NCBI GenBank assembly: GCA_021814695.1
Contig: JAKAHY010000002.1
Span: 8,920-72,919, forward strand
Reading direction: 5' to 3'
DNA length: 64,000 nucleotides
Source of the DNA: a bacterium
GTDB taxonomy: Bacteria; Patescibacteriota; Minisyncoccia; UBA6257; JAGOQP01
In this document: positions 1-64,000 of the stretch, piece by piece
Layout of the letters: every line of letters starts with the position of its first letter
Numbering within the stretch: position 1 is the stretch's first letter
Made by a program: the position numbers and the translations under genes
The notes under the pieces: model-generated
Told to the model about the DNA's origin: nothing
What the model saw: only the letters and a program-made list of their open reading frames with translations
Database searches by the model: none

Positions 1-705
1 AAAATAATAACTATTGAAGATCCAATTGAATACCATCTGGAAGGGATAGAACAAACTCAAGTTGACGAAGAGGCGGGATATACGTTTGCCGGAGGTTTGC
101 GTTCGCTGATGAGACAGGACCCGGACGTAATACTCGTTGGTGAAATCAGAGACAGAGAAACTGCCGAGATATCTGTCCAAGCGGCTCTTACGGGACACTT
201 GGTCCTTTCAACTATTCACGCCAATGAAGCTTCCGGAGCCATTCCTCGGCTTTTGGATTTGGGAGTGAAAAATGTCAGTCTTGCTCCTGCGTTAAATCTT
301 TTGATTGCCCAACGTTTGGTGAGGCGTTTGTGCAAATATTGTAAAACGGAATCCGAAATATCCGATGAATTAAGAAAAAATATCGAAACTTTTGTAAATG
401 CAATGCCCGATAGAGTCGATAAAAAACATTATCTGGAGAACATGAAGACGTACAAAGTGGTCGGGTGTGAAAAATGCAACATGACCGGATATAAAGGCAG
501 GGTTGGAATTTATGAATTATTGGAGATAAGCAAAAAAATGCAGGACATGATAGTCCAAGGTTCGGGTCAGCTGGCGATAGAAGAGGAGATAAAAAATACC
601 GATTTTGTAAACGTGCAGCAGGATGGGGTATTGAAATTTATTTCGGGAATAACCACTCTTGAAGAAGTTGAAGGGGTGGCGGGTAAAATAAACTGGAAGG
701 CATAA
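1..705 (+). CDS. pilB: Type IV pilus / type II secretion ATPase (GspE/PilB family), C-terminal fragment; the 5' end lies outside the window
   Basis: Frame 1 is open from base 1. Motifs seen: IEDPIEY, LVGEIRD, TGHLVLSTIHAN, and a C-terminal Cys tetrad (CKYC...CEKC) typical of the GspE zinc site. Confidence 0.85.
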   Translation, partial: KIITIEDPIEYHLEGIEQTQVDEEAGYTFAGGLRSLMRQDPDVILVGEIRDRETAEISVQAALTGHLVLSTIHANEASGAIPRLLDLGVKNVSLAPALNLLIAQRLVRRLCKYCKTESEISDELRKNIETFVNAMPDRVDKKHYLENMKTYKVVGCEKCNMTGYKGRVGIYELLEISKKMQDMIVQGSGQLAIEEEIKNTDFVNVQQDGVLKFISGITTLEEVEGVAGKINWKA

Positions 706-736
706 AAAAATCCCGACTTTCGTCGGGATTTTTTAT
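704..736. terminator. Bidirectional rho-independent terminator between the convergent pilB fragment and rplT
   Basis: Hairpin ATCCCGAC-tttcg-TCGGGAT flanked by an A-run and a T-run. Confidence 0.6.
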
Positions 737-1077
737 TTGACAGCCTTTACTATTTCGGAGAAAACTTTCGGATACTTATTGGCAATTTCGGCCAACACTT
801 TTCTGTCCAGAGCGATGTTGTTTTTCTTTAGGGCATCTATAAATTTACTGTAAGTTGTTCCTTCGGCTCTGACTGCGGCGTTAAGCTGGGTTTGCCATAA
901 TGCGCGGTAGTTCCTTTTGTTTTCTTTTCTTCCTTTGAACATCCGGCTTTGAGCGTGCAGCAAAGCCTCTTTTGCCGCGCGTTCTTTTGACTTGCGGCCC
1001 CATCGGTACCCCTTAACTTTTTTTAGCAGCTTCTCTCTCTTTTTATGGGCGAGAGCTCCTCTTTTGACTCTTGTCAT
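733..1077 (-). CDS. rplT: 50S ribosomal protein L20
   Basis: 114 aa; MTRVKRG...ALAHKKR...RNYRALWQ...LNAAVR is a classic bL20 sequence. Confidence 0.95.
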   Translation of the reverse strand: MTRVKRGALAHKKREKLLKKVKGYRWGRKSKERAAKEALLHAQSRMFKGRKENKRNYRALWQTQLNAAVRAEGTTYSKFIDALKKNNIALDRKVLAEIANKYPKVFSEIVKAVK

Positions 1078-1103
1078 AGCGTTTAGTAATTAGTAAATAA
1101 AAA

Positions 1104-1286
1104 TTATAAACTTCCGGGCTTTTTGAAAATTCTTTCCGAAATGGCGCGAGCTGCCGGATTCATTCCTTGCAATCTGTGAATCTGAGTTGAACTCTTTTTT
1201 GAGCGAAAATGGCACTGTGCCATAGTGCGTCTCATTACCTTTCCGTTTTTTGTTACCCTGAATCTGGTTGTAATTGATTTTTTCAT
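1104..1286 (-). CDS. rpmI: 50S ribosomal protein L35
   Basis: 60 aa, basic; sits between infC and rplT in the conserved infC-rpmI-rplT operon order. Confidence 0.85.
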   Translation of the reverse strand: MKKSITTRFRVTKNGKVMRRTMAQCHFRSKKSSTQIHRLQGMNPAARAISERIFKKPGSL

Positions 1287-1289
1287 ATT

Positions 1290-1778
1290 CTATTTTCCTT
1301 TCATTATTTGCATTATGAGGCCTCTTCCTCCCGGTCTTATTGTTGTTGTAACCTGATAATCTGCACTGATCATTTTTATAAAATCGTTGAATCTTTTTCT
1401 GGCCCAATCCTGATTGTATTTCTCCCTGCCCCTTAAGGCCATCATTATTTCAACTTTATTTCCTTTCTCAAGAAATTCTTCCGCCTGGAGTGCTCTGATT
1501 TTAAGATCGTTATCGGCAGCTCTTGGAGTTATTCTTACCTGTTTTAACTCTCCGGTTGGTTTGTGCGCACGCTTCTTCTCCTCTTTTCTTTGTTGATATC
1601 GGAATTTATCGTAGCTGATTATTTTTACTACCGGCGGTTTGATATTAGGTGCGATTTCAACCACATCCAGCCCTTTTTCTTCGGCTAGTGCAAGTGCCTC
1701 AGAGAGTTTCATAACGCCCAAATTAGCTCCTGCTTCGTCAACCACGCGCACTTCTGATGCCGTAATTCTTTGGTTGAT
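1290..1778 (-). CDS. infC: Translation initiation factor IF-3
   Basis: EVRVVDEAGANLGVM...LDVVEIAP...EIMMALRGRE matches IF-3. The track ORF begins at GTG 1751, but homology continues upstream (RINQRITASEVRVV), so a non-AUG start is likely (ATC at 1778 or 1796, or ATT at 1766). The 5' end is uncertain. Confidence 0.85.
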   Translation of the reverse strand: MNQRITASEVRVVDEAGANLGVMKLSEALALAEEKGLDVVEIAPNIKPPVVKIISYDKFRYQQRKEEKKRAHKPTGELKQVRITPRAADNDLKIRALQAEEFLEKGNKVEIMMALRGREKYNQDWARKRFNDFIKMISADYQVTTTIRPGGRGLIMQIMKGK

Positions 1779-1873
1779 TCTGACGTAGTTATCGATGGTG
1801 AGTGGCGTTACTGTTTTTAACGTCCATTAGATTAACACACAAATAAGCCGTTTGCAATACTTTTGCGGCTGAT

Positions 1874-1904
1874 AAAAAAAGCCCACCGGTGTTCTGGTGG
1901 GGCG
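1874..1904 (-). terminator. Rho-independent terminator of the small GC-rich ORF
   Basis: On the minus strand, CCCACCAG-aacac-CGGTGGG followed by TTTTTTT. Confidence 0.55.
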
Positions 1905-1930
1905 CCTCGTTGGAGGCGGTTGGGAAGCGC

Positions 1931-2152
1931 TTAGCCGCGCTTCGCTTTGGAGGATGCCGAGACCTTGTGAGTCCCGGCGACGGCCACGCCGCGGTTGGCG
2001 GTGGCCAGGTCGGCCTGAGTCCTCCGCTTGGCCGCCCGGTTCGCGTGCTTGACGCTGTGACGGTCCTTGGGCGCGGTCTTGCCGCAGCGCCCGTTGGGGT
2101 GGCGGTTGCCGCCACCCGAAACCCGACAGTGACACAGTTCGCACACGGCCAT
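1931..2152 (-). CDS. Small (73 aa) highly basic Cys/His-containing protein encoded with strongly GC-rich codons; weak N-terminal resemblance to ribosomal protein bL28 (MxVCxxC...GGNRH), otherwise unknown
   Basis: ATG with strong SD GGGAGGTG 4 nt upstream, its own sigma70-like promoter and a terminator. About 68% GC with GC3-rich codons (AAG, AAC, GAC, CAC) in a roughly 40% GC genome. Confidence 0.55.
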   Translation of the reverse strand: MAVCELCHCRVSGGGNRHPNGRCGKTAPKDRHSVKHANRAAKRRTQADLATANRGVAVAGTHKVSASSKAKRG

Positions 2153-2190
2153 ATTACACCTCCCTTGTCGTTTGATTTACCGCTTTTTAT

Positions 2191-2219
2191 AACATAGCAT
2201 AACTAACTACATTTGTCAA
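2191..2219 (-). promoter_or_regulatory. Sigma70-like promoter for the GC-rich small ORF
   Basis: Minus strand: TTGACA, 17 nt spacer, TATGTT, then GGGAGGTG and ATG. Confidence 0.5.
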
Positions 2220-2231
2220 TATTTATGGGAA

Positions 2232-2266
2232 AACAAAATCACCCGCAAGGGGTGATCTTATTTTTG
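2232..2266. terminator. Bidirectional terminator (downstream of the GIY-YIG gene)
   Basis: ATCACCC-gcaa-GGGTGAT with T-runs on both sides. Confidence 0.55.
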
Positions 2267-2290
2267 TGGAGATGGGAGAGTTGGCTCCGA

Positions 2291-2530
2291 CTAAACTAAA
2301 TGCTTGTTTCTAAAAGCTATTCCCGAACCACTTTTCAGATATTTTTCAAAGTTGATCGCCTGTTCCTTGTTATGAAAAGTGCAGTGCCAAGCAATAATAA
2401 ATGGCGCTCTACTTGAGCTATATTTGGAACCATAACTATTATGTTCCAATAGTCTTTTCTTAATATCAATTGTGATGCCCGTATAGAAACTCCCATCTTT
2501 TAAACTGCGAAGAATATAGACAAAATACAT
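2291..2530 (-). CDS. GIY-YIG nuclease-domain protein (small stand-alone UPF0213/YhbQ-like)
   Basis: 79 aa; the YFVYILRSLKDGSFYTGITIDIKKRLLEHN motif matches the GIY-YIG core. Confidence 0.85.
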   Translation of the reverse strand: MYFVYILRSLKDGSFYTGITIDIKKRLLEHNSYGSKYSSSRAPFIIAWHCTFHNKEQAINFEKYLKSGSGIAFRNKHLV

Positions 2531-2597
2531 ATTATCTATAATTATATGGCCCTCCTTCGCATAAAGCTACGGAGGACTCACTACTCGCACCATAAAA

Positions 2598-2626
2598 CTC
2601 CCCAGATGGGGAGTTTTATTGCAATG
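2598..2626 (-). terminator. Terminator downstream of tmRNA
   Basis: AAAACTCCCCA-tc-TGGGGAGTTTT, perfect 11 bp stem followed by TAT. Confidence 0.5.
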
Positions 2627-2672
2627 CTTCTTGTGCAAGGAGTGCTTGCACTACGAAGCCTTGGCGAAGTAG

Positions 2673-2988
2673 TGGAGATGGCGAGAGTTGAACTCGCGTC
2701 CAGAAAGAGGGATTGAAAGCGTCTACGGGCGTATCTTCTTTTGGAAGCTGATTTGCTTTCTGATTGTCCCTACGGATACGAAAGCGCTTTCCGTGGGTAA
2801 GCCTCAAATATAACACCGGCGATTTCCCCATGAGACATCGGGAGCCGATGGCTTACGCACGAACTAAAAAGTTCTTAAGCGTATGCAAGTGCTACATTTC
2901 TGTTAGCAGATTTGTTTTGGCGGATTTACAAGTCGCCGCTTGACCCGCAACTTTCAAAGAACTCTATCTGTCAAAGCCCAGCATCCCC
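2673..2988 (-). ncRNA. ssrA: tmRNA (SsrA)
   Basis: Minus strand: 5' GGGGATGCTGGGCTTTGACAG... and 3' ...GGACGCGAGTTCAACTCTCGCCATCTCCA (T-arm plus acceptor, CCA not encoded). Immediately downstream of smpB. Putative tag ORF GCT AAC AGA AAT GTA GCA CTT GCA TAC GCT TAA, giving ANRNVALAYA. Confidence 0.85.
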
Positions 2989-3426
2989 TTAGGCAATATG
3001 TTTTCTTACTTGGCGCTCGGTTTCCCTTTTTTTAATCGTTTCTCTCTTATCCGTTTTCTTCTTGTGAACGCCCAGTCCTATTTCAAGCTTTATTTTACCG
3101 CGCTTGTTATACAGCTTAAGGGGCACCAGAGTCAAGTTTTTGGATGATGCTTGACCGACAAGAGCGATAATTTCCGACTTTTTTGCCAAAAGTCGGCGCG
3201 ATCGGCGAGGATCGAAATCTTTGGGTGTATTTTTCTCCTGGTAGGGGCCAATTGTTGCGCCAACCAGCCAAAGCTGTCCTCCATAAATTTTAACCAACGA
3301 CCCGACAACACTGGCTTTACCGGAGCGGATAGCTTTAGCCTCATGGCCCAAAAGTTCAATTCCGGCATTTAAAGTGTCGGAAATTTCGTAATCAAAATAG
3401 GCTTTTTTGTTTTGGATTGATTCCAT
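2989..3426 (-). CDS. smpB: SsrA-binding protein SmpB
   Basis: 145 aa; KAYFDYEI...GIELLGHEAKAIR...VPLKLY is a typical SmpB sequence. Confidence 0.95.
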   Translation of the reverse strand: MESIQNKKAYFDYEISDTLNAGIELLGHEAKAIRSGKASVVGSLVKIYGGQLWLVGATIGPYQEKNTPKDFDPRRSRRLLAKKSEIIALVGQASSKNLTLVPLKLYNKRGKIKLEIGLGVHKKKTDKRETIKKRETERQVRKHIA

Positions 3427-3470
3427 CTGTTTATTTATGATAGTGCCTTGTGGGATTTTTTTGCAAGCGA

Positions 3471-3481
3471 TGTGATATAAT
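3471..3481 (+). promoter_or_regulatory. Extended -10 promoter TGTGATATAAT. The same element precedes the genes at 5697, 8397 and 52626, all with short SD-less leaders
   Basis: Identical 11-mer at 3471, 5688, 8367 and 52583; variants at 10652 (ileS) and 18999 (ppsA). Confidence 0.5.
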
Positions 3482-3498
3482 GAAACAAATAAAAAACT

Positions 3499-5643
3499 AT
3501 GAAAAAATCTTCATTAATCGTGGTCATTTTGCTTGTTGTGGCAAGCGTAGGAATGACCGTCATCTTTTCAAATCAAGTGTCGATAAAGGGATTTCTATCG
3601 AGCGTTTATTCTACTGCATCAGGCAGAAATCATATACAGCTGGCAAACGCTCAGTCCTTGGGACAGGGGGTTGTAGTTTTTAAAGCGCAATTTGGCCATT
3701 TGGAAGCAACCGGCCAAGTTGTCTCCGGTATTTCCGGACTAGCGGGGCTGCCGGTGACAAAATTTGTTCCCGACAGAGACCTTTCGGATTCTGAAAAAAA
3801 GCAGGTTGAAGTAAACATCACCGAAGAGAACACCGTTTTCGGATTTATTGTGGCAAAAAACGTTTCATTAGGGCAGGGAATCGGTTTTAACATTCCCCAA
3901 GGAGAAGTTTATAACTACGGTTTTTATGTGAATTCCGACATCCTTCCTCAAGGATGGACATATAACTCTTCTTGCGTAGAGACGGGAGGAAATATTAAAT
4001 TATCTGCCGGCCAACAAAGCGAATGCACGATAGGTTTTTATCTGAAACCAACGCCTGCGCCGGTTACTCCTCCCGCTTCGACGTCCACTCCCGTCTCACC
4101 TCAGGAAGGAGCGTCAGGTACCGTTATTAGTGAAGATTCCGGTTCTGGATCGCTGCAGTTTGTAAAAAATATTTTGGACTTAAGTACGGGGTGGAAAAAC
4201 CCCGGATCGGATAAAATATTGGACGCAAAAATCGTTGAATTATACGGAAAGAAATTTCTTATTGTTTCGACTCAAAACAAACATTTGCTTGTTTACGATG
4301 CTTCAAACCAGTTTTCGCCGGTTCTTTTGAAAGATAATGATTTATCAGGCAGTAACGTGTCGGCGTTTTATCTTGTGGTTTTAGATAATTTCAATTACGT
4401 ATTTGCCTGGGGAGGAAACTCTGCCAACTACGGATCTTTTAAGATTGAACAAGACGGATCTGCGTCTCTGGTAAAAAGTTACAAACCTGACCAATATAGC
4501 GTTACTCAACCGAATTTGGTTTTCGGGTTGTTTAGAGGGTTAGACGGTAAAGCGTATGGATTTGGAGGGAACGGGGGCGATGGATGGCTAACTATTTATG
4601 ACGTGTCCGATCCGGCAAACATCAGCGAAATTGGATCATATCAAGATGGCTTAGTCGGGAATCACTGCGGCAATTATGGTCTGATTGGATTGGACAGGCC
4701 GCTTCAATGGAATACTTCTCAACAAGGGAACAAGCTTTATCTGGTAACTCATGCGGACCAGTGCGTCCAGCGGCTGCATACTTCCGGAGACGCCAGAATT
4801 TATATTTTTGACGTTTCTGATCCAAAAAATCCGCAGCTTTCCCATCAATATGAGCTTTCCGGTTCTTTTAACCACATACCTTCGGACGCGACTAAGGCCG
4901 AACAGACATTTCTTTTTGGCGGGATCGCCGACATTGCCGTTGATTCAAATTCGGGTAAGGTTTTTGATTTTTACAGGACGGTTTTTGATTGGCAGGGGCC
5001 ATCCTGGTCTCAGATAGCAAACATAGTGCATGGTACTTTGTTTAGATACAGAACCGGACTGGTCACTCTTTCACTGCAATCGGACGGTTCTCTAAAAGAA
5101 TTGTCGCGGGCTTTATTGTGCGAACAAAAGGGCCCAATGTATGATGGTGGCGGTCCGCAATATTATCGATGCGGCGACGTGGATGGAAACGACAAAAATA
5201 CCCAAGGCGGATATGATTATTCGGCAAGAAATTCTCAACAAAATTACAACGGAGTTTTTCTCCTCAGTGGGCCGGGAAATAGCGGTCAGGTGGGCTTACT
5301 AAGGAGTGATAATAGTTTTGTTGTCATTCCCGATACCGCCGGAGAGATGACTAAATTTAAGACGGCTATTAAAGATTCATCTTATTATTCGAATATCTAT
5401 AATCCCGCTATCAATGGTGTTGTGACCCAGGTTGACAGTAAAACATTTGCCATCTATCAATTTGATAGTTATTCGTTAAGCGTCGTTAAGGTTTTGTTGT
5501 CGCAATCTCTTGTGGGGGGATCGAAAAATCCCTCTCCTCCAGTGACCGGAGTTGCGCCTTCGGCAAACGTACCACTAACATCACCCGCATTTTCATTTAA
5601 TGCGCTCCTGAACATCTTCAGAAGGATACTTAACAACTACTAA
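3499..5643 (+). CDS. Secreted/surface LVIVD-repeat (beta-propeller) protein, paralog 1
   Basis: N-terminal signal/TM segment; repeated (Y/I)xDVSDPxNP LVIVD-like motifs; Pro/Ser/Thr linker; conserved C-terminal tail AFSFNALLNIFRRILNNY. Confidence 0.7.
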   Translation: MKKSSLIVVILLVVASVGMTVIFSNQVSIKGFLSSVYSTASGRNHIQLANAQSLGQGVVVFKAQFGHLEATGQVVSGISGLAGLPVTKFVPDRDLSDSEKKQVEVNITEENTVFGFIVAKNVSLGQGIGFNIPQGEVYNYGFYVNSDILPQGWTYNSSCVETGGNIKLSAGQQSECTIGFYLKPTPAPVTPPASTSTPVSPQEGASGTVISEDSGSGSLQFVKNILDLSTGWKNPGSDKILDAKIVELYGKKFLIVSTQNKHLLVYDASNQFSPVLLKDNDLSGSNVSAFYLVVLDNFNYVFAWGGNSANYGSFKIEQDGSASLVKSYKPDQYSVTQPNLVFGLFRGLDGKAYGFGGNGGDGWLTIYDVSDPANISEIGSYQDGLVGNHCGNYGLIGLDRPLQWNTSQQGNKLYLVTHADQCVQRLHTSGDARIYIFDVSDPKNPQLSHQYELSGSFNHIPSDATKAEQTFLFGGIADIAVDSNSGKVFDFYRTVFDWQGPSWSQIANIVHGTLFRYRTGLVTLSLQSDGSLKELSRALLCEQKGPMYDGGGPQYYRCGDVDGNDKNTQGGYDYSARNSQQNYNGVFLLSGPGNSGQVGLLRSDNSFVVIPDTAGEMTKFKTAIKDSSYYSNIYNPAINGVVTQVDSKTFAIYQFDSYSLSVVKVLLSQSLVGGSKNPSPPVTGVAPSANVPLTSPAFSFNALLNIFRRILNNY

Positions 5644-5656
5644 AAATTTAAAATAA

Positions 5657-5686
5657 AGCCCCCTGTAAATACAGGGGGCTTTTTGA
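5657..5686 (+). terminator. Rho-independent terminator
   Basis: AGCCCCCTG-taaata-CAGGGGGCT followed by TTTTT. Confidence 0.6.
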
Positions 5687-5696
5687 ATGTGATATA

Positions 5697-8321
5697 ATGA
5701 AACAAATGAAAAAAACATTACTCATCGGGTTTATTGTGGTCGGCATTGTAAGCTTTTCGGCATTTACCGCGCATGCTCAGTCGGTCAATTATCTTAGTAA
5801 ATTTTTTGCAGATGTCTACGGAGCGTTTTTTGGGAATTCCCAAACGCAAAAAGTTGACGCCCAAACAGTGGGTAATGGAACACTTACTATTCATGCTCAG
5901 ATATGTCAGACGCTCGGGAATTTCGAAAATCCAAGCAGTGCGACCTGTTCTGGTACTCCTCGCGACCCCAATTCTACGGAGTCTCCGTTATTTGTTTATG
6001 ATGTCCAGCGCATAGTTGGGAATGGAGCGAGCGCTCAAGTTACCACAGTTCTTTCAGGTATCGGTCCCGGACAAAGTTATTCGTTACCGGCGAATACTCC
6101 AAACGCTAGTAATAATAACAGAGATGAGTACGTGATTGTGTTTAAGGGGGCACCGACAAATTATTTGTACGTGAGACAAGGAGGAAATTTTGATTTGCCC
6201 TATAAATTTTCAATTTCTTCCGGACAAAATACTCAAGTAAATATTCCTTATGTTATTTATACGGCGATTGAATCAACGGGTCCTGTTGGCACTACTGTTA
6301 CCGCCGATATTGTTGATGGCAATGGAAATTTTGTCAGAGCGCTGACGGCTTCAGAAATTCAATCGGTATCCTTTGACATCCAGCATTCGGTTCCGGCCAC
6401 CGGAGGATATGTCGGATCGCATGCGAACAATTTTGATACTCAAGTTTCTTCGGGAAAATTAAATACTTCATATCAGCTTGCGACCTATGTCCATTCCGGT
6501 TCAATTTTGACAAATATTAAGCCACCATCCGGTTACGTAGTCAGATCAATTAAGCCGGGAACATATTTTGATCCTACTGATGACGTTACTATTCATTTTA
6601 CCAAGTCTCCTGTTTCGTCTCAGGTTCAAAAAGTTGATCAAATGCTCTATGTTCCTAATGGAATTAGCTATGTAAAAAAAATAGCTCAAACATATTCGGA
6701 CAATGAATACAAATATTCGAATCTTGACGTTGATTTATTTGCTTATTATGGAAACAATAATCGTCCTTTTCCCTTGAACTGGACAGTTGCCAAATATTCG
6801 GGAGTTCCTTATTTGTTTATGAATGGAGCAGGAAAGATAGTTATTTATAATATTTCCGATCCTAAAAATCCCAAACAAGTTAGTGAATATGTTCTTTCCG
6901 GTTTGGAAAAATTTAATCAATACAAAGATCGTCAGGGAAATACTTATGGACAGTGTTCTCCTAACCAAGAAGGTACTCATGATTTTATAACTGGAGCCGG
7001 TAAAGTTTTTGCTCTTGATGATTCCCCTTATCTTTTGATTGACATTCAGAGACCGGGTGGGCCAGGCCCTGGAGGGACGGCAGTTTTGTCCTTAGATCCT
7101 TCAACTATGGCCATAACCGCCTATCCTCAATGGACCGAGTGTAACAGTGGTCAAGATACTCCCGGAACCGCTTTCGGAATGTATAAAGGAAGTGACGGAA
7201 ATACTTATTTTATTTCCCAATTCCCGAATAATGCATATGATACGGGTGGAGTAGATACCGGGAATATTGGTATTTACACAATCAATTCTGCTGGTATTGC
7301 CAATAAAGTTGTCGTTCTCAGCGGAATGTCCGGGATTGCTCCGAGTTTGGATTATTCTAATGGAACAATCTCTGTTGTTTCCGTTGGAAGTAAAAAATAT
7401 CTTATTGGTAATGGAAAATCATCTATCGCAAACATAAATTCGACCAGTGCACCAATTTATATTTACGATATTTCCAATCCAAAAAATATAATCAAAATCA
7501 ATCAACAGATCACGGTGTCTACGTCTGGGTCCGGCAGATTAAAAATTGACGAACAAGCCAATCGTATGTATGTTCAGTCATCCATTCCAAATCCTGCCGC
7601 AACATCAACTTCGTACACCATCCCCAAAACATTACCTATTTGGCAGGTATATGACTTGAGTGTTTTGCCCAGTACTCCAAAATTAATTGCTACTTATAAC
7701 AAACCAACCGACCTACTTAATTCAAGTCAAGTGAATGCTGATTTTTCTCAAATTACCAAGAGATTAAATATTGCATCGTCAGGTAATCTTGTGGATATAA
7801 ATAATTCTTCTTTCACTTACGGCGCCTACGGATATTCTTCTTCACTCCAGTTGATAAATGTTTCAAATAATTTAGCTTATATATCACTGTATACAAACGG
7901 AAAAAACCCTTGGGATACGATTGCCAATCAAGCCGGAGTAACGGACGGAAGCGAATACGGGACCAATGCTATTCAATTTATAGTTGACGTGTCCAATGCG
8001 TCCAGTCCCAAAATACTTGGAATGATATTCGGGCATACGGAATATTCTGCTTACGGACTTTCCGCCGGCGGATGGTTTGATGTTCCTCTTTACGGAAGTA
8101 TCTATAACTATAACGGATATATTTACCGAGCCAATTTCCGCATCGCTGATGTATGGAAATTGGGGAATCCTCCGGCCCAAAGTACGGGAGGTGCTGGAAG
8201 TGGGGCTGGTGCGAGCGGCACTGGAACTACCGAAGGAGGATCTGCGCCATCATCAGTTCAATCTCCATTTTCTTTCAGTTCTCTTTTGAAGATATTCCAG
8301 AGAGTGTTTAATAATCAATAA
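5697..8321 (+). CDS. Secreted LVIVD-repeat protein, paralog 2 (874 aa)
   Basis: Signal peptide; IYNISDPKNPK and IYDISNPKNI repeats; Gly/Ser/Thr linker; tail PFSFSSLLKIFQRVFNNQ. The likely start may be the second ATG at 5706, which would make the mRNA leaderless. Confidence 0.65.
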   Translation: MKQMKKTLLIGFIVVGIVSFSAFTAHAQSVNYLSKFFADVYGAFFGNSQTQKVDAQTVGNGTLTIHAQICQTLGNFENPSSATCSGTPRDPNSTESPLFVYDVQRIVGNGASAQVTTVLSGIGPGQSYSLPANTPNASNNNRDEYVIVFKGAPTNYLYVRQGGNFDLPYKFSISSGQNTQVNIPYVIYTAIESTGPVGTTVTADIVDGNGNFVRALTASEIQSVSFDIQHSVPATGGYVGSHANNFDTQVSSGKLNTSYQLATYVHSGSILTNIKPPSGYVVRSIKPGTYFDPTDDVTIHFTKSPVSSQVQKVDQMLYVPNGISYVKKIAQTYSDNEYKYSNLDVDLFAYYGNNNRPFPLNWTVAKYSGVPYLFMNGAGKIVIYNISDPKNPKQVSEYVLSGLEKFNQYKDRQGNTYGQCSPNQEGTHDFITGAGKVFALDDSPYLLIDIQRPGGPGPGGTAVLSLDPSTMAITAYPQWTECNSGQDTPGTAFGMYKGSDGNTYFISQFPNNAYDTGGVDTGNIGIYTINSAGIANKVVVLSGMSGIAPSLDYSNGTISVVSVGSKKYLIGNGKSSIANINSTSAPIYIYDISNPKNIIKINQQITVSTSGSGRLKIDEQANRMYVQSSIPNPAATSTSYTIPKTLPIWQVYDLSVLPSTPKLIATYNKPTDLLNSSQVNADFSQITKRLNIASSGNLVDINNSSFTYGAYGYSSSLQLINVSNNLAYISLYTNGKNPWDTIANQAGVTDGSEYGTNAIQFIVDVSNASSPKILGMIFGHTEYSAYGLSAGGWFDVPLYGSIYNYNGYIYRANFRIADVWKLGNPPAQSTGGAGSGAGASGTGTTEGGSAPSSVQSPFSFSSLLKIFQRVFNNQ

Positions 8322-8330
8322 TAATTTGAA

Positions 8331-8360
8331 ACAATCCCCCTAGCTGGGGGATTTTTTTGC
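8331..8360 (+). terminator. Rho-independent terminator
   Basis: ATCCCCCTAG-CTGGGGGAT followed by TTTTTTT. Confidence 0.6.
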
Positions 8361-8396
8361 AAGCAATGTGATATAATAAAACAAATAAAAATAACC

Positions 8397-10580
8397 ATGA
8401 AAAAATATTCATTAATTGTGATTATCTTACTTGTTGTTGCAAGTATAGGGATTACCGCTATCTTTTCAAGTCAAGTGTCGATAACCGGATTTCTTTTGAG
8501 CGTTTACTCAACTGTTTCGGGGAGCAATCAAATACAGAGAGTAAATGCACAAACGACAGGCCAAGGAACCATATTATTCCAAGGCCAATTCGGTCATCTT
8601 GAATCGACCGGAAAGGTCACTACCGGAATTTCGGGCTTATCCGGACTTCCGGTGATGAAATTTGTTAAAGACCGTGACCTATCTAGCGATGAAAAAAATC
8701 AGATTAGAGTGGATGTTATTGAACATAACACTCCTTTTGAATTTGTAGTTGCAAAAAATATTTCGCTTGGAGAGGGTGTTAATTTTAATATTCCCGTAGG
8801 TTCGACATATAGATATAGTTTTTATGTTCACCCCGACTCGATTCCCTCCGGATGGGTTTATTATTCCGGTTGTTTAGAGACCGATGGGAATGTTTCGGTA
8901 CTGGCCGGTCAGCAAAGTACTTGCAGCATAGGATTTTATTTAAAGCCCGAAACAATCTCACCCCCTCCGGTCACATCAACATCTACGATCACGTCTACTC
9001 CTTCGGTAGGTGTTTCGGGAACTGTTGTCGGTGAAGATGCCAGCGCAGGATCGTTGCAGTTTGTAAAAAACGTTTTGGATTTAAGCTCACAAAGAAAGGG
9101 CATTATTTATGGAGTTTTGGACGCAAGAACCGTTAATTTGTATGGAAAAAATCTTCTGATAGTTGCTAGAGGTGGAGCTTACTCTGCTACCACTCCAACC
9201 TGGCATATGCTTGTTTATGATATAACCGATCCGCTTGCCCCGGTTCTTTTGAAGGATAATGATATGTCCGGAAGTGGCATAATCTATAGTTCTCCAATGA
9301 CCGGTTTGGCAGTGCTTGATGGCTTTAATTATGTATTTGTCCGTGGAAATGTCGGTTACGGTTCGTTTAAAATTAATCAGGACGGAACTGCGTCTCTTGT
9401 GAAAAGCTATAAATATTCTGAAGTTCAGCAGATACAGACAGATTTAATCAGGGGATTGTTCAACGGTCTGGATGGAAATATATACGGCTACGGAGGGTTT
9501 GTGCAGGATGGAGGACTCGTGCTTTATAACGTTTCCGATCCCGCTAATATTATTCAAGTTGGAACGTATACTAATGGTCTTGAACCAGCGATTGCCATCT
9601 ATGGACAAATTGGATTGAATCGCCAGAGCACTTGGGGCGTTGTTAAAGAAGGAGGCAAACTTTATCTTATTGCTCATGCGGACCAGTTGGTTCTGCGCCT
9701 TCATACGGATTATGATGGAATGATTTATGTTTTTGATGTGTCCAATCCGGCAAGTCCGCAGCTTTCACATATCTATAAAATGTCCAGCTCCTTTAATCAC
9801 CTTCCTTCCGATATGACTTCGTATGAGAAGATGTTTCTTTACGGAGGAGAAGCTAATATATCGGTTGATCCAATATCAAATAGAGTATTTGATTTTTACA
9901 GAACGGTTTTTGATTGGCAGGGACCCAATCAGCTTAAGATAAAAGACATTCCTAAAGGAGCCTTGTTTCGTTATAGAAATGGAATAGCCGTTCTTTCAAT
10001 AGGAATCGATGGTTCTTTGAAATCAAGTTCCAGTAACATATTATTGTGCGAAAGAATAGCCATTCAAGATAATGGGACGTCAGGCGAAGATAAATGTGAT
10101 ACAAAGAGTCCCGAAACGGTTGGGGGATATTATAGTTCCAGTCTTTATGGAAACAGGAATCCTCAAGAAAATTATAACGGAGTATTTCTTCTTGGCGACG
10201 TGAATAATGTCGGACATGTAGGGCTGTTAAAAAGCGATGGTAGTTTTGTTATCATACCCGATCCAACCGGAGAAATGCTTAAATTCAAATCTGTCTTGGC
10301 TGACCCGTCGTATTATTCCGATCCTGGTTTTCGTTCGTCTCCAATCAATGGCATTGTCACTCAAGTTGATAGCAAAACCTTTGCAATATTTCAGATTGAT
10401 AATTATTCCATAAGTGTTACAAAGCTAAATCTATCACAATCCATAACGAGCGTAACACAAAAATCTTCGCCACCTACCACAAATGCCCCTAGTTCATTAA
10501 ATACATCATCTCCTACTCAGACTCCATTTTCCTTCAGCTCGCTCCTGAGAATATTTCAGAGGGTGTTCAATAGTCAGTAA
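8397..10580 (+). CDS. Secreted LVIVD-repeat protein, paralog 3 (close duplicate of paralog 1)
   Basis: The N-terminal 100 aa are nearly identical to the 3499 protein; tail PFSFSSLLRIFQRVFNSQ. Confidence 0.7.
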   Translation: MKKYSLIVIILLVVASIGITAIFSSQVSITGFLLSVYSTVSGSNQIQRVNAQTTGQGTILFQGQFGHLESTGKVTTGISGLSGLPVMKFVKDRDLSSDEKNQIRVDVIEHNTPFEFVVAKNISLGEGVNFNIPVGSTYRYSFYVHPDSIPSGWVYYSGCLETDGNVSVLAGQQSTCSIGFYLKPETISPPPVTSTSTITSTPSVGVSGTVVGEDASAGSLQFVKNVLDLSSQRKGIIYGVLDARTVNLYGKNLLIVARGGAYSATTPTWHMLVYDITDPLAPVLLKDNDMSGSGIIYSSPMTGLAVLDGFNYVFVRGNVGYGSFKINQDGTASLVKSYKYSEVQQIQTDLIRGLFNGLDGNIYGYGGFVQDGGLVLYNVSDPANIIQVGTYTNGLEPAIAIYGQIGLNRQSTWGVVKEGGKLYLIAHADQLVLRLHTDYDGMIYVFDVSNPASPQLSHIYKMSSSFNHLPSDMTSYEKMFLYGGEANISVDPISNRVFDFYRTVFDWQGPNQLKIKDIPKGALFRYRNGIAVLSIGIDGSLKSSSSNILLCERIAIQDNGTSGEDKCDTKSPETVGGYYSSSLYGNRNPQENYNGVFLLGDVNNVGHVGLLKSDGSFVIIPDPTGEMLKFKSVLADPSYYSDPGFRSSPINGIVTQVDSKTFAIFQIDNYSISVTKLNLSQSITSVTQKSSPPTTNAPSSLNTSSPTQTPFSFSSLLRIFQRVFNSQ

Positions 10581-10668
10581 AAATTAAAAATAAAATTGCT
10601 CCCATTTTAACGGATGGGGGCTGTTTTTTTATCTTTAAATCTCAAAAAAATTGTGATAAAGTAACTTA

Positions 10669-13600
10669 ATGTTGAGAAATCTTAAACACTTTAATCCGCC
10701 GGAAATTGAGGAAAAAGTTTTACAGCTTTGGAAAGAAAAAGGGATATTTCAAAAAACACTCAAAGTTCCAAAAGGAAAAAAGGCCCTGCCTACCGGCAGG
10801 CAGGCAAAAATATTTCGGTTTTGGGAAGGTCCACCGACAGCCAATGGCCGTCCCGGAATTCATCATATTTTAGCCCGTTCTTTTAAGGACGTTGTTTTGC
10901 GTTTTAAAACGATGCAAGGGTATACGGTTCCCCGTAAGGGTGGTTGGGATACTCATGGATTGCCCGTTGAAATCCAGGTTGAAAAGCAGCTCGGATTTAA
11001 AACAAAAAAAGATATAGAAGATTACGGAATAGCCGCATTCAACCAAAAATGTAAAGAATCAGTCTGGCTTTATCAAAGCGAATGGGAAAAATTGACCGAA
11101 CGCATGGGTTTTTGGCTGGATTTGAAAAATCCTTATGTCACATACCACAAAGATTACATAGAGTCGCTTTGGTGGATCATCAAACAAGTTTGGGATAAAG
11201 GGTTGATGTATCAAGGGCATAAAGTGGTTCCTTGGTGTACTCGCTGCGGGACAGCTCTTTCTTCCCATGAATTGGCTCAAGGATACAAAGAGCTTACCGA
11301 TACTTCTGTTTACATAAAATTTAAACTTCTTCCAAAACAAAAAATCGGTTCTTTTATAACCGATGATAAAACATACATCTTATCCTGGACGACGACTCCT
11401 TGGACTTTGCCCGGAAACGTCGCTTTGGCAGTCGGAAATAAAATCAAATATATTGCGGCAAAAATCGGAGGAGAGACTTTTATTATTGCGGAAGATCTTG
11501 CCGGATCGGTTTTGGGATCGGAAAATCATAAAGTTATCAATGAATTTAAAGGCGAGTCGATTTCAGGGAAAGAATACGCCCCACTTTTTGAAATTGCGGC
11601 ATTAAAAAAACCGGAATCGTACAAGGTATATCCGGCTAAATTTGTGACAACCACCGATGGAACGGGGGTGGTGCACACGGCCGTAATGTACGGAGAGGAC
11701 GATTATAACCTGGGAAAAGAAGTCGGACTTCCTCAGCATCATACGGTTACCGAACAAGGAACTTTCACAAAAGACGTTAAAGGATTTGAAGGGATGTACG
11801 TCAAAGCCAAGGAGACCGAGGATAAGATACTAGATTATCTAAAGAAAAATAATTTCCTTTTGCAAACACAGGCTTATACCCATGAATATCCTCATTGCTG
11901 GAGATGTGGAACTCCGCTTTTGTATTACGCGCGCAGTTCATGGTTTGTAGCGATGTCGAAACTGAAAGATAATCTGATCGAAAGCAACCAGGGAACCAAC
12001 TGGGTTCCGGCACATATCAAAGAGGGCAGATATGGAGAATGGCTCTCCGAAATTAAAGATTGGAATTTTTCACGGGAAAGATATTGGGGCACCCCACTGC
12101 CGATCTGGACGTGCGAGAATTGTGGAAACCATAAAGCTGTTGGAAGTTATAAAGAGCTTTCGGAACATCTTCCTTCTAGTACCAACAGATATATTCTTGT
12201 CCGTCATGGAGAAGCGGGGCAAAATGTTTCCAATATAATCAACTGCGACCCCAAAGATAAGGATAAATACCCGTTAACAACCAATGGAATAATCCAGGCG
12301 AAGAGAACTTCCCTGAGCCTCAAGAAAAAAATAAAAAAAATAGACGCGATTATCTCGTCGGATTTTATTCGGACAAAGGAAACCGCAAAAATTATCGGCG
12401 ATGAATTTGGAATAAAGAAAATAATCACCGATCCGCTTTTGAGGGAAGTTAACATGGGAGATTTTAACGGGGACAATGTTTCTCGTTACCACGAGTACTT
12501 TTCTTCGCTTGAAGAAAAATTTATGAAACGGACCCCTAACGGAGAAAACCTCAGAGATCTGGCCGCAAGAAGCTACGATTTTATACAAAAATGTGAAAAA
12601 AAATACAGCGGGAAAACTATTGTTGTGGTAGGGCATGAATATCCGCTGTGGATGGCGGAGACCGTTCTTTCTGGATGGAGTCAGGAAGAATCGGTGTCGG
12701 AAAAAGAAAAAAGAGGTCCCGATTTTATAGAAGTCGGAGGATTTGATTCCGTTACTTTTGTTCCGGCATCAAGAGATGAACAGGGAATCTGTGATTATCA
12801 TAAGCCATATGTGGATTCAATCAGCATCCCTTGCGAAAAATGCGGAAAAAAGATGAATCGAGTTAAAGAAGTTGCCGACGTATGGTTTGATTCGGGGTCA
12901 ATGCCATTTGCCCAAGATCATTATCCTTTTGAGAAGGGTGATAAAGTCGGGAAAGCGCCCCAATCGTTTCCGGCCGATTATATCTGTGAGGCAGTCGATC
13001 AGACCCGCGGGTGGTTTTACACTCTTATGGCCGTCTCTACATTATTGGATTATGAAACGCCGTATAAAAACGTCGTTTGCCTAGGGCATATAAACGACAA
13101 GCATGGACAGAAAATGTCCAAATCAAAAGGGAACATTGTTGATCCATGGATGATAATAGATAAATATGGCATTGATGCCGTTAGGTGGTATTTTTACACC
13201 GTTAATGCTCCGGGGGAGCCGAAGAATTTTGACGAGAATGAGGTTGCTAAAGTACTGAGAAAATTCAGCATGACTCTTTATAATTCGTTCGCGTTTTTGG
13301 CGCTTTATGGAAAACAGAAGGTAAGTATCCAAAAGAAACCTTCATCGCCGAATATTTTGGACAGGTGGATTTTGGCAAGGCTAAATCAAACAACTGTCGG
13401 AGTTTCGGACAAAATGGACGCATATGATTTCTTGGCTACCGGACAAATAATAGAATCGTTTATTGACGATCTTTCCAGATGGTACATTCGCCGATCGAGA
13501 AAGAGATTCCAAAAAATTTCGGATAAATCGGATTGGGGTACGGCGACCGGTGTTTTGGCGTATGTTTTGGCCGAATTTTCAAAAGTGATCGCTCCCTTTA

Positions 13601-14223
13601 CTCCATTTTTCGCCGAAGCTCTTTACAGATCCATAGCCGAATTTTGTTCGTTTAGCGCAAAAGAATCCGTTCATCTCGAATCATGGCCGGAGGGCAGGGT
13701 TTTTAATGACGATGCGGTTATGTCGGAAGCCATGAAACAGATAAGAGACTACGCCAGTGCTGTTTTGGCAAAAAGAGCCGAAGTTGGAATCAAAGTGCGG
13801 CAGCCTTTGAGCTTGTTGAAAATAAGAAGCATTAAGTCTAAAGAAAAAGACTCTAAACAATTATTAGAAGTGTTAAGGGATGAAGTTAACGTCAAAGAAG
13901 TTGTGATTGATCCAAAAATAGAAAATGAATTTGAGTTGGATATCAACATCACTCCGGAACTTAAAGCCGAAGGAATTTTGAGGGAAATAGCCCGGACAAT
14001 TCAGGAATTGAGACAAAGTTCGGCATGTGTTCCCAAGGATAAAATAGAAGTTCGCATTTCCGGACCTGCCGACATTGAAGCGGTGGTCAAAAACGGACAA
14101 GCCACGCTTTGCCAATACGTTAACGCCAAAAATATTCTTTTCGGTAAGAGCGGTAAATTTGATTCCGAAATTGAAACCAAAATTGATTCGTCAAAAATTT
14201 GGATAGGTTTAAGAAAAATATAA
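10669..14223 (+). CDS. ileS: Isoleucyl-tRNA synthetase (type 2-like) carrying an inserted histidine-phosphatase (PGAM-like) domain
   Basis: HIGH-like GRPGIHH, KMSKS, WCTRCGT and CENCG/CEKCG zinc knuckles. Residues about 505-690 (nt about 12180-12730) contain LVRHGE...VVGHE. Confidence 0.95.
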   Translation: MLRNLKHFNPPEIEEKVLQLWKEKGIFQKTLKVPKGKKALPTGRQAKIFRFWEGPPTANGRPGIHHILARSFKDVVLRFKTMQGYTVPRKGGWDTHGLPVEIQVEKQLGFKTKKDIEDYGIAAFNQKCKESVWLYQSEWEKLTERMGFWLDLKNPYVTYHKDYIESLWWIIKQVWDKGLMYQGHKVVPWCTRCGTALSSHELAQGYKELTDTSVYIKFKLLPKQKIGSFITDDKTYILSWTTTPWTLPGNVALAVGNKIKYIAAKIGGETFIIAEDLAGSVLGSENHKVINEFKGESISGKEYAPLFEIAALKKPESYKVYPAKFVTTTDGTGVVHTAVMYGEDDYNLGKEVGLPQHHTVTEQGTFTKDVKGFEGMYVKAKETEDKILDYLKKNNFLLQTQAYTHEYPHCWRCGTPLLYYARSSWFVAMSKLKDNLIESNQGTNWVPAHIKEGRYGEWLSEIKDWNFSRERYWGTPLPIWTCENCGNHKAVGSYKELSEHLPSSTNRYILVRHGEAGQNVSNIINCDPKDKDKYPLTTNGIIQAKRTSLSLKKKIKKIDAIISSDFIRTKETAKIIGDEFGIKKIITDPLLREVNMGDFNGDNVSRYHEYFSSLEEKFMKRTPNGENLRDLAARSYDFIQKCEKKYSGKTIVVVGHEYPLWMAETVLSGWSQEESVSEKEKRGPDFIEVGGFDSVTFVPASRDEQGICDYHKPYVDSISIPCEKCGKKMNRVKEVADVWFDSGSMPFAQDHYPFEKGDKVGKAPQSFPADYICEAVDQTRGWFYTLMAVSTLLDYETPYKNVVCLGHINDKHGQKMSKSKGNIVDPWMIIDKYGIDAVRWYFYTVNAPGEPKNFDENEVAKVLRKFSMTLYNSFAFLALYGKQKVSIQKKPSSPNILDRWILARLNQTTVGVSDKMDAYDFLATGQIIESFIDDLSRWYIRRSRKRFQKISDKSDWGTATGVLAYVLAEFSKVIAPFTPFFAEALYRSIAEFCSFSAKESVHLESWPEGRVFNDDAVMSEAMKQIRDYASAVLAKRAEVGIKVRQPLSLLKIRSIKSKEKDSKQLLEVLRDEVNVKEVVIDPKIENEFELDINITPELKAEGILREIARTIQELRQSSACVPKDKIEVRISGPADIEAVVKNGQATLCQYVNAKNILFGKSGKFDSEIETKIDSSKIWIGLRKI

Positions 14224-14224
14224 A

Positions 14225-15139
14225 ATGACTCCATTTTTTATATCGGTTCCCGTATTCCTGGTGATAATAGCCGGGTGGTTGTTTAAGAAGTACAAAATAG
14301 TAGACGAAGTCTGGATTCATGTTTTAAACCGATTTGTCTATCACGTTTCTCTTCCGGCGCTTATCATTGCCAGTTTTTGGAGTATCAATTTTAGCGACAA
14401 AATTTCATTAATGACCGTTGTATGGAGCGCGTCCTTTATGATTGCTTTTATGATATTAGTCGCAATCGTTTTGTCTTTTTTAAGTCTTCCTCATAAAACA
14501 AAAGCGGCCGCATTTCTAATTATTTGCACAGGAAATACTATTTACATGGGCTTTCCGATAATATCGGATGCATTCGGTGGTGGAGCGATGCCGATGGGGT
14601 CGTTAATAGCCGTTCTATATCTCATTTTACCGATATTGGCGTCGATTTTCATGATCAGAATTTGGGCCAACAGCCATCTTTCGTTATCATCCCAATTTAT
14701 TGAATTTATAAAAAATCCACTTATGATTTCGGCTGTTGCCGGGGTGATGGCAAGTTTTATTCCAAGACAGGCAGTTGGCGTGGAGTTGCTTTATAAAGCA
14801 TTGATTTTGGTTGGAGCGACGGCCTCACCGGTGGCGCTTTTTGCACTGGGGAGCTTTTTGTATAAAAGATTTCTAAAAAGTAATTTTAAACTGGTTTTTT
14901 GGTCGTCTTTTTCAAAAGTTGCCGTATTTCCGGTTGCGGTATTTATTGCAGGAAAACTAATGGGAATTGCCAAGCCGGACTTTGGGCTGATGGTCTTGCT
15001 TGCGGTCATGCCCTCTGCAGTGACTACCTTTATTATCGCCGAGAAATTTTCATTAGATGAAATAGCCGTAGGGAACGCTATATTGCTTTCAACAATCCTT
15101 TCGTTTTTTGTGATTCCTCTGGCGGCTTTAATTATTTAA
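14225..15139 (+). CDS. AEC-family (auxin efflux carrier-like) membrane transporter
   Basis: 304 aa with about 10 TM segments; composition resembles PF03547. Confidence 0.55.
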   Translation: MTPFFISVPVFLVIIAGWLFKKYKIVDEVWIHVLNRFVYHVSLPALIIASFWSINFSDKISLMTVVWSASFMIAFMILVAIVLSFLSLPHKTKAAAFLIICTGNTIYMGFPIISDAFGGGAMPMGSLIAVLYLILPILASIFMIRIWANSHLSLSSQFIEFIKNPLMISAVAGVMASFIPRQAVGVELLYKALILVGATASPVALFALGSFLYKRFLKSNFKLVFWSSFSKVAVFPVAVFIAGKLMGIAKPDFGLMVLLAVMPSAVTTFIIAEKFSLDEIAVGNAILLSTILSFFVIPLAALII

Positions 15140-15142
15140 CAG

Positions 15143-16384
15143 ATGTTTTTGAGATTTCCAAAAGATTTTTTTTGGGGAACAGCCACTTCCGCTCATCAGG
15201 TGGAGGGAAATAACCGCAACGACTGGACCGAATGGGAAAAAGATAATGCTTCTTGCCTTGCCGATGAGTCTCATAGAAAGTGGCAATCTTGGCAGCAAAA
15301 AAAATTTCCGGAAATGTTTAATCCGGACAATTATATTTCGGGAAAAGCCTGTGACCATTACAATCTTTTTGAGAAAGATTTCGATATTGCAAAAAAATTG
15401 GGCCATAATGCCCATAGATTTTCCATTGAGTGGTCTCGGATAGAGCCGGAAGAGGGGAGGTTTAACGAAAAAGAGATTGAGCATTACCGCAAGGTTATTA
15501 CTGCTCTAAAAAAAAGAGAAATGGAGCCGTTAGTAACTTTGTGGCAATTTACCCTGCCGATGTGGATCGCAAATAATGGCGGAGTCAGCCACAGAAAATT
15601 TACGTCGTATTTTGCTCGATATGCGTCAAAAATTGCCAGCGCCTTTCCGGAGGTTAAGTTATGGATTACTTTAAATGAACCAGACGTCTTTGCCGGCCGC
15701 GCCTATCTTAAAGGGTTTTGGCCGCCCGAAAAACATAACGCCTTCTCATATCTGAGGGCGCTTAACAATCTTGTACAAGCTCACAAAGCGGCGCATAAGG
15801 AAATAAAAAAGGTGAATTTGTCGGCGAGGGTTGGGATTGCTAAACACAACGTCTATTTCGAGATGGCAAAAGATACGGCACTGAACCGAATTTTAAAATT
15901 TGGGGCGGATTTATGGTGGAACCGGTACTTCCTGTGGCGGATAAAAAATTATCAGGATTTTATCGGGCTTAACTATTACAATCGTAACCTGATTAATAAC
16001 GGATATTACAAAAATAAAAATATAAAATTAACCGACTTCGGTTGGGAATATTGGCCCTCATCTTTGTACGGCGCTCTAATGGATTTAAAGATGTATAATC
16101 TTCCCGTGTATATAACCGAGAATGGAATTGCCGATTCCGACGACAACCAACGGTCCGAGTTTTTATCAATCACTCTTGAGTCAGCGGCAAAAGCCATTCG
16201 GGACGGAATTGACGTCCGCGGATATTTTTATTGGTCTTTATTGGATAATTTTGAATGGGACAAAGGTTTTTGGCCGAGGTTCGGGTTGGTTGAGGTTGAT
16301 TATAAAACTCAAAAGAGAACTATTCGCAAAAGCGCCGCGTACTATAGAGACATAATTTTAAAAAATGGAGTAGAATTGGGATAA
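15143..16384 (+). CDS. GH1 beta-glucosidase
   Basis: FFWGTATSAHQVEG N-terminal signature and ITENG nucleophile motif. Confidence 0.9.
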   Translation: MFLRFPKDFFWGTATSAHQVEGNNRNDWTEWEKDNASCLADESHRKWQSWQQKKFPEMFNPDNYISGKACDHYNLFEKDFDIAKKLGHNAHRFSIEWSRIEPEEGRFNEKEIEHYRKVITALKKREMEPLVTLWQFTLPMWIANNGGVSHRKFTSYFARYASKIASAFPEVKLWITLNEPDVFAGRAYLKGFWPPEKHNAFSYLRALNNLVQAHKAAHKEIKKVNLSARVGIAKHNVYFEMAKDTALNRILKFGADLWWNRYFLWRIKNYQDFIGLNYYNRNLINNGYYKNKNIKLTDFGWEYWPSSLYGALMDLKMYNLPVYITENGIADSDDNQRSEFLSITLESAAKAIRDGIDVRGYFYWSLLDNFEWDKGFWPRFGLVEVDYKTQKRTIRKSAAYYRDIILKNGVELG

Positions 16385-16385
16385 T

Positions 16386-17696
16386 ATGATAATTCGTAAT
16401 TACAAATCTCTGGCAACAACGAAACTTCGCAGAGACGGGCTAAAAATTATCGAGAGCGCTTATGAGGCGATTGATATCGAAAAACTTATTAAAAGACGTT
16501 TTTTGCTCAATGGACGAACTCTCGAGGTAAGGGACTTGGCCCAAAAAAACAAAATATTATTGGATAAATATAAGCGGGTTTTTGTAATTGGTTTTGGAAA
16601 GGGGTCATACGCGGCGGTTTCCAAAATGTCGGATATTTTGGGAAAGAAACTTTACGGAGCGATATCGCTTGATATTAATTCTTCGTACAAACCAAAAAGA
16701 CCAAATAAAAAAGTTACAGCTTTTTGGGGGACTCATCCTACGCCATCTAAGGAAAATGTAGAGGCGACAACGACAATAACTTCAATTGCCAGAGATGCGA
16801 ATAAAGACGATTTGATAATTTATTTTATAGGAGGGGGAGGCTCATCTCTTTTGTGCGGTTCTTTGGGAGAGTTGGATTATTCAGGATGGCTTTTTAAAAA
16901 ACTAACCAAGAAGGGAGCGACGATAGAGGAAATCAATACGGTCAGAAAACACATCTCGGAGGTTAAGGGCGGTAATCTGGCCAAGCTTACATATCCGGCA
17001 GACTCCTTTTCACTCATAGTTTCCGATGTTTGCGGCAATTCTTTGGGAACGATCGCTTCGGGCCCCACAATCTATGATAAATCAAAAGTTGAAGATGCTC
17101 TGATGGTGTTGAAAAAATATAAAATACCTGTCGGAAATATCATTTTCACAAAAACTCCCAAAGAAAAGAAATATTTTTCTAAATGTAAGTATTTTCTTCT
17201 GGCTTGTAATCAAGACGCTGTTTTAGCGATGGTAAATACGGCGAGAAAAATCGGATACGATGCTTCCATAGGCTCTCTTCTTGTTAATGGTGAGGCAAGG
17301 AAAGCTATTTTCCCTTTCATTAAAAAAACTAAAGTTGGTCAGGCAACAATTCTTGCCGGTGAAACAACGGTAGTGATAAGAGGAAGGGGAAAGGGCGGCA
17401 GAAATCAGGAGTTGGTACTTTCGGTTATCGCGGCGGCAAGTGATAAAAAAATAGATATGACAGGAACGTTTCTGGCCAGCTTTAATTCGGATGGATTTGA
17501 TAATACTCCGGTTGCCGGAGCGATTGCCGACGATGTTTCGTTTAAAAATTGTAAAAAAAGGAAACTTAATCCTGCCAAATATTTGAATAATAACGACTCG
17601 TTTACTTTCTTCCAAAAAACCGGAGATTTCATCCGGACAGAGAGGAGAGCATTTAATGTTGCCGATTTGATGCTGATTTTGATATCAGATAAATAA
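16386..17696 (+). CDS. Glycerate kinase (MOFRL family)
   Basis: GFGKGS, IGGGGSSLL, VRKHISEVKGG and GRGKGGRNQE motifs. Confidence 0.85.
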   Translation: MIIRNYKSLATTKLRRDGLKIIESAYEAIDIEKLIKRRFLLNGRTLEVRDLAQKNKILLDKYKRVFVIGFGKGSYAAVSKMSDILGKKLYGAISLDINSSYKPKRPNKKVTAFWGTHPTPSKENVEATTTITSIARDANKDDLIIYFIGGGGSSLLCGSLGELDYSGWLFKKLTKKGATIEEINTVRKHISEVKGGNLAKLTYPADSFSLIVSDVCGNSLGTIASGPTIYDKSKVEDALMVLKKYKIPVGNIIFTKTPKEKKYFSKCKYFLLACNQDAVLAMVNTARKIGYDASIGSLLVNGEARKAIFPFIKKTKVGQATILAGETTVVIRGRGKGGRNQELVLSVIAAASDKKIDMTGTFLASFNSDGFDNTPVAGAIADDVSFKNCKKRKLNPAKYLNNNDSFTFFQKTGDFIRTERRAFNVADLMLILISDK

Positions 17697-17980
17697 AAAA
17701 ATCGCTTAGTTCCGTGGACAACTGTGTGGATGTGAGACCTTTGCCAACAGCAAAGGAGTTCAGAATCTTTCAGAGGTGCACCTCAGCCGGAACCGAGATA
17801 TCCTATGCGTAGAAAAATTCCAAGATTGTCCACGAAACCAAACGATCTTCTATAAGCTAAATATTATCATAAATAATGGAATTTGTCAAGCATGGGAACA
17901 TTCCATTATCTTTAAAATATTTACTTTTATAATGAGCTCTTTTTTGATACAGTTAGGAATAATAGTGGCATAAGTAAATC

Positions 17981-18979
17981 ATGTCAAGTGGAAAAACTGT
18001 GAACAATTCAACACTTCTGTCAAGAGATGAAACTGTAGATTCGGCATTGAGGCCGCTTAATTTTGGCGATTATATAGGACAGGATAGGGTGAAGGGAAAT
18101 CTTAGGATGATGATAGAAGCGGCCAAAAAAAGAACCGAGCCGATAGATCACCTGCTTTTTTACGGTCAGGCGGGGCTTGGCAAAACTACGCTGGCAATGA
18201 TTGTTGCCAAAGAAATGAATGCAAATATAAAAGTTACTTCTGGTCCCGTTCTGGAAAAAACCGGAGATTTGGCAGCGATTCTGTCGACTTTGGACGAAGG
18301 GGATATTCTTTTTATAGACGAAGCTCATAGAATAAACAGAACTATTGAAGAGATGCTTTATCCGGCGATGGAATCAAGAAAGCTTCACTTGGTTATTGGT
18401 AAGGGTCCGGCAGCTCGGATGATGACTCTGGATTTACCGCAATTTACTCTTATTGCGGCGACGACTCGGGTTAATCTTTTAACGTCTCCGCTTCGTTCCC
18501 GATTCGGGGGATTGTTTAAGCTTGATTACTATAATCCGGTAGATATCGAAAAAATTATCGAACGTTCGGCCAAGATATTGGGAGTTTCTATTAGCCCGGA
18601 GGCGATTACCATACTCGCGTCTGCGTCGCGATTTACGCCAAGAATAGCAAACCGTCTTTTAAAACGCGTTCGCGATCTGGTTGAGGTAAGCGATCGAAGA
18701 GTGGTCGACGAAAATGCGGCGCACAAAGTCCTTTCCATGTTTGAGATAGATGAGCTCGGACTCGAAGAGCATGACCGAAAGCTTCTTTACACTATTATAG
18801 AAAGATTTAATGGAGGCCCTGTCGGTCTGGGGTCAATCTCGGCGGCTTTAGGCGAAGACAGGGGGACTATAGAAGACGTCTACGAGCCCTATCTGCTTAA
18901 AATAGGACTTCTCTCCAGGACTTCTCAGGGAAGGATAGCTACAAAAGAGGCTTATAATCATTTAAAAAAAGACAGATAA
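17981..18979 (+). CDS. ruvB: Holliday junction helicase RuvB
   Basis: LRPLNFGDYIGQ...LFYGQAGLGKTTLA Walker A, sensor regions and a winged-helix C-terminus. Confidence 0.95.
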   Translation: MSSGKTVNNSTLLSRDETVDSALRPLNFGDYIGQDRVKGNLRMMIEAAKKRTEPIDHLLFYGQAGLGKTTLAMIVAKEMNANIKVTSGPVLEKTGDLAAILSTLDEGDILFIDEAHRINRTIEEMLYPAMESRKLHLVIGKGPAARMMTLDLPQFTLIAATTRVNLLTSPLRSRFGGLFKLDYYNPVDIEKIIERSAKILGVSISPEAITILASASRFTPRIANRLLKRVRDLVEVSDRRVVDENAAHKVLSMFEIDELGLEEHDRKLLYTIIERFNGGPVGLGSISAALGEDRGTIEDVYEPYLLKIGLLSRTSQGRIATKEAYNHLKKDR

Positions 18980-19041
18980 TTCCCCGTTCGAGGCCTCTTG
19001 TGATACAATATAAGCGTTATTAATAACGTTTTTTATTTATT

Positions 19042-21477
19042 ATGGCAAAACCTTTTATTCGTGAGATGGCTTCATTAACAATTAAAGATGTTCCTGAAGC
19101 AGGAGGGAAAAATGCATCACTTGGAGAAATGCTTAAGGTCTTGAGGCCCAAAGGAGTTAACATTCCCGATGGCTTTGTGGTTACAGCCACGGCTTATAGG
19201 CATTTTATAAACGAAGGGATGGTTGTAACCAACGGAGAAAAAGTTAACTTAAAGAAATTTATCAAGGATACCCTTAAAGGACTGGACACTAAAAATGTCA
19301 GGGATTTGTATGCTCGTGGAAAATCAATCAGACAAGCAATTGTTTCGGCGGAACTACCTAAAGATCTACAGCGCCAGATTGTAAATTTTTACAGAAAAAT
19401 GGAAAAACAGTATTTTCCCAACGTCGACGTTGCTGTTCGTTCTTCGGCCACGGCCGAAGATCTTCCAGGGGCATCCTTTGCCGGACAGCAGGAAACTTAT
19501 TTGAACGTAGTCGGAGATGAGAAGTTGCTTGAGGCTGTTAAAAAATGCATCGCTTCTCTTTTTACCGACAGAGCCATATCTTACAGGCAGGATAAGGGAT
19601 TTGATCATCTTAAAATTGCGCTCTCGGTCGGGGTTCAAAAAATGGTTCGTTCGGACAAGGCGGCGTCGGGAGTTATGTTTACTGTCGACACCGAATCGGG
19701 GTTTAAAGACATAGTTATTGTCACGGCTACCTTTGGTTTGGGCGAGTTGATTGTTCAGGGAGAAATAGTCCCGGACGAATATCTGGTACACAAATCTTTT
19801 TTGGGCAAAAAAGACATCGTCCCGATAATCAGCAAAAAACACGGCTCAAAGGACAGAAAAATGATTTATTCGTTTGGCGGAAATAAATCCACAAAAATTA
19901 TCGATACGACTCCTAAAGAGAGAGACTCGTACGTCTTGACCGACGAAGAAATCCTAACTCTTTCAAAGTGGGCAACTCTTGTGGAAGAACATTACACGCG
20001 CGTCAGGAAAACGTGGACGCCCATGGACCTTGAGTGGGCCAAAGACGGCAAAAGCGGGAAACTTTATATAGTTCAGGCAAGGCCCGAGACGGTTCAGGCC
20101 GGGAGAGACTTTTCTAAAATTAAGGAATTTGAACTGTTGGGAAAAGGAAGTTTGCTTTGTAAGGGAACTTCCGTGGGAAGCCAAATTGCATCAGGCAAGG
20201 CCCAGATTATTCTTGATGTAAAACATATTGAATCGTTCAAAGCGGGGGAGGTATTGGTAACGGACATGACCGATCCGGACTGGGAGCCAATAATGAAGAT
20301 TGCGTCGGCAATAATTACGGATAAAGGCGGGCGTACTTCGCATGCGGCAATAGTTTCCCGGGAACTAGGAATTCCCTGTATTGTCGGGACGGAAAATGCC
20401 ACTAAAAAAATAAAAACTGGGCAAGCCGTAACGGTGGATACTACCGGAGGCGAGGGGTATGTGTATGATGGATTGATTAAATTTAAAGTTATCGAGCATG
20501 ACGTAAAACACATCCCTAAACTTAAAACGAAGATAATGATGAACATAGCTACTCCTGATACTGCTTTTGAAAAATCATTTTTACCCAATAGCGGGGTAGG
20601 ATTGGCTCGTGAAGAATTTATTATAGCTTCCGATATCGGAATTCATCCGATGGCCCTGCTCGAATTTCCGGAATTGGAAAAAAGAGCCAAGCGGGATCCA
20701 AAAATAAAGAAAATAGTGACGGAAATAGAAAAGCGGACTCGGGGATGGAAAGATAAAAAGAAATATTATGTTGAGAATTTGGCTTATGGGATTGCAAAAA
20801 TCGCCACAGCTTTTTACCCCAAGGATATTATTGTCAGATTCTCGGATTTTAAGACCAATGAGTATAGGCAACTTGTGGGCGGAGAATTATATGAACCACA
20901 CGAAGAAAATCCGATGATAGGATGGCGCGGAGCTTCCCGATATTATAATCCTTCGTTTGCCCCGGCATTTGCTCTTGAAGTAAAAGCCATAAATAAAGTC
21001 AGGGAGGAAATGGGACTCTCTAATGTCCAGGTGATGATTCCTGTATGCCGAACTGTGGATGAGGGTAAAAAAGTTGTTGCGTTGATGGCAAAATACGGCC
21101 TCAAAAAACACGATGGATTTAAAATCTACGTAATGTGTGAAATTCCATCAAATGTTATCTTGGCGGATGATTTTCTGGATATTTTTGATGGTATGAGCAT
21201 TGGCTCCAACGATCTCACCCAAATGACTTTGGGTCTGGACAGAGACGGAAATGAGCGCATCAGAGGTATTGGGAATGAAAAGAACGAAGCGGTAAAGACT
21301 CTGATTTCTCAGGTAATAAAGCGCTGCAATGCCAGAAAAAAATATATAGGCATCTGCGGACAAGCCCCCAGCGATTATCCTGATTTCGCCAAGTTCCTGG
21401 TGGATGAAGGAATTCAAAGCATGTCACTTAATCCCGACTCAATCGTAAAAACAATTTTGTATTTGGCCAAAAAATAA
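19042..21477 (+). CDS. ppsA: Phosphoenolpyruvate synthase (pyruvate, water dikinase)
   Basis: 811 aa; N-terminal ATP-grasp, central GGRTSHAAIVSRELGIPCIVG phosphohistidine domain and C-terminal PEP-utilizing domain. Confidence 0.9.
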   Translation: MAKPFIREMASLTIKDVPEAGGKNASLGEMLKVLRPKGVNIPDGFVVTATAYRHFINEGMVVTNGEKVNLKKFIKDTLKGLDTKNVRDLYARGKSIRQAIVSAELPKDLQRQIVNFYRKMEKQYFPNVDVAVRSSATAEDLPGASFAGQQETYLNVVGDEKLLEAVKKCIASLFTDRAISYRQDKGFDHLKIALSVGVQKMVRSDKAASGVMFTVDTESGFKDIVIVTATFGLGELIVQGEIVPDEYLVHKSFLGKKDIVPIISKKHGSKDRKMIYSFGGNKSTKIIDTTPKERDSYVLTDEEILTLSKWATLVEEHYTRVRKTWTPMDLEWAKDGKSGKLYIVQARPETVQAGRDFSKIKEFELLGKGSLLCKGTSVGSQIASGKAQIILDVKHIESFKAGEVLVTDMTDPDWEPIMKIASAIITDKGGRTSHAAIVSRELGIPCIVGTENATKKIKTGQAVTVDTTGGEGYVYDGLIKFKVIEHDVKHIPKLKTKIMMNIATPDTAFEKSFLPNSGVGLAREEFIIASDIGIHPMALLEFPELEKRAKRDPKIKKIVTEIEKRTRGWKDKKKYYVENLAYGIAKIATAFYPKDIIVRFSDFKTNEYRQLVGGELYEPHEENPMIGWRGASRYYNPSFAPAFALEVKAINKVREEMGLSNVQVMIPVCRTVDEGKKVVALMAKYGLKKHDGFKIYVMCEIPSNVILADDFLDIFDGMSIGSNDLTQMTLGLDRDGNERIRGIGNEKNEAVKTLISQVIKRCNARKKYIGICGQAPSDYPDFAKFLVDEGIQSMSLNPDSIVKTILYLAKK

Positions 21478-22746
21478 ATGATTCTTTCGGAAACAAAAAT
21501 CGTAGCCATTAAAGATTCAAGAGGCAGTCAAACGCTTGAAGCGCACATCACAGCCCATGAAGGCGATAGTAAGGAAATTTCCGTTGTGGCAAGCGTTCCT
21601 GCCGGGAAAAGTACCGGAATTCACGAAGTAAAGTCGTTGAGTCCGGCTCTTGCATTTGAACAGTTTGAAAAAATAAAACGCAATATCATCGGAGTTAACT
21701 TTCATGACCAGCAGGAATTTGATGCTTTGTTGATCGCATTAGACGGAAGTTTGGATAAGCATGTTTTGGGAGGTAATTTAATCCTTGTTTTGTCGGAAGG
21801 ATTTGCGCGGGCTTTTGCTGCAACCCGAGATCTAGGGCTTAACCAATACCTTCATCAGCTGCTTGGGTCAAAACATAAAATTCCGGACCGGTTTCCCAGA
21901 CCTTTATTTAATATAATAAACGGAGGGGCTCATGTGACGATTCCCTCGGACTGGGATAAAAAATTCGGAGTTTCAAAATCTCTGGATATCCAGGAATTTC
22001 AGGTGGTTCCAGCGACAGATGATTTTGCTTTAGGATTAAGTGTGGGAAAAGAATTTTATTCAAAACTTGGATATGAGCTTGGAAAAATATATGGAGCAGA
22101 AAATGTAATCTTAGGGGATGAGGCGGGATATGTCTGTCCGTTTAAAACAAATGAAGAAGCGCTCGAAATTATCCAAGAGCTGATTAATCGGTATTTATAT
22201 CCACTCAAAATAGGGCTGGATGCGGCAGCATCCCAATTTCATAATGATGCCGACGATTCTTATATGATAGAAGGAGCCGAAAGGACCCCAGAAGAGTTGA
22301 CGATGCTTTATTACGACCTTGCTCATGCTTACGAATTGATATCGCTTGAGGATCCTTTTAACGAAGAGGCATTTGATGATTTTGCCGGTCTTCAAGAAAA
22401 AATTCCCAAGACTATTCTTATTACCGACGATCTTACGACAACCAATCCCGAAAGATTATCCAAGGCGATTTCTAAAAAATCGGCCAATGCCATACTTATT
22501 AAACCCAATCAAATCGGAACAATAACAGAAACGATTGATGTTATTTCTATGGCTTATGAAAACGGATGGAAGACAATAGTCAGTCACCGGAGCGGTGAAA
22601 CCAAAGATGATTTTATCGCCGACTTAGCTGTTGGTGTCGGAGCTTGGGGATTAAAATCCGGAGCGCCGGCGACAGAATACAGAATGGCAAAATATTCCAG
22701 GGCTCTCGATCTATGGCAAAAAATTAACCCTTCCGGCCCCTTTTAA
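21478..22746 (+). CDS. eno: Enolase
   Basis: DSRGSQTLEA...SHRSGETKDDFIADLAVG matches enolase; the start abuts the ppsA stop. Confidence 0.9.
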   Translation: MILSETKIVAIKDSRGSQTLEAHITAHEGDSKEISVVASVPAGKSTGIHEVKSLSPALAFEQFEKIKRNIIGVNFHDQQEFDALLIALDGSLDKHVLGGNLILVLSEGFARAFAATRDLGLNQYLHQLLGSKHKIPDRFPRPLFNIINGGAHVTIPSDWDKKFGVSKSLDIQEFQVVPATDDFALGLSVGKEFYSKLGYELGKIYGAENVILGDEAGYVCPFKTNEEALEIIQELINRYLYPLKIGLDAAASQFHNDADDSYMIEGAERTPEELTMLYYDLAHAYELISLEDPFNEEAFDDFAGLQEKIPKTILITDDLTTTNPERLSKAISKKSANAILIKPNQIGTITETIDVISMAYENGWKTIVSHRSGETKDDFIADLAVGVGAWGLKSGAPATEYRMAKYSRALDLWQKINPSGPF

Positions 22747-22788
22747 ATATTTTCAGGTATGAGGCGACGGATTTCTGCCCTAGCTTTT

Positions 22789-24330
22789 TTATTGCAAAAG
22801 CTGTTTTATCAGGCTCTCTCCGGTCATGTCTTGAGGTTTAGGAAGTTCCATTAGTTCAAGAATTGTCGGTCCTATATCGGCCAACATTCCGGACATAAAA
22901 CGCTCCCTTTCTTTTACATCAAATGGATTTTGGGGTTTTTTGTATTTGCTTCCCACTAAGTAAATCGGCACCGGACTCGTGTCATGTTTAGTCTCCGGCT
23001 CTCCGGTAAGAGGATTAAAAAGCCGTTCTATGTTGCCATGGTCGGACGTTATAATAGCCGTTGAATTGTGCTGAAGTATCGTTTGGACGATTTTTCCTAT
23101 TTGCTCATCAATTACTTCGATAGCTTTCATAGAGGCGTCAAAATTTCCGGTATGTGCAACCATATCGGCATTGGCATAGTTAACCAATATAAAATCGAAA
23201 GTTTCTTCTTCAATTGCCTGTAGCAGGCGAGTTGTTATTTCGGGAGCCATCATTACCGGATCCTGGTCCTGCTGAGGGACGATTCTCGATGGAATCAAAA
23301 TTCTATATTCATTTTGAAACGCCTTATCGTTAAGACCATTGAAAAAGAAAGTAACATGAGCATATTTTTGAGTTTCGGCCATTCTGAGCTGGCTTTTCTG
23401 GTTGTCAGCGATAACTTTTCCTACGGGATTATTCACTCGTTGGGGTGGAAAAGCTACGGGGATGGTAAAATCTTCCCTGAGCTGAGTCATGGAAGCGACC
23501 AAAAGATTATCGAACTTTTTTATAGGAAATTGGGTAAATGACGGATTAATAAACCCTTCGGCCAGTTGTCTGGTTCGGTCTTCCCTAAAATTAAAAAAGA
23601 AAATCGAATCTCCGTCTTTGATGGCATTGTCGGCCGAACCAATAAGCGCCGGTAATATAAACTCATCATCCAATTTTTTATCGTAGGCTTGTTGAAGATG
23701 GTTTTTTATCTCCGTAATAGGCATTATTGTTCCGTTACCGACAAGCATTTCATAAGCCCGCTGGGTCAGGTCCCACCTGCTGTCTCTGTCCATTGCATAA
23801 AATCTTCCCGCAATACTTCCGATTTTATCTTGGGGAAGTTTTTCTATAAGTGAAAAGGCCGATTGGGGAGCGCTGTCACGACCGTCGGTTATGACATGAA
23901 TTCTGTAGTCAATTTTGCGCCTATTTGCCAGATCTATTAAAGCTTGGAGGTGTTCCATTGAAGAATGAACATTGGCTTCTCCAACGAGGCCTATTAAATT
24001 TATTTTGGAGTTGTTTTTTTGGGCATGGTCAAAAGCGCCGTTAATCGTCGGATTAGAAAAAAAAGAACCGTCCCGAATCGCCAAGCTTATGCGGGGATAG
24101 TGTTGGTAAATTATTTTCCCCGCCCCCATTGTCAAATGGCCCACTTCGCTGTTACCCTCCTCTCCCCAAGGGAGGCCTACGGCAATGCCGGATGCCTGCA
24201 AGGCTCCGGAAGGAAAGTTGTTTTTTACATATTCTATATTTTTAGGCTTGGCAACATGAATCGGGTTCGAGTCGCCCTCCACTCCAATTCCCCAGCCATC
24301 AAGAACTATAAGAACTACGGTATTTCGCAT
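22789..24330 (-). CDS. gpmI: 2,3-bisphosphoglycerate-independent phosphoglycerate mutase
   Basis: LIVLDGWGIG N-terminus, 513 aa. Confidence 0.9.
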   Translation of the reverse strand: MRNTVVLIVLDGWGIGVEGDSNPIHVAKPKNIEYVKNNFPSGALQASGIAVGLPWGEEGNSEVGHLTMGAGKIIYQHYPRISLAIRDGSFFSNPTINGAFDHAQKNNSKINLIGLVGEANVHSSMEHLQALIDLANRRKIDYRIHVITDGRDSAPQSAFSLIEKLPQDKIGSIAGRFYAMDRDSRWDLTQRAYEMLVGNGTIMPITEIKNHLQQAYDKKLDDEFILPALIGSADNAIKDGDSIFFFNFREDRTRQLAEGFINPSFTQFPIKKFDNLLVASMTQLREDFTIPVAFPPQRVNNPVGKVIADNQKSQLRMAETQKYAHVTFFFNGLNDKAFQNEYRILIPSRIVPQQDQDPVMMAPEITTRLLQAIEEETFDFILVNYANADMVAHTGNFDASMKAIEVIDEQIGKIVQTILQHNSTAIITSDHGNIERLFNPLTGEPETKHDTSPVPIYLVGSKYKKPQNPFDVKERERFMSGMLADIGPTILELMELPKPQDMTGESLIKQLLQ

Positions 24331-24513
24331 TCATTAAGTATAACAAATAAAGACTATTTTTCATTATATTGACGTCGCTATTCCACAATAGTATTATAGA
24401 TTTGTGAAACTAAATTAACTTTTGACTTGAGATGAATTCTCGGATTTTATTTGGTCAGCCAATTTCAAAACTGAATAAAGCAGAAGGGAAGAGTCTGCAA
24501 GCCAGCAAAACGT

Positions 24514-26040
24514 ATGAACACGATAGATTTTATGTATCTTGGAATAGCCCTACTTGCGGGAGCGGTAGTCGGCTACATTGTTAGGCAAAACGTCGTTTCA
24601 AAACAAGCGGCGTCGGTCGAAGAAAAAATAAAGCATCAACTTGAGGAAAGTAGGGCCAAATCGAAAGAGGTCATCTTGGAGGCACAGCAAAAATCAGCTC
24701 AAATTCTTGAAGATATAAAACGCGACGAGCGTGACAGGAAGTTGCAGCTGGATAAAGTAGAAGAGAGACTTTTAAAAAAAGAAGAACTCTTGGAACGCGA
24801 AGGGCTTGAGTTGAAGGACAAGGAAAAATCCATACAGACGGATGTCCAAAAATTAATCGACGCCAAAGCTCATATTGAAGAGCTTAAGTCGAATGTTATC
24901 AAGGAGTTGGAAAAAGTATCCGGTCTCAGCGCTGAAGAGGCTAAAAAAATCATTTTAAAGGACGTTGAACAAAAATATCAGCAGGATTTGGCCGAATACG
25001 TCAAAAAAATGATGGGCGAAAGACGGGAAGAAATCGAAAAACAGGCAATCGGAATTTTATCCACGGCAATCCAGCGCTACAGCCGCTCATCGGCAGCTGA
25101 ATTGACAACTACCACCGTTCAGTTACCCGACGAAGAATTTAAGGGTAAAATTATCGGAAAAGAGGGCAGAAACATCCGGACGTTCGAAAAAGTTACGGGC
25201 GTTGAGCTCGTTATCGACGAAACTCCAGATAGTATAGTTATTTCTTCGTTTGATCCGGTCAGAAGAGAAGTGGCCAGGATGGCATTGGAGAAACTTATAA
25301 AAGACGGAAGAATCCAGCCGGCAAAAATCGAGGAAAAAGTGGAAGAGGCTACTCAGGAAATAAACAAAAAAATCGGAGAAGCCGGAGAAGCGGCAGCTTA
25401 TGAAGTCGGAGTTTATGACTTACCCAAAGAAATAATCCAACTTCTCGGTCGGCTTAATTTCAGAACCAGCTATGGTCAAAATGTTCTCAGGCATTCAACG
25501 GAAGTTGCTCATTTTGCCGGAATGATTGCCGAAGAGCTTGGTCTTAATGCCGATATCGCCAAAAAAGGAGCGCTTCTGCATGATATCGGAAAATCGATTG
25601 ACCACGAGGTTGCCGGAAGCCACGTAGACATAGGAAGAAAAATCTTAAAAAAATATGGAGTCAGTGATGTCGTTATCCAGTCAATGGAGGCTCATCATGA
25701 GGAATATCCTTTTGCAATACCCGAAGCGTATGTAGTAGCTGCAGCTGATGCATTATCTGCGGCCAGGCCGGGAGCCAGAAGGGATACTCTTGAAAACTAC
25801 ATCAAACGCCTGGGAGATTTGGAAAATATCGCTTCCGGATTTGAAGGAGTTAAGAATGCATATGCCATTTCTGCGGGAAGAGAGCTTAGGATATTCGTCA
25901 CTCCGGAAAAAATAGACGATTTCGGATCACTCCAATTGGCCCGTGAAATCGCAAAGAAAATAGAGTCGGAATTGAAATATCCCGGAGAAATCAAGGTTGT
26001 AGTTATGAGGGAGACCAGGGCGGTAGAATACGCCAAATAA
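24514..26040 (+). CDS. rny: Ribonuclease Y
   Basis: N-terminal TM segment, coiled coil, KH domain (GKIIGKEGRNIR) and HD domain (LLHDIGK). Confidence 0.9.
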   Translation: MNTIDFMYLGIALLAGAVVGYIVRQNVVSKQAASVEEKIKHQLEESRAKSKEVILEAQQKSAQILEDIKRDERDRKLQLDKVEERLLKKEELLEREGLELKDKEKSIQTDVQKLIDAKAHIEELKSNVIKELEKVSGLSAEEAKKIILKDVEQKYQQDLAEYVKKMMGERREEIEKQAIGILSTAIQRYSRSSAAELTTTTVQLPDEEFKGKIIGKEGRNIRTFEKVTGVELVIDETPDSIVISSFDPVRREVARMALEKLIKDGRIQPAKIEEKVEEATQEINKKIGEAGEAAAYEVGVYDLPKEIIQLLGRLNFRTSYGQNVLRHSTEVAHFAGMIAEELGLNADIAKKGALLHDIGKSIDHEVAGSHVDIGRKILKKYGVSDVVIQSMEAHHEEYPFAIPEAYVVAAADALSAARPGARRDTLENYIKRLGDLENIASGFEGVKNAYAISAGRELRIFVTPEKIDDFGSLQLAREIAKKIESELKYPGEIKVVVMRETRAVEYAK

Positions 26041-26258
26041 AATAATAAGAAAATAAGCCAATTTTGTGTGAATAACCAAAAAACCGGACATTAATTCCGG
26101 TTTTTTGTTATAAAAAAGTGAGTATTTAAGCGGTTTTTTGCTATTTCACAGGAAATGCACAAAACACCGCATATTTGCTTGTTTTTTTAAAACAGTATCT
26201 GCTACAATTATCTAAAGTAATAAAAGGTCGTTTATTTAGCGCGTAAAATGTGTTTAAT

Positions 26259-26534
26259 ATGAAAAAGCCAGAATTAGTAGAAGCAGTAATGAAAGCGGCT
26301 GGACTCGAAGTGAAAAAGCAAGCGACAGAAGCCGTTGAAGCTGTATTCGATACTATCTCAAAGGTTTTGAGCAAGGGAGAAGAGGTTGCTATTTCGGGAT
26401 TTGGAACTTTTAAAGTCGCCAAGAGAGCGGCTCGCGAAGGAATCAATCCTCGAACCGGAGAAAAAATCCAGATTGCAGCTTCAATCAAGCCCAAGTTCAG
26501 AGCAGCAAAAGCACTTAAGGAAGCTGTCAAATAA
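26259..26534 (+). CDS. hup: DNA-binding protein HU
   Basis: MKKPELVEAV...GFGTFKV...RTGEKIQIAAS. The track ORF starts 9 nt upstream at 26250. Confidence 0.9.
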   Translation: MKKPELVEAVMKAAGLEVKKQATEAVEAVFDTISKVLSKGEEVAISGFGTFKVAKRAAREGINPRTGEKIQIAASIKPKFRAAKALKEAVK

Positions 26535-26643
26535 TCGTTTCTATAGAAATATAAAAATAACCCTAAGGTGAGGTCTTTGGGGTTATTTTTTATATACAAA
26601 GACAAACAAAAAACCGCTTTCAGCGGCTTTTTAGAAAAGATGT

Positions 26644-27585
26644 TTATTGAAGATATTTTTTAACGTTGACGCTCATATTGATGAATGTATCGTAAGCGTT
26701 CTTTATGTTGTTGTATGCTTCCGAAACGGTGTTTGCGATGTAAGAATCTATATCATCCTGGGTAACTCTAATGGTTGAGGTGTCCGTAAGGGGATACTGA
26801 GCTTCAATTGAGGATATTTTTTGGGAAAGTATTTTTTCCTTAAGTGTAGCCACAAATTCGTCAGTTGAGGTGGTGGTTGTGCTCGTATAAAGATTCAGTA
26901 TTGCCTGGCTTGAATCGTCGTTGAGTGCGTGGGCATTCTTTAGATTTTCGGCCGCTTGATTATAAAGGTTTCTGAGCGCCTGATTTTGGGTCAATTTATT
27001 CGAATAAATTCTATTAACGTCGATTCCTACCTTGGACAATCTGTCATCGGCCACCGAAAGGACGCTATTTATATTAACTGCCGCCAAGACATTGTTGGCT
27101 CTCGCTACGTCTTTGTCTATGTTGTTGGATTTCATCGCCTCAAGAGCTCTGGCAAAGCTTTTCAGATCCGCAGCCGTCATATCCTGATTATCTTGGAGTG
27201 AGGATTGGGTATTGTCGTAGTAGGATGAGTCTTGATTTAAAATGTTCAAAAGGTAATTACGAACGTTATTCCATTCGTCGTTTTTCGGAAGAGTGCTGCT
27301 GGAAAGTTGATTCTGGACATCTGAAAGTTGGGATTGAGCGACATCAATTACATTGGATATGATTTCGCGCCTGAGATCAATTTCCATCTTTTGTTTAGGT
27401 CCCGTGGGGATAGTCATGTCGTCCTGAATCTTGAGAAGCTTGGCTACATCATCTTTAGTCTGGGAAAGCTTTGCGTTTATTGAGTCGTCGGCAAACGCCG
27501 ATTTTGTACCGGCTAAGGTCGTTAAAATTAATACTGTCACGAACAATACGACCAGGACATGTTTTGTTTTATAAAAAATTTTCAT
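26644..27585 (-). CDS. Hypothetical secreted protein (signal peptide, coiled-coil-rich); last gene of the ECF sigma operon
   Basis: 313 aa with an N-terminal hydrophobic signal; no recognizable domain. Confidence 0.45.
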   Translation of the reverse strand: MKIFYKTKHVLVVLFVTVLILTTLAGTKSAFADDSINAKLSQTKDDVAKLLKIQDDMTIPTGPKQKMEIDLRREIISNVIDVAQSQLSDVQNQLSSSTLPKNDEWNNVRNYLLNILNQDSSYYDNTQSSLQDNQDMTAADLKSFARALEAMKSNNIDKDVARANNVLAAVNINSVLSVADDRLSKVGIDVNRIYSNKLTQNQALRNLYNQAAENLKNAHALNDDSSQAILNLYTSTTTTSTDEFVATLKEKILSQKISSIEAQYPLTDTSTIRVTQDDIDSYIANTVSEAYNNIKNAYDTFINMSVNVKKYLQ

Positions 27586-27587
27586 AT

Positions 27588-28133
27588 TTATTTAGTAATT
27601 GAATTTAAAATATCATTCACGTCGCTTGTAGTAGATGACGTCGAATCGGATGGATTTGCCGAATTTATCTTTGTTTGCTCCCCTTTAATCACGGACTCGC
27701 TTAAATGAGCGGGGGTGTTGGCAGCTACCTCTTTAAGGGCTGACGCGCTTTCGCTCGCGTCTTGTTCAAAGCGTTGTATATGTGAAAGTTGAACGTCTAT
27801 TGATGCGTTTATCATATCGGCCTCCGCTACAACTCCGCGCTGGTTTAATCCGGGCAAAAATAGGGGAGAAAGCTGGGAGGTGGCCAAATAAATTATTATA
27901 AATAAGCCGACGGTTGCAGTTGCAACGGCTAATCCGCGCCACACATTTTGGAACAAAGAAGTGAATGAAATCGTTCTCAAATCTGCGGTAGCAGCGGCAA
28001 ATGACGGGCTTTCCTGGATAGTGGGTGTAAATGGAGTAGCCAGAATTATATTTTTGGAACGCTCCGAATACGCCTTATCGGGCGTTATGGTTCTGAATTG
28101 TTCCAATATTTTTATAATTTGATTATGCTTCAT
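27588..28133 (-). CDS. Putative anti-sigma factor (single-pass membrane protein)
   Basis: Overlaps the stop of the sigma gene; has a central TM helix and sits immediately downstream of the ECF sigma. Confidence 0.4.
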   Translation of the reverse strand: MKHNQIIKILEQFRTITPDKAYSERSKNIILATPFTPTIQESPSFAAATADLRTISFTSLFQNVWRGLAVATATVGLFIIIYLATSQLSPLFLPGLNQRGVVAEADMINASIDVQLSHIQRFEQDASESASALKEVAANTPAHLSESVIKGEQTKINSANPSDSTSSTTSDVNDILNSITK

Positions 28134-28683
28134 ATTTTTCCAGTTCCTTTTTCAGTTGCCGGAGCGCCCTGAATTGCAGCACGCGTACGGCGCCATGGTT
28201 TTTTCCGGTGATTTTAGCTATTTCTTTGGGAGATAGTCCTTCTACGAACCTCATAAGTATAATTTCCTGATAATCCGATGGTAGTCGCTTGATTGTTTTG
28301 TAAACCGTTTCCACCTCTAATTTATTGGAGAGCATTTCCTCGCTGCTTTTTGTGGTCAGTGACAAAACTTCATCGGGGATATCATCAATGTTGGTTATTT
28401 GTTTTTTTGTCCTATAAAAATCAATGACCTTATTTCTGGCAATTTTATATAACCAACTTGCCATAGGAAGGCCCTGATCCTGAAACATCTCAATGTTCTG
28501 CCAAGCACTTAAAAATACCTGATGGGTGAGGTCCTCAGCTTCCTCACGCTGGCTTACTTTTAGGAATATAAACCGAAATAGTTTCGGTTGATATTTGTCG
28601 TAAAGCAAGCCAAAAGCCGAGGCCTCACCCCGGATAGCGCGCTCTAGTAAGTCTCTTTCGTTGTCTATGCGCTCATCTTTCAT
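28123..28683 (-). CDS. ECF-family RNA polymerase sigma factor (sigma-70 regions 2 and 4)
   Basis: LYDKYQPKLFRF...DLTHQVFLSAW region 2; EIAKITGKNHGAVRVLQFRALRQL region 4 helix-turn-helix. Confidence 0.85.
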   Translation of the reverse strand: MKDERIDNERDLLERAIRGEASAFGLLYDKYQPKLFRFIFLKVSQREEAEDLTHQVFLSAWQNIEMFQDQGLPMASWLYKIARNKVIDFYRTKKQITNIDDIPDEVLSLTTKSSEEMLSNKLEVETVYKTIKRLPSDYQEIILMRFVEGLSPKEIAKITGKNHGAVRVLQFRALRQLKKELEKYEA

Positions 28684-28897
28684 AATAAACGAATAAGAAT
28701 GCCTTGTGTTTCAGTTGTTTTAGCAGGCATTCTCGTAGTTTTAAGCCCCCTTTTCTGGGGGCATACCACATTATGGCATATATCCTTGAGAAAGGGAAGG
28801 AATATTCAAAGGATGGCTACTTTAGTAACCGAACGGAATAGTAGTATTGACTAATATGTTATATTATGTTAATATTATGGCAGAAAGGAGATTGCCC

Positions 28898-29116
28898 ATG
28901 AACAGCACGAATAAGCGGAGGGGTTGGATCGGCGTGATCGGGGCGGCGGGGTTGGCGGTTCTGTTATACGCCAACACTCTCAATGTTGTGGCTCATATGG
29001 CCAGCGGCCGCGGCTCGTTGGGTTTGGGCATCCCGCTCGCCCTCATATTCGGTGGCGGGACCTACTTCTTCGGGGACATCGCGCTCAAGAAGGCGAGGTA
29101 TCTCGCCAGCCACTAG
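28898..29116 (+). CDS. Small (72 aa) two-TM membrane protein encoded with GC-rich codons
   Basis: ATG with SD AAAGGAG; promoter TTGACT-17-TAATAT at 28847-28875; terminator hairpin at about 29135-29165; about 62% GC. Confidence 0.5.
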   Translation: MNSTNKRRGWIGVIGAAGLAVLLYANTLNVVAHMASGRGSLGLGIPLALIFGGGTYFFGDIALKKARYLASH

Positions 29117-29233
29117 CAGTTCTTTGTTTCGTTCGACGTGAACGGTTCTACGGAGCCGTTCCTTTTTTTATCCCACACCTTTTATTTGCAAATAAAAGAT
29201 GCGGGATTTTATAAACCCTGGTAATATGAGGCA

Positions 29234-30157
29234 ATGCTTTTTTCGCGAATAACAAAAAAAGATATTTTGATATTTATCGTCGTTTTCCTGGTTTTGGGCG
29301 CTATTTTTGTTTTACATAAGCCCACATCGTTTATCGGAGATAATTATGCCGTTGTGGAAAATTCGAGCATCCCCAAACTTCAGGTGGCTACCTCATTTCC
29401 ATTGGCGGCTGATTGGATAAATTCCGTCGGCAAAGACCGGGTTCAGGTACAGGTTTTTGCATCACCCACGGATGATGGGCTGATTCAGTGGCTAAAAAAG
29501 CCCTCTTCGGATGCTCCACAGGAGACCAAAGTTTTTGTTTCTATGGGAAATAATTTTGACCAATGGGCCCAAGAACTGTCCGGGGGAGATCCCAAAATAA
29601 AAATTGATGTTATGATTTTGAGTAATTTTGCGTCTCCGGTTAAAACATATCCTACTTTATCGGGTTCTTCTAAGAACGCTGAAAATTCCTCACCTTACTA
29701 TTGGCTTTCACTTGAGAATGTCCGGGAGTCAGTTCAGGGCATTGCCCGGGAATTTGGAAAAGTTGATGCTGCCGATAGGGAATATTTTATAAACAATGCA
29801 TATGAATATTCTGTCAGACTCGATTCGCTGCTGCACGAAACTGTGGATGTTTTGGGAAGTATCAGAAATACCGCAGTGGCACTTGATGGCGCCAGATGGG
29901 CTCCTTTTGTAGACAGTTTGCAGTTGCGGGTTGTCGGGTTGTTTGATTCAAACTCCACAGAAGACATCAAGGCTATTCTTAAAAAAAATAAAATCACCAC
30001 AGTTGTGACCGATAGCGATTCGAACGGCCGATTTTTGGAACCGGCATTATCCGGGACGACCGTATCGGTTGCTGTCATAGATCCCTGGGGACTTAATAGC
30101 AATAACTACGTGGATTTTATGCGCTCTAATATTTCGGAACTGATGAAAGCGCTTTAG
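29234..30157 (+). CDS. TroA/ZnuA-like periplasmic solute-binding protein, divergent. The metal-ligand His residues found in the znuA at 43054 appear to be replaced
   Basis: VATSFPLAADWINSVGKD..VQVFASPTDD and SPYYWLSLENV align to the ZnuA IATTIFPV...VVPPGASPH and DPHYWLALNN. Confidence 0.45.
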   Translation: MLFSRITKKDILIFIVVFLVLGAIFVLHKPTSFIGDNYAVVENSSIPKLQVATSFPLAADWINSVGKDRVQVQVFASPTDDGLIQWLKKPSSDAPQETKVFVSMGNNFDQWAQELSGGDPKIKIDVMILSNFASPVKTYPTLSGSSKNAENSSPYYWLSLENVRESVQGIAREFGKVDAADREYFINNAYEYSVRLDSLLHETVDVLGSIRNTAVALDGARWAPFVDSLQLRVVGLFDSNSTEDIKAILKKNKITTVVTDSDSNGRFLEPALSGTTVSVAVIDPWGLNSNNYVDFMRSNISELMKAL

Positions 30158-30227
30158 TTTTTATAAAAAAGTTTATTAACATGATGGACTTTTTTTAAAA
30201 ATCACGATAACATAAACTCACAAATTT

Positions 30228-30299
30228 GCGGGTATCGTATAGCGGCTATTATACTTCCTTGCCAAGGAAGAGATACGGGTCCGACTCCCGTTACCCGCT
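30228..30299 (+). tRNA. tRNA-Gly(GCC)
   Basis: Cloverleaf: acceptor GCGGGTA/TACCCGC, anticodon loop TTGCCAA, discriminator T, CCA not encoded. The T-loop TCCGACT is unusual because position 55 is C. Confidence 0.7.
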
Positions 30300-30340
30300 C
30301 AAAAACAAAAATTACCCAAACGGGTAATTTTTGTTTTGGG

Positions 30341-30466
30341 TGTTGACGGGGTAGGATGCGGGGTGGTCGAGGGGCTGCAAGCCCCTCGTGTTGGAAATTA
30401 TTCAAAACCGAGGGTTTTGAAGGAGCGAATATAATGAGCGACGTCCGATTTCCCGTTACCCGCTCA
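30341..30466 (+). repeat. tRNA-trailer mini-element copy E1 (ends with a duplicate of the tRNA-Gly(GCC) 3' end)
   Basis: Contains hairpin CGAGGGGC-tgcaa-GCCCCTCG, then tgttggaaatt, then aaaccgagggtttt, ending in tcccgttacccgctca. Confidence 0.6.
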
Positions 30467-30502
30467 AAAACAAAAAGCACCACAAGGGTGTTTTTTGTTT
30501 TC

Positions 30503-30650
30503 TGTCCGCCCGGAAGGGAGTCTCACGTCGCTCCGACATTGCGTCGGAGCTCCCAAGACACCCTCGGTTTCTTGACGCTCCTCCGGAGCTTTTTCCTACA
30601 CGGGAGATTAAGCATCTCCCGACCCCTCTCTATTCAATTCCTTGTTGACG
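30503..30650 (-). repeat. tRNA-trailer mini-element copy E2 (minus orientation; ends with a tRNA-Lys 3' end duplicate)
   Basis: Minus strand: aattgaatagagaggggtcgg, hairpin GGAGATGCTTAATCTCC, cgtgtaggaaaaag, cgtcaagaaaccgagggtgtcttggg, then gtgagactCCCTTCCGGGCGGACA. Confidence 0.6.
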
Positions 30651-30689
30651 AACAAAACAAAAAATATTCACAAAGGATATTTCTTATTT

Positions 30690-30826
30690 TGTCCGCCCGG
30701 AAGGGAATCTCACGTCGCTCCGACCTTGCGTCGGAGCTCCTTAAAACCATTCGGTTTTAATATTTCCTCCACGGAAAACCTTCGGTTTCCCGACCCCATC
30801 CGATTTGATTCCTTTACTGACGAATA
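30690..30826 (-). repeat. tRNA-trailer mini-element copy E3 (minus orientation; ends with a tRNA-Lys 3' end duplicate)
   Basis: Minus strand: ggaatcaaatcggatggggtcgg, hairpin GGAAACCgaaGGTTTTCC, gtggaggaaatat, hairpin TAAAACCgaatGGTTTTA, then gtgagattCCCTTCCGGGCGGACA. Confidence 0.6.
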
Positions 30827-30865
30827 TAAAACAAAAAGCACCACAAGGGTGTTTTTTGTTTTCTG

Positions 30866-30938
30866 TCCGCCCGGAAGGGATCGAACCTTCGACCGTCTCC
30901 TTAAGAGGGAGCTGCTCTACCAGCTGAGCTACGGGCGG
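30866..30938 (-). tRNA. tRNA-Lys(CTT)
   Basis: Minus strand: CCGCCCGTAGCTCAGCTGGTAGAGC...CTCTTAA...GGTTCGATCCCTTCCGGGCGGA; anticodon CTT. Confidence 0.85.
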
Positions 30939-30978
30939 TACGAAACCATTCTGCCATCAAAAAAATAATTTTGCAATC

Positions 30979-31920
30979 TTATGGCTGAAAAATCGGTTGG
31001 GTTTGTCCATCAATTGAAAGCGTTATGGATTTTATTGTTGGAAATTGAAGGAGTGTTTGTTTTATTTGTGCCACACGCATTGCCATGGAACATGAACCGC
31101 CCCCAGATTCTGTTAGCGAATTAAAATCGGCATGCGCATTGTCGTTGCTGTCTATGGAAAGAGAATTTAAATCAGAACCTGGTGGCAAGGAGCTTGTATA
31201 TCCGGAATCACTTTCGTCTTGAGTTGGCCCGGCAAAAAGCAATTCCAGTGCTGCCGTCGCTATTTTGGGAGTGGTTATTATCTGTCTTTCTACGGGAACA
31301 ACTTCTTTGCAGGTTTTTTCCGGCTTTATTTTATTGTTGGCAAAATAAACCTTGATTGAAACGAATTCCGGCATGGACGATTTGGAAGAGCTTACTTGTA
31401 AAGATTGGATAATTTTTAATGATTCATCAACCGGTTTCTTCAGATGAGCAATGACAAAACCGGGTGTTTGGGCAAAAATTATCCATTCGTCGGTAATATT
31501 TGAATAAGTAGCAACATCATTCGTCTTATAAGAAAAATTATTTAAAGAAGGTAAACAATCCGGACATTGTGACTTATATTGATTTTCCCAAAAATCTTTT
31601 GCCGAAGGGAAACCGGCAGCACCGTTATAGAAAAAAGAAACCGTATTTATCTGATTATTTGAAAGATTTTCTATGGTAACAAGCGATGGCAATGTAACTT
31701 TTGACTTAAGAGAAAATTTATCTTTGGGGTATGAAAATTGGTAAGCGATATTTTGAAAATCGCCTTCATATCCGACAACGTAAGAGTTTGAGAAGGTTGC
31801 CAGTTCCGGAGAAGGAGATGGGGCATTAACGGTTGAAATGGGATTATTTTTTATGAATCCAAAATAAGCGGCTATTGTCGCCAATAAAAATAATAAAATA
31901 AAAATAATTGTTTTCTTCAT
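30979..31920 (-). CDS. Secreted GerMN-domain protein (lipoprotein-like)
   Basis: Signal peptide; the C-terminal region VYFANNK...VPVERQI...AALELLFAGPT resembles a GerMN domain. Confidence 0.45.
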   Translation of the reverse strand: MKKTIIFILLFLLATIAAYFGFIKNNPISTVNAPSPSPELATFSNSYVVGYEGDFQNIAYQFSYPKDKFSLKSKVTLPSLVTIENLSNNQINTVSFFYNGAAGFPSAKDFWENQYKSQCPDCLPSLNNFSYKTNDVATYSNITDEWIIFAQTPGFVIAHLKKPVDESLKIIQSLQVSSSKSSMPEFVSIKVYFANNKIKPEKTCKEVVPVERQIITTPKIATAALELLFAGPTQDESDSGYTSSLPPGSDLNSLSIDSNDNAHADFNSLTESGGGSCSMAMRVAQIKQTLLQFPTIKSITLSIDGQTQPIFQP

Positions 31921-31925
31921 TGTTG

Positions 31926-31997
31926 TGCCCCCGCCAGGATTTGAACCCGGAATTCATGGTTCGAAGCCATGCGTGATATCCATTTCACTACAGGGGC
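31926..31997 (-). tRNA. tRNA-Arg(TCG)
   Basis: Minus strand: GCCCCTGTAGTGAAATGGATATCACG CATGG CTTCGAA CCATG ... TTCAAAT ... CGGGGGCA. Confidence 0.85.
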
Positions 31998-32149
31998 AAA
32001 TTTCGGCGGGCAGGGAAGCCAGATATTCTACCTGCCCCGTTAAAATTGCTATGCAATTTTTTCGGGGTCCGTTGAAATAAGGGGGCTTATTTTTTTCAGT
32101 AATTTTACTATGCCAGTATGGTATGATTTAATCAATACCTCTTATTAAT

Positions 32150-33643
32150 ATGGATACTAACCTGAAAATTCCCAAAGAAATTTTAGAAATAGTAGGAACG
32201 CTCGGAAAAGCGGGTTTTGAGGCATATCCGGTAGGAGGATGTGTTAGGGATTTACTTATTAAAAAAGAACCTAAAGATTGGGATGTTGCCACCAATGCCA
32301 GACCAGAGGAAATCCAAAAAATATTTCCGGATAGTGTTTATGAGAATAATTTTGGCACTGTTGGAATCAAAACCAGATCCGATGAATCATCCTTAAAAAT
32401 CGTTGAGGTTACTACATTCAGAATTGAAGGGGGGTATAGCGATAGCCGTCACCCGGATTTGGTTAAATTTGCGGACAATTTACAAGACGACCTTTCCAGG
32501 CGTGACTTTACAATAAATGCGCTTGCATTGGAAATTCAAAATGAAAATATCAGAAATAAAAATAGTAATCAAAAATTCAAAATTATTGATCCGTATGAAG
32601 GGGGGACGGATATAAAGAATAAAATCATTAAAGCCGTAGGAGACCCGAATAAAAGGTTTGGAGAGGATGCTTTAAGAATGCTTAGAGCTGTCAGACTTGC
32701 TTGTCAGCTTGAGTTTGATATAGAGAAAAAAACGGAAGAAGAGATAAGGGAAAATGCTCACCTACTCAAAAAAATATCTAAAGAAAGAATAAGGGATGAA
32801 TTTTCTAAAATCATAATGACCGATTATGCCGAGCGGGGAGTTCGAATGCTCCAAAATCTTGGATTGATGAAATTTATTATCCCCGAGTTAATTGAGGGCG
32901 TCGGCGTTGCACAAAATAAACACCATATTTATACGGTTTGGGAACATAACGTTTTGGCATTGGGATACTCTGTTGCCAAGAGATATTCGTTTGAAGTCAG
33001 ATTGGCATCTCTTTTGCACGATGTCGGCAAACCGAGAACAAAACAAGGAGAGGGGCCCGATTCCACTTTTTATCAGCATGAATATGTCGGGGCCAAGATG
33101 ACAAGAAAAATTTTGGAAGATCTTAAATTTCCAAAACACATTGTTGATTATGTAACTCATCTGGTTAAATCACATCTTTTTTATTACAATGTCGGCGAAG
33201 TAACCGAGGCCGGAGTCAGAAGATTTTTGGCCAGAGTTGGACCGGAAAATGTTGACGACCTTATAAAGGTCAGAGAGGCGGACAGAATCGGTTCGGGCGT
33301 CCCCAAAGCATTCCCTTATAAATTGAGACATCTCCTTTTTATGATAGACAAGGTTAGACGGGACCCGATTTCTCCAAAAATGCTTAAAATAAACGGCAAT
33401 GATTTGATGAAAATCCTATCAATCGATCCCGGACCAAAAATCGGCCACATTCTCAATGCTCTTTTGGAAGAAGTTATTGAAGACCCGGAAAAAAACTCAA
33501 AAAAATATCTGGAAAAAAGAGCCGGAGAGTTAAATCGGCTTTCTGTTAAAGAACTTGAAAATTTGAGAAAAAGAGCAGAGAATGCCAAAGAAGAATTTGA
33601 GACGGGTATTGAAAAGGAAATGAAGCGCAGACATCACGTTTAA
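32150..33643 (+). CDS. cca: CCA-adding tRNA nucleotidyltransferase with HD domain
   Basis: GGCVRDLLL nucleotidyltransferase head and LLHDVGK HD domain. Consistent with the tRNA genes here lacking an encoded CCA. Confidence 0.85.
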   Translation: MDTNLKIPKEILEIVGTLGKAGFEAYPVGGCVRDLLIKKEPKDWDVATNARPEEIQKIFPDSVYENNFGTVGIKTRSDESSLKIVEVTTFRIEGGYSDSRHPDLVKFADNLQDDLSRRDFTINALALEIQNENIRNKNSNQKFKIIDPYEGGTDIKNKIIKAVGDPNKRFGEDALRMLRAVRLACQLEFDIEKKTEEEIRENAHLLKKISKERIRDEFSKIIMTDYAERGVRMLQNLGLMKFIIPELIEGVGVAQNKHHIYTVWEHNVLALGYSVAKRYSFEVRLASLLHDVGKPRTKQGEGPDSTFYQHEYVGAKMTRKILEDLKFPKHIVDYVTHLVKSHLFYYNVGEVTEAGVRRFLARVGPENVDDLIKVREADRIGSGVPKAFPYKLRHLLFMIDKVRRDPISPKMLKINGNDLMKILSIDPGPKIGHILNALLEEVIEDPEKNSKKYLEKRAGELNRLSVKELENLRKRAENAKEEFETGIEKEMKRRHHV

Positions 33644-33677
33644 ATCTTTTTATTAAATTAAATACAAAATATAGATT

Positions 33678-33956
33678 ATGAAATATGCCAGGCATTTTAT
33701 AGTTACATTGTTGATTTTTTTGGCTCTTTTGGTTGCCGGAATTTTTCTGACCAACCAACCGTCAGTTAGTTATTCCATGTCGCCTGTTTATTCAAAACCG
33801 GTAACAATTGATGTTTGTAATCAAAATATTACAAGGAGCTGGACTGGGGCTTATGAATCGCAAGGATGCGCTACCACGGTTGGTCACGATTGGAACTATT
33901 ATTATCAAAGCACCGTAAACAACGGTTCCGGAACTTATGTTCCGTATATGAATTAA
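33678..33956 (+). CDS. Hypothetical small secreted protein
   Basis: 92 aa with an N-terminal TM/signal segment. Confidence 0.3.
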   Translation: MKYARHFIVTLLIFLALLVAGIFLTNQPSVSYSMSPVYSKPVTIDVCNQNITRSWTGAYESQGCATTVGHDWNYYYQSTVNNGSGTYVPYMN

Positions 33957-34022
33957 TGACCGCTCCGGCGGTCTTCTTTTTTTGATCTTTAAATTTTAAA
34001 CTTTCCGCCCTATACTTTATCT

Positions 34023-34340
34023 ATGTTTGATTTTCTTAACTTTCACATTGCTCAACAATGGAGTGAATTTAACTTCATAACTGCAATGCTGGTGTTTGTC
34101 GTCTATATTTTTATTGACGCGCTTTATTCGGGCTATACTTTGAGTGTTGCCGGACACAAACCTTACGCCGCTGCTACTATGGGCTCTTTAATTTATTTTT
34201 TTACCGCGCTCGGAGTAATAAGTTACACACAAAATTATTTGTATATTATTCCCATAGCTGCTGGTTCATGGGTCGGTACGTTTGCGGTAGTATACAACGC
34301 CAGAAAGCATTCAATCAAAAAGAATATAACTGAAAAATAA
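34023..34340 (+). CDS. Hypothetical membrane protein
   Basis: 105 aa with 3 predicted TM segments. Confidence 0.3.
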   Translation: MFDFLNFHIAQQWSEFNFITAMLVFVVYIFIDALYSGYTLSVAGHKPYAAATMGSLIYFFTALGVISYTQNYLYIIPIAAGSWVGTFAVVYNARKHSIKKNITEK

Positions 34341-34341
34341 C

Positions 34342-35154
34342 ATGCTGGGATTTTTTGATTCGGGACTTGGGGGACTGGCGGTTTTAAAAGAGGTTGAAAA
34401 AGCAATGCCGCAGTATTCGTATATTTATCTTGGAGATAATGCCAGGACTCCTTATGGTTCACATAGCCACGACACGATTTATAAATTTACCAGGCAAGGG
34501 GTGGCTTATTTATTTAAAAAAGGGGCCGAAGTCGTGATATTGGCGTGTAACACGGCATCCTCATCGGCGCTGAGAAGAATCCAGCAGGAATTTTTGCCGA
34601 AATATTATCCCAAAAATAAAGTATTGGGAATTATTATACCGACAGCAGAAGAGGTAATATCCAAAACCAAAACCGGAGAAATCGGAATTTTGGCGACCGA
34701 AGCAACAGTCCACTCCTTTGCTTATCCGAAAGAAATAACCAAGATGGACGAATCTTTAAGAGTTCATCAGCAAGCCGGAACTTTGTTGGTCCCTATAATT
34801 GAGGCGGGAGAATTGGATTGGGACGGACTTGATTCGATTATAAAAAAATACCTAAACGAATTATTTGAAAGAAGTAAAAAAATAGATACTTTAGTTTTGG
34901 CTTGCACTCACTACGCTTTAATTGAAGATAAAATAAGAAAGCATACGCCATCCAAAGTCCAAATTATATCCCAAGGCCAAATTGTTGCACAAAAATTGAA
35001 AGAATATCTTGAAAGGCATCCGGAAATTGAATCCCGATTAAAAAAAAGTAACAGGAGAGATTTTTATTCTACCGAAGATTCCTGGAGAGTAAGAAATCTT
35101 TTTAAGCTTTTTTACGGCAGGCCGGTTGAGATAAAAAAGATTTCTCTTGAGTGA
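34342..35154 (+). CDS. murI: Glutamate racemase
   Basis: FFDSGLGGL, ILACNTAS and ACTHY motifs. Confidence 0.9.
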   Translation: MLGFFDSGLGGLAVLKEVEKAMPQYSYIYLGDNARTPYGSHSHDTIYKFTRQGVAYLFKKGAEVVILACNTASSSALRRIQQEFLPKYYPKNKVLGIIIPTAEEVISKTKTGEIGILATEATVHSFAYPKEITKMDESLRVHQQAGTLLVPIIEAGELDWDGLDSIIKKYLNELFERSKKIDTLVLACTHYALIEDKIRKHTPSKVQIISQGQIVAQKLKEYLERHPEIESRLKKSNRRDFYSTEDSWRVRNLFKLFYGRPVEIKKISLE

Positions 35155-35438
35155 TTTGATATTTGACGAAGTCAATATATTCTGTTTTTATATTCTTTCG
35201 GACTGGTAATGTGGACAGTTTTCTGAAACAATAAATATGACACTGTGTGGGTGTCGAGCGTTCACGTTCTTTGTTTTAATTATCTATCGGTCTTGAGCCG
35301 AAGAGTTTTTTACACGCATTTATTTGTTTATTTGAATTAAAATTGGAAATTGGTATTTTTTCTTGTATTTCACCCGTGGTGAGGCATAGTATGTCGGTAG
35401 TACGTGCATTCGTTACGTTAGATAAATATCGGGCTGTA

Positions 35439-35509
35439 GTATACCGGTAGTACGTGCGCTTCGGGTGCGTAAAGACCGGGTTCGATTCCCGGCAGCCCGA
35501 CTAAAATAG
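35439..35509 (+). tRNA. tRNA-Pro(CGG)
   Basis: CGGGCTG acceptor, anticodon loop TTCGGGT (G37), T-arm CCGGGTTCGATTCCCGG. Preceded by a TTGTAT-17-TAGTAT promoter. Confidence 0.85.
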
Positions 35510-35544
35510 AAATCCCATTCGGGATTTTTATTTTTGCTTGGACT

Positions 35545-35681
35545 CCGGAAATTGAATCAGAAGGGGTCGGGGAACCTGTGGTTCCCCGTGTAGGAAAAAG
35601 TCCGCCCTGGGCGGACGTCAAGAAACCGAGGGTGTTTTGGGAGGAGTGAAACGACGACGTGAGATTCCCGGCAGCCCGACG
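35545..35681 (+). repeat. tRNA-trailer mini-element copy E4 (ends with a tRNA-Pro 3' end duplicate; followed by a second terminator and a 5' fragment of another copy at 35730-35748)
   Basis: ggaaattgaatcagaaggggtcgg, hairpin GGAACCtgtGGTTCC, cgtgtaggaaaaag, hairpin GTCCGCCctgGGCGGAC, cgtcaagaaaccgagggtgttttggg, ending gtgagATTCCCGGCAGCCCGAC. Confidence 0.6.
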
Positions 35682-35772
35682 AAAATAAAATTCCCCTTTA
35701 GGGGAGTTTTATTTATGTTTGGGTTTCAGGGGAATTGAATCGGAAGAAAAATGTTCTTAAATTTGATATACT

Positions 35773-36822
35773 TTGTTTATGTCTTCGAATAAATCTCAAT
35801 CTATTCTGATAGTTCTTTTGCTGGTTTTTTTGCTGGCTATTTCTTTTTTTGTTATTGAACCATATTTAACCTCTATAATATTGGCAACGGTTTTTGCCAT
35901 TGTTTTTTGGCCGGTTTACAGACGGCTTTCTGGAATTATCAAGCTCGGGGGATTTGATGCGTTGATAATGGTCTTTCTTGTACTTGTCGTTTTTTTAATA
36001 CCTCTTACTTTTGTCGGTTCGAGGGTTTTAAGTGAAGCTTACAGCGCCTATAATTCAATTTTTAATGCAAACGGAAATGCTCAAATAACCTCCACTATCA
36101 GCTGGCTAAATCAAAAGATAAATGAATCAGCCCCGACTTTTATCGGTCCAATTGATTTGACTGGATATGCCAAGTCAATATTGGAATGGTTTTTGGGAAA
36201 TCTTGGCACAATCTTTACTGGAGTTGCCAGGGGATTATTTACTTTTGTTCTAAGCTTGTTTATGCTCTTTTATTTTTTCAGGGATGGAAACAAAATAAAA
36301 AAATTTCTTATTGAACATAGTCCGCTGAACGAACCTTACAATACCCGGCTTATAGAAAAAATACGGGAAGCAATTAATTCGGTAGTGAGAGGATCGCTTA
36401 TTGTGGCTTTGCTTCAAAGTATCGTGAGCGGAATCGGATTTTATATATTTGGAGTTCCCAATCCGTCTTTATGGGGAGGTCTGACTTTTGTTGCCGCTTT
36501 CGTTCCAACACTCGGGACTTCTTTAGTAATCGTTCCGGTGATTGTTTATATGTTTTTTGCATCAAACACTCTGATGGCCTTAGGTCTTGCCGTCTGGGGA
36601 ATACTTGCCGTTGGTTTGATAGATAATACTTTAGGGCCGATACTTGTCGGAAGGGGAATGAAAATCCATCCCTTGGTTGTCTTTATTGGAGTTTTGGGAG
36701 GAGTCAGTTTGTTTGGGCCGATAGGTTTTATTGTGGGACCGATAGTTTTTGCTCTTCTATACGCAGTATCGGATATTTATTTTGAATTTATAAAAAAAGA
36801 CAATCAATCCTCCGAAACTTGA
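35773..36822 (+). CDS. AI-2E family transporter (UPF0118, PerM-like)
   Basis: 349 aa with about 8 TM segments; LFMLFYFFRDG-type motif. Confidence 0.65.
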   Translation: MFMSSNKSQSILIVLLLVFLLAISFFVIEPYLTSIILATVFAIVFWPVYRRLSGIIKLGGFDALIMVFLVLVVFLIPLTFVGSRVLSEAYSAYNSIFNANGNAQITSTISWLNQKINESAPTFIGPIDLTGYAKSILEWFLGNLGTIFTGVARGLFTFVLSLFMLFYFFRDGNKIKKFLIEHSPLNEPYNTRLIEKIREAINSVVRGSLIVALLQSIVSGIGFYIFGVPNPSLWGGLTFVAAFVPTLGTSLVIVPVIVYMFFASNTLMALGLAVWGILAVGLIDNTLGPILVGRGMKIHPLVVFIGVLGGVSLFGPIGFIVGPIVFALLYAVSDIYFEFIKKDNQSSET

Positions 36823-36855
36823 TTTTGCCCTTAAATTCAATAGAATTGAAACGTT

Positions 36856-37200
36856 ATGATAAATTATGAAACTTTTAAACAAGTTGAGTTAAAAGTCGCT
36901 AAAGTTTTAGAGGCCGAAAGAGTTGAGGGTTCCGAGAAGCTTTTAAAACTCAGGGTGTCTTTGGGAGCGGAGGAAGAAGCGGACCTGCCTGCCGGCAGGC
37001 AGGTTATTGCCGGTGTCGGAATCAAGTATCAGCCGGAAAATTTGGTCGGCAAAAACATTATTATTGTCGCCAACTTGGAACCGAGAAAGCTTATGGGATT
37101 GGAAAGCCAGGGGATGCTTTTGGCGGCAAGCAACGAAAATGAAGGGCCGATATTGTTGACGACAATGGAAGATATTTTGCCCGGTTCAAATATAAATTGA
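36856..37200 (+). CDS. tRNA-binding protein (CsaA/Trbp111-like EMAP domain)
   Basis: VAKVLEAERVEGSEKLLKLRV...VANLEPRKLMGLESQGMLLAA. Confidence 0.8.
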   Translation: MINYETFKQVELKVAKVLEAERVEGSEKLLKLRVSLGAEEEADLPAGRQVIAGVGIKYQPENLVGKNIIIVANLEPRKLMGLESQGMLLAASNENEGPILLTTMEDILPGSNIN

Positions 37201-37281
37201 TCCAGAAATTACTAAATTCCGATTATAAAAATTTTGGTATTTGAATATTGAAGTTTGGAATTTGCCACATTTGTGGCTTTT

Positions 37282-37355
37282 GGGCCTGTAGTAAAACGGT
37301 ATTACGCAGCATTCGCATTGCTGAAGTAGGGGTTCAATTCCCCTCAGGTCCACCA
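37282..37355 (+). tRNA. tRNA-Ala(CGC), with CCA encoded
   Basis: G3:U70 identity pair, anticodon loop TTCGCAT, ends ACCA. Confidence 0.85.
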
Positions 37356-37462
37356 AAATTATAGTGACATTGCATGAGTGTGGGTTCGGTTCTCGCTGGA
37401 TCTACCAAAAACAAATCCCCCCTTAGTTATCTAGTTGACTTTCGGATAACTTTTGATTACTA

Positions 37463-37482
37463 TATCAATATAAATTGATATA
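37463..37482. promoter_or_regulatory. Candidate ArsR/SmtB operator (perfect inverted repeat ATATCAAT-ataa-ATTGATAT) overlapping the promoter of the arsR-like gene
   Basis: Palindrome 10 nt upstream of the ATG; a TTGATT -35 box lies just upstream. Confidence 0.4.
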
Positions 37483-37491
37483 GTTTATCAT

Positions 37492-37833
37492 TTGCATATG
37501 AATAAAATAAAAAAATTAACTTCTGCGACAGTCATGTCGGAATGCTGCCTTCCTGGAAAAACTTTAAAAAAAGTCAAAAAAACATCCGATCTTTTGAAAA
37601 TAATTTCCGAAGCCAATCGTCTGAAGATTCTGTGTATTCTAAAAAGGGGTGAGCGATGTGCCTGCGATATTGCTCGTGATATTGGTGTTTCTCAAAATCT
37701 GGCATCGCACCACTTAAAGACATTAAAAGAAGGGGGGGTGGTTGAATCGCGTCGAAAGGGTCTCGAAATTATTTATCGCTTAAGAAAAGAATCACTAAAC
37801 AAATTTAATTCAATATTAAACAATCTTTTTTAA
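37492..37833 (+). CDS. ArsR/SmtB-family metal-sensing transcriptional repressor
   Basis: Helix-turn-helix LKILCILKRGERCACDIARDIGVSQNLASHHLKTLKEGGVV plus an N-terminal CC pair. Confidence 0.8.
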   Translation: MHMNKIKKLTSATVMSECCLPGKTLKKVKKTSDLLKIISEANRLKILCILKRGERCACDIARDIGVSQNLASHHLKTLKEGGVVESRRKGLEIIYRLRKESLNKFNSILNNLF

Positions 37834-37837
37834 TTTT

Positions 37838-38086
37838 ATGGAAAATAACATTATTCAGGTTCTGGGTTCCGGTTGTCCCACTTGCCAAAAACTTTATGAA
37901 ATAACTAAAAAAACAGTAGGCGAGCTTGGGCTGAATATAGAAGTTGATTATATTACCGACGTTCAAAAAATATTGGATATGGGGCTTATGCAAAGTCCGG
38001 TTTTGGCGATAAATGGCAAGCCGGCTATGGTTGGCTTTACACCCGATATGGCGAAAATAAAAAAAATAATTAAGGACAACCTATAG
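37838..38086 (+). CDS. Thioredoxin-fold redox-active disulfide protein (Thioredoxin_3 family)
   Basis: 82 aa with a GSGCPTCQ CxxC motif. Confidence 0.7.
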   Translation: MENNIIQVLGSGCPTCQKLYEITKKTVGELGLNIEVDYITDVQKILDMGLMQSPVLAINGKPAMVGFTPDMAKIKKIIKDNL

Positions 38087-38090
38087 TTTT

Positions 38091-38990
38091 ATGGAAAATC
38101 ATAAACACACATCTTCTCCAAAAAATCTCGTTGTCGCAATCGTCATAAATGCTGTAATTGTTGTGACAGAAATCATCTTCGGTGTAATTGCCAGAAGCAT
38201 GGCTTTAATTTCCGAAGCACTGCACAATTTTACCGATATCGGTTCTATGACCTTAAGTTGGTATGGTGAAAAGGTGACTAACAGGCCAAAAACAAGCACA
38301 AAAACTTACGGCTATAAACGTGCGGAAGTTATTATTGCTTTTGTTAATGGTGGCGTACTTTTGGGGGTGAGTGGCTGGGTTTTGATTGAATCGGTCATGA
38401 GAATATTTAACCCGGAACCGGTTGGCGGATTTATTATGCTCGTCGTGGCCATTATATCGCTTTTAGGCAACGGTCTGGCCGCATATATTCTTGAGAGAGA
38501 TTCTAAAAAGAACCTGAATCTAAAAAGTACCTGGCTTCATTCATTGCAAGACGCTCTGTTTTCACTTGGCGTTGTCATGGCGGCCGTTATTATCTACTAC
38601 ACCGGATGGAATATTGTTGACCCCATTGTTTCCATCGTGGTGTCGCTATTTCTGCTCAAGGAGGTTTACAAAATTTTGTCAGAGTCGGTTAGTATGCTTT
38701 TGGACTCGGTACCGGACGATTTGGATTTTGAGGAGATTAAAGAAGCCCTGAAAAAATTTGATGGAGTGACAAATATCAATGATTTACATATATGGCAGAC
38801 GGGATCGCATGATCGTTTTTTGAGCGTGCACATGGTCATTAGCGAAATGCCGGAAGCGGAAAGAGTAAAAATTCTGGCTAAGGTCATGGTTTTACTAAAA
38901 GATAAATACAACATCCAACATCCAACGCTTCAGATGGTATCGGCACGGGAAATAAAAGAGATCGGACTGGAACGTGAGCATTGCAATTAG
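38091..38990 (+). CDS. Cation diffusion facilitator (CzcD/ZitB-like) transporter
   Basis: 6 TM segments, HNFTD motif and a C-terminal cytoplasmic domain. Confidence 0.85.
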   Translation: MENHKHTSSPKNLVVAIVINAVIVVTEIIFGVIARSMALISEALHNFTDIGSMTLSWYGEKVTNRPKTSTKTYGYKRAEVIIAFVNGGVLLGVSGWVLIESVMRIFNPEPVGGFIMLVVAIISLLGNGLAAYILERDSKKNLNLKSTWLHSLQDALFSLGVVMAAVIIYYTGWNIVDPIVSIVVSLFLLKEVYKILSESVSMLLDSVPDDLDFEEIKEALKKFDGVTNINDLHIWQTGSHDRFLSVHMVISEMPEAERVKILAKVMVLLKDKYNIQHPTLQMVSAREIKEIGLEREHCN

Positions 38991-39019
38991 AATTAACATT
39001 AATTTGACTGATAAGGATT

Positions 39020-39799
39020 ATGTCTCTTATTACAATTATTATTTTAAGCTCAATCGTTGGTATTATCACCGCCGGTCTTTCTATTAGATTTGACCGATTT
39101 TTTGTCATGCTTCTGCTATTGTTTTTGGCTGGTGTGGAAATAAAAAATGCAGTTAATATTTTTTTGATAATTATTTTTTTGGGTGCGGCGATGATCTTAG
39201 TTGAAAACAAGGAAAATTTAAGAAAAATACCGGCTGAAAATATAACTAAATTTTTGACAATTATACCAATGCTTACATGGCTCTTCTCTTTTTTAGGGAC
39301 GTGGGCATTTATGAGCGTTTCCTCGGTAACATTAATCGCAACGTTTGGTGTGCTGACTTTTTTTTATGGCCTGCGCATGACTCTCATACATTTCAAGGAG
39401 GAAGAAAAAAATCACATACACGGAATGCCGGTAATGCAAAAATTTTGCGGATTGGCTGGACCTATGATCAGCGGATTTTTTGTGGGTTTTATTGGCACCT
39501 CGCTTAAATCGCTTAAGATCCCATTTGCGGTAAAGTTTGGGAAAATGAATTTGTCGCAAGTATATATCGGAAACGCTATTACGGCTGCATATGCGTCTTT
39601 GTTTGCTATTATGTGGCGTTTTGTTTTTGGTATTGGCAATGTTTTATTTCTGTTATATGGCGTGGCGATTTGGGGTACGATCCATGGAGTTTCGGATTTA
39701 GTCTCGCCGGTATTCCCAGGGCGTTGGAAAAAGGGTTTTCAAATTATCGTCGGTCTAGCTTTGTTAATCGCGGCAGTTAAGGTTTTCAAACTGATATAA
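39020..39799 (+). CDS. Hypothetical polytopic membrane protein (possibly a TauE-like exporter)
   Basis: 259 aa with about 7 TM segments. Confidence 0.3.
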   Translation: MSLITIIILSSIVGIITAGLSIRFDRFFVMLLLLFLAGVEIKNAVNIFLIIIFLGAAMILVENKENLRKIPAENITKFLTIIPMLTWLFSFLGTWAFMSVSSVTLIATFGVLTFFYGLRMTLIHFKEEEKNHIHGMPVMQKFCGLAGPMISGFFVGFIGTSLKSLKIPFAVKFGKMNLSQVYIGNAITAAYASLFAIMWRFVFGIGNVLFLLYGVAIWGTIHGVSDLVSPVFPGRWKKGFQIIVGLALLIAAVKVFKLI

Positions 39800-39813
39800 A
39801 ATTAAAAATAACT

Positions 39814-40239
39814 ATGGAAAAGATATTTAATGTAAGAGTAAGGCAAATAAATGGAGGTCGAGTCGAATCCGAAGCGCATGGACAGAAAATAATTCTTTCT
39901 ACAAATGGCAATGATCCAAATTTGGGGATTACAGCTCCGGAAACTGTTTTGGCGGCTTTGGGAACTTGTATTGTCTCTAATATAAATAAAATTGCCAGTG
40001 AGTTGGGATTAAAAATTGACGACGTAGTCATTACGTTTGAGGCAAAAAAACGTTTGGATCCTTTGGGAATTAAAGATTTATACTACACGGTTAAAATTCA
40101 AAGTCCGGAACCGGTAGAAAAATTGCAGACATTGTATGAAATGGCGACTACTAATGGGACCGCTACCAATGCTCTCTTGGAGGGGATTGAGCCTATTGGA
40201 AAATTATTAATAAATGTAGCAAGTAATGCCGTGCAATAA
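39814..40239 (+). CDS. OsmC/Ohr-family protein
   Basis: PETVLAALGTCIVSNI motif. Confidence 0.65.
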   Translation: MEKIFNVRVRQINGGRVESEAHGQKIILSTNGNDPNLGITAPETVLAALGTCIVSNINKIASELGLKIDDVVITFEAKKRLDPLGIKDLYYTVKIQSPEPVEKLQTLYEMATTNGTATNALLEGIEPIGKLLINVASNAVQ

Positions 40240-40254
40240 TAGCACAACGTAGTT

Positions 40255-41457
40255 ATGAAAAAACCAACCCTATCGGAACTTTTTAAAACAGCTCTTTATA
40301 TAGGTGCTATCGGCTACGGCGGAGCAGCAAATTTGGCACTGATGAAAAAGACCTTTGTACATGAAAAGGAATGGATCTCAGAAAAGGATTTTATGGAAGC
40401 GCTTAGTTTATCGCAGATTATTCCAGGTTCTACGGGGGTTAGTTTGATGGGAAATATTGGATTTAGATTTCACCGCATATTGGGTGGCATTTTAATCCCA
40501 CTTGCATTTATGTTCCCGGCAACTATCGCGATTCTTATTCTTTCGTGGGCATATTTTTATTTTGGCAACACTTCATTTGTTCAGTCGTTATTTCTCGGTT
40601 TGGGCGCGCTGGTAGTAGCGCTTCTGGTTAATGCGACGTGGATGTTGGGTAAATCGGTTTTTAAAAAGGTATCTATTAATGATTGGAAAGGTTTCTTTAT
40701 TACTATAATTACCTTTGTTGGTGTTTTTTTTATTAAGGTTAATGTGATTTATCTTATTCTAACCGCTGGATTGTTGGGTTTTGTATTTTATTATTTTACT
40801 AAAGAATTTGAAGGTGAAAAGACAAAAGAGGGAAAATCAATTTTATCCGAACCGACGATATCGGCATGGAAATTAATGAGTGTTGAAGATTGGGGTGCGT
40901 TGTCCATATTACTCATTCTTGTTGTTATTGGATTTATCTTTCCATTAGTTAGTAAATTGTTTGCGACATTCGTTAAAATCGGGCTCTTTGCTTTTGGTGG
41001 AGGATTTGCGGTTATCCCTCTTATTCAGAATCAGGTTGTTGCCGTTCATGGCTGGATGACCACTAAAGAATTTATCGACGGAATCGCGCTGGGACAAGTA
41101 ACGCCGGGACCGGTATTGGTAACCGCAACGTTTGTGGGGTATCGCGTGGCCGGAATTTTGGGTGCGCTGTTTTCTACATTGGCTATATTTTTGATTCCGA
41201 TTCTTTCAGTGATCGCTCTCGCCGATATTCATGCAAAAGTCCGTAATTTAAAAGCGGTAAAAGTTGTCGTAAAGGGATTTTTGTCTGGTTTTATTGGATT
41301 ATTGATTGCCATAACTTTACAATTTGCCTCCAAATCTTTATTGGGTTGGCAAACGTGGCTAATTTTTATCGCGTCATTGGTGTGGATCATGTATTTAAAA
41401 AAAGATTCCATTTGGGCGATATTGGGAACGATCGCGCTATCGTTATTAATATTTTAA
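40255..41457 (+). CDS. chrA: Chromate transporter ChrA (two fused halves)
   Basis: IGAIGYGGAANLALM and IPGSTG in the first half, repeated (FGGGFAV, VTPGP) in the second half. Confidence 0.8.
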   Translation: MKKPTLSELFKTALYIGAIGYGGAANLALMKKTFVHEKEWISEKDFMEALSLSQIIPGSTGVSLMGNIGFRFHRILGGILIPLAFMFPATIAILILSWAYFYFGNTSFVQSLFLGLGALVVALLVNATWMLGKSVFKKVSINDWKGFFITIITFVGVFFIKVNVIYLILTAGLLGFVFYYFTKEFEGEKTKEGKSILSEPTISAWKLMSVEDWGALSILLILVVIGFIFPLVSKLFATFVKIGLFAFGGGFAVIPLIQNQVVAVHGWMTTKEFIDGIALGQVTPGPVLVTATFVGYRVAGILGALFSTLAIFLIPILSVIALADIHAKVRNLKAVKVVVKGFLSGFIGLLIAITLQFASKSLLGWQTWLIFIASLVWIMYLKKDSIWAILGTIALSLLIF

Positions 41458-41467
41458 AAATAATTTT

Positions 41468-42436
41468 ATGGACATTTTTTATCCTTTACAGGCGCTTGCC
41501 GATTGGCTGACTTATTCGGTTTTCGGTATTATTCCCAAAACGCTTCTGGCCAGCGCGGTAAATTTTTTTATTTTTGACACGACAAAGATATTAGTTCTTT
41601 TGTCGGTGATTATATTTTTTGTTTCAATTATCCGCTCATATCTGCCACCGGAAAAAATCAGGGCTGTTTTGGCACACAAAAATGAATTTGTTGGGAATAT
41701 TTTAGCGTCTCTCTTGGGGATAATTACTCCGTTTTGTTCCTGCTCGGCCATCCCGCTTTTTTTGGGATTTGTTCAGGCTGGAGTTCCATTGGGGACAACT
41801 TTTTCTTTTTTGGTTTCTTCGCCTATGGTCAACGAGGTGGCCTTGGTAATGCTTCTTGGACTTTTTGGCTGGAAAATTGCCCTAATTTATATTATCAGCG
41901 GACTGATTATTGCCATTTTTTCCGGAATTGTTATTGGAAAAATGAAAATGGAAAATTTAGTTGAGCCATTTGTTTATCAGAACGCTCTTAGTGGTGACAG
42001 CATTGATTTTCCGAGAATGTCTTGTAAGGAAAGAATAATTTACGCCAAAGATTACACGTTGGATATTTTAAAAAAAGTTTGGTTGTATGTTTTAATCGGT
42101 ATTGGTATGGGAGCTTGGATACATGGTTATGTGCCAGCAGATTTTTTGGCACAATACGCCGGATCGGGAAAGTGGTATGCAGTTCCATTGGCGGTACTGA
42201 TTGGCATTCCGCTTTATTCCAATGCCGCCGGAGTAATTCCACTGGTTAGTGCTTTAACCGAAAAAGGAGTGGCAATGGGAACAACGTTGGCTTTCATGAT
42301 GTCGGTAACGGCACTTTCGTTGCCGGAGTTTATGATTTTAAAAAAAGTTATGAAAGTCAGGTTAATTTTGATTTTTGCTGGAATTGTTGGTATTGGAATT
42401 ATGCTCATCGGATTTTTGTTTAACTGGATTTTGTAA
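41468..42436 (+). CDS. Predicted permease (DUF318/YraQ family)
   Basis: ITPFCSCSAIPLF motif, 8 TM segments; commonly linked to thioredoxin-like genes. Confidence 0.6.
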   Translation: MDIFYPLQALADWLTYSVFGIIPKTLLASAVNFFIFDTTKILVLLSVIIFFVSIIRSYLPPEKIRAVLAHKNEFVGNILASLLGIITPFCSCSAIPLFLGFVQAGVPLGTTFSFLVSSPMVNEVALVMLLGLFGWKIALIYIISGLIIAIFSGIVIGKMKMENLVEPFVYQNALSGDSIDFPRMSCKERIIYAKDYTLDILKKVWLYVLIGIGMGAWIHGYVPADFLAQYAGSGKWYAVPLAVLIGIPLYSNAAGVIPLVSALTEKGVAMGTTLAFMMSVTALSLPEFMILKKVMKVRLILIFAGIVGIGIMLIGFLFNWIL

Positions 42437-42519
42437 TTTAATTAAATTTTAAACCCTTGCCAGTCGTTCATTTTTGACGTATTGTTTGGTTAGTATTTTT
42501 CAAACGAAAGGAGACAATA

Positions 42520-43005
42520 ATGGACGCCGACGATGTTGTTATCAATGATAGTATGGAAGTCGTTTATGAAGATGATTATCACATCAAGAAATGCCCGACT
42601 GATGGATTTATCCAATTCAGCGAAGTGGTTGAATTAGAAGACCAGAAAATTTACAGATCGGTTCTTTTGGATGAATCTAAAAAAGAGATAGCGGTCGGAT
42701 TTTTCCACCGTTCGGAAATTAAACCATTTGATGCGGTTTATGTAAAAATCATGGACGAAAAAAAGGGTGGATATTTGGTTTATTACAATGCCACATCCCA
42801 AAGCTATGGGTTTATGCAGGGGGGCGCTGTCTGGATTCCCAAGGATTTGTTATCGGTAATGACAAATCGCACAATCAGAGGTATTGTCGATGGCAGAATG
42901 GTAACTCTCAAGTGCAAATGCGGGGAAGAACTGGTGATGGCTGCTGGCCTGCCGAGAACTTTGGCCGCGTGTCCCAAGTGCAAACGTGCTGATCATGTTG
43001 TTTAA
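42520..43005 (+). CDS. Hypothetical protein with a C-terminal Cys4 zinc ribbon
   Basis: CKCGEE...CPKCKRA. Confidence 0.4.
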   Translation: MDADDVVINDSMEVVYEDDYHIKKCPTDGFIQFSEVVELEDQKIYRSVLLDESKKEIAVGFFHRSEIKPFDAVYVKIMDEKKGGYLVYYNATSQSYGFMQGGAVWIPKDLLSVMTNRTIRGIVDGRMVTLKCKCGEELVMAAGLPRTLAACPKCKRADHVV

Positions 43006-43053
43006 TTAATATATTTTTGGGCGCGAAGCGCCCTTTTTTGTTACAATAAAATA

Positions 43054-43938
43054 ATGAGAAAAACATTTTATATTATCTTAATCATACTGCCGGTTGTATT
43101 CGCAGTAGCCATTTATTTATTTTCAAGAAGTTCCACTTCAAAAGAAAGCGGATTAAAAATAGCGACGACTATTTTCCCTGTTTTTGACATCGCAAGAAAT
43201 ATTGTTGGCGATAAAATTCAGGTTATTCAGGTAGTTCCTCCGGGAGCCAGTCCGCATACTTTTGAGGTAACTCCCCAAACGGCATTGGAACTGCAAGGCG
43301 TCAAGGCGATATTTAAAATAGGAAATGGGCTTGATGACTGGATTGACGGCGTTGCCCAAAGCGGCGCCCCAAACGCTCGGATTTTTACGCTCTCGCAAGG
43401 AATAGATTTGAGGAAATTTTCAGACGGCAGTGTTGATCCTCACTACTGGCTGGCGTTAAATAATGCGCAAATAATCGCTCAAAATATTTTTCAGGATGTT
43501 TTGGAAATTGATCCTGCCAATAAAGATTATTATCAATCTAATCTGGATGCTTACTTGAAAAAACTTGATACTGCCGACAAAAAGATATCGGCAACTTTGG
43601 CCGACGTTTCTCAAAAAAACATCGCCACTTTCCATGATGCTTGGTATTATTTTGCCCAAAGATATGGACTTAACGTTATCACCGCTTTTGAGCCGTTTCC
43701 CGGAAAAGAACCCACCCCCCAATATCTTTCGCAATTTATAAACGATATAAAAAAATATAATTTGAAAGTTGTTTTTATAGAACCTCAATTTTCGTCTCAA
43801 AGTTTGGAACAAATCGCTAAAGACCAGGGAGTTAATTTGGTCTTAATCAATCCGGCTGATGGCGGAGCTTCGGGAAATGACGATTTGATAACGCTGCTTG
43901 AAAATGATGCTCAAATAATGGCTTCCGTGCTAAAATAG
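43054..43938 (+). CDS. znuA: Zinc/manganese ABC transporter substrate-binding protein
   Basis: IATTIFPVFDIARNIVGD...PGASPHTFE...DPHYWL. Confidence 0.85.
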   Translation: MRKTFYIILIILPVVFAVAIYLFSRSSTSKESGLKIATTIFPVFDIARNIVGDKIQVIQVVPPGASPHTFEVTPQTALELQGVKAIFKIGNGLDDWIDGVAQSGAPNARIFTLSQGIDLRKFSDGSVDPHYWLALNNAQIIAQNIFQDVLEIDPANKDYYQSNLDAYLKKLDTADKKISATLADVSQKNIATFHDAWYYFAQRYGLNVITAFEPFPGKEPTPQYLSQFINDIKKYNLKVVFIEPQFSSQSLEQIAKDQGVNLVLINPADGGASGNDDLITLLENDAQIMASVLK

Positions 43939-43942
43939 AAAA

Positions 43943-44653
43943 ATGGATCCGCTACTGGATGTTAAAAATTTATCGGTAAAATTTGGTGATGTTTCCGTCT
44001 TGGAAAACGTCAATTTTTCTTTGAACAAGGGAGATATCTTGACGATTATCGGTCCTAACGGAGCCGGCAAAACGGTATTGGTAAAATCCATACTCGGATT
44101 AATTAGTCACGAGGGAATAGTTGAATTTAACGGCCGACCGGTTTTGTCCCAACTTTCAAAAATAGGTTATGTTCCTCAGCGGCTTGATTTTGACCGGACA
44201 TTTCCGATTACCGCCAAAGAATTACTGGATTTGGTTTCAAAAAAAACAACTTCCGAAGAAACAAAAACCGTTTGTCAGCATCTTGAAATAGAAAATATTC
44301 TTTCAAAAAAGATTGGAACGCTTTCAGGTGGTCAAATGCAAAGAGTTTTAATCGCTCGGGCGGTTATGGGTGGTCCCGAACTTTTGATTATGGATGAGCC
44401 GACGGCGGGAGTGGATATCGGCGGCGTTAAAAATTTTTACGACATAGTCGGTCATTTAAACAAAGAACACGGGATGACGATTATATTAATATCCCATGAA
44501 ATAAATATGGTCTATTCGCTGGCAAGCAAGGTTTTGTGTTTGAATAAACAAATGCTTTGCGTTGGAACTCCCAAGCAGGCGATTACCAGAAAAATTTTGG
44601 ATAAGCTTTATGGAGGAAGTGTCGGCCCCAGGGAACATAATCACTTAAATTAG
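43943..44653 (+). CDS. znuC: Zinc ABC transporter ATP-binding protein
   Basis: GPNGAGKT, LSGGQMQR and LIMDEPTAGVD motifs. Confidence 0.9.
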   Translation: MDPLLDVKNLSVKFGDVSVLENVNFSLNKGDILTIIGPNGAGKTVLVKSILGLISHEGIVEFNGRPVLSQLSKIGYVPQRLDFDRTFPITAKELLDLVSKKTTSEETKTVCQHLEIENILSKKIGTLSGGQMQRVLIARAVMGGPELLIMDEPTAGVDIGGVKNFYDIVGHLNKEHGMTIILISHEINMVYSLASKVLCLNKQMLCVGTPKQAITRKILDKLYGGSVGPREHNHLN

Positions 44654-44677
44654 CAAGCAATAATCGATATTCGATAA

Positions 44678-45487
44678 ATGGAAAACATAATCAATCTAAT
44701 TTCATATCCGTTTGTTTTGAGGGCAATATTTGCCGGAATTGTTACTGCGGCACTGCTGGCTTTCTTAGGGGTTTTTGTGGTGTTAAGAAAAATGTCTTTT
44801 TACAGCGACGGTATCGCGCATGCGTCTTTGGCCGGAGTGGCGGCGGGAATTTTGCTTTCCAGCCAGCCGCTTTTGTGGGCAATGATTGTTGGAATTATTT
44901 TTGCGATTTTGGTTTTTTGGCTGGAAAAAAGAACTTCGGTTTCGGTTGATGCGATTATCGGAGTTTTGTTTACCGCTAGTTTGGCCTTGGGTGTGGTTTT
45001 GATGAATTTCAAATCGGGATATCAGCCAGATTTAATCAGTTTTCTTTTTGGAAATATTCTGACGATTCAATATTCGGATATCTGGCTTATTTTAATTATC
45101 GCTTTAATTACCGGAATTTTTATGACAATTAATTACAAAAAATATTTGCTTTTATCGTTAAATAAGGACTTGGCTTATCTTTCGGGAATAAATCTTTCTT
45201 TATATCAATTGTTGTTTTATATCGCCTTATCGGTTTCGGTTATTTTGGGAATAAAAATTGTAGGAGTGGTTTTGGTTAGTGCTTTAGTGATTATTCCCGT
45301 TTCTATCGCGAAACTTTTTTCGGTCTCAGCAAAGTCCTTGGTAGTTTGGAGCATTGTCTTATCGGAAATAATTATGCTTTTAGGCGTAATGCTGTCTTTA
45401 ATATTTAATTTGCCTACCGGAGCGACAATCGTTCTTGTTGGAGCAGTTATATTTTTTGGAGGAGTTTTAATTTTAAAAAAATTATAA
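44678..45487 (+). CDS. znuB: Zinc ABC transporter permease (ABC-3 family)
   Basis: 269 aa with 8 TM segments, following znuC. Confidence 0.85.
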   Translation: MENIINLISYPFVLRAIFAGIVTAALLAFLGVFVVLRKMSFYSDGIAHASLAGVAAGILLSSQPLLWAMIVGIIFAILVFWLEKRTSVSVDAIIGVLFTASLALGVVLMNFKSGYQPDLISFLFGNILTIQYSDIWLILIIALITGIFMTINYKKYLLLSLNKDLAYLSGINLSLYQLLFYIALSVSVILGIKIVGVVLVSALVIIPVSIAKLFSVSAKSLVVWSIVLSEIIMLLGVMLSLIFNLPTGATIVLVGAVIFFGGVLILKKL

Positions 45488-45539
45488 TTTTAACCGGCTG
45501 GAAATGCCGGAGCACAAGTGTATAATCAAGTTAATTTTT

Positions 45540-46055
45540 ATGAATAAGAAAAAATTTTTACCGGCAGCTATAGTGGCTTTTTTTGTGGGAATTTTCTGGG
45601 CATTTCCCGCTCAAGCCGTATGTCCCGTTTGCACCGTTGCCGTTGGGGCGGGCGTGGGATTGGCGAGGTATCTTGGAGTTGACGATACAATTACCGGAAC
45701 TTGGATAGGAGGATTAATGATTTCGTTAATATTTTGGACTCTCAGTTGGTTTGATAAAAAAAAGATATTCTTTAAAGGCAAAGTCGCACTAACGGTAGTC
45801 TTGTATTACGGATTGGTTGTCGTTCCTCTCGTCTGGATAGATGTCATTGGCCACCCTCTCAATAAATTATGGGGTTTTGACAAATTATTGCTTGGGATAA
45901 CATTCGGCAGCGCGGTATTTCTCGCGGCGAATTATTTGTACGAAATATTAAAAAGAAAAAACGGAGGGAGGGCTTGGTTTCCATTCCAAAAAATAATTAT
46001 GCCTGTTTTAGCTCTTATAATAACAAGCGGAATATTTTATTTTATAACCAAATAA
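45540..46055 (+). CDS. Hypothetical membrane protein with a CPVC motif. The track ORF starts at 45504; the ATG at 45540 is the likely start
   Basis: Signal/TM segment, AVCPVCTVAV, 4 TM segments. Confidence 0.35.
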   Translation: MNKKKFLPAAIVAFFVGIFWAFPAQAVCPVCTVAVGAGVGLARYLGVDDTITGTWIGGLMISLIFWTLSWFDKKKIFFKGKVALTVVLYYGLVVVPLVWIDVIGHPLNKLWGFDKLLLGITFGSAVFLAANYLYEILKRKNGGRAWFPFQKIIMPVLALIITSGIFYFITK

Positions 46056-46059
46056 ATCT

Positions 46060-46590
46060 ATGAATAATCCGATAAAAAACGTTGACGAGTTCATAAAAAA
46101 AGTCGGTGAAATGAAAAAACAAGACAAGTTCGATTTGTCTTCGGACGAAGACCTGTCTATTGCGGTCATGAATCTGGTTAGTATAGAGGAGCATTTTTTC
46201 TTTACGGCCGAGAAAACCGGCAGGAGTGAATATTTTGACCTGCTCAAGGAGGTGAGAGAAATGCGCAAAGAACTCCTTAAGAAATTAATAAAAGAATATG
46301 AAGGCGAAGTCTGGTGTATTTCAAAACATTTATTGGCTGCTTCTATGCGATTAATGGAGGTTGGCACAAAACAGCTTGGGGCCGGAAATAAAAAGGAGGC
46401 AAGAGAACTTTTTGAAAAGGCCTACAATCTTTATTCGTTGTTCTGGGGAGTAAATATGAAATTAATCGGTTCCAAGGATTTGAAAAAAATAGACGATAAC
46501 GCCTTAAATCGTCATGATTCCAAAAAAAGCGGATTCATGGGCAAACTAGGAGAATTGGTCAAAAAAGCGATTGATTGTTGCATTGAATAA
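46060..46590 (+). CDS. Hypothetical cytoplasmic protein
   Basis: 176 aa, no recognizable motif. Confidence 0.35.
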   Translation: MNNPIKNVDEFIKKVGEMKKQDKFDLSSDEDLSIAVMNLVSIEEHFFFTAEKTGRSEYFDLLKEVREMRKELLKKLIKEYEGEVWCISKHLLAASMRLMEVGTKQLGAGNKKEARELFEKAYNLYSLFWGVNMKLIGSKDLKKIDDNALNRHDSKKSGFMGKLGELVKKAIDCCIE

Positions 46591-46672
46591 AACCTCCAGT
46601 GAGTAGCCACAGATAAATACGGATTAAACAGATTTATGCGGATAATAAAAAAGAGTCGCTAACAGCGATTCT

Positions 46673-46993
46673 TTATTTTTTGGATTTATTTGCGGCTCGG
46701 CGCAGCTGCCAATTGATGTGACGGTAAAAACGGGGAAGGTGCTTACGATCAGTTGCGCGAAGCAAGGATTCCAACCCCCGTTTATCAAGAGACAATCCCA
46801 AGCATCTGAATTTATTCAGCAAAGCGGCATCTTCCTTATAGCCGCACGGATAAAAATTTAATACGCGCTTGAATTGTTTAAATGTTTCAACAAGTTCAAT
46901 GAGCCGTATGATTCTTGGGTCGTTTTTGTCCAATAACGGGATTTGGCTTGTGTGGATATTGCGCAGTTGTTTTCCGAAGGCAGTAGGAACCAC
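46673..46993 (-). CDS. Hypothetical basic protein (106 aa)
   Basis: The ORF has a terminator on each side; no confident family assignment. Confidence 0.3.
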   Translation of the reverse strand: MVPTAFGKQLRNIHTSQIPLLDKNDPRIIRLIELVETFKQFKRVLNFYPCGYKEDAALLNKFRCLGLSLDKRGLESLLRATDRKHLPRFYRHINWQLRRAANKSKK

Positions 46994-47125
46994 AAGACCT
47001 CCTTGTGATAAGTTCTAACGGGTAGTATCTGATATTTTTGGATATGAATCAAGTATTTGGTCCAATTGTTTATCGGGATAATTATTGACATTATTCTTTT
47101 ATAGTGGTATAAAATAATCAGCAGC

Positions 47126-47791
47126 TTGATTCAAATACGGCTGCGGAAAAGGACGGACATACACATGTCCGAAGAAGCTATCCGCATCAGCAACACCGCA
47201 GGGATTTTTCTGGTTATTCTTCCATCTTCAGGCGAGACGGAAGTGAAGACGGTATTGGTATTGGGAAAGTCTGAATTGGTAGAGCAGAGCAACGGCACTG
47301 TTTTTTCCAAGCCGCGCATGTGGGGATTGCCCAAGGGAAGGATGAAGTCCGATACGGATGAAGACGTTGTCACAACCGCCCTCCGAGAGTTTCAGGAGGA
47401 AACCGGAATCACCGAGATTTCCAAGGGTATGATCAATTGGGAGTTGTCCGTAACGGAGAAGGAATGTTCACTCCGTCCGGGCTCAGACGAACATCACAAG
47501 ACGTTTTTCCTGGTGGTTATGAAGAAAACGCCCAAGATCGGAATTCCTGTCGATCCCAAGATTGAGAAAGCCCAGATTTTTTCCATCAGCGAACTTCCCA
47601 TCACGGGCGGAACAAAGTTGGCCAAAAGTCATGCTCGGGCCATGAGCGCACTTCTGGAAAAGTGCCGGCCACAGCTTTTGGCAGAAGGCGTCCATCCCAT
47701 GGTTTTGGCTATGTGCGAGGTAGGCCTGTCCCACAAGCCGGGAGAAAATAAACCCGATGACGAAAAGAACAATTTCCGCAATCAGCGGTAA
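47126..47791 (+). CDS. NUDIX hydrolase (GC-richer than its surroundings)
   Basis: Nudix box GLPKGRMKSDTDEDVVTTALREFQEETGI. The start may be the ATG at 47164. A TTGACA-17-TATAAA promoter lies at 47089-47117. Confidence 0.75.
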   Translation: MIQIRLRKRTDIHMSEEAIRISNTAGIFLVILPSSGETEVKTVLVLGKSELVEQSNGTVFSKPRMWGLPKGRMKSDTDEDVVTTALREFQEETGITEISKGMINWELSVTEKECSLRPGSDEHHKTFFLVVMKKTPKIGIPVDPKIEKAQIFSISELPITGGTKLAKSHARAMSALLEKCRPQLLAEGVHPMVLAMCEVGLSHKPGENKPDDEKNNFRNQR

Positions 47792-47839
47792 CTCCGAGCA
47801 TGTCTCGGAGATTTTTTTAATCAAAAAATAATATTTGAA

Positions 47840-47960
47840 AATATCCCGACAAGTGAGGGGATTTTGTATAGTCCTTCTTCGCATAAAGCTTCGAAGGACA
47901 CTTTTCGTCTGGCTTGCACTTCGTAGCTCGCCAGGGCGAAGAAGTGAGCGGGTAAGGGGA
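47840..47960. repeat. Perfect about 121 bp direct repeat, copy 1 (duplicate of the tRNA-Gly(TCC) 3' end plus about 105 nt of trailer)
   Basis: Identical to 48069-48188. Confidence 0.8.
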
Positions 47961-48068
47961 AGTCTTACGCTCACCCCCGACCCCCGCTTAAGAAACCTTC
48001 GGGTTTCTTACGTCCCTATTTTCCAACACGGGGGTTCGCATTCGACTCCCAAACTCACCCACAAAAAA
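47961..48068 (-). repeat. tRNA-trailer mini-element copy E5 (rearranged family member) sitting between the two 121 bp direct repeats
   Basis: Minus strand carries gtgttggaaaatagg, hairpin GACGTAAGAAACC-cgaa-GGTTTCTTAAGC and gggggtcggggg modules. Confidence 0.5.
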
Positions 48069-48188
48069 ATATCCCGACAAGTGAGGGGATTTTGTATAGT
48101 CCTTCTTCGCATAAAGCTTCGAAGGACACTTTTCGTCTGGCTTGCACTTCGTAGCTCGCCAGGGCGAAGAAGTGAGCGGGTAAGGGGA
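48069..48188. repeat. Perfect about 121 bp direct repeat, copy 2 (overlaps the true tRNA-Gly(TCC) 3' end and trailer)
   Basis: Identical to 47840-47960. Confidence 0.8.
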
Positions 48189-48245
48189 GTCGGACCCCTC
48201 TCATCAGCTTGGAAAGCTGAGGTAATACCGATATACGATACCCGC
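48175..48245 (-). tRNA. tRNA-Gly(TCC)
   Basis: Minus strand: GCGGGTATCGTATATCGGTATTACC TCAGC TTTCCAA GCTGA TGAG AGGGG TCCGACT CCCCT TACCCGC T. Same unusual T-loop as tRNA-Gly(GCC). Confidence 0.7.
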
Positions 48246-48307
48246 TTAATGTGAATAAAGGTAACAAATTTTCTTGATTTTTTCAATAACTCAGGTAATC
48301 TGAGCGT

Positions 48308-48922
48308 ATGTTTTTGGACAGGTTCGATAGATTGCCTAAAAAAATTAGAAGGACCGCATGGGTTGTTATCGGATTGGTGGTTTTGATGTTGATTGCATAT
48401 TTGGCGTGGAGTTACTTCGGTTCCCATGTGCCGGGAGATTTCAACGAGGCCAGGATAGCGGCGTCCGTGGAAGCTAAAACGATTGCCGATACCCTGAAAG
48501 ATTCTCCTGAGAATCTTCAAAAAATACAACAACTTCAGGAAAAGTGGAAAGACGATCAGGCGCTGACACTTTTGGTTGCGGAGTTCCAAAAAAACCAGGC
48601 AGCCAGAGATGCATCGGTTAAACTTGCGGGAGAACTGGAAAGAATGGCTCAGGCCATTCCCGACATTCGTCCCAAAAAATCCGCCGAAAATGCTTTAGTT
48701 GCAATAACTACCGAAACTCAGTTGATTTATAAACTGGTCTCGTTTAATGATGATATGAGTCAGTTGCTTAAGTTGATGCAGGATAAAATTACGAATAAAA
48801 TCTACGGGGTGGATAAAGTAAATCAATTAGTGGATGCCATTAATTCCGAAGTCGATTCGATAAATCAGCTCAATAATCAGTTTGAAGATTATCTGAAAAC
48901 GTTTGACGGGTCGTTTAATTAA
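48308..48922 (+). CDS. Hypothetical membrane-anchored coiled-coil protein
   Basis: N-terminal TM segment; Q/E/K-rich. Confidence 0.4.
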   Translation: MFLDRFDRLPKKIRRTAWVVIGLVVLMLIAYLAWSYFGSHVPGDFNEARIAASVEAKTIADTLKDSPENLQKIQQLQEKWKDDQALTLLVAEFQKNQAARDASVKLAGELERMAQAIPDIRPKKSAENALVAITTETQLIYKLVSFNDDMSQLLKLMQDKITNKIYGVDKVNQLVDAINSEVDSINQLNNQFEDYLKTFDGSFN

Positions 48923-48941
48923 TTTAGGTTTTTATAAAATT

Positions 48942-49014
48942 GGGCCGTTAGCTTAGTTGGTAGAGCGCCTCGTTTGCAACGAGGAGGTCACCGGTTCGAA
49001 TCCGGTACGGTCCA
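48942..49014 (+). tRNA. tRNA-Ala(TGC)
   Basis: GGGCCGTTAGCTTAGTTGGTAGAGC... anticodon loop TTTGCAA, G3:U70, T-loop TTCGAAT. Confidence 0.9.
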
Positions 49015-49060
49015 CATAACAAAAAAATTGCCTAGCGCAATTTTTTTGTTATGATGAATC

Positions 49061-49184
49061 AGGGTCGGTTTGAATATTTAGGGGTCGGGGTATTTGTAAA
49101 TACCCCGAGTAAGAAAATTTGAGAAACCGTGGGTTTCTCACGAACGAATGAAATGAGTGAGGTGAGATTCCGGTACGGTCCACA
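49061..49184 (+). repeat. tRNA-trailer mini-element copy E6 (ends with a tRNA-Ala(TGC) 3' end duplicate)
   Basis: tttgaatatttaggggtcgg, hairpin GGTATTtgtaAATACC, cgagtaagaaaatt, hairpin TGAGAAACCgtgGGTTTCTCA, ...ggtgagaTTCCGGTACGGTCCACA. Confidence 0.6.
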
Positions 49185-49188
49185 AAAT

Positions 49189-49500
49189 ATGAAAAAATCA
49201 GAATATCTTTTGAGAAGTTTTATAAATGCGGCTGGAGTATTTGTTTATGTAGCATTGATTGCCTGGCTGGGTTTTAACAGCAAAACAATTTTTGGAGAAG
49301 CTCCAAGTTTTATTGCGCCATTGTTTATGCTTCTTTTGTTTGTCGTGTCGGCTTGTATAACGGGCCTATTGGTCTTGGGTAAGCCAATTCTTATGTATTT
49401 GAACAATCAGAGAAGAGAGGCCATTGTTTTATTTTCGGTTACTCTTAGCTGGCTCGTATTGTTTTTGGCGATTATCGCGACTGCTCTTGCCTTAAGATAA
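49189..49500 (+). CDS. Small hypothetical membrane protein (3 TM segments)
   Basis: ATG immediately after element E6. The track ORF from 49129 would read through the repeat and is unlikely. Confidence 0.4.
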   Translation: MKKSEYLLRSFINAAGVFVYVALIAWLGFNSKTIFGEAPSFIAPLFMLLLFVVSACITGLLVLGKPILMYLNNQRREAIVLFSVTLSWLVLFLAIIATALALR

Positions 49501-49569
49501 ATTAATATAGAAGGCGGTTAATTTGCATTTGGAAAAAAGTGCGCTATTTTATAACCAGAACGCAAAGAG

Positions 49570-50097
49570 GTGAGCGTGCGCGCTCTTTCCCATCCGATAT
49601 CCGTTTTTGTTTGCGGTTTTGAGGAACTGGACGAACAGGAGCAGGCGTTACTGCTTGTAGCGGCGGATGCTATGACTAAGGCTCAAGCGCCGTATTCGCA
49701 TTATCTGGTTGGTGCTGCCGTGTTGGATGGTGACGGCCACATAACTGCCGGATGTAACGTTGAGCGGTGTACGTATACGCAGACGACGCATGCGGAACAG
49801 GCGGCCGTGGATGCGATGGTTGTTCATGGCAAATCCAGAAAAATTCAAGCGGTTGCGGTTGTCGGGGGACCGGATGGCACGATCAATGGACCCATTGAGA
49901 GATTTCCCAAAGGAGAAGTTGTTGCTTCTTTTGATGAAATTCCGGCGCCATCTTGCGGGCATTGCCTTCAGATTATCTGGGAGAATTGCCGGGGCGATAA
50001 CAAGGTTAAGTTGTATTCCTGGGCCGATGGCTGGGTTTACATCACGACCATTGGTGATGCGCTTCCGATGAAGTTCGGGCCCAATGATTTGTTGTAA
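49570..50097 (+). CDS. Cytidine/deoxycytidylate deaminase-fold zinc deaminase (CDA-like), GC-rich
   Basis: APYSHYLVGAAVLDGDGHITAGCNVE, HAEQAAV and PSCGHCLQ motifs; GTG start near 49570-49576 with SD AAGAGGTG; about 56% GC. Confidence 0.7.
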   Translation: MSVRALSHPISVFVCGFEELDEQEQALLLVAADAMTKAQAPYSHYLVGAAVLDGDGHITAGCNVERCTYTQTTHAEQAAVDAMVVHGKSRKIQAVAVVGGPDGTINGPIERFPKGEVVASFDEIPAPSCGHCLQIIWENCRGDNKVKLYSWADGWVYITTIGDALPMKFGPNDLL

Positions 50098-50171
50098 TTT
50101 GCGAGTGCTCTTGTTTGGAGCACTTTTTCTTTGACTGAATTTCGGGTATCGTGTATAAAAGTAACATTACT

Positions 50172-50258
50172 GGAGGGGTGTGTGAGTGGTTGAAACAAAC
50201 GGTCTTGAAAACCGTTATGCCCGCAAGGGCATCGCGAGTTCGAATCTCGCCCCCTCCG
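50172..50258 (+). tRNA. tRNA-Ser(TGA)
   Basis: Long variable arm; anticodon loop CTTGAAA; preceded by a TTGACT-17-TATAAA promoter. Confidence 0.85.
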
Positions 50259-50342
50259 CTTTGTGCGGAAAATAAAATATCACCATTTTTTTGACAGTTG
50301 TATTTTATATGATATCTTTTTGTCAGTACTAAAAAACATGGA

Positions 50343-50960
50343 GTGACCGTGCCTGACAACTGCGTGTTTTGCGATCGGGTGAAGGTTGAAGAAAGAATCG
50401 TCGGAGAGACTGCCGATTTCTTTATTGTTGCAACTATTGGCCAGATCAGTGACGGGGGATATCTTCTTTTGATCCCCAAGCGTCATGTGGCATGCATTGC
50501 CGCAATGAGTGAACCGGAAATTCGTCTTGCTTATTACGCGATTCAAGAAGTGCGCACGGCAGTTTCATGGGAATATTCATTCGCGCCAGTGACGATTTTT
50601 GAACATGGGATTGTCGGACAAACGGTAGAGCATGCGCACATTCATTTTGTTCCTGCTGCGTGCGACATTACCGCCAGAGTTAGAAAGGATTTTCCGGATT
50701 GCAGAATCATCTCTCCGATAACGCTGGAGGAAATCCGACATTCTTATTTGATTGATCCTCGTCCGTATTTGATGTGGCGGGACCAGAATTTTAACATCAG
50801 TGTTTGCTGGAATCCTCCTGCTCCGCCAATGTACTTTAGGATTGTTGTCGCCGAAGCGCTTGGGCGTCCCGAAAGAGCCAACTGGCGCACGATGGACAGG
50901 GAAGTCGATAATCGTCTGGTCTCTGAAACTATTGCCCATTTGAAGCCGTATTTTTCATAA
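50343..50960 (+). CDS. HIT-superfamily (histidine triad) nucleotide hydrolase/transferase-like protein
   Basis: CVFCD N-terminus and HAHIHFVP HxHxHxx motif; GTG start. Confidence 0.65.
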   Translation: MTVPDNCVFCDRVKVEERIVGETADFFIVATIGQISDGGYLLLIPKRHVACIAAMSEPEIRLAYYAIQEVRTAVSWEYSFAPVTIFEHGIVGQTVEHAHIHFVPAACDITARVRKDFPDCRIISPITLEEIRHSYLIDPRPYLMWRDQNFNISVCWNPPAPPMYFRIVVAEALGRPERANWRTMDREVDNRLVSETIAHLKPYFS

Positions 50961-51099
50961 GCCCGCATATTTGGGGCTTTTATTTTAGAGCCATAATATT
51001 TGACAAAAATATAAATATGTATTATCTTATAAATATCTTTAGTGAGAATCCTGCACATAGTAGCAATAAAAGGTTCTTACCCGAGGATTTTTTATTTCT

Positions 51100-52479
51100 A
51101 TGAACAACAGATTCGGCAACAAAAGGCCCGTTCACGGGCACAGTAATCACGCAGGCTCGTCTCATTCTTCCAGCTCATATCCGCAGCATAATGCCGGCGG
51201 CAGTTCGAGGCGGAGAAATTTCGGTCGTGGCCGCGGCGCATCGTCAAAAAGCCAAAGGATCAATGAAACGCGATTTATAAACAAATCAAGCGTTGTAAAC
51301 TCGACTCTTGCTTATGAACCCAAAAATTCTTTTGCCGATTTTGAAATCGACGGCCGCTTAAAAGAAAATATTGCCAAAAAAGGATTTACAAAACCGACTT
51401 CAATCCAGGACAAAACCATCCCGGAGATTTTATCCGGCAAGGATGTTGCGGGACTGGCAGATACCGGCACCGGAAAAACCGCAGCTTTTCTTATTCCATT
51501 AATAAATAAAATACTTAAAGATAAAAACCAGAGAATATTGATTTTGGCTCCGACAAGAGAGTTGGCGTTACAGATAAATGCCGAGTCAATGGATTTTTGC
51601 AGAGGGTTGGGAATTTATTCAGTTGAGGCTGTGGGAGGCGAAAGCATCCGCGAACAAATATACCAGATAAGGAGGGGATTCAACCTGCTTATAGGCACTC
51701 CCGGAAGACTTCGGGATTTGGCCGACCGCAAAGCGGTGAACTTGGGAATTTTTCAAAACGTTGTATTGGATGAAGCCGATAGAATGTTGGATATGGGATT
51801 TTTGCCGGATGTTAAATTTTTACTCGGCTTATTGAGAAAGGAGCGGCAAACCGTATTTTTCTCGGCGACATTTTCTCAGGAGATTAGCGACCTGACCAAA
51901 CAATTTTCTCAAAATCCGATAAAGATAGAAACCAAGATCAGAGATACCTCATCCGATGTTGACCAGGATATAGTACGTGTCGGGCTTTCTGATAATAAAA
52001 TAGAGATATTGGAAGAATTATTGAACAAGAAAGAATTTCAAAAAGTTCTGATCTTCGGAAAAACAAAAGTCGGCGTTCAGCACGTGGCCGATGAATTGAA
52101 AAAACATGGATTTGCTGCAGAGGCTATTCATGGAGATAAGTATCAGGCCAGTAGAGAAAAAACCCTCCGCGCCTTCAAGCAGGGGAGATTTAACATTCTT
52201 GTAGCAACCGATGTGGCCGCCAGAGGACTGGATATTCCCGATGTCACTCATGTAATAAACTATGACATTCCATCGACATATGAAGATTATATTCATCGTA
52301 TCGGTAGAACTGGGCGTGCGGGTAAGAAAGGAATGGCGCTCACTTTTATCGGCGGGAAAGAGCATCGTCACGATCTAAGGGCTCAAGGGGGAAATAAAAA
52401 GTTTTTCGGATCAAGTCACGGGCATCCGGGAAGGCGGCCGTTTTCCAAAAGAGGCCGCAGAGATAGAAGGGGAAGATAG
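51100..52479 (+). CDS. DEAD-box ATP-dependent RNA helicase with RG-rich N- and C-terminal tails
   Basis: Q motif, DTGTGKTAAF, DEAD, SAT and HRIGRTGRAG motifs. Confidence 0.9.
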   Translation: MNNRFGNKRPVHGHSNHAGSSHSSSSYPQHNAGGSSRRRNFGRGRGASSKSQRINETRFINKSSVVNSTLAYEPKNSFADFEIDGRLKENIAKKGFTKPTSIQDKTIPEILSGKDVAGLADTGTGKTAAFLIPLINKILKDKNQRILILAPTRELALQINAESMDFCRGLGIYSVEAVGGESIREQIYQIRRGFNLLIGTPGRLRDLADRKAVNLGIFQNVVLDEADRMLDMGFLPDVKFLLGLLRKERQTVFFSATFSQEISDLTKQFSQNPIKIETKIRDTSSDVDQDIVRVGLSDNKIEILEELLNKKEFQKVLIFGKTKVGVQHVADELKKHGFAAEAIHGDKYQASREKTLRAFKQGRFNILVATDVAARGLDIPDVTHVINYDIPSTYEDYIHRIGRTGRAGKKGMALTFIGGKEHRHDLRAQGGNKKFFGSSHGHPGRRPFSKRGRRDRRGR

Positions 52480-52625
52480 GCGCAAAGCCTTGCTGCGGGA
52501 GTCAGTATACCAAGGGTGGCGGGAATTTTTCCGCCACTTGTTTTTATCGGATGAATTTTGACCTAAGCTATTAAGGCAATAATGTGATATAATAATAACT
52601 TAGGATAATAATTAAAAAAACAAAC

Positions 52626-53384
52626 ATGAGAAACAAATTATTTGTATTATTCGTAGCAGTGGCTCTTGTTTTCGGTGGAATATACTATGCTTTCGCTCAA
52701 GAAAGCGGAGGAGCAAAAGTCCAACTACAAGGACAAGTCGAGACCCAAAACAGTGGGGGAGAAGTCCAGGTTCAGGTCCAATCCCGGAACGAGGTACAAA
52801 GTGGGAATGACAGCGAAAAGAATTCTACCGGCACCGAGTCCGAGATGAACCAGAAAAACGAAATTCAAGGCCAGAATGAGATTAAGGGAGAAAATGAAAT
52901 TGAAGCAACGAGCTCACAGGAAGGAACGAGCAGCGATCAGGAAGTCGAAAAAACCGAGCCGGTAAAAATGGCCGAGCAAACCAGAAGCGAAGTCGCTAAC
53001 GCAGTTCAGGAAATGCTTAGCGTTGCCGACAGAGCCGGAGGAATCGGAAGCGAAATCAAAGTTATTGCACAAGCCCAAAATGAAAATCAGCTGAAAATAG
53101 AAAACAGCATAAAAAATATTGAAGGGCGAAACGGCTTCGTTAAATTTTTGATAGGTCCGGACTACAATGAAGTTGATAATGCCCAAAAGGCCTTGAGCCA
53201 AAACAAGGAACAAATTACCCAACTCAACCAAATTAAGGCTAAAATTACCAATCAGGCCGATCAGCAGGTGTTGGCTAACCAAATCTCCATTCTTGAAAAA
53301 GCCAACGTGAATATTGAAACGTCTCTGAATCAATCGCAAGGAGGTTTTAGTCTTTTTGGCTGGCTGTTTAGGATAGTTAAATAA
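52626..53384 (+). CDS. Secreted low-complexity protein whose C-terminal hydrophobic tail (GGFSLFGWLFRIVK) is reminiscent of the LVIVD-protein tails
   Basis: Signal peptide; TGTGATATAAT promoter at 52583; terminator at about 53395-53435. Confidence 0.45.
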   Translation: MRNKLFVLFVAVALVFGGIYYAFAQESGGAKVQLQGQVETQNSGGEVQVQVQSRNEVQSGNDSEKNSTGTESEMNQKNEIQGQNEIKGENEIEATSSQEGTSSDQEVEKTEPVKMAEQTRSEVANAVQEMLSVADRAGGIGSEIKVIAQAQNENQLKIENSIKNIEGRNGFVKFLIGPDYNEVDNAQKALSQNKEQITQLNQIKAKITNQADQQVLANQISILEKANVNIETSLNQSQGGFSLFGWLFRIVK

Positions 53385-53765
53385 TAGCGAACAAAAAAGC
53401 CGCGAAAGATAAATGTCCGAGCGGCTTTTTGTTTTATCGGCGGGTATTGTAATGAATATATGAAAAATATAATTATAAGCGTTGTTATAACGCCGTTGGT
53501 TGTGGCAGCGGGTTTTTCGCTTGGCAGTATTTTACAAATAAAAACCAAGCGCCGTTTATGATATAAACTCAAAAACTTATCAGACGCCAGAAACGTCATT
53601 TCCGATGGAACTTAAGACGGGGGCAATATCGGATGTGGTACTTTGTCCCAGCAGGTGGGAGTATATGAATACAAATTATATCTGGACAATATTCTCGTGG
53701 AGATTATTCCGTTTCGGGTTAAATAGATTATAATAAGCAAAAGGTCATAAAATTAGAAAAATAAT

Positions 53766-54158
53766 ATGAGTATTACAGATGCGATTTTTCTTATCGGCCG
53801 GATAATTTACGGCGGGTATCTTATAAAAAGTTCCTGGAACCATTTTGCCCATCATAAAGATTTGGTCGGATACGCTTCGTCAAAAAATGTCCCGATGCCA
53901 AATATTTCTGTCTTGTTAGCGGGGATATTTTTACTACTTGGTGGATTGGGAATAGTATTTGGGGTTTATGTGCAATGGGCGGTTATCTCTATCGCATTAT
54001 TCTTTATTCCGGTGACATTTATGATGCACCAATATTGGAAAGAGCAGGATGGCCAAAGAATGTCGGATAATGTCAATTTTTACAAAAACTTGGCATTGCT
54101 TGGAGCAGCGCTGATATTTTTGGCGATTCCGCTCCCTTGGCCGTTGGCGTTATTTTAA
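53766..54158 (+). CDS. DoxX-family membrane protein
   Basis: 130 aa with 4 TM segments; GGYLIKSSWNHF motif. Confidence 0.7.
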   Translation: MSITDAIFLIGRIIYGGYLIKSSWNHFAHHKDLVGYASSKNVPMPNISVLLAGIFLLLGGLGIVFGVYVQWAVISIALFFIPVTFMMHQYWKEQDGQRMSDNVNFYKNLALLGAALIFLAIPLPWPLALF

Positions 54159-54261
54159 AGCTGTCAGTTATCAGGATATTATGCGGATAAAAACACCCCA
54201 AATAATTTGGGGTGTTTTCCACTTTTTATTTTGTATAAAAAGGTACAATTAAAGGAAAACT

Positions 54262-54495
54262 ATGTCTACTAAAAAAACAACAATTGTGATTATTCTCCTG
54301 GTTATACTGGTGGCAGCAGCCATTCTTGCATATTCCTGGTATACAAAGAAAGCTTCGGTTTCTACTACAGAAACATCTACCGCGCCCACATCCGGATTGG
54401 GTAGTCAATTATATCAGCAGACAGGAGCTCCGGCAGCCAGCCCGCTTCAAAATACCAACCCCTTCGACAAGGTAAAAACTAATCCTTTTGAGTAA
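54262..54495 (+). CDS. Small membrane-anchored hypothetical protein
   Basis: 77 aa with an N-terminal TM segment; overlaps the next gene's start. Confidence 0.3.
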   Translation: MSTKKTTIVIILLVILVAAAILAYSWYTKKASVSTTETSTAPTSGLGSQLYQQTGAPAASPLQNTNPFDKVKTNPFE

Positions 54496-56239
54496 TATGA
54501 AAAAAAATATCTTACGGCACCTTCCTCATTTGATTATTTTTTCCGCAATCATTATTTCGGGGATAATTATCGGAGGGGCTGCTTATGCTCAACAAGTAAG
54601 TTCGACATCGACATCAAATATAACTTTTCCGATAGCGGAATTGGGAAATTGTACTGATCAGGTAGCTTGTAAGGCGTATTGTGATATTGATGCCAATAAG
54701 ATTGCCTGCGTCAATTACGCTCAATCTCATGGACTAATGTCTTCTGATGATACCAATCGTGCCAAAAAATTTCTGCAGGCCGGTCCGGGACCGGGAGGCT
54801 GTACCGATGCCCAAACTTGTCGTTCGTATTGTTCCGATATTAATCATATCGATGAATGTTTAGCTTATGCCAAGAAAACGGGAATCCTTTCGAGTAGTGA
54901 ATTGGACGAAGCCCAAAAAATCGCCAGCGCACTTTCTCAAGGCGCACAACTTCCGGGCGGGTGCACCACTAAGGATCAATGCGAGGCTTATTGTAAAGAC
55001 TCGTCTCATTTAACCGAATGCGTTGCCTTTGCCGAAAAGGCGGGAATGATTTCCCAGCAAGAGGCCGACATAGTCCGTAAAACCGGAGGCAAGGGTCCCG
55101 GCGGATGTGATTCACAACAATCGTGTGATGCCTATTGTAACAATAAAGATAATGCCAATACGTGTTTCGCATTTGCCCAGGAACACGGATTGATATCACA
55201 AGATCAGATTGACCAAATGAAAGAAGGAATGACTCGTCTACGAGCGGGATTAACTCAGGCTCCTGAGGAAGTTGTCCAGTGTCTAAAAGATGCTTTGGGC
55301 TCGGATATTATAGGGAAAATAGAGTCGGGAAATTTTACTCCGACACAATCGGACGGACAGACAATCCAAAATTGCTTCAATCAGTTTAAGAGTCAATCAA
55401 CACAAAAAATGTTGGAAGGATTTAATCAGGTTCCTGGCGCTGAGGCGTGTATTCAAAATAAATTAGGCACCAGCACTCTTGACCAAATAAAACAGGGGAA
55501 TATGCCAAATGACCCCAATATTGGAGATCAAATCCGATCCTGTTTTGAAGAAAATGCAAAAGAGGCCCAACAAAAAGGATTGGAGCAGATAAAAAATGCC
55601 CTTGAAAACGCTCCCGAATCGGTCAAGGCGTGTCTTCAAGATGCGATAGGAGCTGACGGTCTTGCCAAAATTCAACAGGGAGATTCATCGGTTTTAACTC
55701 AAGATTCGGAAAATAAAATCAAACTGTGTTTTTCCCAGATGCAGCAACAGGGAGTTAACCAACTACAAAGCGCCCCCGCCGAGATTCAAAGTTGCCTCAA
55801 AGAACAAATGGGTAGTGAGAGATACGGCAGAATTATAAGCGGCCAGGGAACAGCCGAAGACCAAAAAGAAATGCCTCAGGCAATCCAGGAATGCACAAAA
55901 AAATATCAGGAACAAATGCAGAATCAGATTCAGGAAAGAATGCAGCAAATCCCCGGATCCGGAGAGGGATTGCCGGGAATGCCGATTAACGGACTTAATG
56001 TTATTCAGAATCAGGGAGGGTCCGGCACTCAGGGAATGATGCCTCCGCAAGGACAGCAAGGAATAACCGGCCAGCAAGTTCCTTCGTTTCCCAGTGGTGT
56101 AAAAGATTGTTTGGAACAAGTATATGGAAGCGATATAGTGGATAAAATTCAAAGCGGACAGTCTCAACTTCCGGCTGATTATATGCAAAAGATAGGCTCT
56201 TGCATGGCTCAAAAAATGGGAGCTCCGAGCGGTAATTAG
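54488..56239 (+). CDS. Secreted Cys-rich repeat protein (four about 45 aa CxxxC...YC...EC repeats followed by five about 38 aa C..G..KI..G...C repeats)
   Basis: Signal peptide; the internal tandem repeats are visible in the translation. Confidence 0.5.
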   Translation: MSNMKKNILRHLPHLIIFSAIIISGIIIGGAAYAQQVSSTSTSNITFPIAELGNCTDQVACKAYCDIDANKIACVNYAQSHGLMSSDDTNRAKKFLQAGPGPGGCTDAQTCRSYCSDINHIDECLAYAKKTGILSSSELDEAQKIASALSQGAQLPGGCTTKDQCEAYCKDSSHLTECVAFAEKAGMISQQEADIVRKTGGKGPGGCDSQQSCDAYCNNKDNANTCFAFAQEHGLISQDQIDQMKEGMTRLRAGLTQAPEEVVQCLKDALGSDIIGKIESGNFTPTQSDGQTIQNCFNQFKSQSTQKMLEGFNQVPGAEACIQNKLGTSTLDQIKQGNMPNDPNIGDQIRSCFEENAKEAQQKGLEQIKNALENAPESVKACLQDAIGADGLAKIQQGDSSVLTQDSENKIKLCFSQMQQQGVNQLQSAPAEIQSCLKEQMGSERYGRIISGQGTAEDQKEMPQAIQECTKKYQEQMQNQIQERMQQIPGSGEGLPGMPINGLNVIQNQGGSGTQGMMPPQGQQGITGQQVPSFPSGVKDCLEQVYGSDIVDKIQSGQSQLPADYMQKIGSCMAQKMGAPSGN

Positions 56240-56279
56240 TGATGAGTAAAAAATATCCCGAATCGATTCGGGATATTTT

Positions 56280-56978
56280 TTATGCCTTTGCCACCACTAA
56301 GCCGATTATTTTTTGGGCGCCATATTTTTTAAGAAGAAGAGAAATTTCGTTAAGCGTTGCCCCTGATGTTGAAACGTCATCTATCAGGATAATGTTTTTG
56401 CCCGAAACCGACTCCGGGCCGGTAATTTGAAAACATTCGGAAATATTTTTTATTCTTTCGGAAAAATCTTTGGTTTTGGCCTGGGGTGGATTATTTTTTA
56501 CTCTTTTCAGGACATCAAGACAGGGGAGAGAAAAATAATCCGAAACAACAGAGGCAATAATTTGCGCCTGATTGAATCCTCGGGCGCGAAATTTGGATTT
56601 ATGAAGGGGAACGAATGTTATAACATATCGGCTCAAATCGATTCCGGTTTCTTTAAGATATGAAATTAACATGGCACATAATATTGTTCCTATGCCCTCT
56701 ATTTTTTTATATTTAAATGTATGGATCAGGGACGGTATGGGTGCTTCAAATCTGCTTGCGGGCGCCAAGACATAGCTTGTGTCGTGGCATTTATCTGTCC
56801 CCGGCAGGCGGGACATACACTTCGGGCAATAAAGAGCCGAGTTGAGACGTATTTCATCAAAGCATGATTGGCAAAGAAATTGTTTCTGATCGGGAATGGA
56901 GGATTTGCAGTTTACGCATACAGGAGGAAAAACGGTGTCCGAGGCTAATTTATTCAATTGAGCGATGATTTTTATCAT
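56280..56978 (-). CDS. comFC: ComF-like competence protein (phosphoribosyltransferase domain plus N-terminal zinc finger)
   Basis: CxxC pairs at the N-terminus; PRTase motif IILIDDVSTSGATL. Confidence 0.75.
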   Translation of the reverse strand: MIKIIAQLNKLASDTVFPPVCVNCKSSIPDQKQFLCQSCFDEIRLNSALYCPKCMSRLPGTDKCHDTSYVLAPASRFEAPIPSLIHTFKYKKIEGIGTILCAMLISYLKETGIDLSRYVITFVPLHKSKFRARGFNQAQIIASVVSDYFSLPCLDVLKRVKNNPPQAKTKDFSERIKNISECFQITGPESVSGKNIILIDDVSTSGATLNEISLLLKKYGAQKIIGLVVAKA

Positions 56979-57062
56979 AAATTCGGATATAATAATTATA
57001 AAAGATAGAGGTTACCGGTTTCCAGATCTTCGTGATCGGCAATCTTTTTGTCTTATACGACC

Positions 57063-58142
57063 ATGTTTGATCTCTTAAAAAAAATTATTCCCGGACGATC
57101 TTCTTATCTTGGCGTTGATATCGGGACTACCTCAATTAAAGCTGTCGAACTTACCAAAGGAGCGCAAAATCCGACTCTGACGAATTACGGACTTTTGGAA
57201 AGTTATGGCCACTTTGAGCGTGCTAATAATGTCATACAGGCCAACGCCCTTAAGCTTTCAGAAAAAGAGACAACGTTTATGCTTAAGACTCTTGTAAAAC
57301 AATCGGGATTTAAAACCAGCGCGGCGATTGCATCCATTCCTTCGTTTGCTTCTTTCATAACAATGATTGAAATGCCCTCCATGTCAGAAGAAGAGACTAA
57401 TAAAGCTATGGGATTTCAGATAAGACAGAGCGTTCCTCTGCCCCTATCGGAAATTGCCGTAGATTGGATTAGGGTCGGCGAACGCAATGATGAAAACGGG
57501 TTTGCTAAACAGCAGATGGTTCTCATCGCAATTCCAAACGAAACGGTTTCCAGATATAAATCTATTTTCAAGGGAGCGGGACTTTCTTTAAAAGCGCTCG
57601 AAGTGGAAAGCCTGTCCTATATACGATCGGTTATTGGAGGAGATAAAACTCCTTCGATGATTATTGATATCGGTGCGCGCTCCACAAACATCACTGTCGT
57701 TGACCAGGGATTTTTGAAACATAATTCTCAGATAGATTATGCCGGAGATTCTTTAACGCAAGCGATTACCAAGGGACTGGGTATAAGCTACAAGAGAGCC
57801 GAGGAGCTCAAGAAACAACGGGGCATAAGCGGAGGGTCCGGAGAATATGAGTTATCCACATTGGAACTACCTTTCATAGATGTTATAATTAGTGAGGTAA
57901 ATAAGGTTAAGGACAATTTTGAGTCCAATTTTGGCTTAAAAATTCAGCGGGCCATACTCATAGGGGGAGGCTCAAGCTTGATAGGAATAGATAAATATTT
58001 TGAAAGCCAAATGCAAATAACCTCAGTGTTGGGCAATGGATTACTTTTTGTGAATACTCCAAGTCAGTTGAACGTTGTTGAAAAAGAGTTGCAGGTAAGA
58101 TTTGCGACAGCGATAGGGCTTGCGATAAAGAATTTCGTTTAG
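57063..58142 (+). CDS. pilM: Type IV pilus assembly protein PilM (actin-like ATPase)
   Basis: YLGVDIGTTSIKAVEL and IDIGARSTNI motifs. The track ORF begins at TTG 57048. Confidence 0.8.
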   Translation: MFDLLKKIIPGRSSYLGVDIGTTSIKAVELTKGAQNPTLTNYGLLESYGHFERANNVIQANALKLSEKETTFMLKTLVKQSGFKTSAAIASIPSFASFITMIEMPSMSEEETNKAMGFQIRQSVPLPLSEIAVDWIRVGERNDENGFAKQQMVLIAIPNETVSRYKSIFKGAGLSLKALEVESLSYIRSVIGGDKTPSMIIDIGARSTNITVVDQGFLKHNSQIDYAGDSLTQAITKGLGISYKRAEELKKQRGISGGSGEYELSTLELPFIDVIISEVNKVKDNFESNFGLKIQRAILIGGGSSLIGIDKYFESQMQITSVLGNGLLFVNTPSQLNVVEKELQVRFATAIGLAIKNFV

Positions 58143-58155
58143 TTTTAAATTTTTC

Positions 58156-58719
58156 ATGGCAGATTTAAATACAACAGTAAATCGAGCGCGAGCGGCAGGA
58201 GCGGCATCCGCCGGTTTTCCTTGGCGGCTTTTAATTATATCTTTCGTTGTGTTCGGGCTGACGATTCTTGTCTGGGCCGGAATTCAATTTGGATACATTC
58301 CGTTTTTGAATTCCCAGTTATCGAACGCTATGGCTAATTTTAATTCCCTTTCCGGAAAAATCAGCGAGCAACAGCAGAAAGACCTGACCGGTTTTTATTC
58401 TCAGCTCTATAATATTCAGTCTTTGCAAGCGTCACATATTTATTCCGCGAAACTGTTTGATTTTTTGGAGAAAAATATTTATCCCAACGTTGTTTTAACC
58501 AGTTTTCAGGCGAGCCTTACCGGAGGAAGTATCCGTTTTGATGGAATTGCTTCCGACTACTCTACCCTAACTAACGAGCTGGCAATACTTAAATCCGATC
58601 CGAACGTAACTTTGGTAACGCTGGATTCGTCGCGCCAAAAAGATGTTAAAGAAGGAGGGGGAGTGGCATTTACAATAAGCGTATCCATTTCGCCAAAATT
58701 ATTTGATTCCGCCCAATAA
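58156..58719 (+). CDS. pilN: PilN-like pilus assembly protein
   Basis: Single N-terminal TM segment followed by a coiled coil; position after pilM. Confidence 0.5.
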   Translation: MADLNTTVNRARAAGAASAGFPWRLLIISFVVFGLTILVWAGIQFGYIPFLNSQLSNAMANFNSLSGKISEQQQKDLTGFYSQLYNIQSLQASHIYSAKLFDFLEKNIYPNVVLTSFQASLTGGSIRFDGIASDYSTLTNELAILKSDPNVTLVTLDSSRQKDVKEGGGVAFTISVSISPKLFDSAQ

Positions 58720-59305
58720 TATGAAAACAAGCTCCAGAAGAATTCTATTTGTCATATTATCTCTAACCTTGGTTATTGCGGCTGCTTTTGTATATTCCTC
58801 TTTTATTTCTCCGGCCTATGACAATGTCATGACTTTAAGAAGCCAAATTGCGTCCCAGAACTCCGTTATTCAGAGATTCCAGATTACATTCGGAAAGGTG
58901 CAAAAACTTTTATCGGATCTTCAGACCGCTCCGGATGTCCAAAAACAGGTATCTCTGATTCTCCCGACGTCCCGTGACGTGAGTTATTTGGTCGGCCAGA
59001 TTTCAGGACTTGCCGAAGCAAACGGAATGACGCTTTCGCTTCTTTCAACAAATGTTCTTCCGGTTCAGCCGGCACAATCCAAAGTTATTCAGTCTGTGGG
59101 AAAATTGCGAGCGGATATCAAGTTGAACGGAAGTTATGCCGGATTCAAATCTTTTCTGAGGCAATTGCAATCAAATATTCTTCTGCTTGATGTGACGGAT
59201 ATTAAAATAGACAGCAGCGTGGTCAGTGGCACTACCGGTAGGGCCGGCTCAACATCTTTATCGTATTCCATATCTGTAAATAGTTATTATCAAACGAGTC
59301 AATAA
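58703..59305 (+). CDS. pilO: PilO-like pilus assembly protein
   Basis: N-terminal TM segment; position in the locus. Confidence 0.45.
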   Translation: MIPPNNMKTSSRRILFVILSLTLVIAAAFVYSSFISPAYDNVMTLRSQIASQNSVIQRFQITFGKVQKLLSDLQTAPDVQKQVSLILPTSRDVSYLVGQISGLAEANGMTLSLLSTNVLPVQPAQSKVIQSVGKLRADIKLNGSYAGFKSFLRQLQSNILLLDVTDIKIDSSVVSGTTGRAGSTSLSYSISVNSYYQTSQ

Positions 59306-59308
59306 TTT

Positions 59309-59605
59309 ATGGCAATTTTTATTGAAGAAGAAAAAAAGGGAGGTGGCAGGTGGTTTGGTTTCGGGATAATATTTATTTCCCTCATAATTGTTGGGGCAGC
59401 GGTTTATTATCTGTTTTTTGTACAGACTCAATTATTCAACGTAGTCCTTCCGATAAAACTTCAATCCATTGACGAACTGACAAAGATCGCGAATTTTGAC
59501 CCTCAGACGGTTATCAACAGCGATTTTTATAAAAGTCTAAGACAGGTGATTCCGCCGCCGAGTCCTCCTCCGGCCGGCAACGCATCCCCATTTAATGTTT
59601 TTTAG
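59309..59605 (+). CDS. Small membrane protein within the pilus locus
   Basis: 98 aa, one TM segment, Pro-rich C-terminus. Confidence 0.3.
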   Translation: MAIFIEEEKKGGGRWFGFGIIFISLIIVGAAVYYLFFVQTQLFNVVLPIKLQSIDELTKIANFDPQTVINSDFYKSLRQVIPPPSPPPAGNASPFNVF

Positions 59606-59607
59606 AT

Positions 59608-61344
59608 ATGGAGAACAAAGTTCTCATTGACAAGTTAATTGCATCGGGCGCACTGAGTCAGGATAACGGGCAGAAGCTTCTTCAAGAAGCTTCTTTTGCC
59701 AAACGACCAGTGGAAGAACTCATGTACGAAAGGAGAATTATTCCCGAACAAGCGCTGATGGATGCAAAGAGCCAGCTTCTTAAAGCGCCGTATAAAAAAA
59801 TTGACCCGCAGTCTATTACCGACCAAGTTTTGAAAACAATTCCGGAAACTACCGTAAGAAATTTTAAAGTTGTTCCGATTGAGTTAAAAGAAGATCTGTT
59901 AGTTGTCGGTATGGTTAATCCCGACGATGAGAAGGCCCAGGATGCGCTAAAATTCATAGCCAGGCAACTGAGGGTGAATCTTGGAATATATCTTATTCCC
60001 ATGTCTTTGTGGGACACGATCCTGAGAAGATATTCTCCATACCGGAGTGAAGTTGAAGCGGCAGTGAAATCTATTTCGGCTTTTGGTAAAAAAATGACGC
60101 CGGCATCCCAGATTGTTCAATTGGAAGCTGGCCAGACCGGAGCGGAAGATGCTCCAATCATCCGCATAGTGGCATCAACTTTAAAAGAAGCGGTTTTTGA
60201 GCAGGCGTCAGATATACATATAGAGCCTCAGCGTAATCGACTGCGTATTCGTTTCAGGCTTGATGGGGAATTGAGGGAAGTGGCCTCAATGCCTCTTGAG
60301 CTTTATCAGCCAATCGTTTCGCGCATAAAAGTCCTTTCGGATTTGAAAATAGACGAGACTCGTGTTCCTCAAGATGGGCGCTTTAGGACAATGTTAATGG
60401 GAAGGGATATAGACTTTCGTGTTGCGACATTTCCGACTCCGGTAGGGGAAAAAGTAGCAATACGTGTTTTGGACCCGACTGTCGGGCTGAAGGGGCTTAA
60501 GGAGCTGGGGCTTATGGGAAGAAATTTGGATATTATTCAGCAGGGAATAGAAAAGCCTTACGGCATGGTACTTATCACCGGACCAACCGGTTCGGGTAAA
60601 ACAACGACGCTGTATGCTTTGATGCAGGGACTTAACAACGATTCGGTTAATATCGTCAGCTTGGAAGATCCTGTGGAATATTATATGGACGGATTAAACC
60701 AGTCCCAAGTACACCCCGAAATAGGATACGACTTTGCTTCCGGACTCAGACAGATTCTAAGACAAGATCCCGATATTATTATGGTCGGTGAAATTCGCGA
60801 TAATGAAACTGCGGCACTGGCCGTTCATGCGGCTCTGACCGGACACATTGTTCTATCGACGCTGCACACCAATAACGCAGTCGGAGTTATTCCTCGTCTT
60901 TTGGATATGAAAGTCGATTCATTCCTTATCCCGGCATCGCTAAACTTGATGGTTGGCCAGCGCCTGATTCCAAAACTTTGCCAGCAATGCAAAGAAGAGA
61001 AGCAACTCACTCCGGATTTAACCAGAGAAATGGAAGCTACTCTTAAGGAAATATCCGAAGAGGACAAAAAATCTTTTGGTATAGAAGCTCCTTATAAAGT
61101 TTACGAATCCAAGGGTTGCTCCGCGTGTAAGGGCAAAGGAATTTCCGGACGTATAGCAATGTTTGAAATATTAAGAATGACTCGGGAATTGGCGGAAGTC
61201 ATCAGTCGTAAGGGAACCGAGGGCGATATTGTTAAGGAGGCGGAGCGACAACATATGATTACTTTGCGCCAGGATGGGGTGATGAAGGCGGTTAAAGGTT
61301 TGGTATCTTTGGAAACCGTTCTTCGTGAAACGGAATTGATGTAA
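59608..61344 (+). CDS. pilB: Type IV pilus assembly ATPase PilB (GspE family, full length)
   Basis: N-terminal GSPII_E_N-like domain, Walker A GPTGSGKTTT and a C-terminal Cys tetrad. Confidence 0.9.
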   Translation: MENKVLIDKLIASGALSQDNGQKLLQEASFAKRPVEELMYERRIIPEQALMDAKSQLLKAPYKKIDPQSITDQVLKTIPETTVRNFKVVPIELKEDLLVVGMVNPDDEKAQDALKFIARQLRVNLGIYLIPMSLWDTILRRYSPYRSEVEAAVKSISAFGKKMTPASQIVQLEAGQTGAEDAPIIRIVASTLKEAVFEQASDIHIEPQRNRLRIRFRLDGELREVASMPLELYQPIVSRIKVLSDLKIDETRVPQDGRFRTMLMGRDIDFRVATFPTPVGEKVAIRVLDPTVGLKGLKELGLMGRNLDIIQQGIEKPYGMVLITGPTGSGKTTTLYALMQGLNNDSVNIVSLEDPVEYYMDGLNQSQVHPEIGYDFASGLRQILRQDPDIIMVGEIRDNETAALAVHAALTGHIVLSTLHTNNAVGVIPRLLDMKVDSFLIPASLNLMVGQRLIPKLCQQCKEEKQLTPDLTREMEATLKEISEEDKKSFGIEAPYKVYESKGCSACKGKGISGRIAMFEILRMTRELAEVISRKGTEGDIVKEAERQHMITLRQDGVMKAVKGLVSLETVLRETELM

Positions 61345-61382
61345 ATTAGCCAATAAATATTCGATAAGTTATACTTAAATAT

Positions 61383-62453
61383 ATGACTGACTACAAACAG
61401 AAACTGAACGATCTTTTGTTGATGTGCGCCAAACAAGATGCTTCCGACCTGCATATTGCCGTTGGGCGCCACCCGACTTTGCGTATAGACGGAGCATTGG
61501 TTCCGCTGACAAAAGAATTAATATTGACACCCCAGGATGCCGAAGGCCTTGTTTTGGCTTTATTGACCGAATCTCAGAAGGGCGAACTTGCCTTGAAAAA
61601 ACAAGTCGACTTTTCTTATTCCTATGAAGACAAAGCGCGGTTCAGGGTAAATACTTATTATCAGCGCGGATATATGGCTGCGGCTTTGCGTTTAATTCCG
61701 GCCCAAATCAGAACAATTGAGGAACTTAAATTACCTCCGATACTGCATGATTTTGCCAATCTGTCACAGGGATTCGTGCTTGTTGTGGGTCCGGCGGGAC
61801 ACGGCAAGTCAACGACGCTGGCCGCCGTTTTGGATGAGGTAAACCATAATCGCACGGAACACATTGTCACCATTGAAGATCCGATAGAATATATTTTCGT
61901 TCAGGATAAAAGTATCGTTTCCCAAAGAGAGGTGCGGACCGATGCTATGGATTTTTCGCAGGCATTGAGATCGCTTCTCAGACAGGACCCGGACGTAGTT
62001 ATGATAGGAGAAATGCGCGATACGGAATCTATTGCAACTGCCTTAACCGCAGCCGAAACCGGACACTTGGTTCTTTCAACTCTTCACACCAACTCCGCTT
62101 CTCAAACAATCGACAGAATCATAGACAGCTTTCCGGCCGAACAGCAAAGTCAGATAGCTTCTCAACTTGCGGCAACGCTTGTGGGAATCGTTTCCGAGCG
62201 TCTTATTCCACGAATCGAAGGAGGCCGTGTTCCGACTTGTGAAATTATGATAGCCAATCCGGCCATAAGAAATTTAATTCGGGAAAGAAAAACCTATCAG
62301 ATAGATTTGGTTATAGAAACTAATGCTCAAGAAGGAATGATCACGCTCAATCGTTCGTTGGCGGATTTGGTGCGCCGCAGGGAAATAAGCTTGGAAAATG
62401 CCGAGTTGTACTCTCTCAATCCTTCCGAGTTAAGAATCCTTTTGGAAAAATAA
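61383..62453 (+). CDS. pilT: Twitching-motility retraction ATPase PilT
   Basis: GPAGHGKSTT and LVLSTLHTNSA motifs. Confidence 0.9.
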   Translation: MTDYKQKLNDLLLMCAKQDASDLHIAVGRHPTLRIDGALVPLTKELILTPQDAEGLVLALLTESQKGELALKKQVDFSYSYEDKARFRVNTYYQRGYMAAALRLIPAQIRTIEELKLPPILHDFANLSQGFVLVVGPAGHGKSTTLAAVLDEVNHNRTEHIVTIEDPIEYIFVQDKSIVSQREVRTDAMDFSQALRSLLRQDPDVVMIGEMRDTESIATALTAAETGHLVLSTLHTNSASQTIDRIIDSFPAEQQSQIASQLAATLVGIVSERLIPRIEGGRVPTCEIMIANPAIRNLIRERKTYQIDLVIETNAQEGMITLNRSLADLVRRREISLENAELYSLNPSELRILLEK

Positions 62454-62459
62454 ATAGAA

Positions 62460-63674
62460 ATGAAGTTCAAATATCAAGCCAGAAATAAAACAGGGGAATT
62501 ACAGGTGGGATTTGTTGAGGCTACCACGAGAGATGCGGCTTCCAACACCCTTACTTCCCATGACCTCTACGTTCTTAGCATTGAATCGGCGGAGAAAAAG
62601 AGCGTCTTTGACGCACTAACCAAAGTTTTCAAGAGAGTAAAAACAAAAGACCTGATGATATTTACCAGACAGCTGGCGACTCTTTTGGAATCCCAAATGC
62701 CTCTTAATAATGCACTGCAATCTTTGTATCAGCAGACTAATAACGAAACACTCAAAGAGTCGGTTTTTTTGATACTTCAGGACGTAGAAGCGGGACTTTC
62801 TTTGTCACAAGCTCTTGAGAGGCAGCGGCCGATATTTTCCGAATTTTATGTGAGCATGGTACGTTCGGCCGAAGTCACCGGACGTCTTGAGGAGGCGATG
62901 ACTTTTTTGGCTTATTACATAGAACGCGAAGCTAAATGGAAAGGAAAAATCGGCAATGCTCTTATTTATCCGGCAGTTCTTTTGGGTATGTTTGTCATAG
63001 TTGCCGGAATTATGGTTGCGGTGGTATTTCCTAAAATTCAGCCTGTTTTTACCGAAAGCAATGTCCAGCTTCCGTTTGTCACCCAGGCTTTAATGTCCGG
63101 GGGACAGTTAATTAGCAATTGGTGGTGGTTGGTGATTTTGGTTATGGCGGGCATAGTTTTTATTATCGTCGACTATCTTAGGAGCAATGAAGGAAAGGCG
63201 GTGGGCAACCAGCTGATATTGGTCATCCCCGTATTTGGAGAGCTTTTTAAAAAAATATATATCGCCCGTTTTTGCCAATCCCTTAGCGTTTTAATCAAAG
63301 GAGGCATTCCCATAACTCAGGCAATCGAAATAGCATCTTCTACTATTAACAACGTTATATACGAAGAAGTATTAAAACAAATAGCCGAAGGCGTCAGAGG
63401 TGGCGCGCTGTTTTCCCAGCTTCTGGGGGACAACATTAAATATTTTCCGATAATGGTCAGTCAAATGGCGGCAGTAGGAGAAACTACCGGCAGAGTGGAC
63501 GAAATGATGAATAAAATCGCGGATTTTTATGACAGCGAAGTAAACGATATGATGGCCAATCTTTCGGAATTAATTCAACCTATTTTAATTCTTATTATCG
63601 GCGTATTAATTGCCCTGCTATTTGCCGCCATTCTTCTTCCTATTTACAATATGGCCCAAACATTTAAAATATAA
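62460..63674 (+). CDS. pilC: Type IV pilus platform protein PilC (GspF family)
   Basis: Two GspF repeats and 3 TM segments. Confidence 0.9.
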   Translation: MKFKYQARNKTGELQVGFVEATTRDAASNTLTSHDLYVLSIESAEKKSVFDALTKVFKRVKTKDLMIFTRQLATLLESQMPLNNALQSLYQQTNNETLKESVFLILQDVEAGLSLSQALERQRPIFSEFYVSMVRSAEVTGRLEEAMTFLAYYIEREAKWKGKIGNALIYPAVLLGMFVIVAGIMVAVVFPKIQPVFTESNVQLPFVTQALMSGGQLISNWWWLVILVMAGIVFIIVDYLRSNEGKAVGNQLILVIPVFGELFKKIYIARFCQSLSVLIKGGIPITQAIEIASSTINNVIYEEVLKQIAEGVRGGALFSQLLGDNIKYFPIMVSQMAAVGETTGRVDEMMNKIADFYDSEVNDMMANLSELIQPILILIIGVLIALLFAAILLPIYNMAQTFKI

Positions 63675-63709
63675 TTATAAATTTATAAATAAAATAAGTA
63701 TGAAAAAAA

Positions 63710-64000
63710 TATTTTTATCGGCATCGGGATTCACTTTGATCGAAATGATGGTCGTTATCGCAATTATCGCAATTTTGGCGTCCATCTTCCTGGTGGGACT
63801 GGGAGGATTTAGAAGCAGCGCTTACGACACCAGAAGGATTTCCGACTTACAACACGTCCAAAGCTATCTTGAGCTTTATTATAATAGCGCTCATCATTAT
63901 CCGTCATCTGTGGACTATACGGCTCTTGGCACGGATTTGATTGGGGCCGGAATTGGAGTTACGGCATTGCCTCAAGATCCTCAATACAGTAATGGAACCG
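63710..64000 (+). CDS. Type IV (pseudo)pilin with class III signal (GFTLIEMMVVIAIIAILAS); the 3' end lies outside the window
   Basis: N-terminal methylation motif. Confidence 0.8.

Follow-up and report, generated by a model that had tools for sequence, protein, structure and literature searches.

A small structured element matched to the 3' end of tRNA-Gly(TCC): a candidate protein-less mobile element of Patescibacteria

In the window, that is the whole 64-kb stretch of DNA that was analysed, an intact tRNA-Gly(TCC) gene, in which CCA is not encoded, is accompanied on the minus strand by two copies of a long direct repeat with a 105-nt element, E5, between them. The features of this locus, with the basis of the assignment in brackets, are the following:

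48174/48175-48245, minus strand: tRNA-Gly(TCC), the target gene (ARAGORN; Rfam RF00005, 53.2 bits)
48066-48188, minus strand: direct repeat copy 1, the last 15 nt of the tRNA plus a 108-nt trailer (repeat search)
47961-48065, minus strand: E5, 105-nt element (alignment, blastn, CM, RNAfold)
48041-48062, minus strand: 5' arm of E5 (t'), GTGGGTGAGTTTGGGAGTCGAA (read from sequence; predicted closing helix; family-wide pattern)
47974-48034, minus strand: core of E5 in permuted (type B) order (sequence, fold)
47961-47973, minus strand: 3' junction segment of E5, TGAGCGTAAGACT (alignment with canonical copies)
47838-47960, minus strand: direct repeat copy 2, a tRNA 3'-end copy (47946-47960) plus the second trailer

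The repeat search of the window gave two copies of 123 nt, 100% identical and with a spacing of 228; a match that is perfect over this length excludes chance. The coordinates of the repeat and of the tRNA together indicate that it comprises the last 15 nt of the gene (48174-48188 in copy 1, from the T-loop/T-stem border to the 3' end) and the 108-nt trailer (48066-48173 in copy 1), which ends in a weak hairpin and a T-run. The direct repeats around an insert at this gene, reported in the first-pass annotation, are thus real, and their lengths are corrected here from about 121 to 123 nt for the repeats and from 108 to 105 nt for the insert. In the alignment, copy 2 runs on into the same flank as the empty allele described below. 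Searched as a repeat family with nhmmer, the trailer showed one weak relative only, downstream of the tmRNA.

The predicted fold of E5 has an energy of -57.5 kcal/mol (z=-5.1, RNAfold). Its 5' arm is a degenerate antisense of the 3' part of tRNA-Gly(TCC), the perfect antisense being GCGGGTAAGGGGAGTCGGA, and pairs in the predicted closing helix with the tRNA 3'-end copy at 47946-47960. The core starts with CCCCC (48030-48034), the 3' strand of hairpin H1, and continues with the joint GTGTTGGAAAA, hairpin H3 (TAAGAAACC-CGAA-GGTTTCTTA, 47989-48010) and AGC; it ends with GGGGGTCGGGGG (47974-47985), which includes the 5' strand of H1. The junction segment TGAGCGTAAGACT is the counterpart of the ...GAGCGAC-GTGAGAT end in canonical copies. 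The earlier view of E5 as a rearranged member of a family is borne out, as a CM built from the canonical copies only, with E5 left out, matched it at 47983-48062 (22.1 bits, E=2.9e-5 in 64 kb), and the strands of H1 stand in swapped order. In the same 64 kb the CM found five other copies at E<=1.6e-13 and no further significant match, while a sequence pattern gave five matches in the window against zero expected. All six copies, E5 included, lie behind tRNA genes, and a closing helix of the 5' arm with the gene-end copy is predicted in 6/6 of them and in most armed copies of the family. The canonical copies of the window are:

30337-30466, plus strand: type A (canonical) copy behind tRNA-Gly(GCC), CM 79.1 bits, ending in the gene-end copy TCCCGTTACCCGCTCA (30451-30466)
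30503-30653, minus strand: type A copy distal to tRNA-Lys(CTT), CM 46.2 bits, tRNA 3'-end copy 30503-30519
30690-30827, minus strand: type A copy proximal to tRNA-Lys(CTT), CM 62.6 bits, tRNA 3'-end copy 30690-30706
35536-35680, plus strand: type A copy behind tRNA-Pro(CGG), CM 47.7 bits, tRNA 3'-end copy 35664-35680
49052-49184, plus strand: type A copy behind tRNA-Ala(TGC), CM 70.7 bits, tRNA 3'-end copy 49169-49184

The distal and proximal copies at tRNA-Lys(CTT) are arranged in tandem, with a 53-nt block at 30467-30519 identical to 30828-30880, and the tRNA-Ala(TGC) copy is present in all sister strains.

The pattern was matched in at least 120 genome stretches, with about 115 real copies among the matches listed, nearly all in Patescibacteria, where the family ranges from Saccharibacteria to Parcubacteria. 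The core occurs in two circular permutations, the canonical type A and the permuted type B; the type B order of E5 is also found at L062 and L120, and the permuted form in 79 further metagenome contigs. Rfam 15, applied at gathering score to the whole window, reported only tRNAs and the tmRNA, and at E<=10 over 30100-31000 and 47700-48350 the elements stayed uncovered save for chance miRNA/sRNA matches far below the gathering score. A description of the family was not found in the searchable full-text literature; the only related paper concerns group I introns in Patescibacteria tRNAs, which are anticodon-loop introns (PMC13011429). The family is apparently undescribed, and it is widespread in Patescibacteria.

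The order at the locus is gene...t - X - t' - core - t - Y. Here, t stands for the last 15-40 nt of the gene (in tRNAs it starts at the T-loop border and runs up to the 3' end). X and Y are two alternative forms of the sequence behind the gene (stop codon and tail, terminator or, at E5, the 108-nt trailer), and t', about 16 nt long, is an antisense copy of the stretch that lies across the left edge of t. Owing to this layout the gene stays complete, and an intact target site is regenerated beside the element, which makes tandem arrays possible; such arrays were found at tRNA-Lys in the window and at L012 and L064. A same-sense tRNA lies no more than 150 nt upstream of 49 of the 125 type A copies and an opposite-sense one upstream of none, with about 1.5 expected by chance. 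In armed copies the 5' arm is the antisense of about 16 nt of the upstream gene and the 3' side is a sense copy that reaches the gene end, the gene itself being left intact. Counted from the tRNA 3' end, positions 14-21 show a complementarity of 0.8-0.96 between the 5' arm and the tRNA; positions 1-8 and those from 25 on are at random level. The antisense arm is also present at the protein-gene targets L014, L017, L041 and L107, and the same core, with gene-specific arms, is found at such unrelated hosts as tRNAs, rpsG and rpmG-like, murC-like and gap-like genes. Both the antisense target copy in the 5' arm, which is the defining feature, and the protein-gene targets were absent from the first-pass annotation. 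Neither target arms nor a duplication are present in many copies, among them roughly half of type A and the majority of the stand-alone type B copies. The arm-less stand-alone type B copies adjoin start codons in either orientation, with a GGGGG run 6-12 nt upstream of ATG.

The length of the duplication varies from 13 to 123 nt across the family. In 37 tRNA-linked copies, the sense copy begins 15-18 nt before the tRNA end and forms a perfect block (median 17 nt) that stops at the tRNA end; past that point the sequences are unrelated, with an identity of about 33%. At the other loci, the short duplications had previously been taken for diverged, older events of the same kind as that at E5; they are instead perfect, and they are not simply long duplications that have decayed. 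They may be either maintained by selection or brought in by the element. Long perfect repeats characterise E5 (123 nt), L017 (96 nt), L044 (90 nt) and L077 (64 nt), and in E5, L044 and L077 the 5' arms are imperfect although the direct repeats are perfect. The duplicated protein tails differ almost only by synonymous changes, the ratio of synonymous to other differences, counted by hand, being 8:0 in L014 and 9:1 in L107. At rpsG-fusA it is copy 2 that runs on into the fusA start codon, and terminators differ through the replacement of whole stems. X and Y have separate functional histories.

The core is composed of two covarying hairpins, H1 and H3, joined by conserved purine-rich segments. 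Within H1 and H3, 92.6% of the positions are paired, and 106 double-change cells were counted against 34.6 in shuffles, none of the 500 shuffles reaching 106. Such a core could belong to an RNA-based element that is co-transcribed with its host gene and in which the core acts as a small ribozyme or as the scaffold of a ribonucleoprotein. The 5' arm, being antisense, would then resemble an internal guide sequence, pairing with the gene transcript or with the non-template DNA strand, and the element would spread by target-primed reverse transcription with the 3' arm annealed to the nicked target, which would duplicate the sequence from t to the insertion point. Conserved single-stranded joints beside covarying stems are in keeping with this explanation, as are the two permutations of the core, since circular permutation is typical of small self-cleaving ribozymes. 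Moreover, orientation always tracks the transcription of the host gene and not replication, the hosts are highly expressed genes, and copies inside operons (rpsG-fusA) and tRNA clusters are certainly transcribed, whereas a consensus scan for a promoter of their own gave nothing consistent. The long perfect repeats of the young copies (E5, L017, L044 and L077) also end at the insertion point. However, the core helices show no excess of wobble pairs (G.U 22 versus A.C 27 among about 1900 positions), which is a hint of DNA-level structure; the motif GCGAAGC, which forms an unusually stable DNA mini-hairpin, also recurs. In the arms G.T modestly exceeds A.C (64 versus 37), and this leaves room for an RNA role. 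The RNA-based explanation is further weakened by the lack of a match to any known ribozyme family even at E<=10, by searches that found no reverse transcriptase among the window proteins scanned or near the copies, and by the reported absence of group II introns from Patescibacteria (PMC13011429). It also does not predict that X and Y should be unrelated in most tRNA-linked copies despite a perfect t, unless selection keeps t. On balance, an RNA-based element appears improbable.

The empty site, which the first-pass annotation had suggested seeking, is present in two assemblies, with a single trailer (...GTCGGGATATTTTC|AAATATT...). Exactly 228 bp, corresponding to E5 and one copy of the repeat, are present in the window, in ERZ27237554, in ERZ27237538 and in GCA_027423275.1 and absent from GCA_027423305.1 and ERZ27237587, with flanks that are 99.9-100% identical. 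The existence of sister strains that lack exactly this unit means that the locus is polymorphic. Over 5-6 kb the two empty-site assemblies are identical or 99.9% identical to the window, and one of them was assembled with k=141, a length greater than that of the 123-nt repeat, which makes a simple collapse of the repeat unlikely. An assembly artefact, with the repeat expanded or collapsed, might be suspected from the perfection of the repeat and from the short-k Logan contigs, which break exactly 30 nt into it. Nevertheless, at least four independent assemblies show the occupied site and two the empty one, the k of the k=141 assemblies is greater than the repeat length, and one empty-site contig has an unrelated indel upstream of the tRNA, which indicates a distinct strain. 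Such an artefact is therefore extremely improbable.

The event at E5 had been called a very recent site-specific insertion or duplication. The comparison of assemblies supports the 228-bp unit as a very young, site-specific insertion/deletion polymorphism, and leaves aside the claim of an insertion: the event may have been a gain or a loss, as a deletion between two perfect 123-nt repeats would yield an identical empty allele. Long perfect repeats can also come from gene conversion. In a strain at 98.4% identity, the tRNA-Lys array has a different terminator and a different hairpin, which indicates that gene conversion between tandem copies occurs and that a perfect repeat is no proof of a fresh insertion. 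For the tRNA-Gly(TCC) locus of that strain, exact-protein look-ups returned near-clonal strains only.

Gene conversion in the tRNA-Lys array also fits a non-mobile explanation, in which the family is a conserved cis-acting module at gene 3' ends, such as a DNA structure or an RNA that serves in processing or stabilisation or is associated with a terminator. The duplications and inverted arms would arise, and be made uniform, through template switching at hairpins and gene conversion, and the polymorphism of E5 would be a plain deletion. Template switching at quasi-palindromes is an established source of inverted copies of flanking sequence. The paralogues are ancient and structurally constrained, the same tRNA species carry copies in many lineages, and the GGGGG run of the stand-alone type B copies agrees with such a module as well. 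What this explanation leaves without an account is the sense copy that equals the gene end exactly between unrelated flanks, the synonymous evolution of the displaced protein tails, and the occurrence of one core on unrelated genes with gene-specific arms. Moreover, mobility is at least as good an explanation for near-clonal strains that differ by the gain or loss of exactly one unit. A non-mobile module is thus, in our judgement, also a rather unlikely account of the family.

The explanation that we favour, at a little short of even confidence, is a mobile element of which E5 would be one copy: small (about 100-150 nt), structured, without a protein of its own and fitted to the 3' end of one particular gene. 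In its best reading the element would be non-autonomous and would insert itself at the 3' ends of genes, perhaps in the form of a folded single strand. The unit X-t'-core-t would move as a single strand, and the pairing of t' with t would fold it into a hairpin whose stem has the sequence of the target duplex. A trans-acting enzyme that recognises the core would then exchange strands or make staggered cuts at t. The outcome would be the order direct - cargo - inverted - spacer - direct, as CTX-phi leaves at dif, and recombination between the two t(+X) repeats could remove the element precisely. At E5, X equals Y, which may reflect an event within one population or the homogenisation of both copies by gene conversion, and the 228-bp difference between sister strains would represent one such gain or loss.

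Some observations speak against mobility. A RecA-type deletion between the 123-nt repeats requires no special machinery. The paralogues of a single genome are old, have diverged and differ by the replacement of whole stems; such divergence is more reminiscent of functional RNAs maintained over a long time than of a bursting transposon. The armless copies and the imperfect 5' arms count against mobility as well, and the explanation gives no account of how a new target would be acquired.

A further-reaching version of the mobile explanation is possible and somewhat unlikely. The family would represent a new class of nucleic-acid-guided mobile element, in which a permutable core of about 70 nt is flanked by an antisense arm that can be programmed for the 3' end of essentially any gene. 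As part of the same reading, and with the same reserve, the core would be recognised by a host enzyme or would itself be catalytic.

The proposed element shares features with several known systems. As in CTX-phi and IMEX, a folded single strand would carry a stem of two inverted target-like sites and a spacer, the order is direct site - cargo - inverted site - spacer - direct site, the intact target is regenerated, tandem arrays occur, and the enzyme (XerCD at dif for IMEX) is not encoded by the element. The two inverted target-like sites able to fold into the target duplex, by which an IMEX is recognised, are found here as the predicted helix and the arm complementarity. An IMEX proper was rejected because it targets dif, whereas here the targets are tRNA and protein-gene 3' ends of unrelated sequence, different for each copy. 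The unit of 100-230 nt, free of genes and with a conserved structured core as its spacer, also differs from IMEX, and the arbitrary target sequences make the involvement of Xer unlikely.

The likeness to tRNA-targeting tyrosine-integrase elements and CIMEs lies in the insertion at the tRNA 3' part with a replacement 3' end, the intact gene, the start of the repeat at the T-loop and tandem accretion. Direct repeats of the tRNA 3' part starting in the T-loop region are the classic signature of tyrosine integrases, among whose elements tandem accretion is known, and here such repeats (123 nt) flank the insert. They could be read as attL/attR scars or as a cis-mobilisable remnant of an integrase-encoding island or prophage at tRNA 3' ends. 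However, at 105-230 bp the unit is smaller than those elements by two orders of magnitude. No integrase was found among the window ORFs scanned or in the 4 kb around 115 copies, and the 2.9 million viral contigs of IMG/VR contained no family copy. Many different tRNAs and protein genes share one conserved, covarying core, and att scars have no antisense arm. Scars of this kind are therefore a very improbable source. A tyrosine-integrase integrative element was likewise rejected, as no integrase was found in the 105-nt element or, among the ORFs scanned, next to it.

IS200/IS605, PATE and REP/RAYT elements resemble the family as small hairpin repeats, oriented to a single strand, that find their target through base pairing by a short guide beside a hairpin and are mobilised in trans. 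Those elements, however, make no target duplication, have guides of 4-5 nt and follow the replication strand, whereas here the arm is about 16 nt, the duplication 15-123 nt and the orientation that of transcription. IS200/IS605-PATE and REP-RAYT were rejected because duplications are present and because both replication orientations occur in the window under a uniform, monotonic GC skew, orientation following the host gene in 49:0 cases. CRISPR-associated transposons and casposons also settle preferentially at the 3' ends of tRNA genes or of other conserved genes, translation-factor loci among them, and spare the gene; casposons make 14-15 bp target duplications, and in the homing of both the element carries a target-matching sequence. 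They differ in that Cas, Tns and Cas1 and shared terminal inverted repeats are absent here and the matching segment is paired instead of being a free guide. Free-standing homing-endonuclease inserts (Allomyces atp6, fungal rps3) duplicate or replace the gene 3' end. Like the family, they bring a substitute C-terminal coding tail while the displaced original tail stays downstream; they encode an endonuclease, whereas no ORF is present here. Hammerhead and twister ribozymes share the helix junction, conserved joining strands, circular permutations and dispersed multicopy occurrence, and the family differs from them in the lack of an Rfam ribozyme match at E<=10, of an inferable cleavage site and of frequent wobble pairs.

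Other candidates were also rejected. A MITE does not fit arms that vary with the target and copy it, in place of shared TIRs, or duplications of 13-123 nt that are not of fixed length. A TnpB/Cas12-type guide RNA is contradicted by the absence of an effector gene nearby and by the pairing of the target-identical 3' segment with the 5' arm. A diversity-generating retroelement is contradicted by repeats that either match exactly or show synonymous differences of every kind, with no adenine bias, and by the absence of an RT nearby. For a tRNA-like minihelix, arm complementarity is random for the last 8 nt of the tRNA, and protein-gene copies have the same architecture. A group I intron or trans-splicing was considered for the likeness of the arm to an internal guide sequence; no Intron_gpI match was obtained, however, and the core is too small. 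As regards an enzyme, no recombinase, transposase, including the Y1 (HUH) type, or reverse transcriptase was found among the window proteins scanned (64 kb of genome; Pfam integrase included). The window does contain a small GIY-YIG nuclease at 2291-2530, and nucleases of this type are candidates for the trans-acting factor, as are Xer-like recombinases, HUH/Y1 enzymes, reverse transcriptases and Argonaute-like proteins. When 1813 ORFs within 4 kb of 115 copies were clustered all-against-all, no protein family was enriched and only housekeeping families appeared.

If the arms direct integration, the family would represent a very small target-programmable insertion system, with about 100 nt of cis sequence and no cargo genes, and a new way for selfish DNA to live in the essential genes of highly reduced genomes. 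In the guided reading, integration duplicates the gene end, and essential, highly expressed genes, such as tRNAs and the ribosomal-protein and elongation-factor operons, would thereby be colonised harmlessly. On the same condition, genome engineering would have a direct interest in whatever recognises the core, be it a protein or the core RNA itself. In annotation the family gives rise to pseudo-fragments of tRNA 3' ends, to duplicated gene tails and to altered C-termini, and short-k assemblies break at it. Even if it is not mobile, the family, with six copies in 64 kb, is still among the most abundant structured repeats of Patescibacteria.

The repeat search of 47000-49000 returned a sole long repeat, whose two 123-nt copies are 100% identical. 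The features concerned are as follows.

Features at tRNA-Gly(TCC) and the relative of its trailer
47838-47960 and 48066-48188: direct repeat copies, start-to-start spacing 228 (repeat search)
48174/48175-48245, minus strand: tRNA-Gly(TCC) (ARAGORN and Rfam)
2542-2603, minus strand: trailer relative behind tmRNA (2672-2988), with counterparts at 47864-47930 and 48092-48158

On the minus strand, the tRNA is followed by a 108-nt trailer ending in a weak hairpin and a T-run, then by the 105-nt insert E5 (48065..47961), after which the last 15 nt of the tRNA are repeated (TCCCCTTACCCGCTC...) and a complete second trailer follows. The first-pass annotation had correctly placed and described an insert between direct repeats here, with lengths slightly different from the 123-nt repeat and 105-nt insert found. 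Independent assemblies of the same organism were retrieved by exact-protein look-up with two neighbouring genes. The occupied allele was found in ERZ27237554, ERZ27237538 and GCA_027423275.1 (NCBI), all identical to the window through the locus. The empty site, which had been proposed as a check, was found in GCA_027423305.1 (NCBI; 99.93% identical to the window over 5.4 kb) and in ERZ27237587, whose flanks are 100% identical to the window. Exactly 228 bp, namely E5 and one repeat copy, are missing from both, with the junction ...GTCGGGATATTTTC/AAATATT... (slash at the join). The ERZ contigs are k=141 assemblies, and ERZ27237587 is a distinct strain because it carries a separate, unrelated indel, 23 nt directly upstream of tRNA-Gly(TCC) being swapped for unrelated AT-rich 95 nt while all else is identical. 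Therefore, with k beyond the 123-nt repeat length, an assembly artefact is very unlikely and is essentially excluded. A second polymorphism at this locus is thus seen at 48248-48270 of the window, compared with 1603-1697 of stretch L124. The E5 event is very young, because almost no substitutions occur in 6 kb; the tRNA-Ala element next to the locus occurs in every strain compared, occupied or empty. The same allele pair would arise by insertion or by deletion between the two perfect repeats. Hence, of the proposed very recent insertion or duplication, the recency is upheld by the perfect repeat and the near-clonal strains, but the event may have been a gain, a loss or a conversion. The trailer has one weak relative, the stretch directly behind tmRNA (nhmmer E=0.006), with which it shares CTTCGCC..GGC..CGTAGTGCAAGC and the hairpin GTCCTyCGwAGCTTTATGCGAAGrAGG. 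This stretch runs directly into a stand-alone GIY-YIG nuclease gene (79 aa, 2291-2530, minus strand; Pfam E=5e-14). The trailer may be a remnant of a GIY-YIG nuclease cassette of the kind behind tmRNA, and the 79-aa nuclease is a candidate trans-acting factor.

Similar elements lie in the window behind tRNA-Gly(GCC), tRNA-Lys(CTT) (two, in tandem), tRNA-Pro(CGG) and tRNA-Ala(TGC), and two degenerate patterns from conserved blocks gave 5 matches each, against 0 expected. A covariance model trained on 40 canonical copies, drawn from the window as well as other genomes, found exactly six significant matches in the 64 kb, five with E<=1.6e-13 and E5 with E=2.9e-5, which confirms the suspected membership of E5 in the family. 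With one genome per GTDB species, the pattern matches at least 120 stretches; the ~115 real copies among the matches listed belong nearly all to Patescibacteria (Parcubacteria/Paceibacterota lineages, Saccharibacteria, Berkelbacteria), and 2.9 million viral contigs yielded zero matches. No Rfam 15 family matches the element even at E<=10, and it was not found described in a literature search. It is a Patescibacteria-wide element, the architecture of which fits none of the known families compared here.

The canonical core (type A) starts with a purine-rich joint (GGAGG), GGTC and hairpin H1 (7-9 bp in 110 of 120 distinct copies), continues through the joint GTG(T/G)(A/T)GGAAA, an optional hairpin, hairpin H3 (..AGAAACC-GNRG-GGTTTCT..), GGAG and optional hairpins often with GCGAAGC, and has GAGCGAC as its 3' end. 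H1 and H3 covary strongly and are 92.6% paired; double-sided changes fill 106 cells compared with 34.6 in shuffles (0 of 500 attain 106), and slid controls are all far below the observed value. Wobble pairs show no excess (22 G.U versus 27 A.C in ~1900 paired positions), which is unusual for functional RNA and may point to a role for the helices in DNA or in both strands. E5 has a permuted order (type B): CCCCC (3' strand of H1), GTGTTGGAAAA, H3, AGC and GGGGGTCGGGGG, which contains the 5' strand of H1. Therefore, H1 is open at its loop, and a few nucleotides close the other side of the junction; what had been called a rearranged member is a circular permutation of the core with the H1 strands in swapped order. 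Type B order also occurs in L062, L120 and 79 metagenome contigs. The majority of type B copies are compact hairpins that stand alone, have generic arms AGAATCCCC...GGGGATTTCT and adjoin start codons or tRNAs in either orientation; a minority (L126, L148, L163, likewise E5) have target-derived arms. A start codon very commonly lies 6-12 nt from the end of a stand-alone copy (L125-L203), whichever its side and orientation (e.g., L137 rev. 10365 and 10901, L141, L142, L136, L166), and those adjoining start codons put a GGGGG(A) run at the expected place of the ribosome-binding site.

The core is conserved, covarying and permutable, while the arms and the duplicated gene end are target-specific. 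Armed copies have a segment of the upstream gene in reverse complement 5' of the core and, 3' of it, a direct copy reaching the gene end. Across 49 tRNA-linked type A copies, 5'-arm complementarity is highest, 0.8-0.96, at positions 14-21 (counted from the tRNA 3' end), is 0.6-0.8 at positions 9-13, and is at random level both at 1-8 and from position 25. The direct copy matches perfectly over a block (median 17 nt) that begins 15-18 nt before the tRNA end and stops at that end (median +1), the following 30 nt being only ~33% identical. The left boundary of the duplicated block thus falls within the stretch covered by the antisense arm, and a helix that closes off the core is predicted between the two arms. 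The E5 repeat, beginning 15 nt before the tRNA end, matches this pattern; GGTCCGACTCCCCTTACCCGC recurs in degenerate antisense form as the 5' arm of E5, GTGGGTGAGTTTGGGAGTCGAA, in which the unusual Gly T-loop is likewise antisense, not sense. The short repeats elsewhere, earlier read as diverged older events, are instead exact gene-end copies of defined extent, not decayed versions. Orientation is strict: a same-sense tRNA lies <=150 nt upstream of 49 of the 125 type A copies and an opposite-sense one of 0, and both replication orientations are present among the window elements. A rival reading, in which movement goes through RNA with the 5' arm as a kind of guide, target-primed reverse transcription and perhaps a ribozyme core, would account for this transcription-linked orientation and for the permutations, but it has neither wobble pairs nor a reverse transcriptase in its favor and is considered unlikely.

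Several further observations concern the tRNA genes. At 35716-35745, after the tRNA-Pro element and its second terminator, a lone second antisense 5' arm (GTTTGGGTTTCAGGGGAATTGAATCGGAAG) is followed by no core; a tandem copy since lost may have left it behind. Downstream of tRNA-Ala(CGC), 37383-37408 (GGGTTCGGTTCTCGCTGGATCTACCA) resembles the T-arm and acceptor 3' strand of another tRNA, with no family core beside it. CCA is not encoded by any element-bearing tRNA gene (30286-30300, 48174-48176, other tRNA ends), and the CCA-adding enzyme gene (32150-33643) adjoins tRNA-Arg(TCG).

The same architecture was found at the ends of rpsG (just before fusA), rpmG-like, murC-like, gap-like, histidine kinase and other genes. 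At rpsG-fusA (L041, L059, L120), the second tail copy is the original DNA, because it is joined to the fusA start codon, and the first, on the element's side, completes the rpsG reading frame. Differences within tail pairs are almost all synonymous (8 of 8 in L014, 9 of 10 in L107; manual count), and therefore both tails evolved as coding sequence; terminator pairs behind tRNAs differ through whole-stem replacement. The two tails have separate functional histories, and presence or absence of one unit is polymorphic among near-clones. The host gene is preserved and an intact target is regenerated, which explains the tandem arrays. In L034 (minus, about 1154), the element sits ~10 codons short of the stop in a murC-like coding region, the first copy has no replacement tail, and the reading frame extends ~28 codons into the element, giving an altered C-terminus.

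One bidirectional terminator is shared by the converging arrays behind tRNA-Gly(GCC) and tRNA-Lys, which contain a 53-nt perfect block (30467-30519 = 30828-30880). In the window strain, the tRNA-Lys-side terminator and the proximal element's H4 hairpin duplicate their distal counterparts; a 98.4%-identical strain (L205 3400-4300) has other sequences at these positions, and recent gene conversion between tandem units is therefore indicated. This conversion, together with the great age of the paralogues, favors the view that the module is structural and does not move, template switching and gene conversion having shaped it; this view leaves the target-specific arms on unrelated genes unexplained and is considered improbable.

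The window is an ordinary Patescibacteria chromosome segment encoding IleRS, PPDK, enolase, iPGM, RNase Y, RuvB, the CCA-adding enzyme, a type IV pilus and ComFC-like competence genes. The isoleucyl-tRNA synthetase (10669-14223, 1184 aa) has a complete histidine-phosphatase domain (PF00300, residues 509-673, E=4e-28) inside its catalytic domain. Three large tandem paralogues (3499-10580; 714, 874 and 727 aa) with weak LVIVD-repeat matches have near-identical upstream regions (e.g., 3449-3495 versus 8345-8391, 94%). The neighbours of the 115 copies were only housekeeping families (EF-G, RF2, RecG, FtsH, ribosomal proteins; clustering of 1813 ORFs), and no enzyme is encoded in cis. The window ORFs scanned yielded no integrase, transposase, reverse transcriptase or Cas/TnpB-like protein, and integrase scars are essentially excluded; no consistent promoter was found ahead of the elements. 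CTX-phi-type integration of a folded single strand, in which a hairpin stem imitates the target duplex, likewise leaves the order direct, cargo, inverted, spacer, direct. By this analogy, the element would integrate as a folded single strand with its hairpin stem mimicking the target, which is tentatively adopted as the best working model, at somewhat less than even confidence. Summarizing, we infer present or recent mobility of the family, which would be matched to gene 3' ends and depend for its movement on a factor encoded elsewhere.

Follow-up and report, generated by a model that had tools for sequence, protein, structure and literature searches.

In the window (the whole 64-kb stretch of DNA analyzed), an intact tRNA-Ala(TGC) gene with a G3:U70 pair and no encoded CCA is followed by a short unit, E6, and then by the gene for a small conserved membrane protein. 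The distance from tRNA-Ala to the next gene is 168 bases, with E6 occupying approximately 49017 to 49184, and four assemblies of this species (GCA_027423275.1) carry the same E6 sequence. The parts of the locus are as follows.

48942 to 49015, + strand: tRNA-Ala(TGC), the target gene (Rfam tRNA model, 72.9 bits; end at 49014/15 by ARAGORN/Rfam)
49001 to 49016, + strand: repeat copy 1 (A), an exact 16-mer that is part of the working tRNA
49015 to 49053, + strand: variable left part (y'), an A/T-rich, terminator-like 17-bp hairpin with a T-run (MFE -19.1 kcal/mol, z -8.4)
49061 to 49075, + strand: A', antisense of the target junction (CAGGGTCGGTTTGAAT) and 5' strand of helix P1, read from the alignment
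49081 to 49107, + strand: invariant GGGGUC motif and hairpin P2, from invariant columns and the local fold
49108 to 49120, + strand: purine-rich joining strand, AGUAAGAAAA in E6 and GUGKAGGAAA in the family consensus, nearly invariant in alignment A1
49121 to 49139, + strand: hairpin P4, GAGAAACC-GUG-GGUUUCUC, with compensatory changes across the family
49140 to 49161, + strand: P5 region, ACGAAC-GAAUGAAAUGA-GUGAG, running into the end of the conserved core; the module is also in the Gly-GCC copy and in L010
49162 to 49168, + strand: pseudo-T-loop GTGAGAT, an element-borne mutated form of TTCGAAT (A1 columns 196 to 203)
49169 to 49184, + strand: repeat copy 2, most likely the displaced original tRNA 3' end, and 3' strand of P1; followed by AAAT and ATG
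49189 to 49500, + strand: downstream gene, outside the element, for a conserved 103-aa membrane protein (156 homologues)

The original prediction that E6 ends in a sequence identical to the tRNA-Ala(TGC) 3' end is borne out, as the exact 16-mer TCCGGTACGGTCCACA has just two copies in the 64 kb (49001 to 49016 and 49169 to 49184), a count that is unchanged when two mismatches are allowed and that compares with 0.01 matches expected by chance from shuffled sequences. The distance from this repeat to the ATG, given earlier as 5 nt, is 4 nt, with the repeat ending at 49184 and AAAT preceding the ATG at 49189 to 49191. Repeat copy 1 spans T-loop position 60, the T-stem 3' strand, the acceptor 3' strand, the discriminator, and CA, and is presumed to have been brought in by the element; the second 16-nt copy and the AAAT before the ATG most likely represent the original end of the tRNA, pushed downstream together with its native flank. 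The flank at a related locus (L137) likewise begins with AAAT. The last 20 nt before the ATG are then displaced host DNA and the element proper ends at 49168, so that E6 does not form the entire 5' UTR of the gene, as had been proposed, but the accompanying view of a discrete inserted element, bounded by a tRNA 3'-end repeat and lying between tRNA and gene, is supported by orthologous loci without the element.

The 156 homologues of the 49189 open reading frame (ORF) are almost all 103 aa long, which identifies ATG 49189 as the real start; the public gene model (P0001, 123 aa) begins instead at a GTG inside E6, an example of how the element misleads gene callers. The product has no Pfam family match. 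Several homologues of the gene lie downstream of tRNA-Ala in related genomes, including two (L137 and L136) in which the 103-aa gene follows tRNA-Ala after 38 to 46 nt and the element is absent, and two others (L134 and L135) that retain a short insert and, displaced, a fragment of the tRNA 3' end. None of these four loci has a covariance-model match, and they mark E6 as an insertion into an older tRNA-Ala-to-gene arrangement.

The covariance model matches E6 at 49054 to 49184 (90.3 bits, E value of 1e-21), one of six matches in the window, although this score is partly circular because E6 is among the model seed sequences. The P2 and P4 folds of E6 match the family folds, its pseudo-T-loop makes up the inner portion of P1, where there are tandem G.A pairs and a U.U mismatch, and hairpins equivalent to its y' hairpin are at the same place in other copies; a simple terminator scan did not call the E6 hairpin, which has too few G-C pairs. 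The A' arm of E6 (GGGUCGGUUUGAAU) is degenerate and has lost the T-stem complement, so that of P1 only the inner helix and six outer pairs are left, G3:U70 among them. This A' has an alternative partner on the other side of the hairpin, the 3' end of the tRNA itself (-31 kcal/mol, z -6.1). Other tRNA-Ala(TGC) copies (L150, L182, L247, and L249) have full A' arms. E6 is thus a slightly decayed copy and, judged by the state of its own A' arm, probably no longer mobile.

The window contains six copies, E6 among them, which follow five of its eight tRNAs (Ala-TGC, Gly-GCC, Lys-CTT, Pro-CGG, and Gly-TCC); no similar unit lies behind the Arg-TCG, Ala-CGC, and Ser-TGA tRNAs. The sister copies are the following.

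30336 to 30467, + strand: copy after tRNA-Gly(GCC), covariance model 84 bits, 26-nt repeat
30504 to 30824, - strand: two tandem copies after tRNA-Lys(CTT), 30691 to 30824 and 30504 to 30653, covariance model 95 and 99 bits
35536 to 35745, + strand: copy after tRNA-Pro(CGG), 35536 to 35681, 85 bits, then a truncated second 5' fragment to about 35745
47838 to 48188, - strand: circularly permuted "type B" copy after tRNA-Gly(TCC), core 47946 to 48061, 31 bits

The window units have in common GGAUUCGAAC, GGGGUCGGG, a hairpin, CCGUGKAGGAAA, AAGAAACC-GNG-GGUUUCUU, GAGC...CGAC, and GUGAGAU. The tRNA-Lys(CTT) array is bounded by a 53-nt perfect repeat composed of the tRNA end and terminator (repeat family D5), and the tRNA-Gly(TCC) core is flanked by two perfect 123-nt repeats (repeat family D2). 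Copies within this genome are 60 to 80% alike and thus do not point to recent transposition; the one exception is the perfect 123-nt Gly-TCC repeat, which could come from gene conversion. The A' of this fresh-looking Gly-TCC copy is imperfect, showing that exact pairing is not required.

A motif scan with one genome per species gives at least 119 loci, and among the loci listed there are 92 plus 18 matches to covariance model R1, which was built from 28 copies. Eleven of the listed loci are outside the Patescibacteria; none has an R1 match, and they are accordingly chance pattern matches. A further motif scan, on metagenome sequences, adds 120 loci, with 95 R1 matches in the first 93 (L138 to L230), bringing the matches beyond the window to about 205 in the genome and metagenome loci listed. 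Viral contigs contain seven pattern matches, none upheld by R1, and a phage origin was rejected on this ground. In these searches, the family is found only in Patescibacteria. Rfam 15 at the gathering threshold reports only tRNAs and tmRNA in the whole window, and its E-value mode (≤10 on the element regions, ≤1 on four of the best-scoring relatives) returns only hairpin noise; full-text literature searches gave no description of the mini-element family. E6 is very probably a member of a large family of nonautonomous, protein-less insertion elements, and its homing-type insertion, conserved structured core, target-specific closing stem, and nonautonomous character are firmly supported.

Copies share one layout, which in target-gene orientation reads x (gene body), A, y', A', core, tail, A, and original downstream DNA. 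The y' part is variable, often consists of a hairpin and T-run, and is missing in some copies. At tRNAs, A' is the reverse complement of the T loop, the T-stem 3' strand, and part of the acceptor stem, and the tail is a mutated version of the few bases upstream of the junction (GUGAGAU for UUCGAAU), often with one extra base. The core is ordered GGGGUC, P2, GUGKAGGAAA, an optional P3, P4, GAGC, an optional P5, and CGAC, and the closing helix P1 is formed by A' paired with the tail and A. A circularly permuted form, closed through P2 rather than P1, is represented by the Gly-TCC copy of the window and three further loci (L003, L009, and L023).

This structure was tested by counting pairs in two alignments, A2 and A4, which were aligned to the model, so that the following counts are biased toward the model structure.

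A2 (genome loci): 89.3% paired versus 72.2% shuffled; 530 versus 174 two-sided changes; 35 to 60% with partners slid
A4 (metagenome loci): 90.2% paired versus 71.7% shuffled; 540 versus 183 two-sided changes; 36 to 60% with partners slid

No shuffle of A2 equals the observed pairing or the observed two-sided changes, and compensatory changes beyond controls, the generic mark of a structured RNA, are present. RNAalifold on a MAFFT alignment recovers P2 only; P1 and P4 were set by hand and then tested by pair counts. In the hand-specified structure, P2 is 100% paired and five of its seven pairs covary, and in A2 and A4, P2 is 98.9 to 99.5% paired with G-C/A-U swaps and P4 is 94 to 98% paired. 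All four Watson-Crick pair types occur at every P1 position in both alignments, so that the sequence of P1 differs from copy to copy and tracks the local target. Its inner pattern is fixed (A-U, U.U, U-A, Y-R, tandem G.A/A.G, A-U, and C-G), with the Y-R pair following tRNA position 57. P2 tetraloops are GNRA in 30 cases versus 2 for the reverse complement, a strand bias that marks the tRNA-sense strand as the folded one; the P4 loop is GNG or GNRA. The helices contain 196 G.U versus 142 A.C combinations, a weak excess. The folded molecule is likely an RNA in the tRNA sense, with folded single-stranded DNA as a candidate alternative that the modest G.U excess leaves. Where A' is full length (L049 and L018), P1 amounts to the acceptor stem stacked on the T stem, with the discriminator at its end. 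Most A' arms stop short of the acceptor end and leave the CCA uncovered, for which reason a tRNA-like minihelix and a primer-binding site were both rejected.

Of the 97 R1 matches analyzed, 43 are at the 3' ends of tRNAs that represent 25 anticodons, and a further 15 show clear repeats at sites other than tRNAs. Repeats in this set are 16 to 111 nt long (median, 26), the 123-nt repeat of the permuted Gly-TCC copy being outside the set. In tRNA-targeting copies the repeat begins 13 to 21 nt upstream of the tRNA end. A tmRNA gene is likewise targeted (L204), and the junction in tRNA and tmRNA genes coincides with the boundary of T loop and T stem. Protein gene targets include the C terminus of EF-G in two genomes (L015 and L033), the EF-G 5' end in one of them (L033), where the insertion is antisense and its repeat, at least 96 nt long, takes in the promoter region, one gene start used in two genomes (L063 and L092), and a ribosomal protein gene 3' end (L026); several copies lie just beyond the ends of MurC and RecG genes. 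Junction contexts (GAAT, ATGG, ACCA, GGCC, and GAAC) have no shared target-adjacent motif, and a Cas12/TnpB-style guide was rejected for this reason.

The gene body always runs without a break into the upstream copy of the repeat, which keeps target genes whole, and this duplication of the gene end explains why the element is tolerated. The two copies of the ribosomal protein coding end at L026 differ at seven positions, all synonymous, which indicates that one of them evolved as coding sequence in another lineage and came with the element; these differences are not adenine-specific, and a template/variable pair of a diversity-generating retroelement was rejected. Long repeats start at the junction and extend through the T-run of an intrinsic terminator, as in the Lys (53 nt) and Gly-TCC (123 nt) repeats, both perfect, and in a 49-nt repeat at L046 with one mismatch. 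Four elements have a truncated second 5' fragment downstream (A-y-A' and the start of the core) with differing breakpoints, which fits copying past one unit. An origin of A' as a fold-back palindrome was rejected, since the Gly-TCC copy has 108 nt of nonpalindromic sequence between A and A'.

The element itself has no ORF, and a Pfam scan of 40 ORFs, chosen from the 56 window ORFs of at least 140 aa, contains no integrase, transposase, reverse transcriptase, TnpB, or IscB. Clustering of ORFs beside approximately 240 copies shows no enriched enzyme family, only housekeeping genes that are recurrent targets. Two candidate partners were considered and rejected. In five related loci, a large serine recombinase gene overlaps the 3' end of a tRNA, and in one of them (L047) the gene is directly beside a core, but the recombinase elements are separate tandem insertions that share a target (L083 and L097; at L047 the intervening repeat is degenerate). 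A 79-aa GIY-YIG gene occupies a ~390-nt insertion at the tmRNA 3' end of the window, with the same kind of flanking repeat, and 4 to 5 of 12 GIY-YIG genes are just downstream of a core; close homologues of the window gene follow tmRNA in many Patescibacteria with no core, and a shared target preference explains the link better. Other genes in the window include pilus and ComF competence genes and one for a CCA-adding enzyme.

Taken as a whole, the reading that we somewhat favor is a protein-less insertion element whose guided, copy-type homing is inferred from these features. The occurrence of one core at dozens of unrelated targets, together with sense and antisense copies of the junction, suggests that base pairing probably selects the target. 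The mechanism proposed, nucleic-acid-guided homing of the copying type, is put forward tentatively. The element would insert near a conserved gene end and supply a replacement end, usually with a hairpin or terminator, pushing the original end downstream; the target would be chosen by pairing of A' and the tail with it and not by a sequence-specific protein. Spread would proceed by template-directed copying from the junction, on a tandem or circular template and with an enzyme acting in trans, and copying would normally stop by annealing at the second target copy (A). Variable repeat length with a fixed left edge, overshoot fragments, and a foreign-derived repeat copy all fit such copying. At the E6 locus, the insertion split an ancestral tRNA-Ala-to-gene unit, leaving the native junction of tRNA end and ATG at the right edge and placing a strong hairpin upstream. 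It is possible, if far from assured, that the core acts as a guide or bridge-like RNA, or represents a new small ribozyme; the two target-derived segments, antisense A' and sense tail plus A, would then direct the trans enzyme to its sites of nicking and of primed copying. By themselves, the repeats are explained just as well by ordinary site-specific recombination.

Such recombination could take the form of a mini-element consisting only of attP, mobilized by a tyrosine or serine recombinase encoded elsewhere, which would recombine the T-arm and 3' end carried by the element with the tRNA gene in the manner of classical tRNA-integrating islands, with the core as protein-binding arm DNA rather than RNA. 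The repeat from T loop to 3' end, the restored tRNA, and the tandem arrays are its textbook signature, the altered T loop of the displaced copy is at the place where such integrases cross over, and the serine recombinase genes at five tRNA 3' ends, one of them beside a core, point the same way. This account is nonetheless rather unlikely: the same core is at dozens of unrelated targets, including protein genes without a T-arm; the helices stay paired as their sequence changes and the loops are strand biased, unlike protein-binding arm sites; serine recombinase elements and mini-elements are separate tandem insertions; no recombinase is among the Pfam-scanned window ORFs; and circles of 170 to 230 bp are very stiff. 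An element acting at the RNA level (a retrozyme, viroid-like, or trans-splicing type), in which the core, as a new small self-cleaving or self-ligating ribozyme, would use P1 as a substrate helix cut at the mismatched junction and RNA of unit length or in circular form would be copied to DNA, could explain the circularly permuted, compact, multihelix core, circular permutation being typical of hammerhead and twister ribozymes. It could also explain the P1 junction, which always has a mismatch or extra nucleotide beside the tandem G.A pairs, the long fresh-looking repeats that stop at a terminator T-run, where the target transcript is expected to end, and a layout of A', core, and target 3' part that mirrors an internal guide sequence, ribozyme, and 3' exon. 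We nevertheless consider it improbable, as no Rfam ribozyme family matches at E values up to 10, the scanned window ORFs include no reverse transcriptase, the L033 element antisense to the EF-G 5' end is a poor fit to joining of sense transcripts, and remnants are truncated at variable points and not at one site.

The family could alternatively be a structured, tRNA-linked noncoding RNA or processing module of the host, in which P1 mimics an acceptor/T-arm minihelix and thereby directs the trimming of co-transcripts by RNase P, RNase Z, or RNase III; its spread would depend solely on duplication and on DNA uptake with homologous recombination in the flanking conserved genes. The acceptor plus T-stem stack formed by full-length A' arms and the G3:U70 retained in the residual E6 helix would suit this role, and the pilus, ComF, and CCA-adding enzyme genes in the window and the conserved nature of the target genes, which favors transfer by homologous recombination, would suit this route. 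It is very unlikely, however, given the patchy distribution (three of the eight window tRNAs lack a copy, and orthologous sites are empty), the tandem and truncated copies, the copies in protein genes, including antisense insertions, and the A' arms, most of which fall short of the acceptor end; it also leaves the match of A' to each new target unexplained. A role restricted to the 49189 gene, as its 5' UTR or regulator, starts from the position of E6 directly upstream, the strong hairpin and T-run that stand between the tRNA promoter and the gene, and one promoter-like site (TTGCCT-16-TATGAT, 49028 to 49055). Promoter-like sites in the E6 region are no more numerous than expected by chance, though, the 20 nt immediately upstream of the ATG are of host origin, and approximately 200 relatives adjoin unrelated genes or none, so that regulation of this gene cannot be the general role of the element; as the reason for its presence, such a role is highly improbable. 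An influence of E6 on expression of the 49189 gene is plausible all the same, with the hairpin, the promoter-like site, and processing of the tRNA-like end as candidate sources.

Whatever the mode of spread, this abundant, conserved, structured element is absent from Rfam and marks many tRNA gene ends and some housekeeping gene ends in Patescibacteria, and its presence or absence offers strain-level markers. If the target-derived stem sets the insertion site, the element would be a very small, naturally programmable DNA insertion system, and would also point to an enzyme yet to be recognized in the reduced genomes of Patescibacteria. If the guide or ribozyme reading of the core is right, it would constitute a natural, protein-less, reprogrammable homing cassette that settles beside gene ends without disrupting them.

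Among known systems, the mini-elements resemble tRNA-integrating islands and prophages (tyrosine integrases with the T-loop sublocation) in the repeat starting at the T loop, the new 3' end, and the tandem arrays. The flanking tRNA 3' repeat and restored tRNA of such integrating elements are present and an integrase of their own is not; the mini-elements also differ in their size of ~130 to 190 nt, in a folded core with an antisense target copy, and in placing this core at many unrelated targets, including protein gene ends, with repeats of 16 to 123 nt. Free-standing GIY-YIG homing cassettes, such as T4 SegB at tRNA genes, likewise home to conserved tRNA regions, but the mini-elements have no ORF and the GIY-YIG cassettes checked have no core. 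They also differ from MITEs, which have terminal inverted repeats conserved throughout the family and a short target duplication of constant length, in that their inverted arms (A' and A) vary from copy to copy, reproducing the local target, and the duplication is 16 to 123 nt. The CTX phage attP(+) site and integron attC sites share with them inverted copies ~100 nt apart that fold into a target-mimicking stem with a mismatched center; those sites have fixed sequences or structures used by XerCD or IntI, whereas the mini-element stem varies with the target and its loop is a conserved module.

Ribozymes and guide RNAs offer a further set of likenesses. The small self-cleaving ribozymes (hammerhead, twister, hairpin, HDV-like, pistol, and hatchet) give no Rfam match; circular permutation and the mismatch at the P1 junction are indirect hints of a possible new self-cleaving class. 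The order of a 5' antisense guide, a structured core, and the target 3' part recalls the internal guide sequence of group I introns and engineered trans-splicing ribozymes; unlike group I and II introns, the core is only ~90 nt, has no catalytic elements (no Rfam match), and leaves the functional gene copy uninterrupted. Against the IS110/IS1111 bridge RNA (seekRNA) and OMEGA RNAs, the mini-elements have both sense and antisense target copies and a duplicated target, and no DEDD, TnpB, or IscB gene or conserved target-adjacent motif is near the copies. For the window in particular, IS110/IS1111 membership is contradicted by the lack of a DEDD/Tnp gene among the scanned ORFs and by the long duplications, and OMEGA membership by the lack of a TnpB/IscB gene among these ORFs and of a constant junction motif. 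Like these systems, however, the mini-element combines a structured RNA of ~100 to 180 nt with a programmable target-matching segment, and as in OMEGA RNA, the scaffold is followed by ~16 nt identical to the target.

A public gene model (P0001; window 49129-49500, 123 aa) begins at a GTG codon within E6, the mini-element between tRNA-Ala(TGC) and the conserved membrane protein gene at 49189. Homologues show this start to be wrong: the correct form is the shorter, 103-aa protein with its start at 49189. In the related loci L134 (168-240) and L135, 40 nt separate tRNA-Ala(CGC) from a displaced tRNA 3' fragment (GGGTCCGACTCCCGGTGGATCCACA), which sits immediately upstream of the orthologue of the 49189 gene and may have been left behind by a previous insertion.

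A further insertion, of approximately 390 nt, lies at the 3' end of the tmRNA:
2266-2690, reverse strand, GIY-YIG cassette
2293-2529, reverse strand, GIY-YIG nuclease gene (79 aa) within the insertion

The insertion has the repeat CAACTCTC[G/C]CCATCTCCAC on both sides (2672-2690 and 2266-2283) and looks like a free-standing homing-endonuclease cassette. The order smpB-tmRNA-GIY-YIG also occurs in other Patescibacteria, with infC next in one set. Two motifs are common to the tmRNA downstream sequence (2542-2660) and the 108 nt 3' of tRNA-Gly(TCC) (47864-47945 / 48092-48173), namely CTTCGCC..GGC..CGWAGTGCAAGC and a hairpin, GTCCTYCGWAGCTTTATGCGAAGRAGGRC; at the tmRNA the hairpin is immediately upstream of the GIY-YIG start, and GCGAGTAGTGAG, on its 5' side, looks like a core-tail remnant.

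Other protein genes of note in the window are a pair of paralogues for large proteins and a synthetase-type gene:
3499-5643, forward strand, 714 aa, LVIVD repeat match
8397-10580, forward strand, 727 aa, paralogue of the 3499-5643 gene
10669-14223, forward strand, isoleucyl-tRNA-synthetase-type protein, 1184 aa

The paralogues have common blocks, 4.9 kb apart and approximately 70% identical, and near-identical upstream regions (3449-3495 versus 8345-8391). The class I synthetase domain of the 1184-aa protein is interrupted by a His_Phos_1 (histidine phosphatase) domain at residues 509-673.

L046, L077, and L089 carry remnants comparable to one in the window, a partial second copy that lies downstream of the tRNA-Pro element's second repeat and breaks off immediately short of the GGGGTC motif:
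35716-35745, forward strand, second hairpin and truncated element start (GGGGAATTGAATCGGAAG)

Cores lacking the target-derived helix P1 were found near tRNA genes at other loci:
L003 4487-4560 and L009 551-640, permuted (P2-closed) cores, each abutting the 3' end of an opposite-strand tRNA gene
L062 4780-4825 and L088 570-661, cores filling the tRNA-Tyr/tRNA-Thr spacer of approximately 100 nt, one in each of two genomes

Read-through transcription at L003 or L009 would yield an RNA carrying the core with antisense tRNA sequence 3' of it. In L088, L087, and L073 the core passes on its 3' side straight into a tRNA D-arm.

L047, L083, L087, L091, and L097 contain genes for large serine recombinases (289-545 aa), and the 3' end of each overlaps that of a tRNA gene in convergent orientation. 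These insertions form a distinct class of tRNA-integrating element, with sites in common with the mini-elements.

Follow-up and report, generated by a model that had tools for sequence, protein, structure and literature searches.

A predicted cytidine deaminase and a two-domain HIT protein encoded side by side at a tRNA cluster of a Patescibacteria bacterium

The homotetrameric cytidine deaminases of the cdd type (B. subtilis 1JTK, human 1MQ0, mouse 2FR5) consist of one CDA-fold domain with a catalytic Glu, a CGxC Cys pair and the Asn and Glu of a GCNxE motif, and their first zinc ligand is Cys. In the B. subtilis enzyme, this Asn and Glu contact the ribose. A His takes the place of the first ligand in the dimeric cytidine deaminase of E. 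coli and in the engineered B. subtilis C53H/R56Q mutant 1UX1. Blasticidin-S deaminases (1WN5, 2Z3G) have the same CDA fold. De novo nucleotide synthesis is generally missing in CPR bacteria, which rely on salvage instead. A preprint (10.64898/2026.07.13.738296) makes the same statement.

Classical HIT proteins of the Hint/Fhit type are homodimers of 115-170 aa, and those with a CxxC pair (3L7X, 1Y23, 3IMI) also carry a conserved His and the HxHxHxx motif. In eukaryotes, the CwfJ C-terminal module, composed of Pfam PF04677 (CwfJ_C_1) and PF04676 (CwfJ_C_2), is found in CWF19L1/Drn1, CWF19L2 and S. pombe Cwf19. The function of Drn1 needs C269, C272, H366, R459 and W474 (PMC4105757).

We analyzed two neighbouring genes, encoding a CDA-fold deaminase and a HIT protein, in the window, which is the whole stretch of 64,000 nucleotides. 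A sequence-only reading had suggested that they form an acquired GC-rich island whose two products work as a pair. Our results make it likely that the segment instead carries two housekeeping genes of Patescibacteria (CPR) that are unrelated to each other and transcribed separately, one for a cdd deaminase and the other for a two-domain HIT enzyme.

Layout and base composition of the locus

The following features were located, all on the + strand:

48942..49015, +, tRNA-Ala(tgc) (ARAGORN; Rfam tRNA, 72.9 bits)
49016..49183, +, mini-element of 168 bp whose end repeats the final ~17 nt of tRNA-Ala
49189..49500, +, small membrane protein, ~103 aa from a presumed start at ATG 49189 (ORF list)
49576..50097, +, predicted cytidine deaminase, cdd-type, 173 aa (Pfam, NCBIfam, family alignment, PDB profile, AF2/Foldseek)
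50103..50125, +, terminator-like hairpin and then a T-run, directly 3' of the deaminase stop (consensus scan, pattern match only)
50172..50259, +, tRNA-Ser(tga) (ARAGORN; Rfam)
50291..50318, +, promoter-like TTGACA-16-TATCTT with TG extension, ~30 nt 5' of the HIT start (consensus scan)
50349..50960, +, two-domain HIT protein, 203 aa (Pfam HIT, family alignment, AF2, Foldseek)
51100..52479, +, DEAD-box RNA helicase, CshA/RhlE-like, right-hand neighbour (Pfam, NCBIfam)

The order read from the sequence, with tRNA-Ser between the two genes, tRNA-Ala and the mini-element upstream and the DEAD-box helicase downstream, was confirmed by ARAGORN, Rfam and Pfam, and the Rfam scan of the window returned only tRNAs and a tmRNA. 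The GTG starts of both genes were also confirmed. The deaminase ORF (49570-50097, +) and the HIT ORF (50343-50960, +) each begin with an alternative GTG, at 49570 and 50343, and the second GTG (49576 and 50349, respectively) is favoured in both because of the Shine-Dalgarno spacing, the genes predicted in the source contig and the N-termini of homologues. The promoter-like site before the HIT gene has 10 of 12 consensus matches, and a separate one, likewise with TTGACA, serves the DEAD-box helicase gene at 51000-51028; both are pattern matches from the promoter scan. The membrane-protein gene between the mini-element and the deaminase was absent from the earlier reading. Its ORF is open from GTG 49129, i.e., within the mini-element, and its product, annotated with 123 aa in the source contig, gave no Pfam match for 49189..49500; a homologue with 70% identity is encoded 5' of the deaminase in the relative L046.

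Both genes are GC-richer than their surroundings, as had been noted. The GC content is 52.3% in the deaminase gene, for which about 56% had been given, and 47.9% in the HIT gene, compared to 41.4% in the window. Against 58 window ORFs, the deaminase reached z = 2.3 at codon positions 1+2 and z = 2.0 at position 3 (third-position GC 0.528 vs 0.411 +/- 0.058), and the HIT gene z = 1.4 and z = 1.0, respectively; a NUDIX gene at 47165-47791 is a stronger third-position outlier (0.604, z = 3.5). When relatives were compared, the GC content of the deaminase gene was above that of its own locus in 38 of 38, by 4.9 points on average and by 12.1 at most. This excess was +4.4 points in codon positions 1+2, and the mean difference at position 3 was -0.6. 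The high GC content is a property of the whole deaminase family and is due, wherever the family occurs, to the amino-acid composition of the protein. Unlike in most deaminase relatives, third-position GC is moderately raised in the clade of the window, with 0.497 in the deaminase of L046 and 0.488 in the HIT gene of L047. As it is kept in these relatives, which have diverged by ~25% at the DNA level, the raised third-position GC gives the impression of a lasting trait of both genes and not of a foreign signature that is fading.

The deaminase and its family

The assignment to the CDA-like zinc deaminases was borne out by Pfam PF00383 (45.8 bits, cut-off 25) and by the NCBIfam model PRK05578 'cytidine deaminase' (84.4 bits, cut-off 74), while the scores for TIGR01354 (81.8) and PRK12411 (72) are under the trusted cut-off of 113.65 and the cut-off of 216, respectively. 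The protein carries the motifs HAEQ, PSCGHC and GCNVER. In the alignment of 25 family members, we found H72-A73-E74 (zinc ligand and catalytic Glu), C127-G-H-C130 (two Cys zinc ligands), G59-C-N61-V-E63-R and an aromatic residue before VG to be invariant; the first aligns with C/HAE of B. subtilis, the third with GCNIEN of 1UX1/1JTK, and the aromatic residue likewise with B. subtilis cytidine deaminase. Of the motif HAE...PCGHC that had been read from the sequence, HAE and CGHC stand; the window protein has an extra Ser after the Pro (PSCGHC), and PCGHC is the family consensus.

A PDB search with the profile of the 25 family members found solved cytidine deaminases at E = 8e-29, with 1UX1 as the top match. 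The homotetrameric enzymes are the best sequence and fold matches, at 26-34% identity, and the single CDA-fold domain, the catalytic Glu, the CGxC Cys pair and the Asn and Glu of GCNxE are common to them and the window deaminase. In the Foldseek search with the AF2 model (pLDDT 85.7), PDB ranks 1-42 were all cytidine deaminases, with target TM-scores of 0.77-0.86. Blasticidin-S deaminase, which also belongs to the same size class, is not the closest family: it matched the profile at E = 1.6e-3 without a significant stretch, an E-value ~26 orders of magnitude above that of cytidine deaminase, and its structures appeared at Foldseek rank 43 and below with 17-20% identity, so this identity was rejected. 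Judged from its sequence, the gene 49576..50097 is predicted to encode an ordinary cdd-type cytidine/deoxycytidine deaminase.

The window deaminase differs from the homotetrameric enzymes in its first zinc ligand, which is His (HAEQ), in the PSCGHC motif, in a variable insert of ~25 aa that separates strand 3 from the CGHC helix, and in an N-terminal extension of ~20 aa. The insert and the extension are features of the whole family that are missing from solved cytidine deaminases, and therefore the substrate preference could differ. It is nevertheless highly improbable that the enzyme acts on something other than a free nucleoside, e.g., on modified cytidine or nucleic acid, with an active site reshaped by the insert and the extension. 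These two family-specific parts, of which the insert is modeled with lower confidence (pLDDT 76-80), would suit such a substrate, as would the TIGR01354 score under the cut-off and the presence among the Foldseek matches of yeast CDD1, which is described as an orphan editase. However, the family shows no variation, and agrees with B. subtilis cytidine deaminase, in the ribose Asn and Glu (GCNVE), in the aromatic residue that precedes VG and in the catalytic and zinc residues, conservation across the family is lowest in the insert, and a recurrent HAD-like hydrolase neighbour, the commonest one (9 of 40 loci), fits nucleotide-to-nucleoside salvage.

A free-nucleoside enzyme of this kind would turn (deoxy)cytidine into (deoxy)uridine for pyrimidine salvage by means of its His-Cys-Cys zinc site and catalytic Glu (HAE...CGHC). 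Nucleotide salvage, one of three functions that had been offered, is the best-supported role for the deaminase. A word-indexed search returned 778 homologues, nearly all full length, with 45-58% identity. The homologues of the deaminase and of the HIT protein come from Nealson-, Lipton-, Yanofsky-, Gottesman-bacteria and similar groups, and the closest homologues of both proteins are all from CPR, with none from another lineage closer than 58%.

The HIT protein and its predicted fold

The second protein was correctly read as a HIT (HxHxHxx) protein, since it carries HAHIHFV and matches Pfam PF01230 with 31.7 bits (cut-off 21.5). In the family alignment, C5, C8, H46, C49, H95, H97, H99, R164 and W179 were invariant, including the complete H95-A-H97-I-H99-F-V triad. 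The N-terminal half is a zinc-type HIT domain with CxxC and HAHIHFV, and its 105 aa share the CxxC pair, the conserved His and HxHxHxx with the Hint/Fhit-type structures (profile E = 7e-12; rmsd of the N-terminal fold 1.5-2.5 A). Unlike the classical HITs, the window protein adds a conserved C-terminal domain of ~100 aa. Profile searches with the C-terminal halves gave nothing credible in PDB or in Pfam, in the latter even at E <= 10, and the viral structure library gave no match at E <= 0.001. The word-indexed search found 288 homologues, nearly all full length, with 45-58% identity, and the profile found 1379 cluster representatives at E <= 1e-10; some family members are fused to a radical-SAM, methyltransferase, NUDIX or second HIT domain. 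This 200-aa HIT family is large, uncharacterised and prokaryotic, and it is widespread in CPR.

The AF2 model of the HIT protein (pLDDT 93.6) was searched with Foldseek. The five best full-length matches of this predicted model were CWF19L1/L2 and Cwf19 chains (E = 3e-8 to 3e-5, query TM-score 0.63-0.70, 207-245 columns), and the classical HITs covered only its N-terminal half. Placed by profile and fold, the deaminase is a cytidine deaminase and not of the blasticidin-S type, and the HIT protein is Hint/Fhit-like in its N-terminal half and CWF19-like in its full-length predicted fold. On the sequence side, CwfJ_C_1 was detected in 13 of 25 HIT family members at E <= 1 (best E = 6.6e-8); the window protein scores 13.8 bits against a cut-off of 21, and distant members reach 40.9 bits. 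CwfJ_C_2 had no sequence match anywhere in the family when the C-terminal halves were searched against Pfam at E <= 10, and CWF19 chains were not found in the PDB sequence search with HIT profiles. The CxxC, His and later Arg/Trp pattern of the window protein recalls the residues required in Drn1, a likeness seen without alignment.

The HIT enzyme would hydrolyse or transfer a nucleoside monophosphate, probably from a nucleotide conjugate, via a covalent His-NMP at H97 of HAHIH, and its C-terminal domain may complete a single-chain fold like that of the C-terminal module of eukaryotic CWF19/Drn1. More speculatively, there is a small chance that the family represents a counterpart of the spliceosomal CwfJ module (CWF19L1/Drn1, CWF19L2) that stands free and is intact in its catalytic residues. 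Its substrate would then be an RNA-linked nucleotide adduct, with a 5'-adenylylated, capped or branched end, and not a free dinucleotide. Compared with the CWF19 module, the window protein keeps the complete HxHxH catalytic triad; it is free-standing and bacterial, and it has no Dbr1-like N-terminus and no zinc-finger or RRM region of CWF19-type proteins. No spliceosome is known from bacteria. Literature searches on CwfJ with histidine triad, on CWF19L1 with HIT and on Patescibacteria cytidine deaminase returned nothing useful.

Gene linkage, the tRNA cluster and the origin of the segment

To evaluate the proposed deaminase-HIT pair, we compared gene neighbourhoods. The HIT gene was not found within 6 kb of the deaminase at any of 40 species loci carrying the deaminase, and the deaminase was absent from all five distant HIT loci, which are set among ribosomal, IMPDH, RNR, MurB, SecA and gyrase genes; both results speak against the functional pair. 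An operon or functional pair was rejected on these neighbourhoods and on the promoter-like and terminator-like signals between the genes, and from these patterns the two genes appear to be transcribed separately. Only in this lineage do the deaminase and HIT genes adjoin, probably for no other reason than that both lie in a rearrangement-prone tRNA cluster.

We applied the same comparison to the close relatives, for which 1.4 kb (L046), 3.0 kb (L047) and 3.9 kb (L055) of sequence were compared. L046 keeps the arrangement of the window, and L047 keeps the adjacency of HIT and DEAD-box genes with a different gene upstream. Only 33 bp separate tRNA-Ala(tgc) from tRNA-Ser(tga) in L053/L054, and other genes lie downstream, between tRNA-Ser and pilM. 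An indel thus separates the window from L053, the adjacency of the two genes is not conserved in the neighbourhoods, and the position of the deaminase and HIT genes is not conserved either, which indicates that the tRNA cluster is prone to rearrangement. This cluster (Gly-tcc, Ala-tgc, Ser-tga) has been struck by small elements with tRNA 3' ends as their targets. The pattern ATCCGGTACGGTCCACA at 49000-49016 has a second copy with one mismatch at 49168-49184 (direct repeat D18), and the 168-bp mini-element that it bounds is one of six in the window, with an architecture common to the five others.

Integrase-mediated tRNA-linked islands have in common with the segment a tRNA-cluster site, nearby duplications of tRNA 3' ends and variable gene content. 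Unlike them, the segment has no integrase, the repeats lie around mini-elements only, and its contents are conserved housekeeping families. We found no Pfam domain of an integrase, recombinase or transposase in 43.5-57 kb and no direct repeat bracketing the deaminase or the HIT gene, and the tRNA-Ser 3' end occurs just once in the whole window; the repeats in the window bracket only elements of 165-228 bp and not the genes. Of the suggested tRNA-flanked integration site, the insertions and rearrangement at the tRNA cluster hold, as seen from the 3'-end duplications and the L053 indel, but no integrase or bracketing repeats accompany them. The acquired GC-rich island is not supported, in view of these absences and of the family-wide GC excess of the deaminase.

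An older acquisition is also unlikely, namely an islet from a GC-richer CPR donor that was inserted at a tRNA-Ala/tRNA-Ser hot spot before the split from L046 and carried the membrane protein and the deaminase, perhaps with HIT-DEAD and the rest of the block. The third-position GC values of both genes would agree with such an islet, and so would the short tRNA-Ala/tRNA-Ser spacing and the different genes up to pilM in L053/L054, the other upstream gene in L047, and the 3'-end duplications, which are real insertions at neighbouring tRNAs. The tRNA-Ala(tgc) genes of the window and L053 are just 73% identical, compared to 96-98% for tRNA-Gly and tRNA-Ser, which also points this way. However, besides the missing integrase or transposase, the unrepeated tRNA-Ser 3' end and a tRNA-Ala repeat that spans 168 bp only, the raised third-position GC persists in the ~25%-diverged relatives, the close homologues are all from CPR, and the indel is explained equally well if the L053 lineage underwent a deletion or relocation. 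A defence or resistance module, in which the deaminase and the HIT protein, possibly with the upstream NUDIX enzyme, would deplete nucleotides against phage or protect from a nucleoside antibiotic, is very hard to reconcile with the data. Three nucleotide-handling enzymes (NUDIX, deaminase and HIT) do lie inside 3.8 kb, the HIT domain weakly matches ThsC of PADLOC (27 bits), and a distant HIT family member (P0333) is fused to a NUDIX domain. This PADLOC match is to the generic HIT domain only, PADLOC gave no match for the deaminase or the NUDIX protein and no Thoeris partners beside the HIT gene, and a defence system was rejected on these grounds, including the proposed anti-phage function. 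The co-localisation of deaminase and HIT genes was seen at 0 of 45 distant loci, the NUDIX gene keeps its position in L053 and L055, where neither the deaminase nor the HIT gene is nearby, and each gene has separate promoter-like or terminator-like signals. Antibiotic resistance likewise lost its footing with the far weaker blasticidin-S deaminase match (1.6e-3 vs 8e-29).

Two unrelated housekeeping genes remain the preferred reading, and they remove a candidate 'defence/resistance island', indicating that a GC-rich, tRNA-flanked gene can be ordinary; as it was originally stated, the finding has little significance. The deaminase represents a distinct subfamily of cytidine deaminases in CPR bacteria, marked by His as zinc ligand and by an insert, in agreement with the dependence of these bacteria on nucleoside salvage. 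The HIT protein is mildly interesting, since the whole length of its predicted fold can be matched to the C-terminal module of spliceosomal CWF19/Drn1. A small bacterial HIT protein with an intact triad could be an easy model for the activity of the CWF19/Drn1 module, and if the relation to this module is true, the family would point to a bacterial origin of the eukaryotic CwfJ module.

Gene order, start codons and the deaminase

The window has a GC content of 41.4%, and its genes, like the names of their homologues, mark the genome as one of the Patescibacteria (candidate phyla radiation, CPR). The following features lie around its tRNA cluster:

47165-47791 (+), NUDIX gene
47946-48173 (-), 228-bp repeat element
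48174-48245 (-), tRNA-Gly(tcc)
48308-48922 (+), 204-aa membrane/coiled-coil protein
48942-49015 (+), tRNA-Ala(tgc)
49016-49183 (+), 168-bp mini-element
49129/49189-49500 (+), small membrane protein
49576-50097 (+), deaminase
50172-50259 (+), tRNA-Ser(tga)
50349-50960 (+), HIT gene
51100-52479 (+), DEAD-box helicase

The layout proposed by the sequence-only reading, with deaminase, HIT gene, tRNA genes, mini-element and helicase, was essentially right and needed small corrections. Both genes exceed the window in GC, the HIT gene with 47.9% and the deaminase with 52.3% rather than about 56%; the HAE part of the zinc motif stands, while the second part reads PSCGHC, not PCGHC. The GTG starts claimed for both genes were borne out. 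Each gene has a GTG pair, the second of which (49576 and 50349) shows proper GAGG/GGAG spacing, agrees with the gene calls of 173 aa and 203 aa on the identical ENA contig ERZ27237554:k141_1937419 (244,778 bp), and fits the homologue N-termini in alignments.

The deaminase matched both Pfam PF00383 and PF08211, and scored 84.4 bits against NCBIfam PRK05578 'cytidine deaminase' (cut-off 74). Searching for homologues gave 778 proteins in metagenome-assembled genomes of Patescibacteria and Babeliales/Dependentiae, nearly all of them 170-190 aa long and aligned from end to end at 45-58% identity. The alignment of 25 homologues showed that GCNVER, THAEQ, CGHC..Q..WEN and P..FGP are invariant. The profile of these 25 members matched solved homotetrameric cytidine deaminases (E = 8e-29), with the C53H/R56Q mutant of the B. 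subtilis enzyme, which has the same HAEQ, on top. Using the AlphaFold model (pLDDT 85.7), we found that Foldseek ranks 1-42 were all cytidine deaminases. Blasticidin-S deaminase appeared only from rank 43 down and matched the profile at only E = 1.6e-3. Unlike textbook cdd, the family has His as first zinc ligand, an extra variable insert of ~25 aa before CGHC and an N-terminal extension of ~20 aa. Because sequence and fold matches agree, the protein is filed as a putative cytidine/deoxycytidine deaminase, a member of a known family.

The two-domain HIT protein

A zinc-type HIT domain occupies the N-terminal 105 aa of the HIT protein; it has CxxC, H46 and the H95-x-H97-x-H99 triad and scores 31.7 bits against Pfam HIT, and the family profile matched Hint-like proteins in PDB (E = 7e-12). 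Classical HIT proteins cover only this half of the model, with query TM-scores near 0.4. Conservation is just as high in the C-terminal 100 aa, which contain the motifs PYLxW, CWNPPAP and YLRIVVAEALGRPERANWR.MD and had no sequence match in Pfam or PDB. For the confident AlphaFold model (pLDDT 93.6), the best structural matches spanning the whole protein were the spliceosomal proteins CWF19L1, CWF19L2 and S. pombe Cwf19 (207-245 columns, query TM-scores 0.63-0.70). Sequence comparison lends this link partial backing: Pfam CwfJ_C_1 was found in 13 of 25 family members, the window protein reaching only 13.8 bits. Yeast Drn1 depends for intron turnover on Cys, His, Arg and Trp residues that are conserved in its CwfJ domains (PMC4105757). 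The invariant residues of the CPR family seem to follow a similar pattern. By analogy with the HIT superfamily, the protein would carry out nucleotidyl transfer or hydrolysis through a covalent His-NMP intermediate.

The profile search collected 1379 cluster representatives at E <= 1e-10, some of them fused to other domains. Such distant members (P0333, of 332 aa, P0383, P0320 and P0319/P0321) carry a NUDIX, radical-SAM, SAM-methyltransferase or second canonical HIT domain, a possible clue to the substrate class.

Linkage, composition and synteny

The sequence-only reading had raised the idea of a functional pair on a tRNA-flanked, acquired island. We scanned 40 loci carrying the deaminase family, one genome per species, and found a HIT homologue within 6 kb in none. 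None of five distant CPR HIT loci had a deaminase; their neighbours were ribosomal-protein, IMPDH, ribonucleotide-reductase, MurB, SecA, gyrase and YceG genes. In the window, pattern matches place a terminator-like hairpin 3' of the deaminase (50103-50125) and TTGACA promoter-like sites before the HIT gene and before the helicase. The deaminase and the HIT gene are not linked. Among the three functions proposed, resistance to a nucleoside antibiotic is disfavoured by the far weaker blasticidin-S match, and anti-phage nucleotide depletion by PADLOC, in which neither the deaminase nor the NUDIX protein had a match and the HIT domain gave just a generic one to ThsC. Nucleotide salvage stands: the commonest deaminase neighbour, directly upstream in 9/40 loci, is a HAD-like hydrolase, which fits a nucleotide-to-nucleoside-to-uridine route.

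The island itself found no support. No integrase or transposase was found between 43.5 and 57 kb, nor a second copy of the tRNA-Ser 3' end in the window, and the tRNA-Ala 3'-end copy bounds just the 168-bp element. The high GC taken as an island sign is real, but for the deaminase it is family-wide: its GC content exceeds that of the remaining locus in 38/38 relatives (mean +4.9 points, maximum +12.1; +10.8 in the window). This family-wide excess sits in codon positions 1+2 (+4.4 points), not position 3 (-0.6 points), and therefore reflects amino-acid composition. Against 58 window ORFs (mean third-position GC 0.411 +/- 0.058), the deaminase has 0.528 (z = 2.0), the HIT gene 0.471 (z = 1.0) and the NUDIX gene 0.604 (z = 3.5). 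Relatives with ~25% DNA-level difference from the window also show raised values (deaminase 0.497 in locus L046, HIT 0.488 in L047, NUDIX 0.57 in L053 and 0.56 in L055), so the excess looks old and stable rather than like a recent foreign signature. An acquisition that was itself old, from within the CPR, is improbable. The NUDIX gene (47165-47791, +) is the most deviant in the window in third-position GC; besides its own entry only four homologues were found, all at >=73% identity, a narrow clade, and its position and high third-position GC are kept in L053 and L055.

Synteny varies among close relatives. In L046 (deaminase 86% identical) the order membrane protein-deaminase-tRNA-Ser-HIT is preserved, and L047 (helicase 92%, HIT 66% identical) keeps HIT-helicase with a different gene upstream. 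L053/L054 keep NUDIX-tRNA-Gly-membrane protein-tRNA-Ala, with tRNA-Ser 33 bp further on and then UDP-glucose dehydrogenase and DUF1003 ahead of a pilM block. An ancestral tRNA cluster is thus surrounded by protein genes that have been shuffled. At syntenic sites in L053, tRNA-Gly(tcc) is 96% and tRNA-Ser(tga) 98% identical, tRNA-Ala(tgc) only 73% (48942-49015 versus L053 4660-4732). The tRNA-Ser(tga) genes of the window (50172-50259) and L046 (1061-1148) are only 70% identical, with flanking protein genes at 75% DNA identity.

Elements at tRNA and tmRNA genes

Six mini-elements of 165-228 bp lie directly 3' of five of the window's eight tRNA genes (Gly-gcc, Lys-ctt with two in tandem, Pro-cgg, Gly-tcc and Ala-tgc):

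30301-30465 (+), mini-element
30691-30864 (-), mini-element
30504-30690 (-), mini-element
35502-35680 (+), mini-element
47946-48173 (-), mini-element
49016-49183 (+), mini-element

The end of each element duplicates the final 16-17 nt of its own tRNA, and no Rfam family matched. In five of the six the layout is the same: a terminator-like hairpin, GGGGTCGGG..CCGTGTAGGAAA, an AAGAAACCGAGGGTTTCTT hairpin and then CGACGTGAGAYTCC with a tRNA-specific tail. The Gly-tcc element differs in its 5' part, which it has in common with a tmRNA-linked element, and perfect 123-nt direct repeats spaced 228 bp apart lie on either side of it (47838-48188). One 228-bp unit is absent from the otherwise 99.9%-identical assembly ERZ27237587 (locus L002, 1421-1602), through either a recent insertion, a recent deletion or assembly collapse.

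Downstream of the tmRNA (2672-2988), a ~405-bp segment (~2266-2671, -) carries the gene for a 79-aa GIY-YIG nuclease (PF01541, E = 5.4e-14) and has at its end a near-copy of the tmRNA 3' end (CAACTCTCCCATCTCCAC); the segment may be an autonomous relative of the mini-elements. Just beyond it, a 73-aa basic ORF (~1930-2150, -; listed as 1789-2115) has ~61% GC versus 41% for the genome, a TTGACA-type promoter-like site of its own, a terminator hairpin and no Pfam match. Further on lie two paralogous genes of ~715-727 aa (3499-5643 and 8397-10580), 4.9 kb apart, with near-identical promoter/leader regions (GATGTGATATAATGAAACAAAT) and internal blocks of 70-76% DNA identity (repeat families D1, D8, D9, D12, D14 and D16).

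These results indicate that the deaminase and HIT genes are ordinary housekeeping genes with no link to each other, lying in a tRNA cluster prone to rearrangement. Only the HIT protein, through its CWF19-like architecture, offers some novelty, and the tRNA/tmRNA-linked elements look to be of greater interest than the deaminase-HIT segment.
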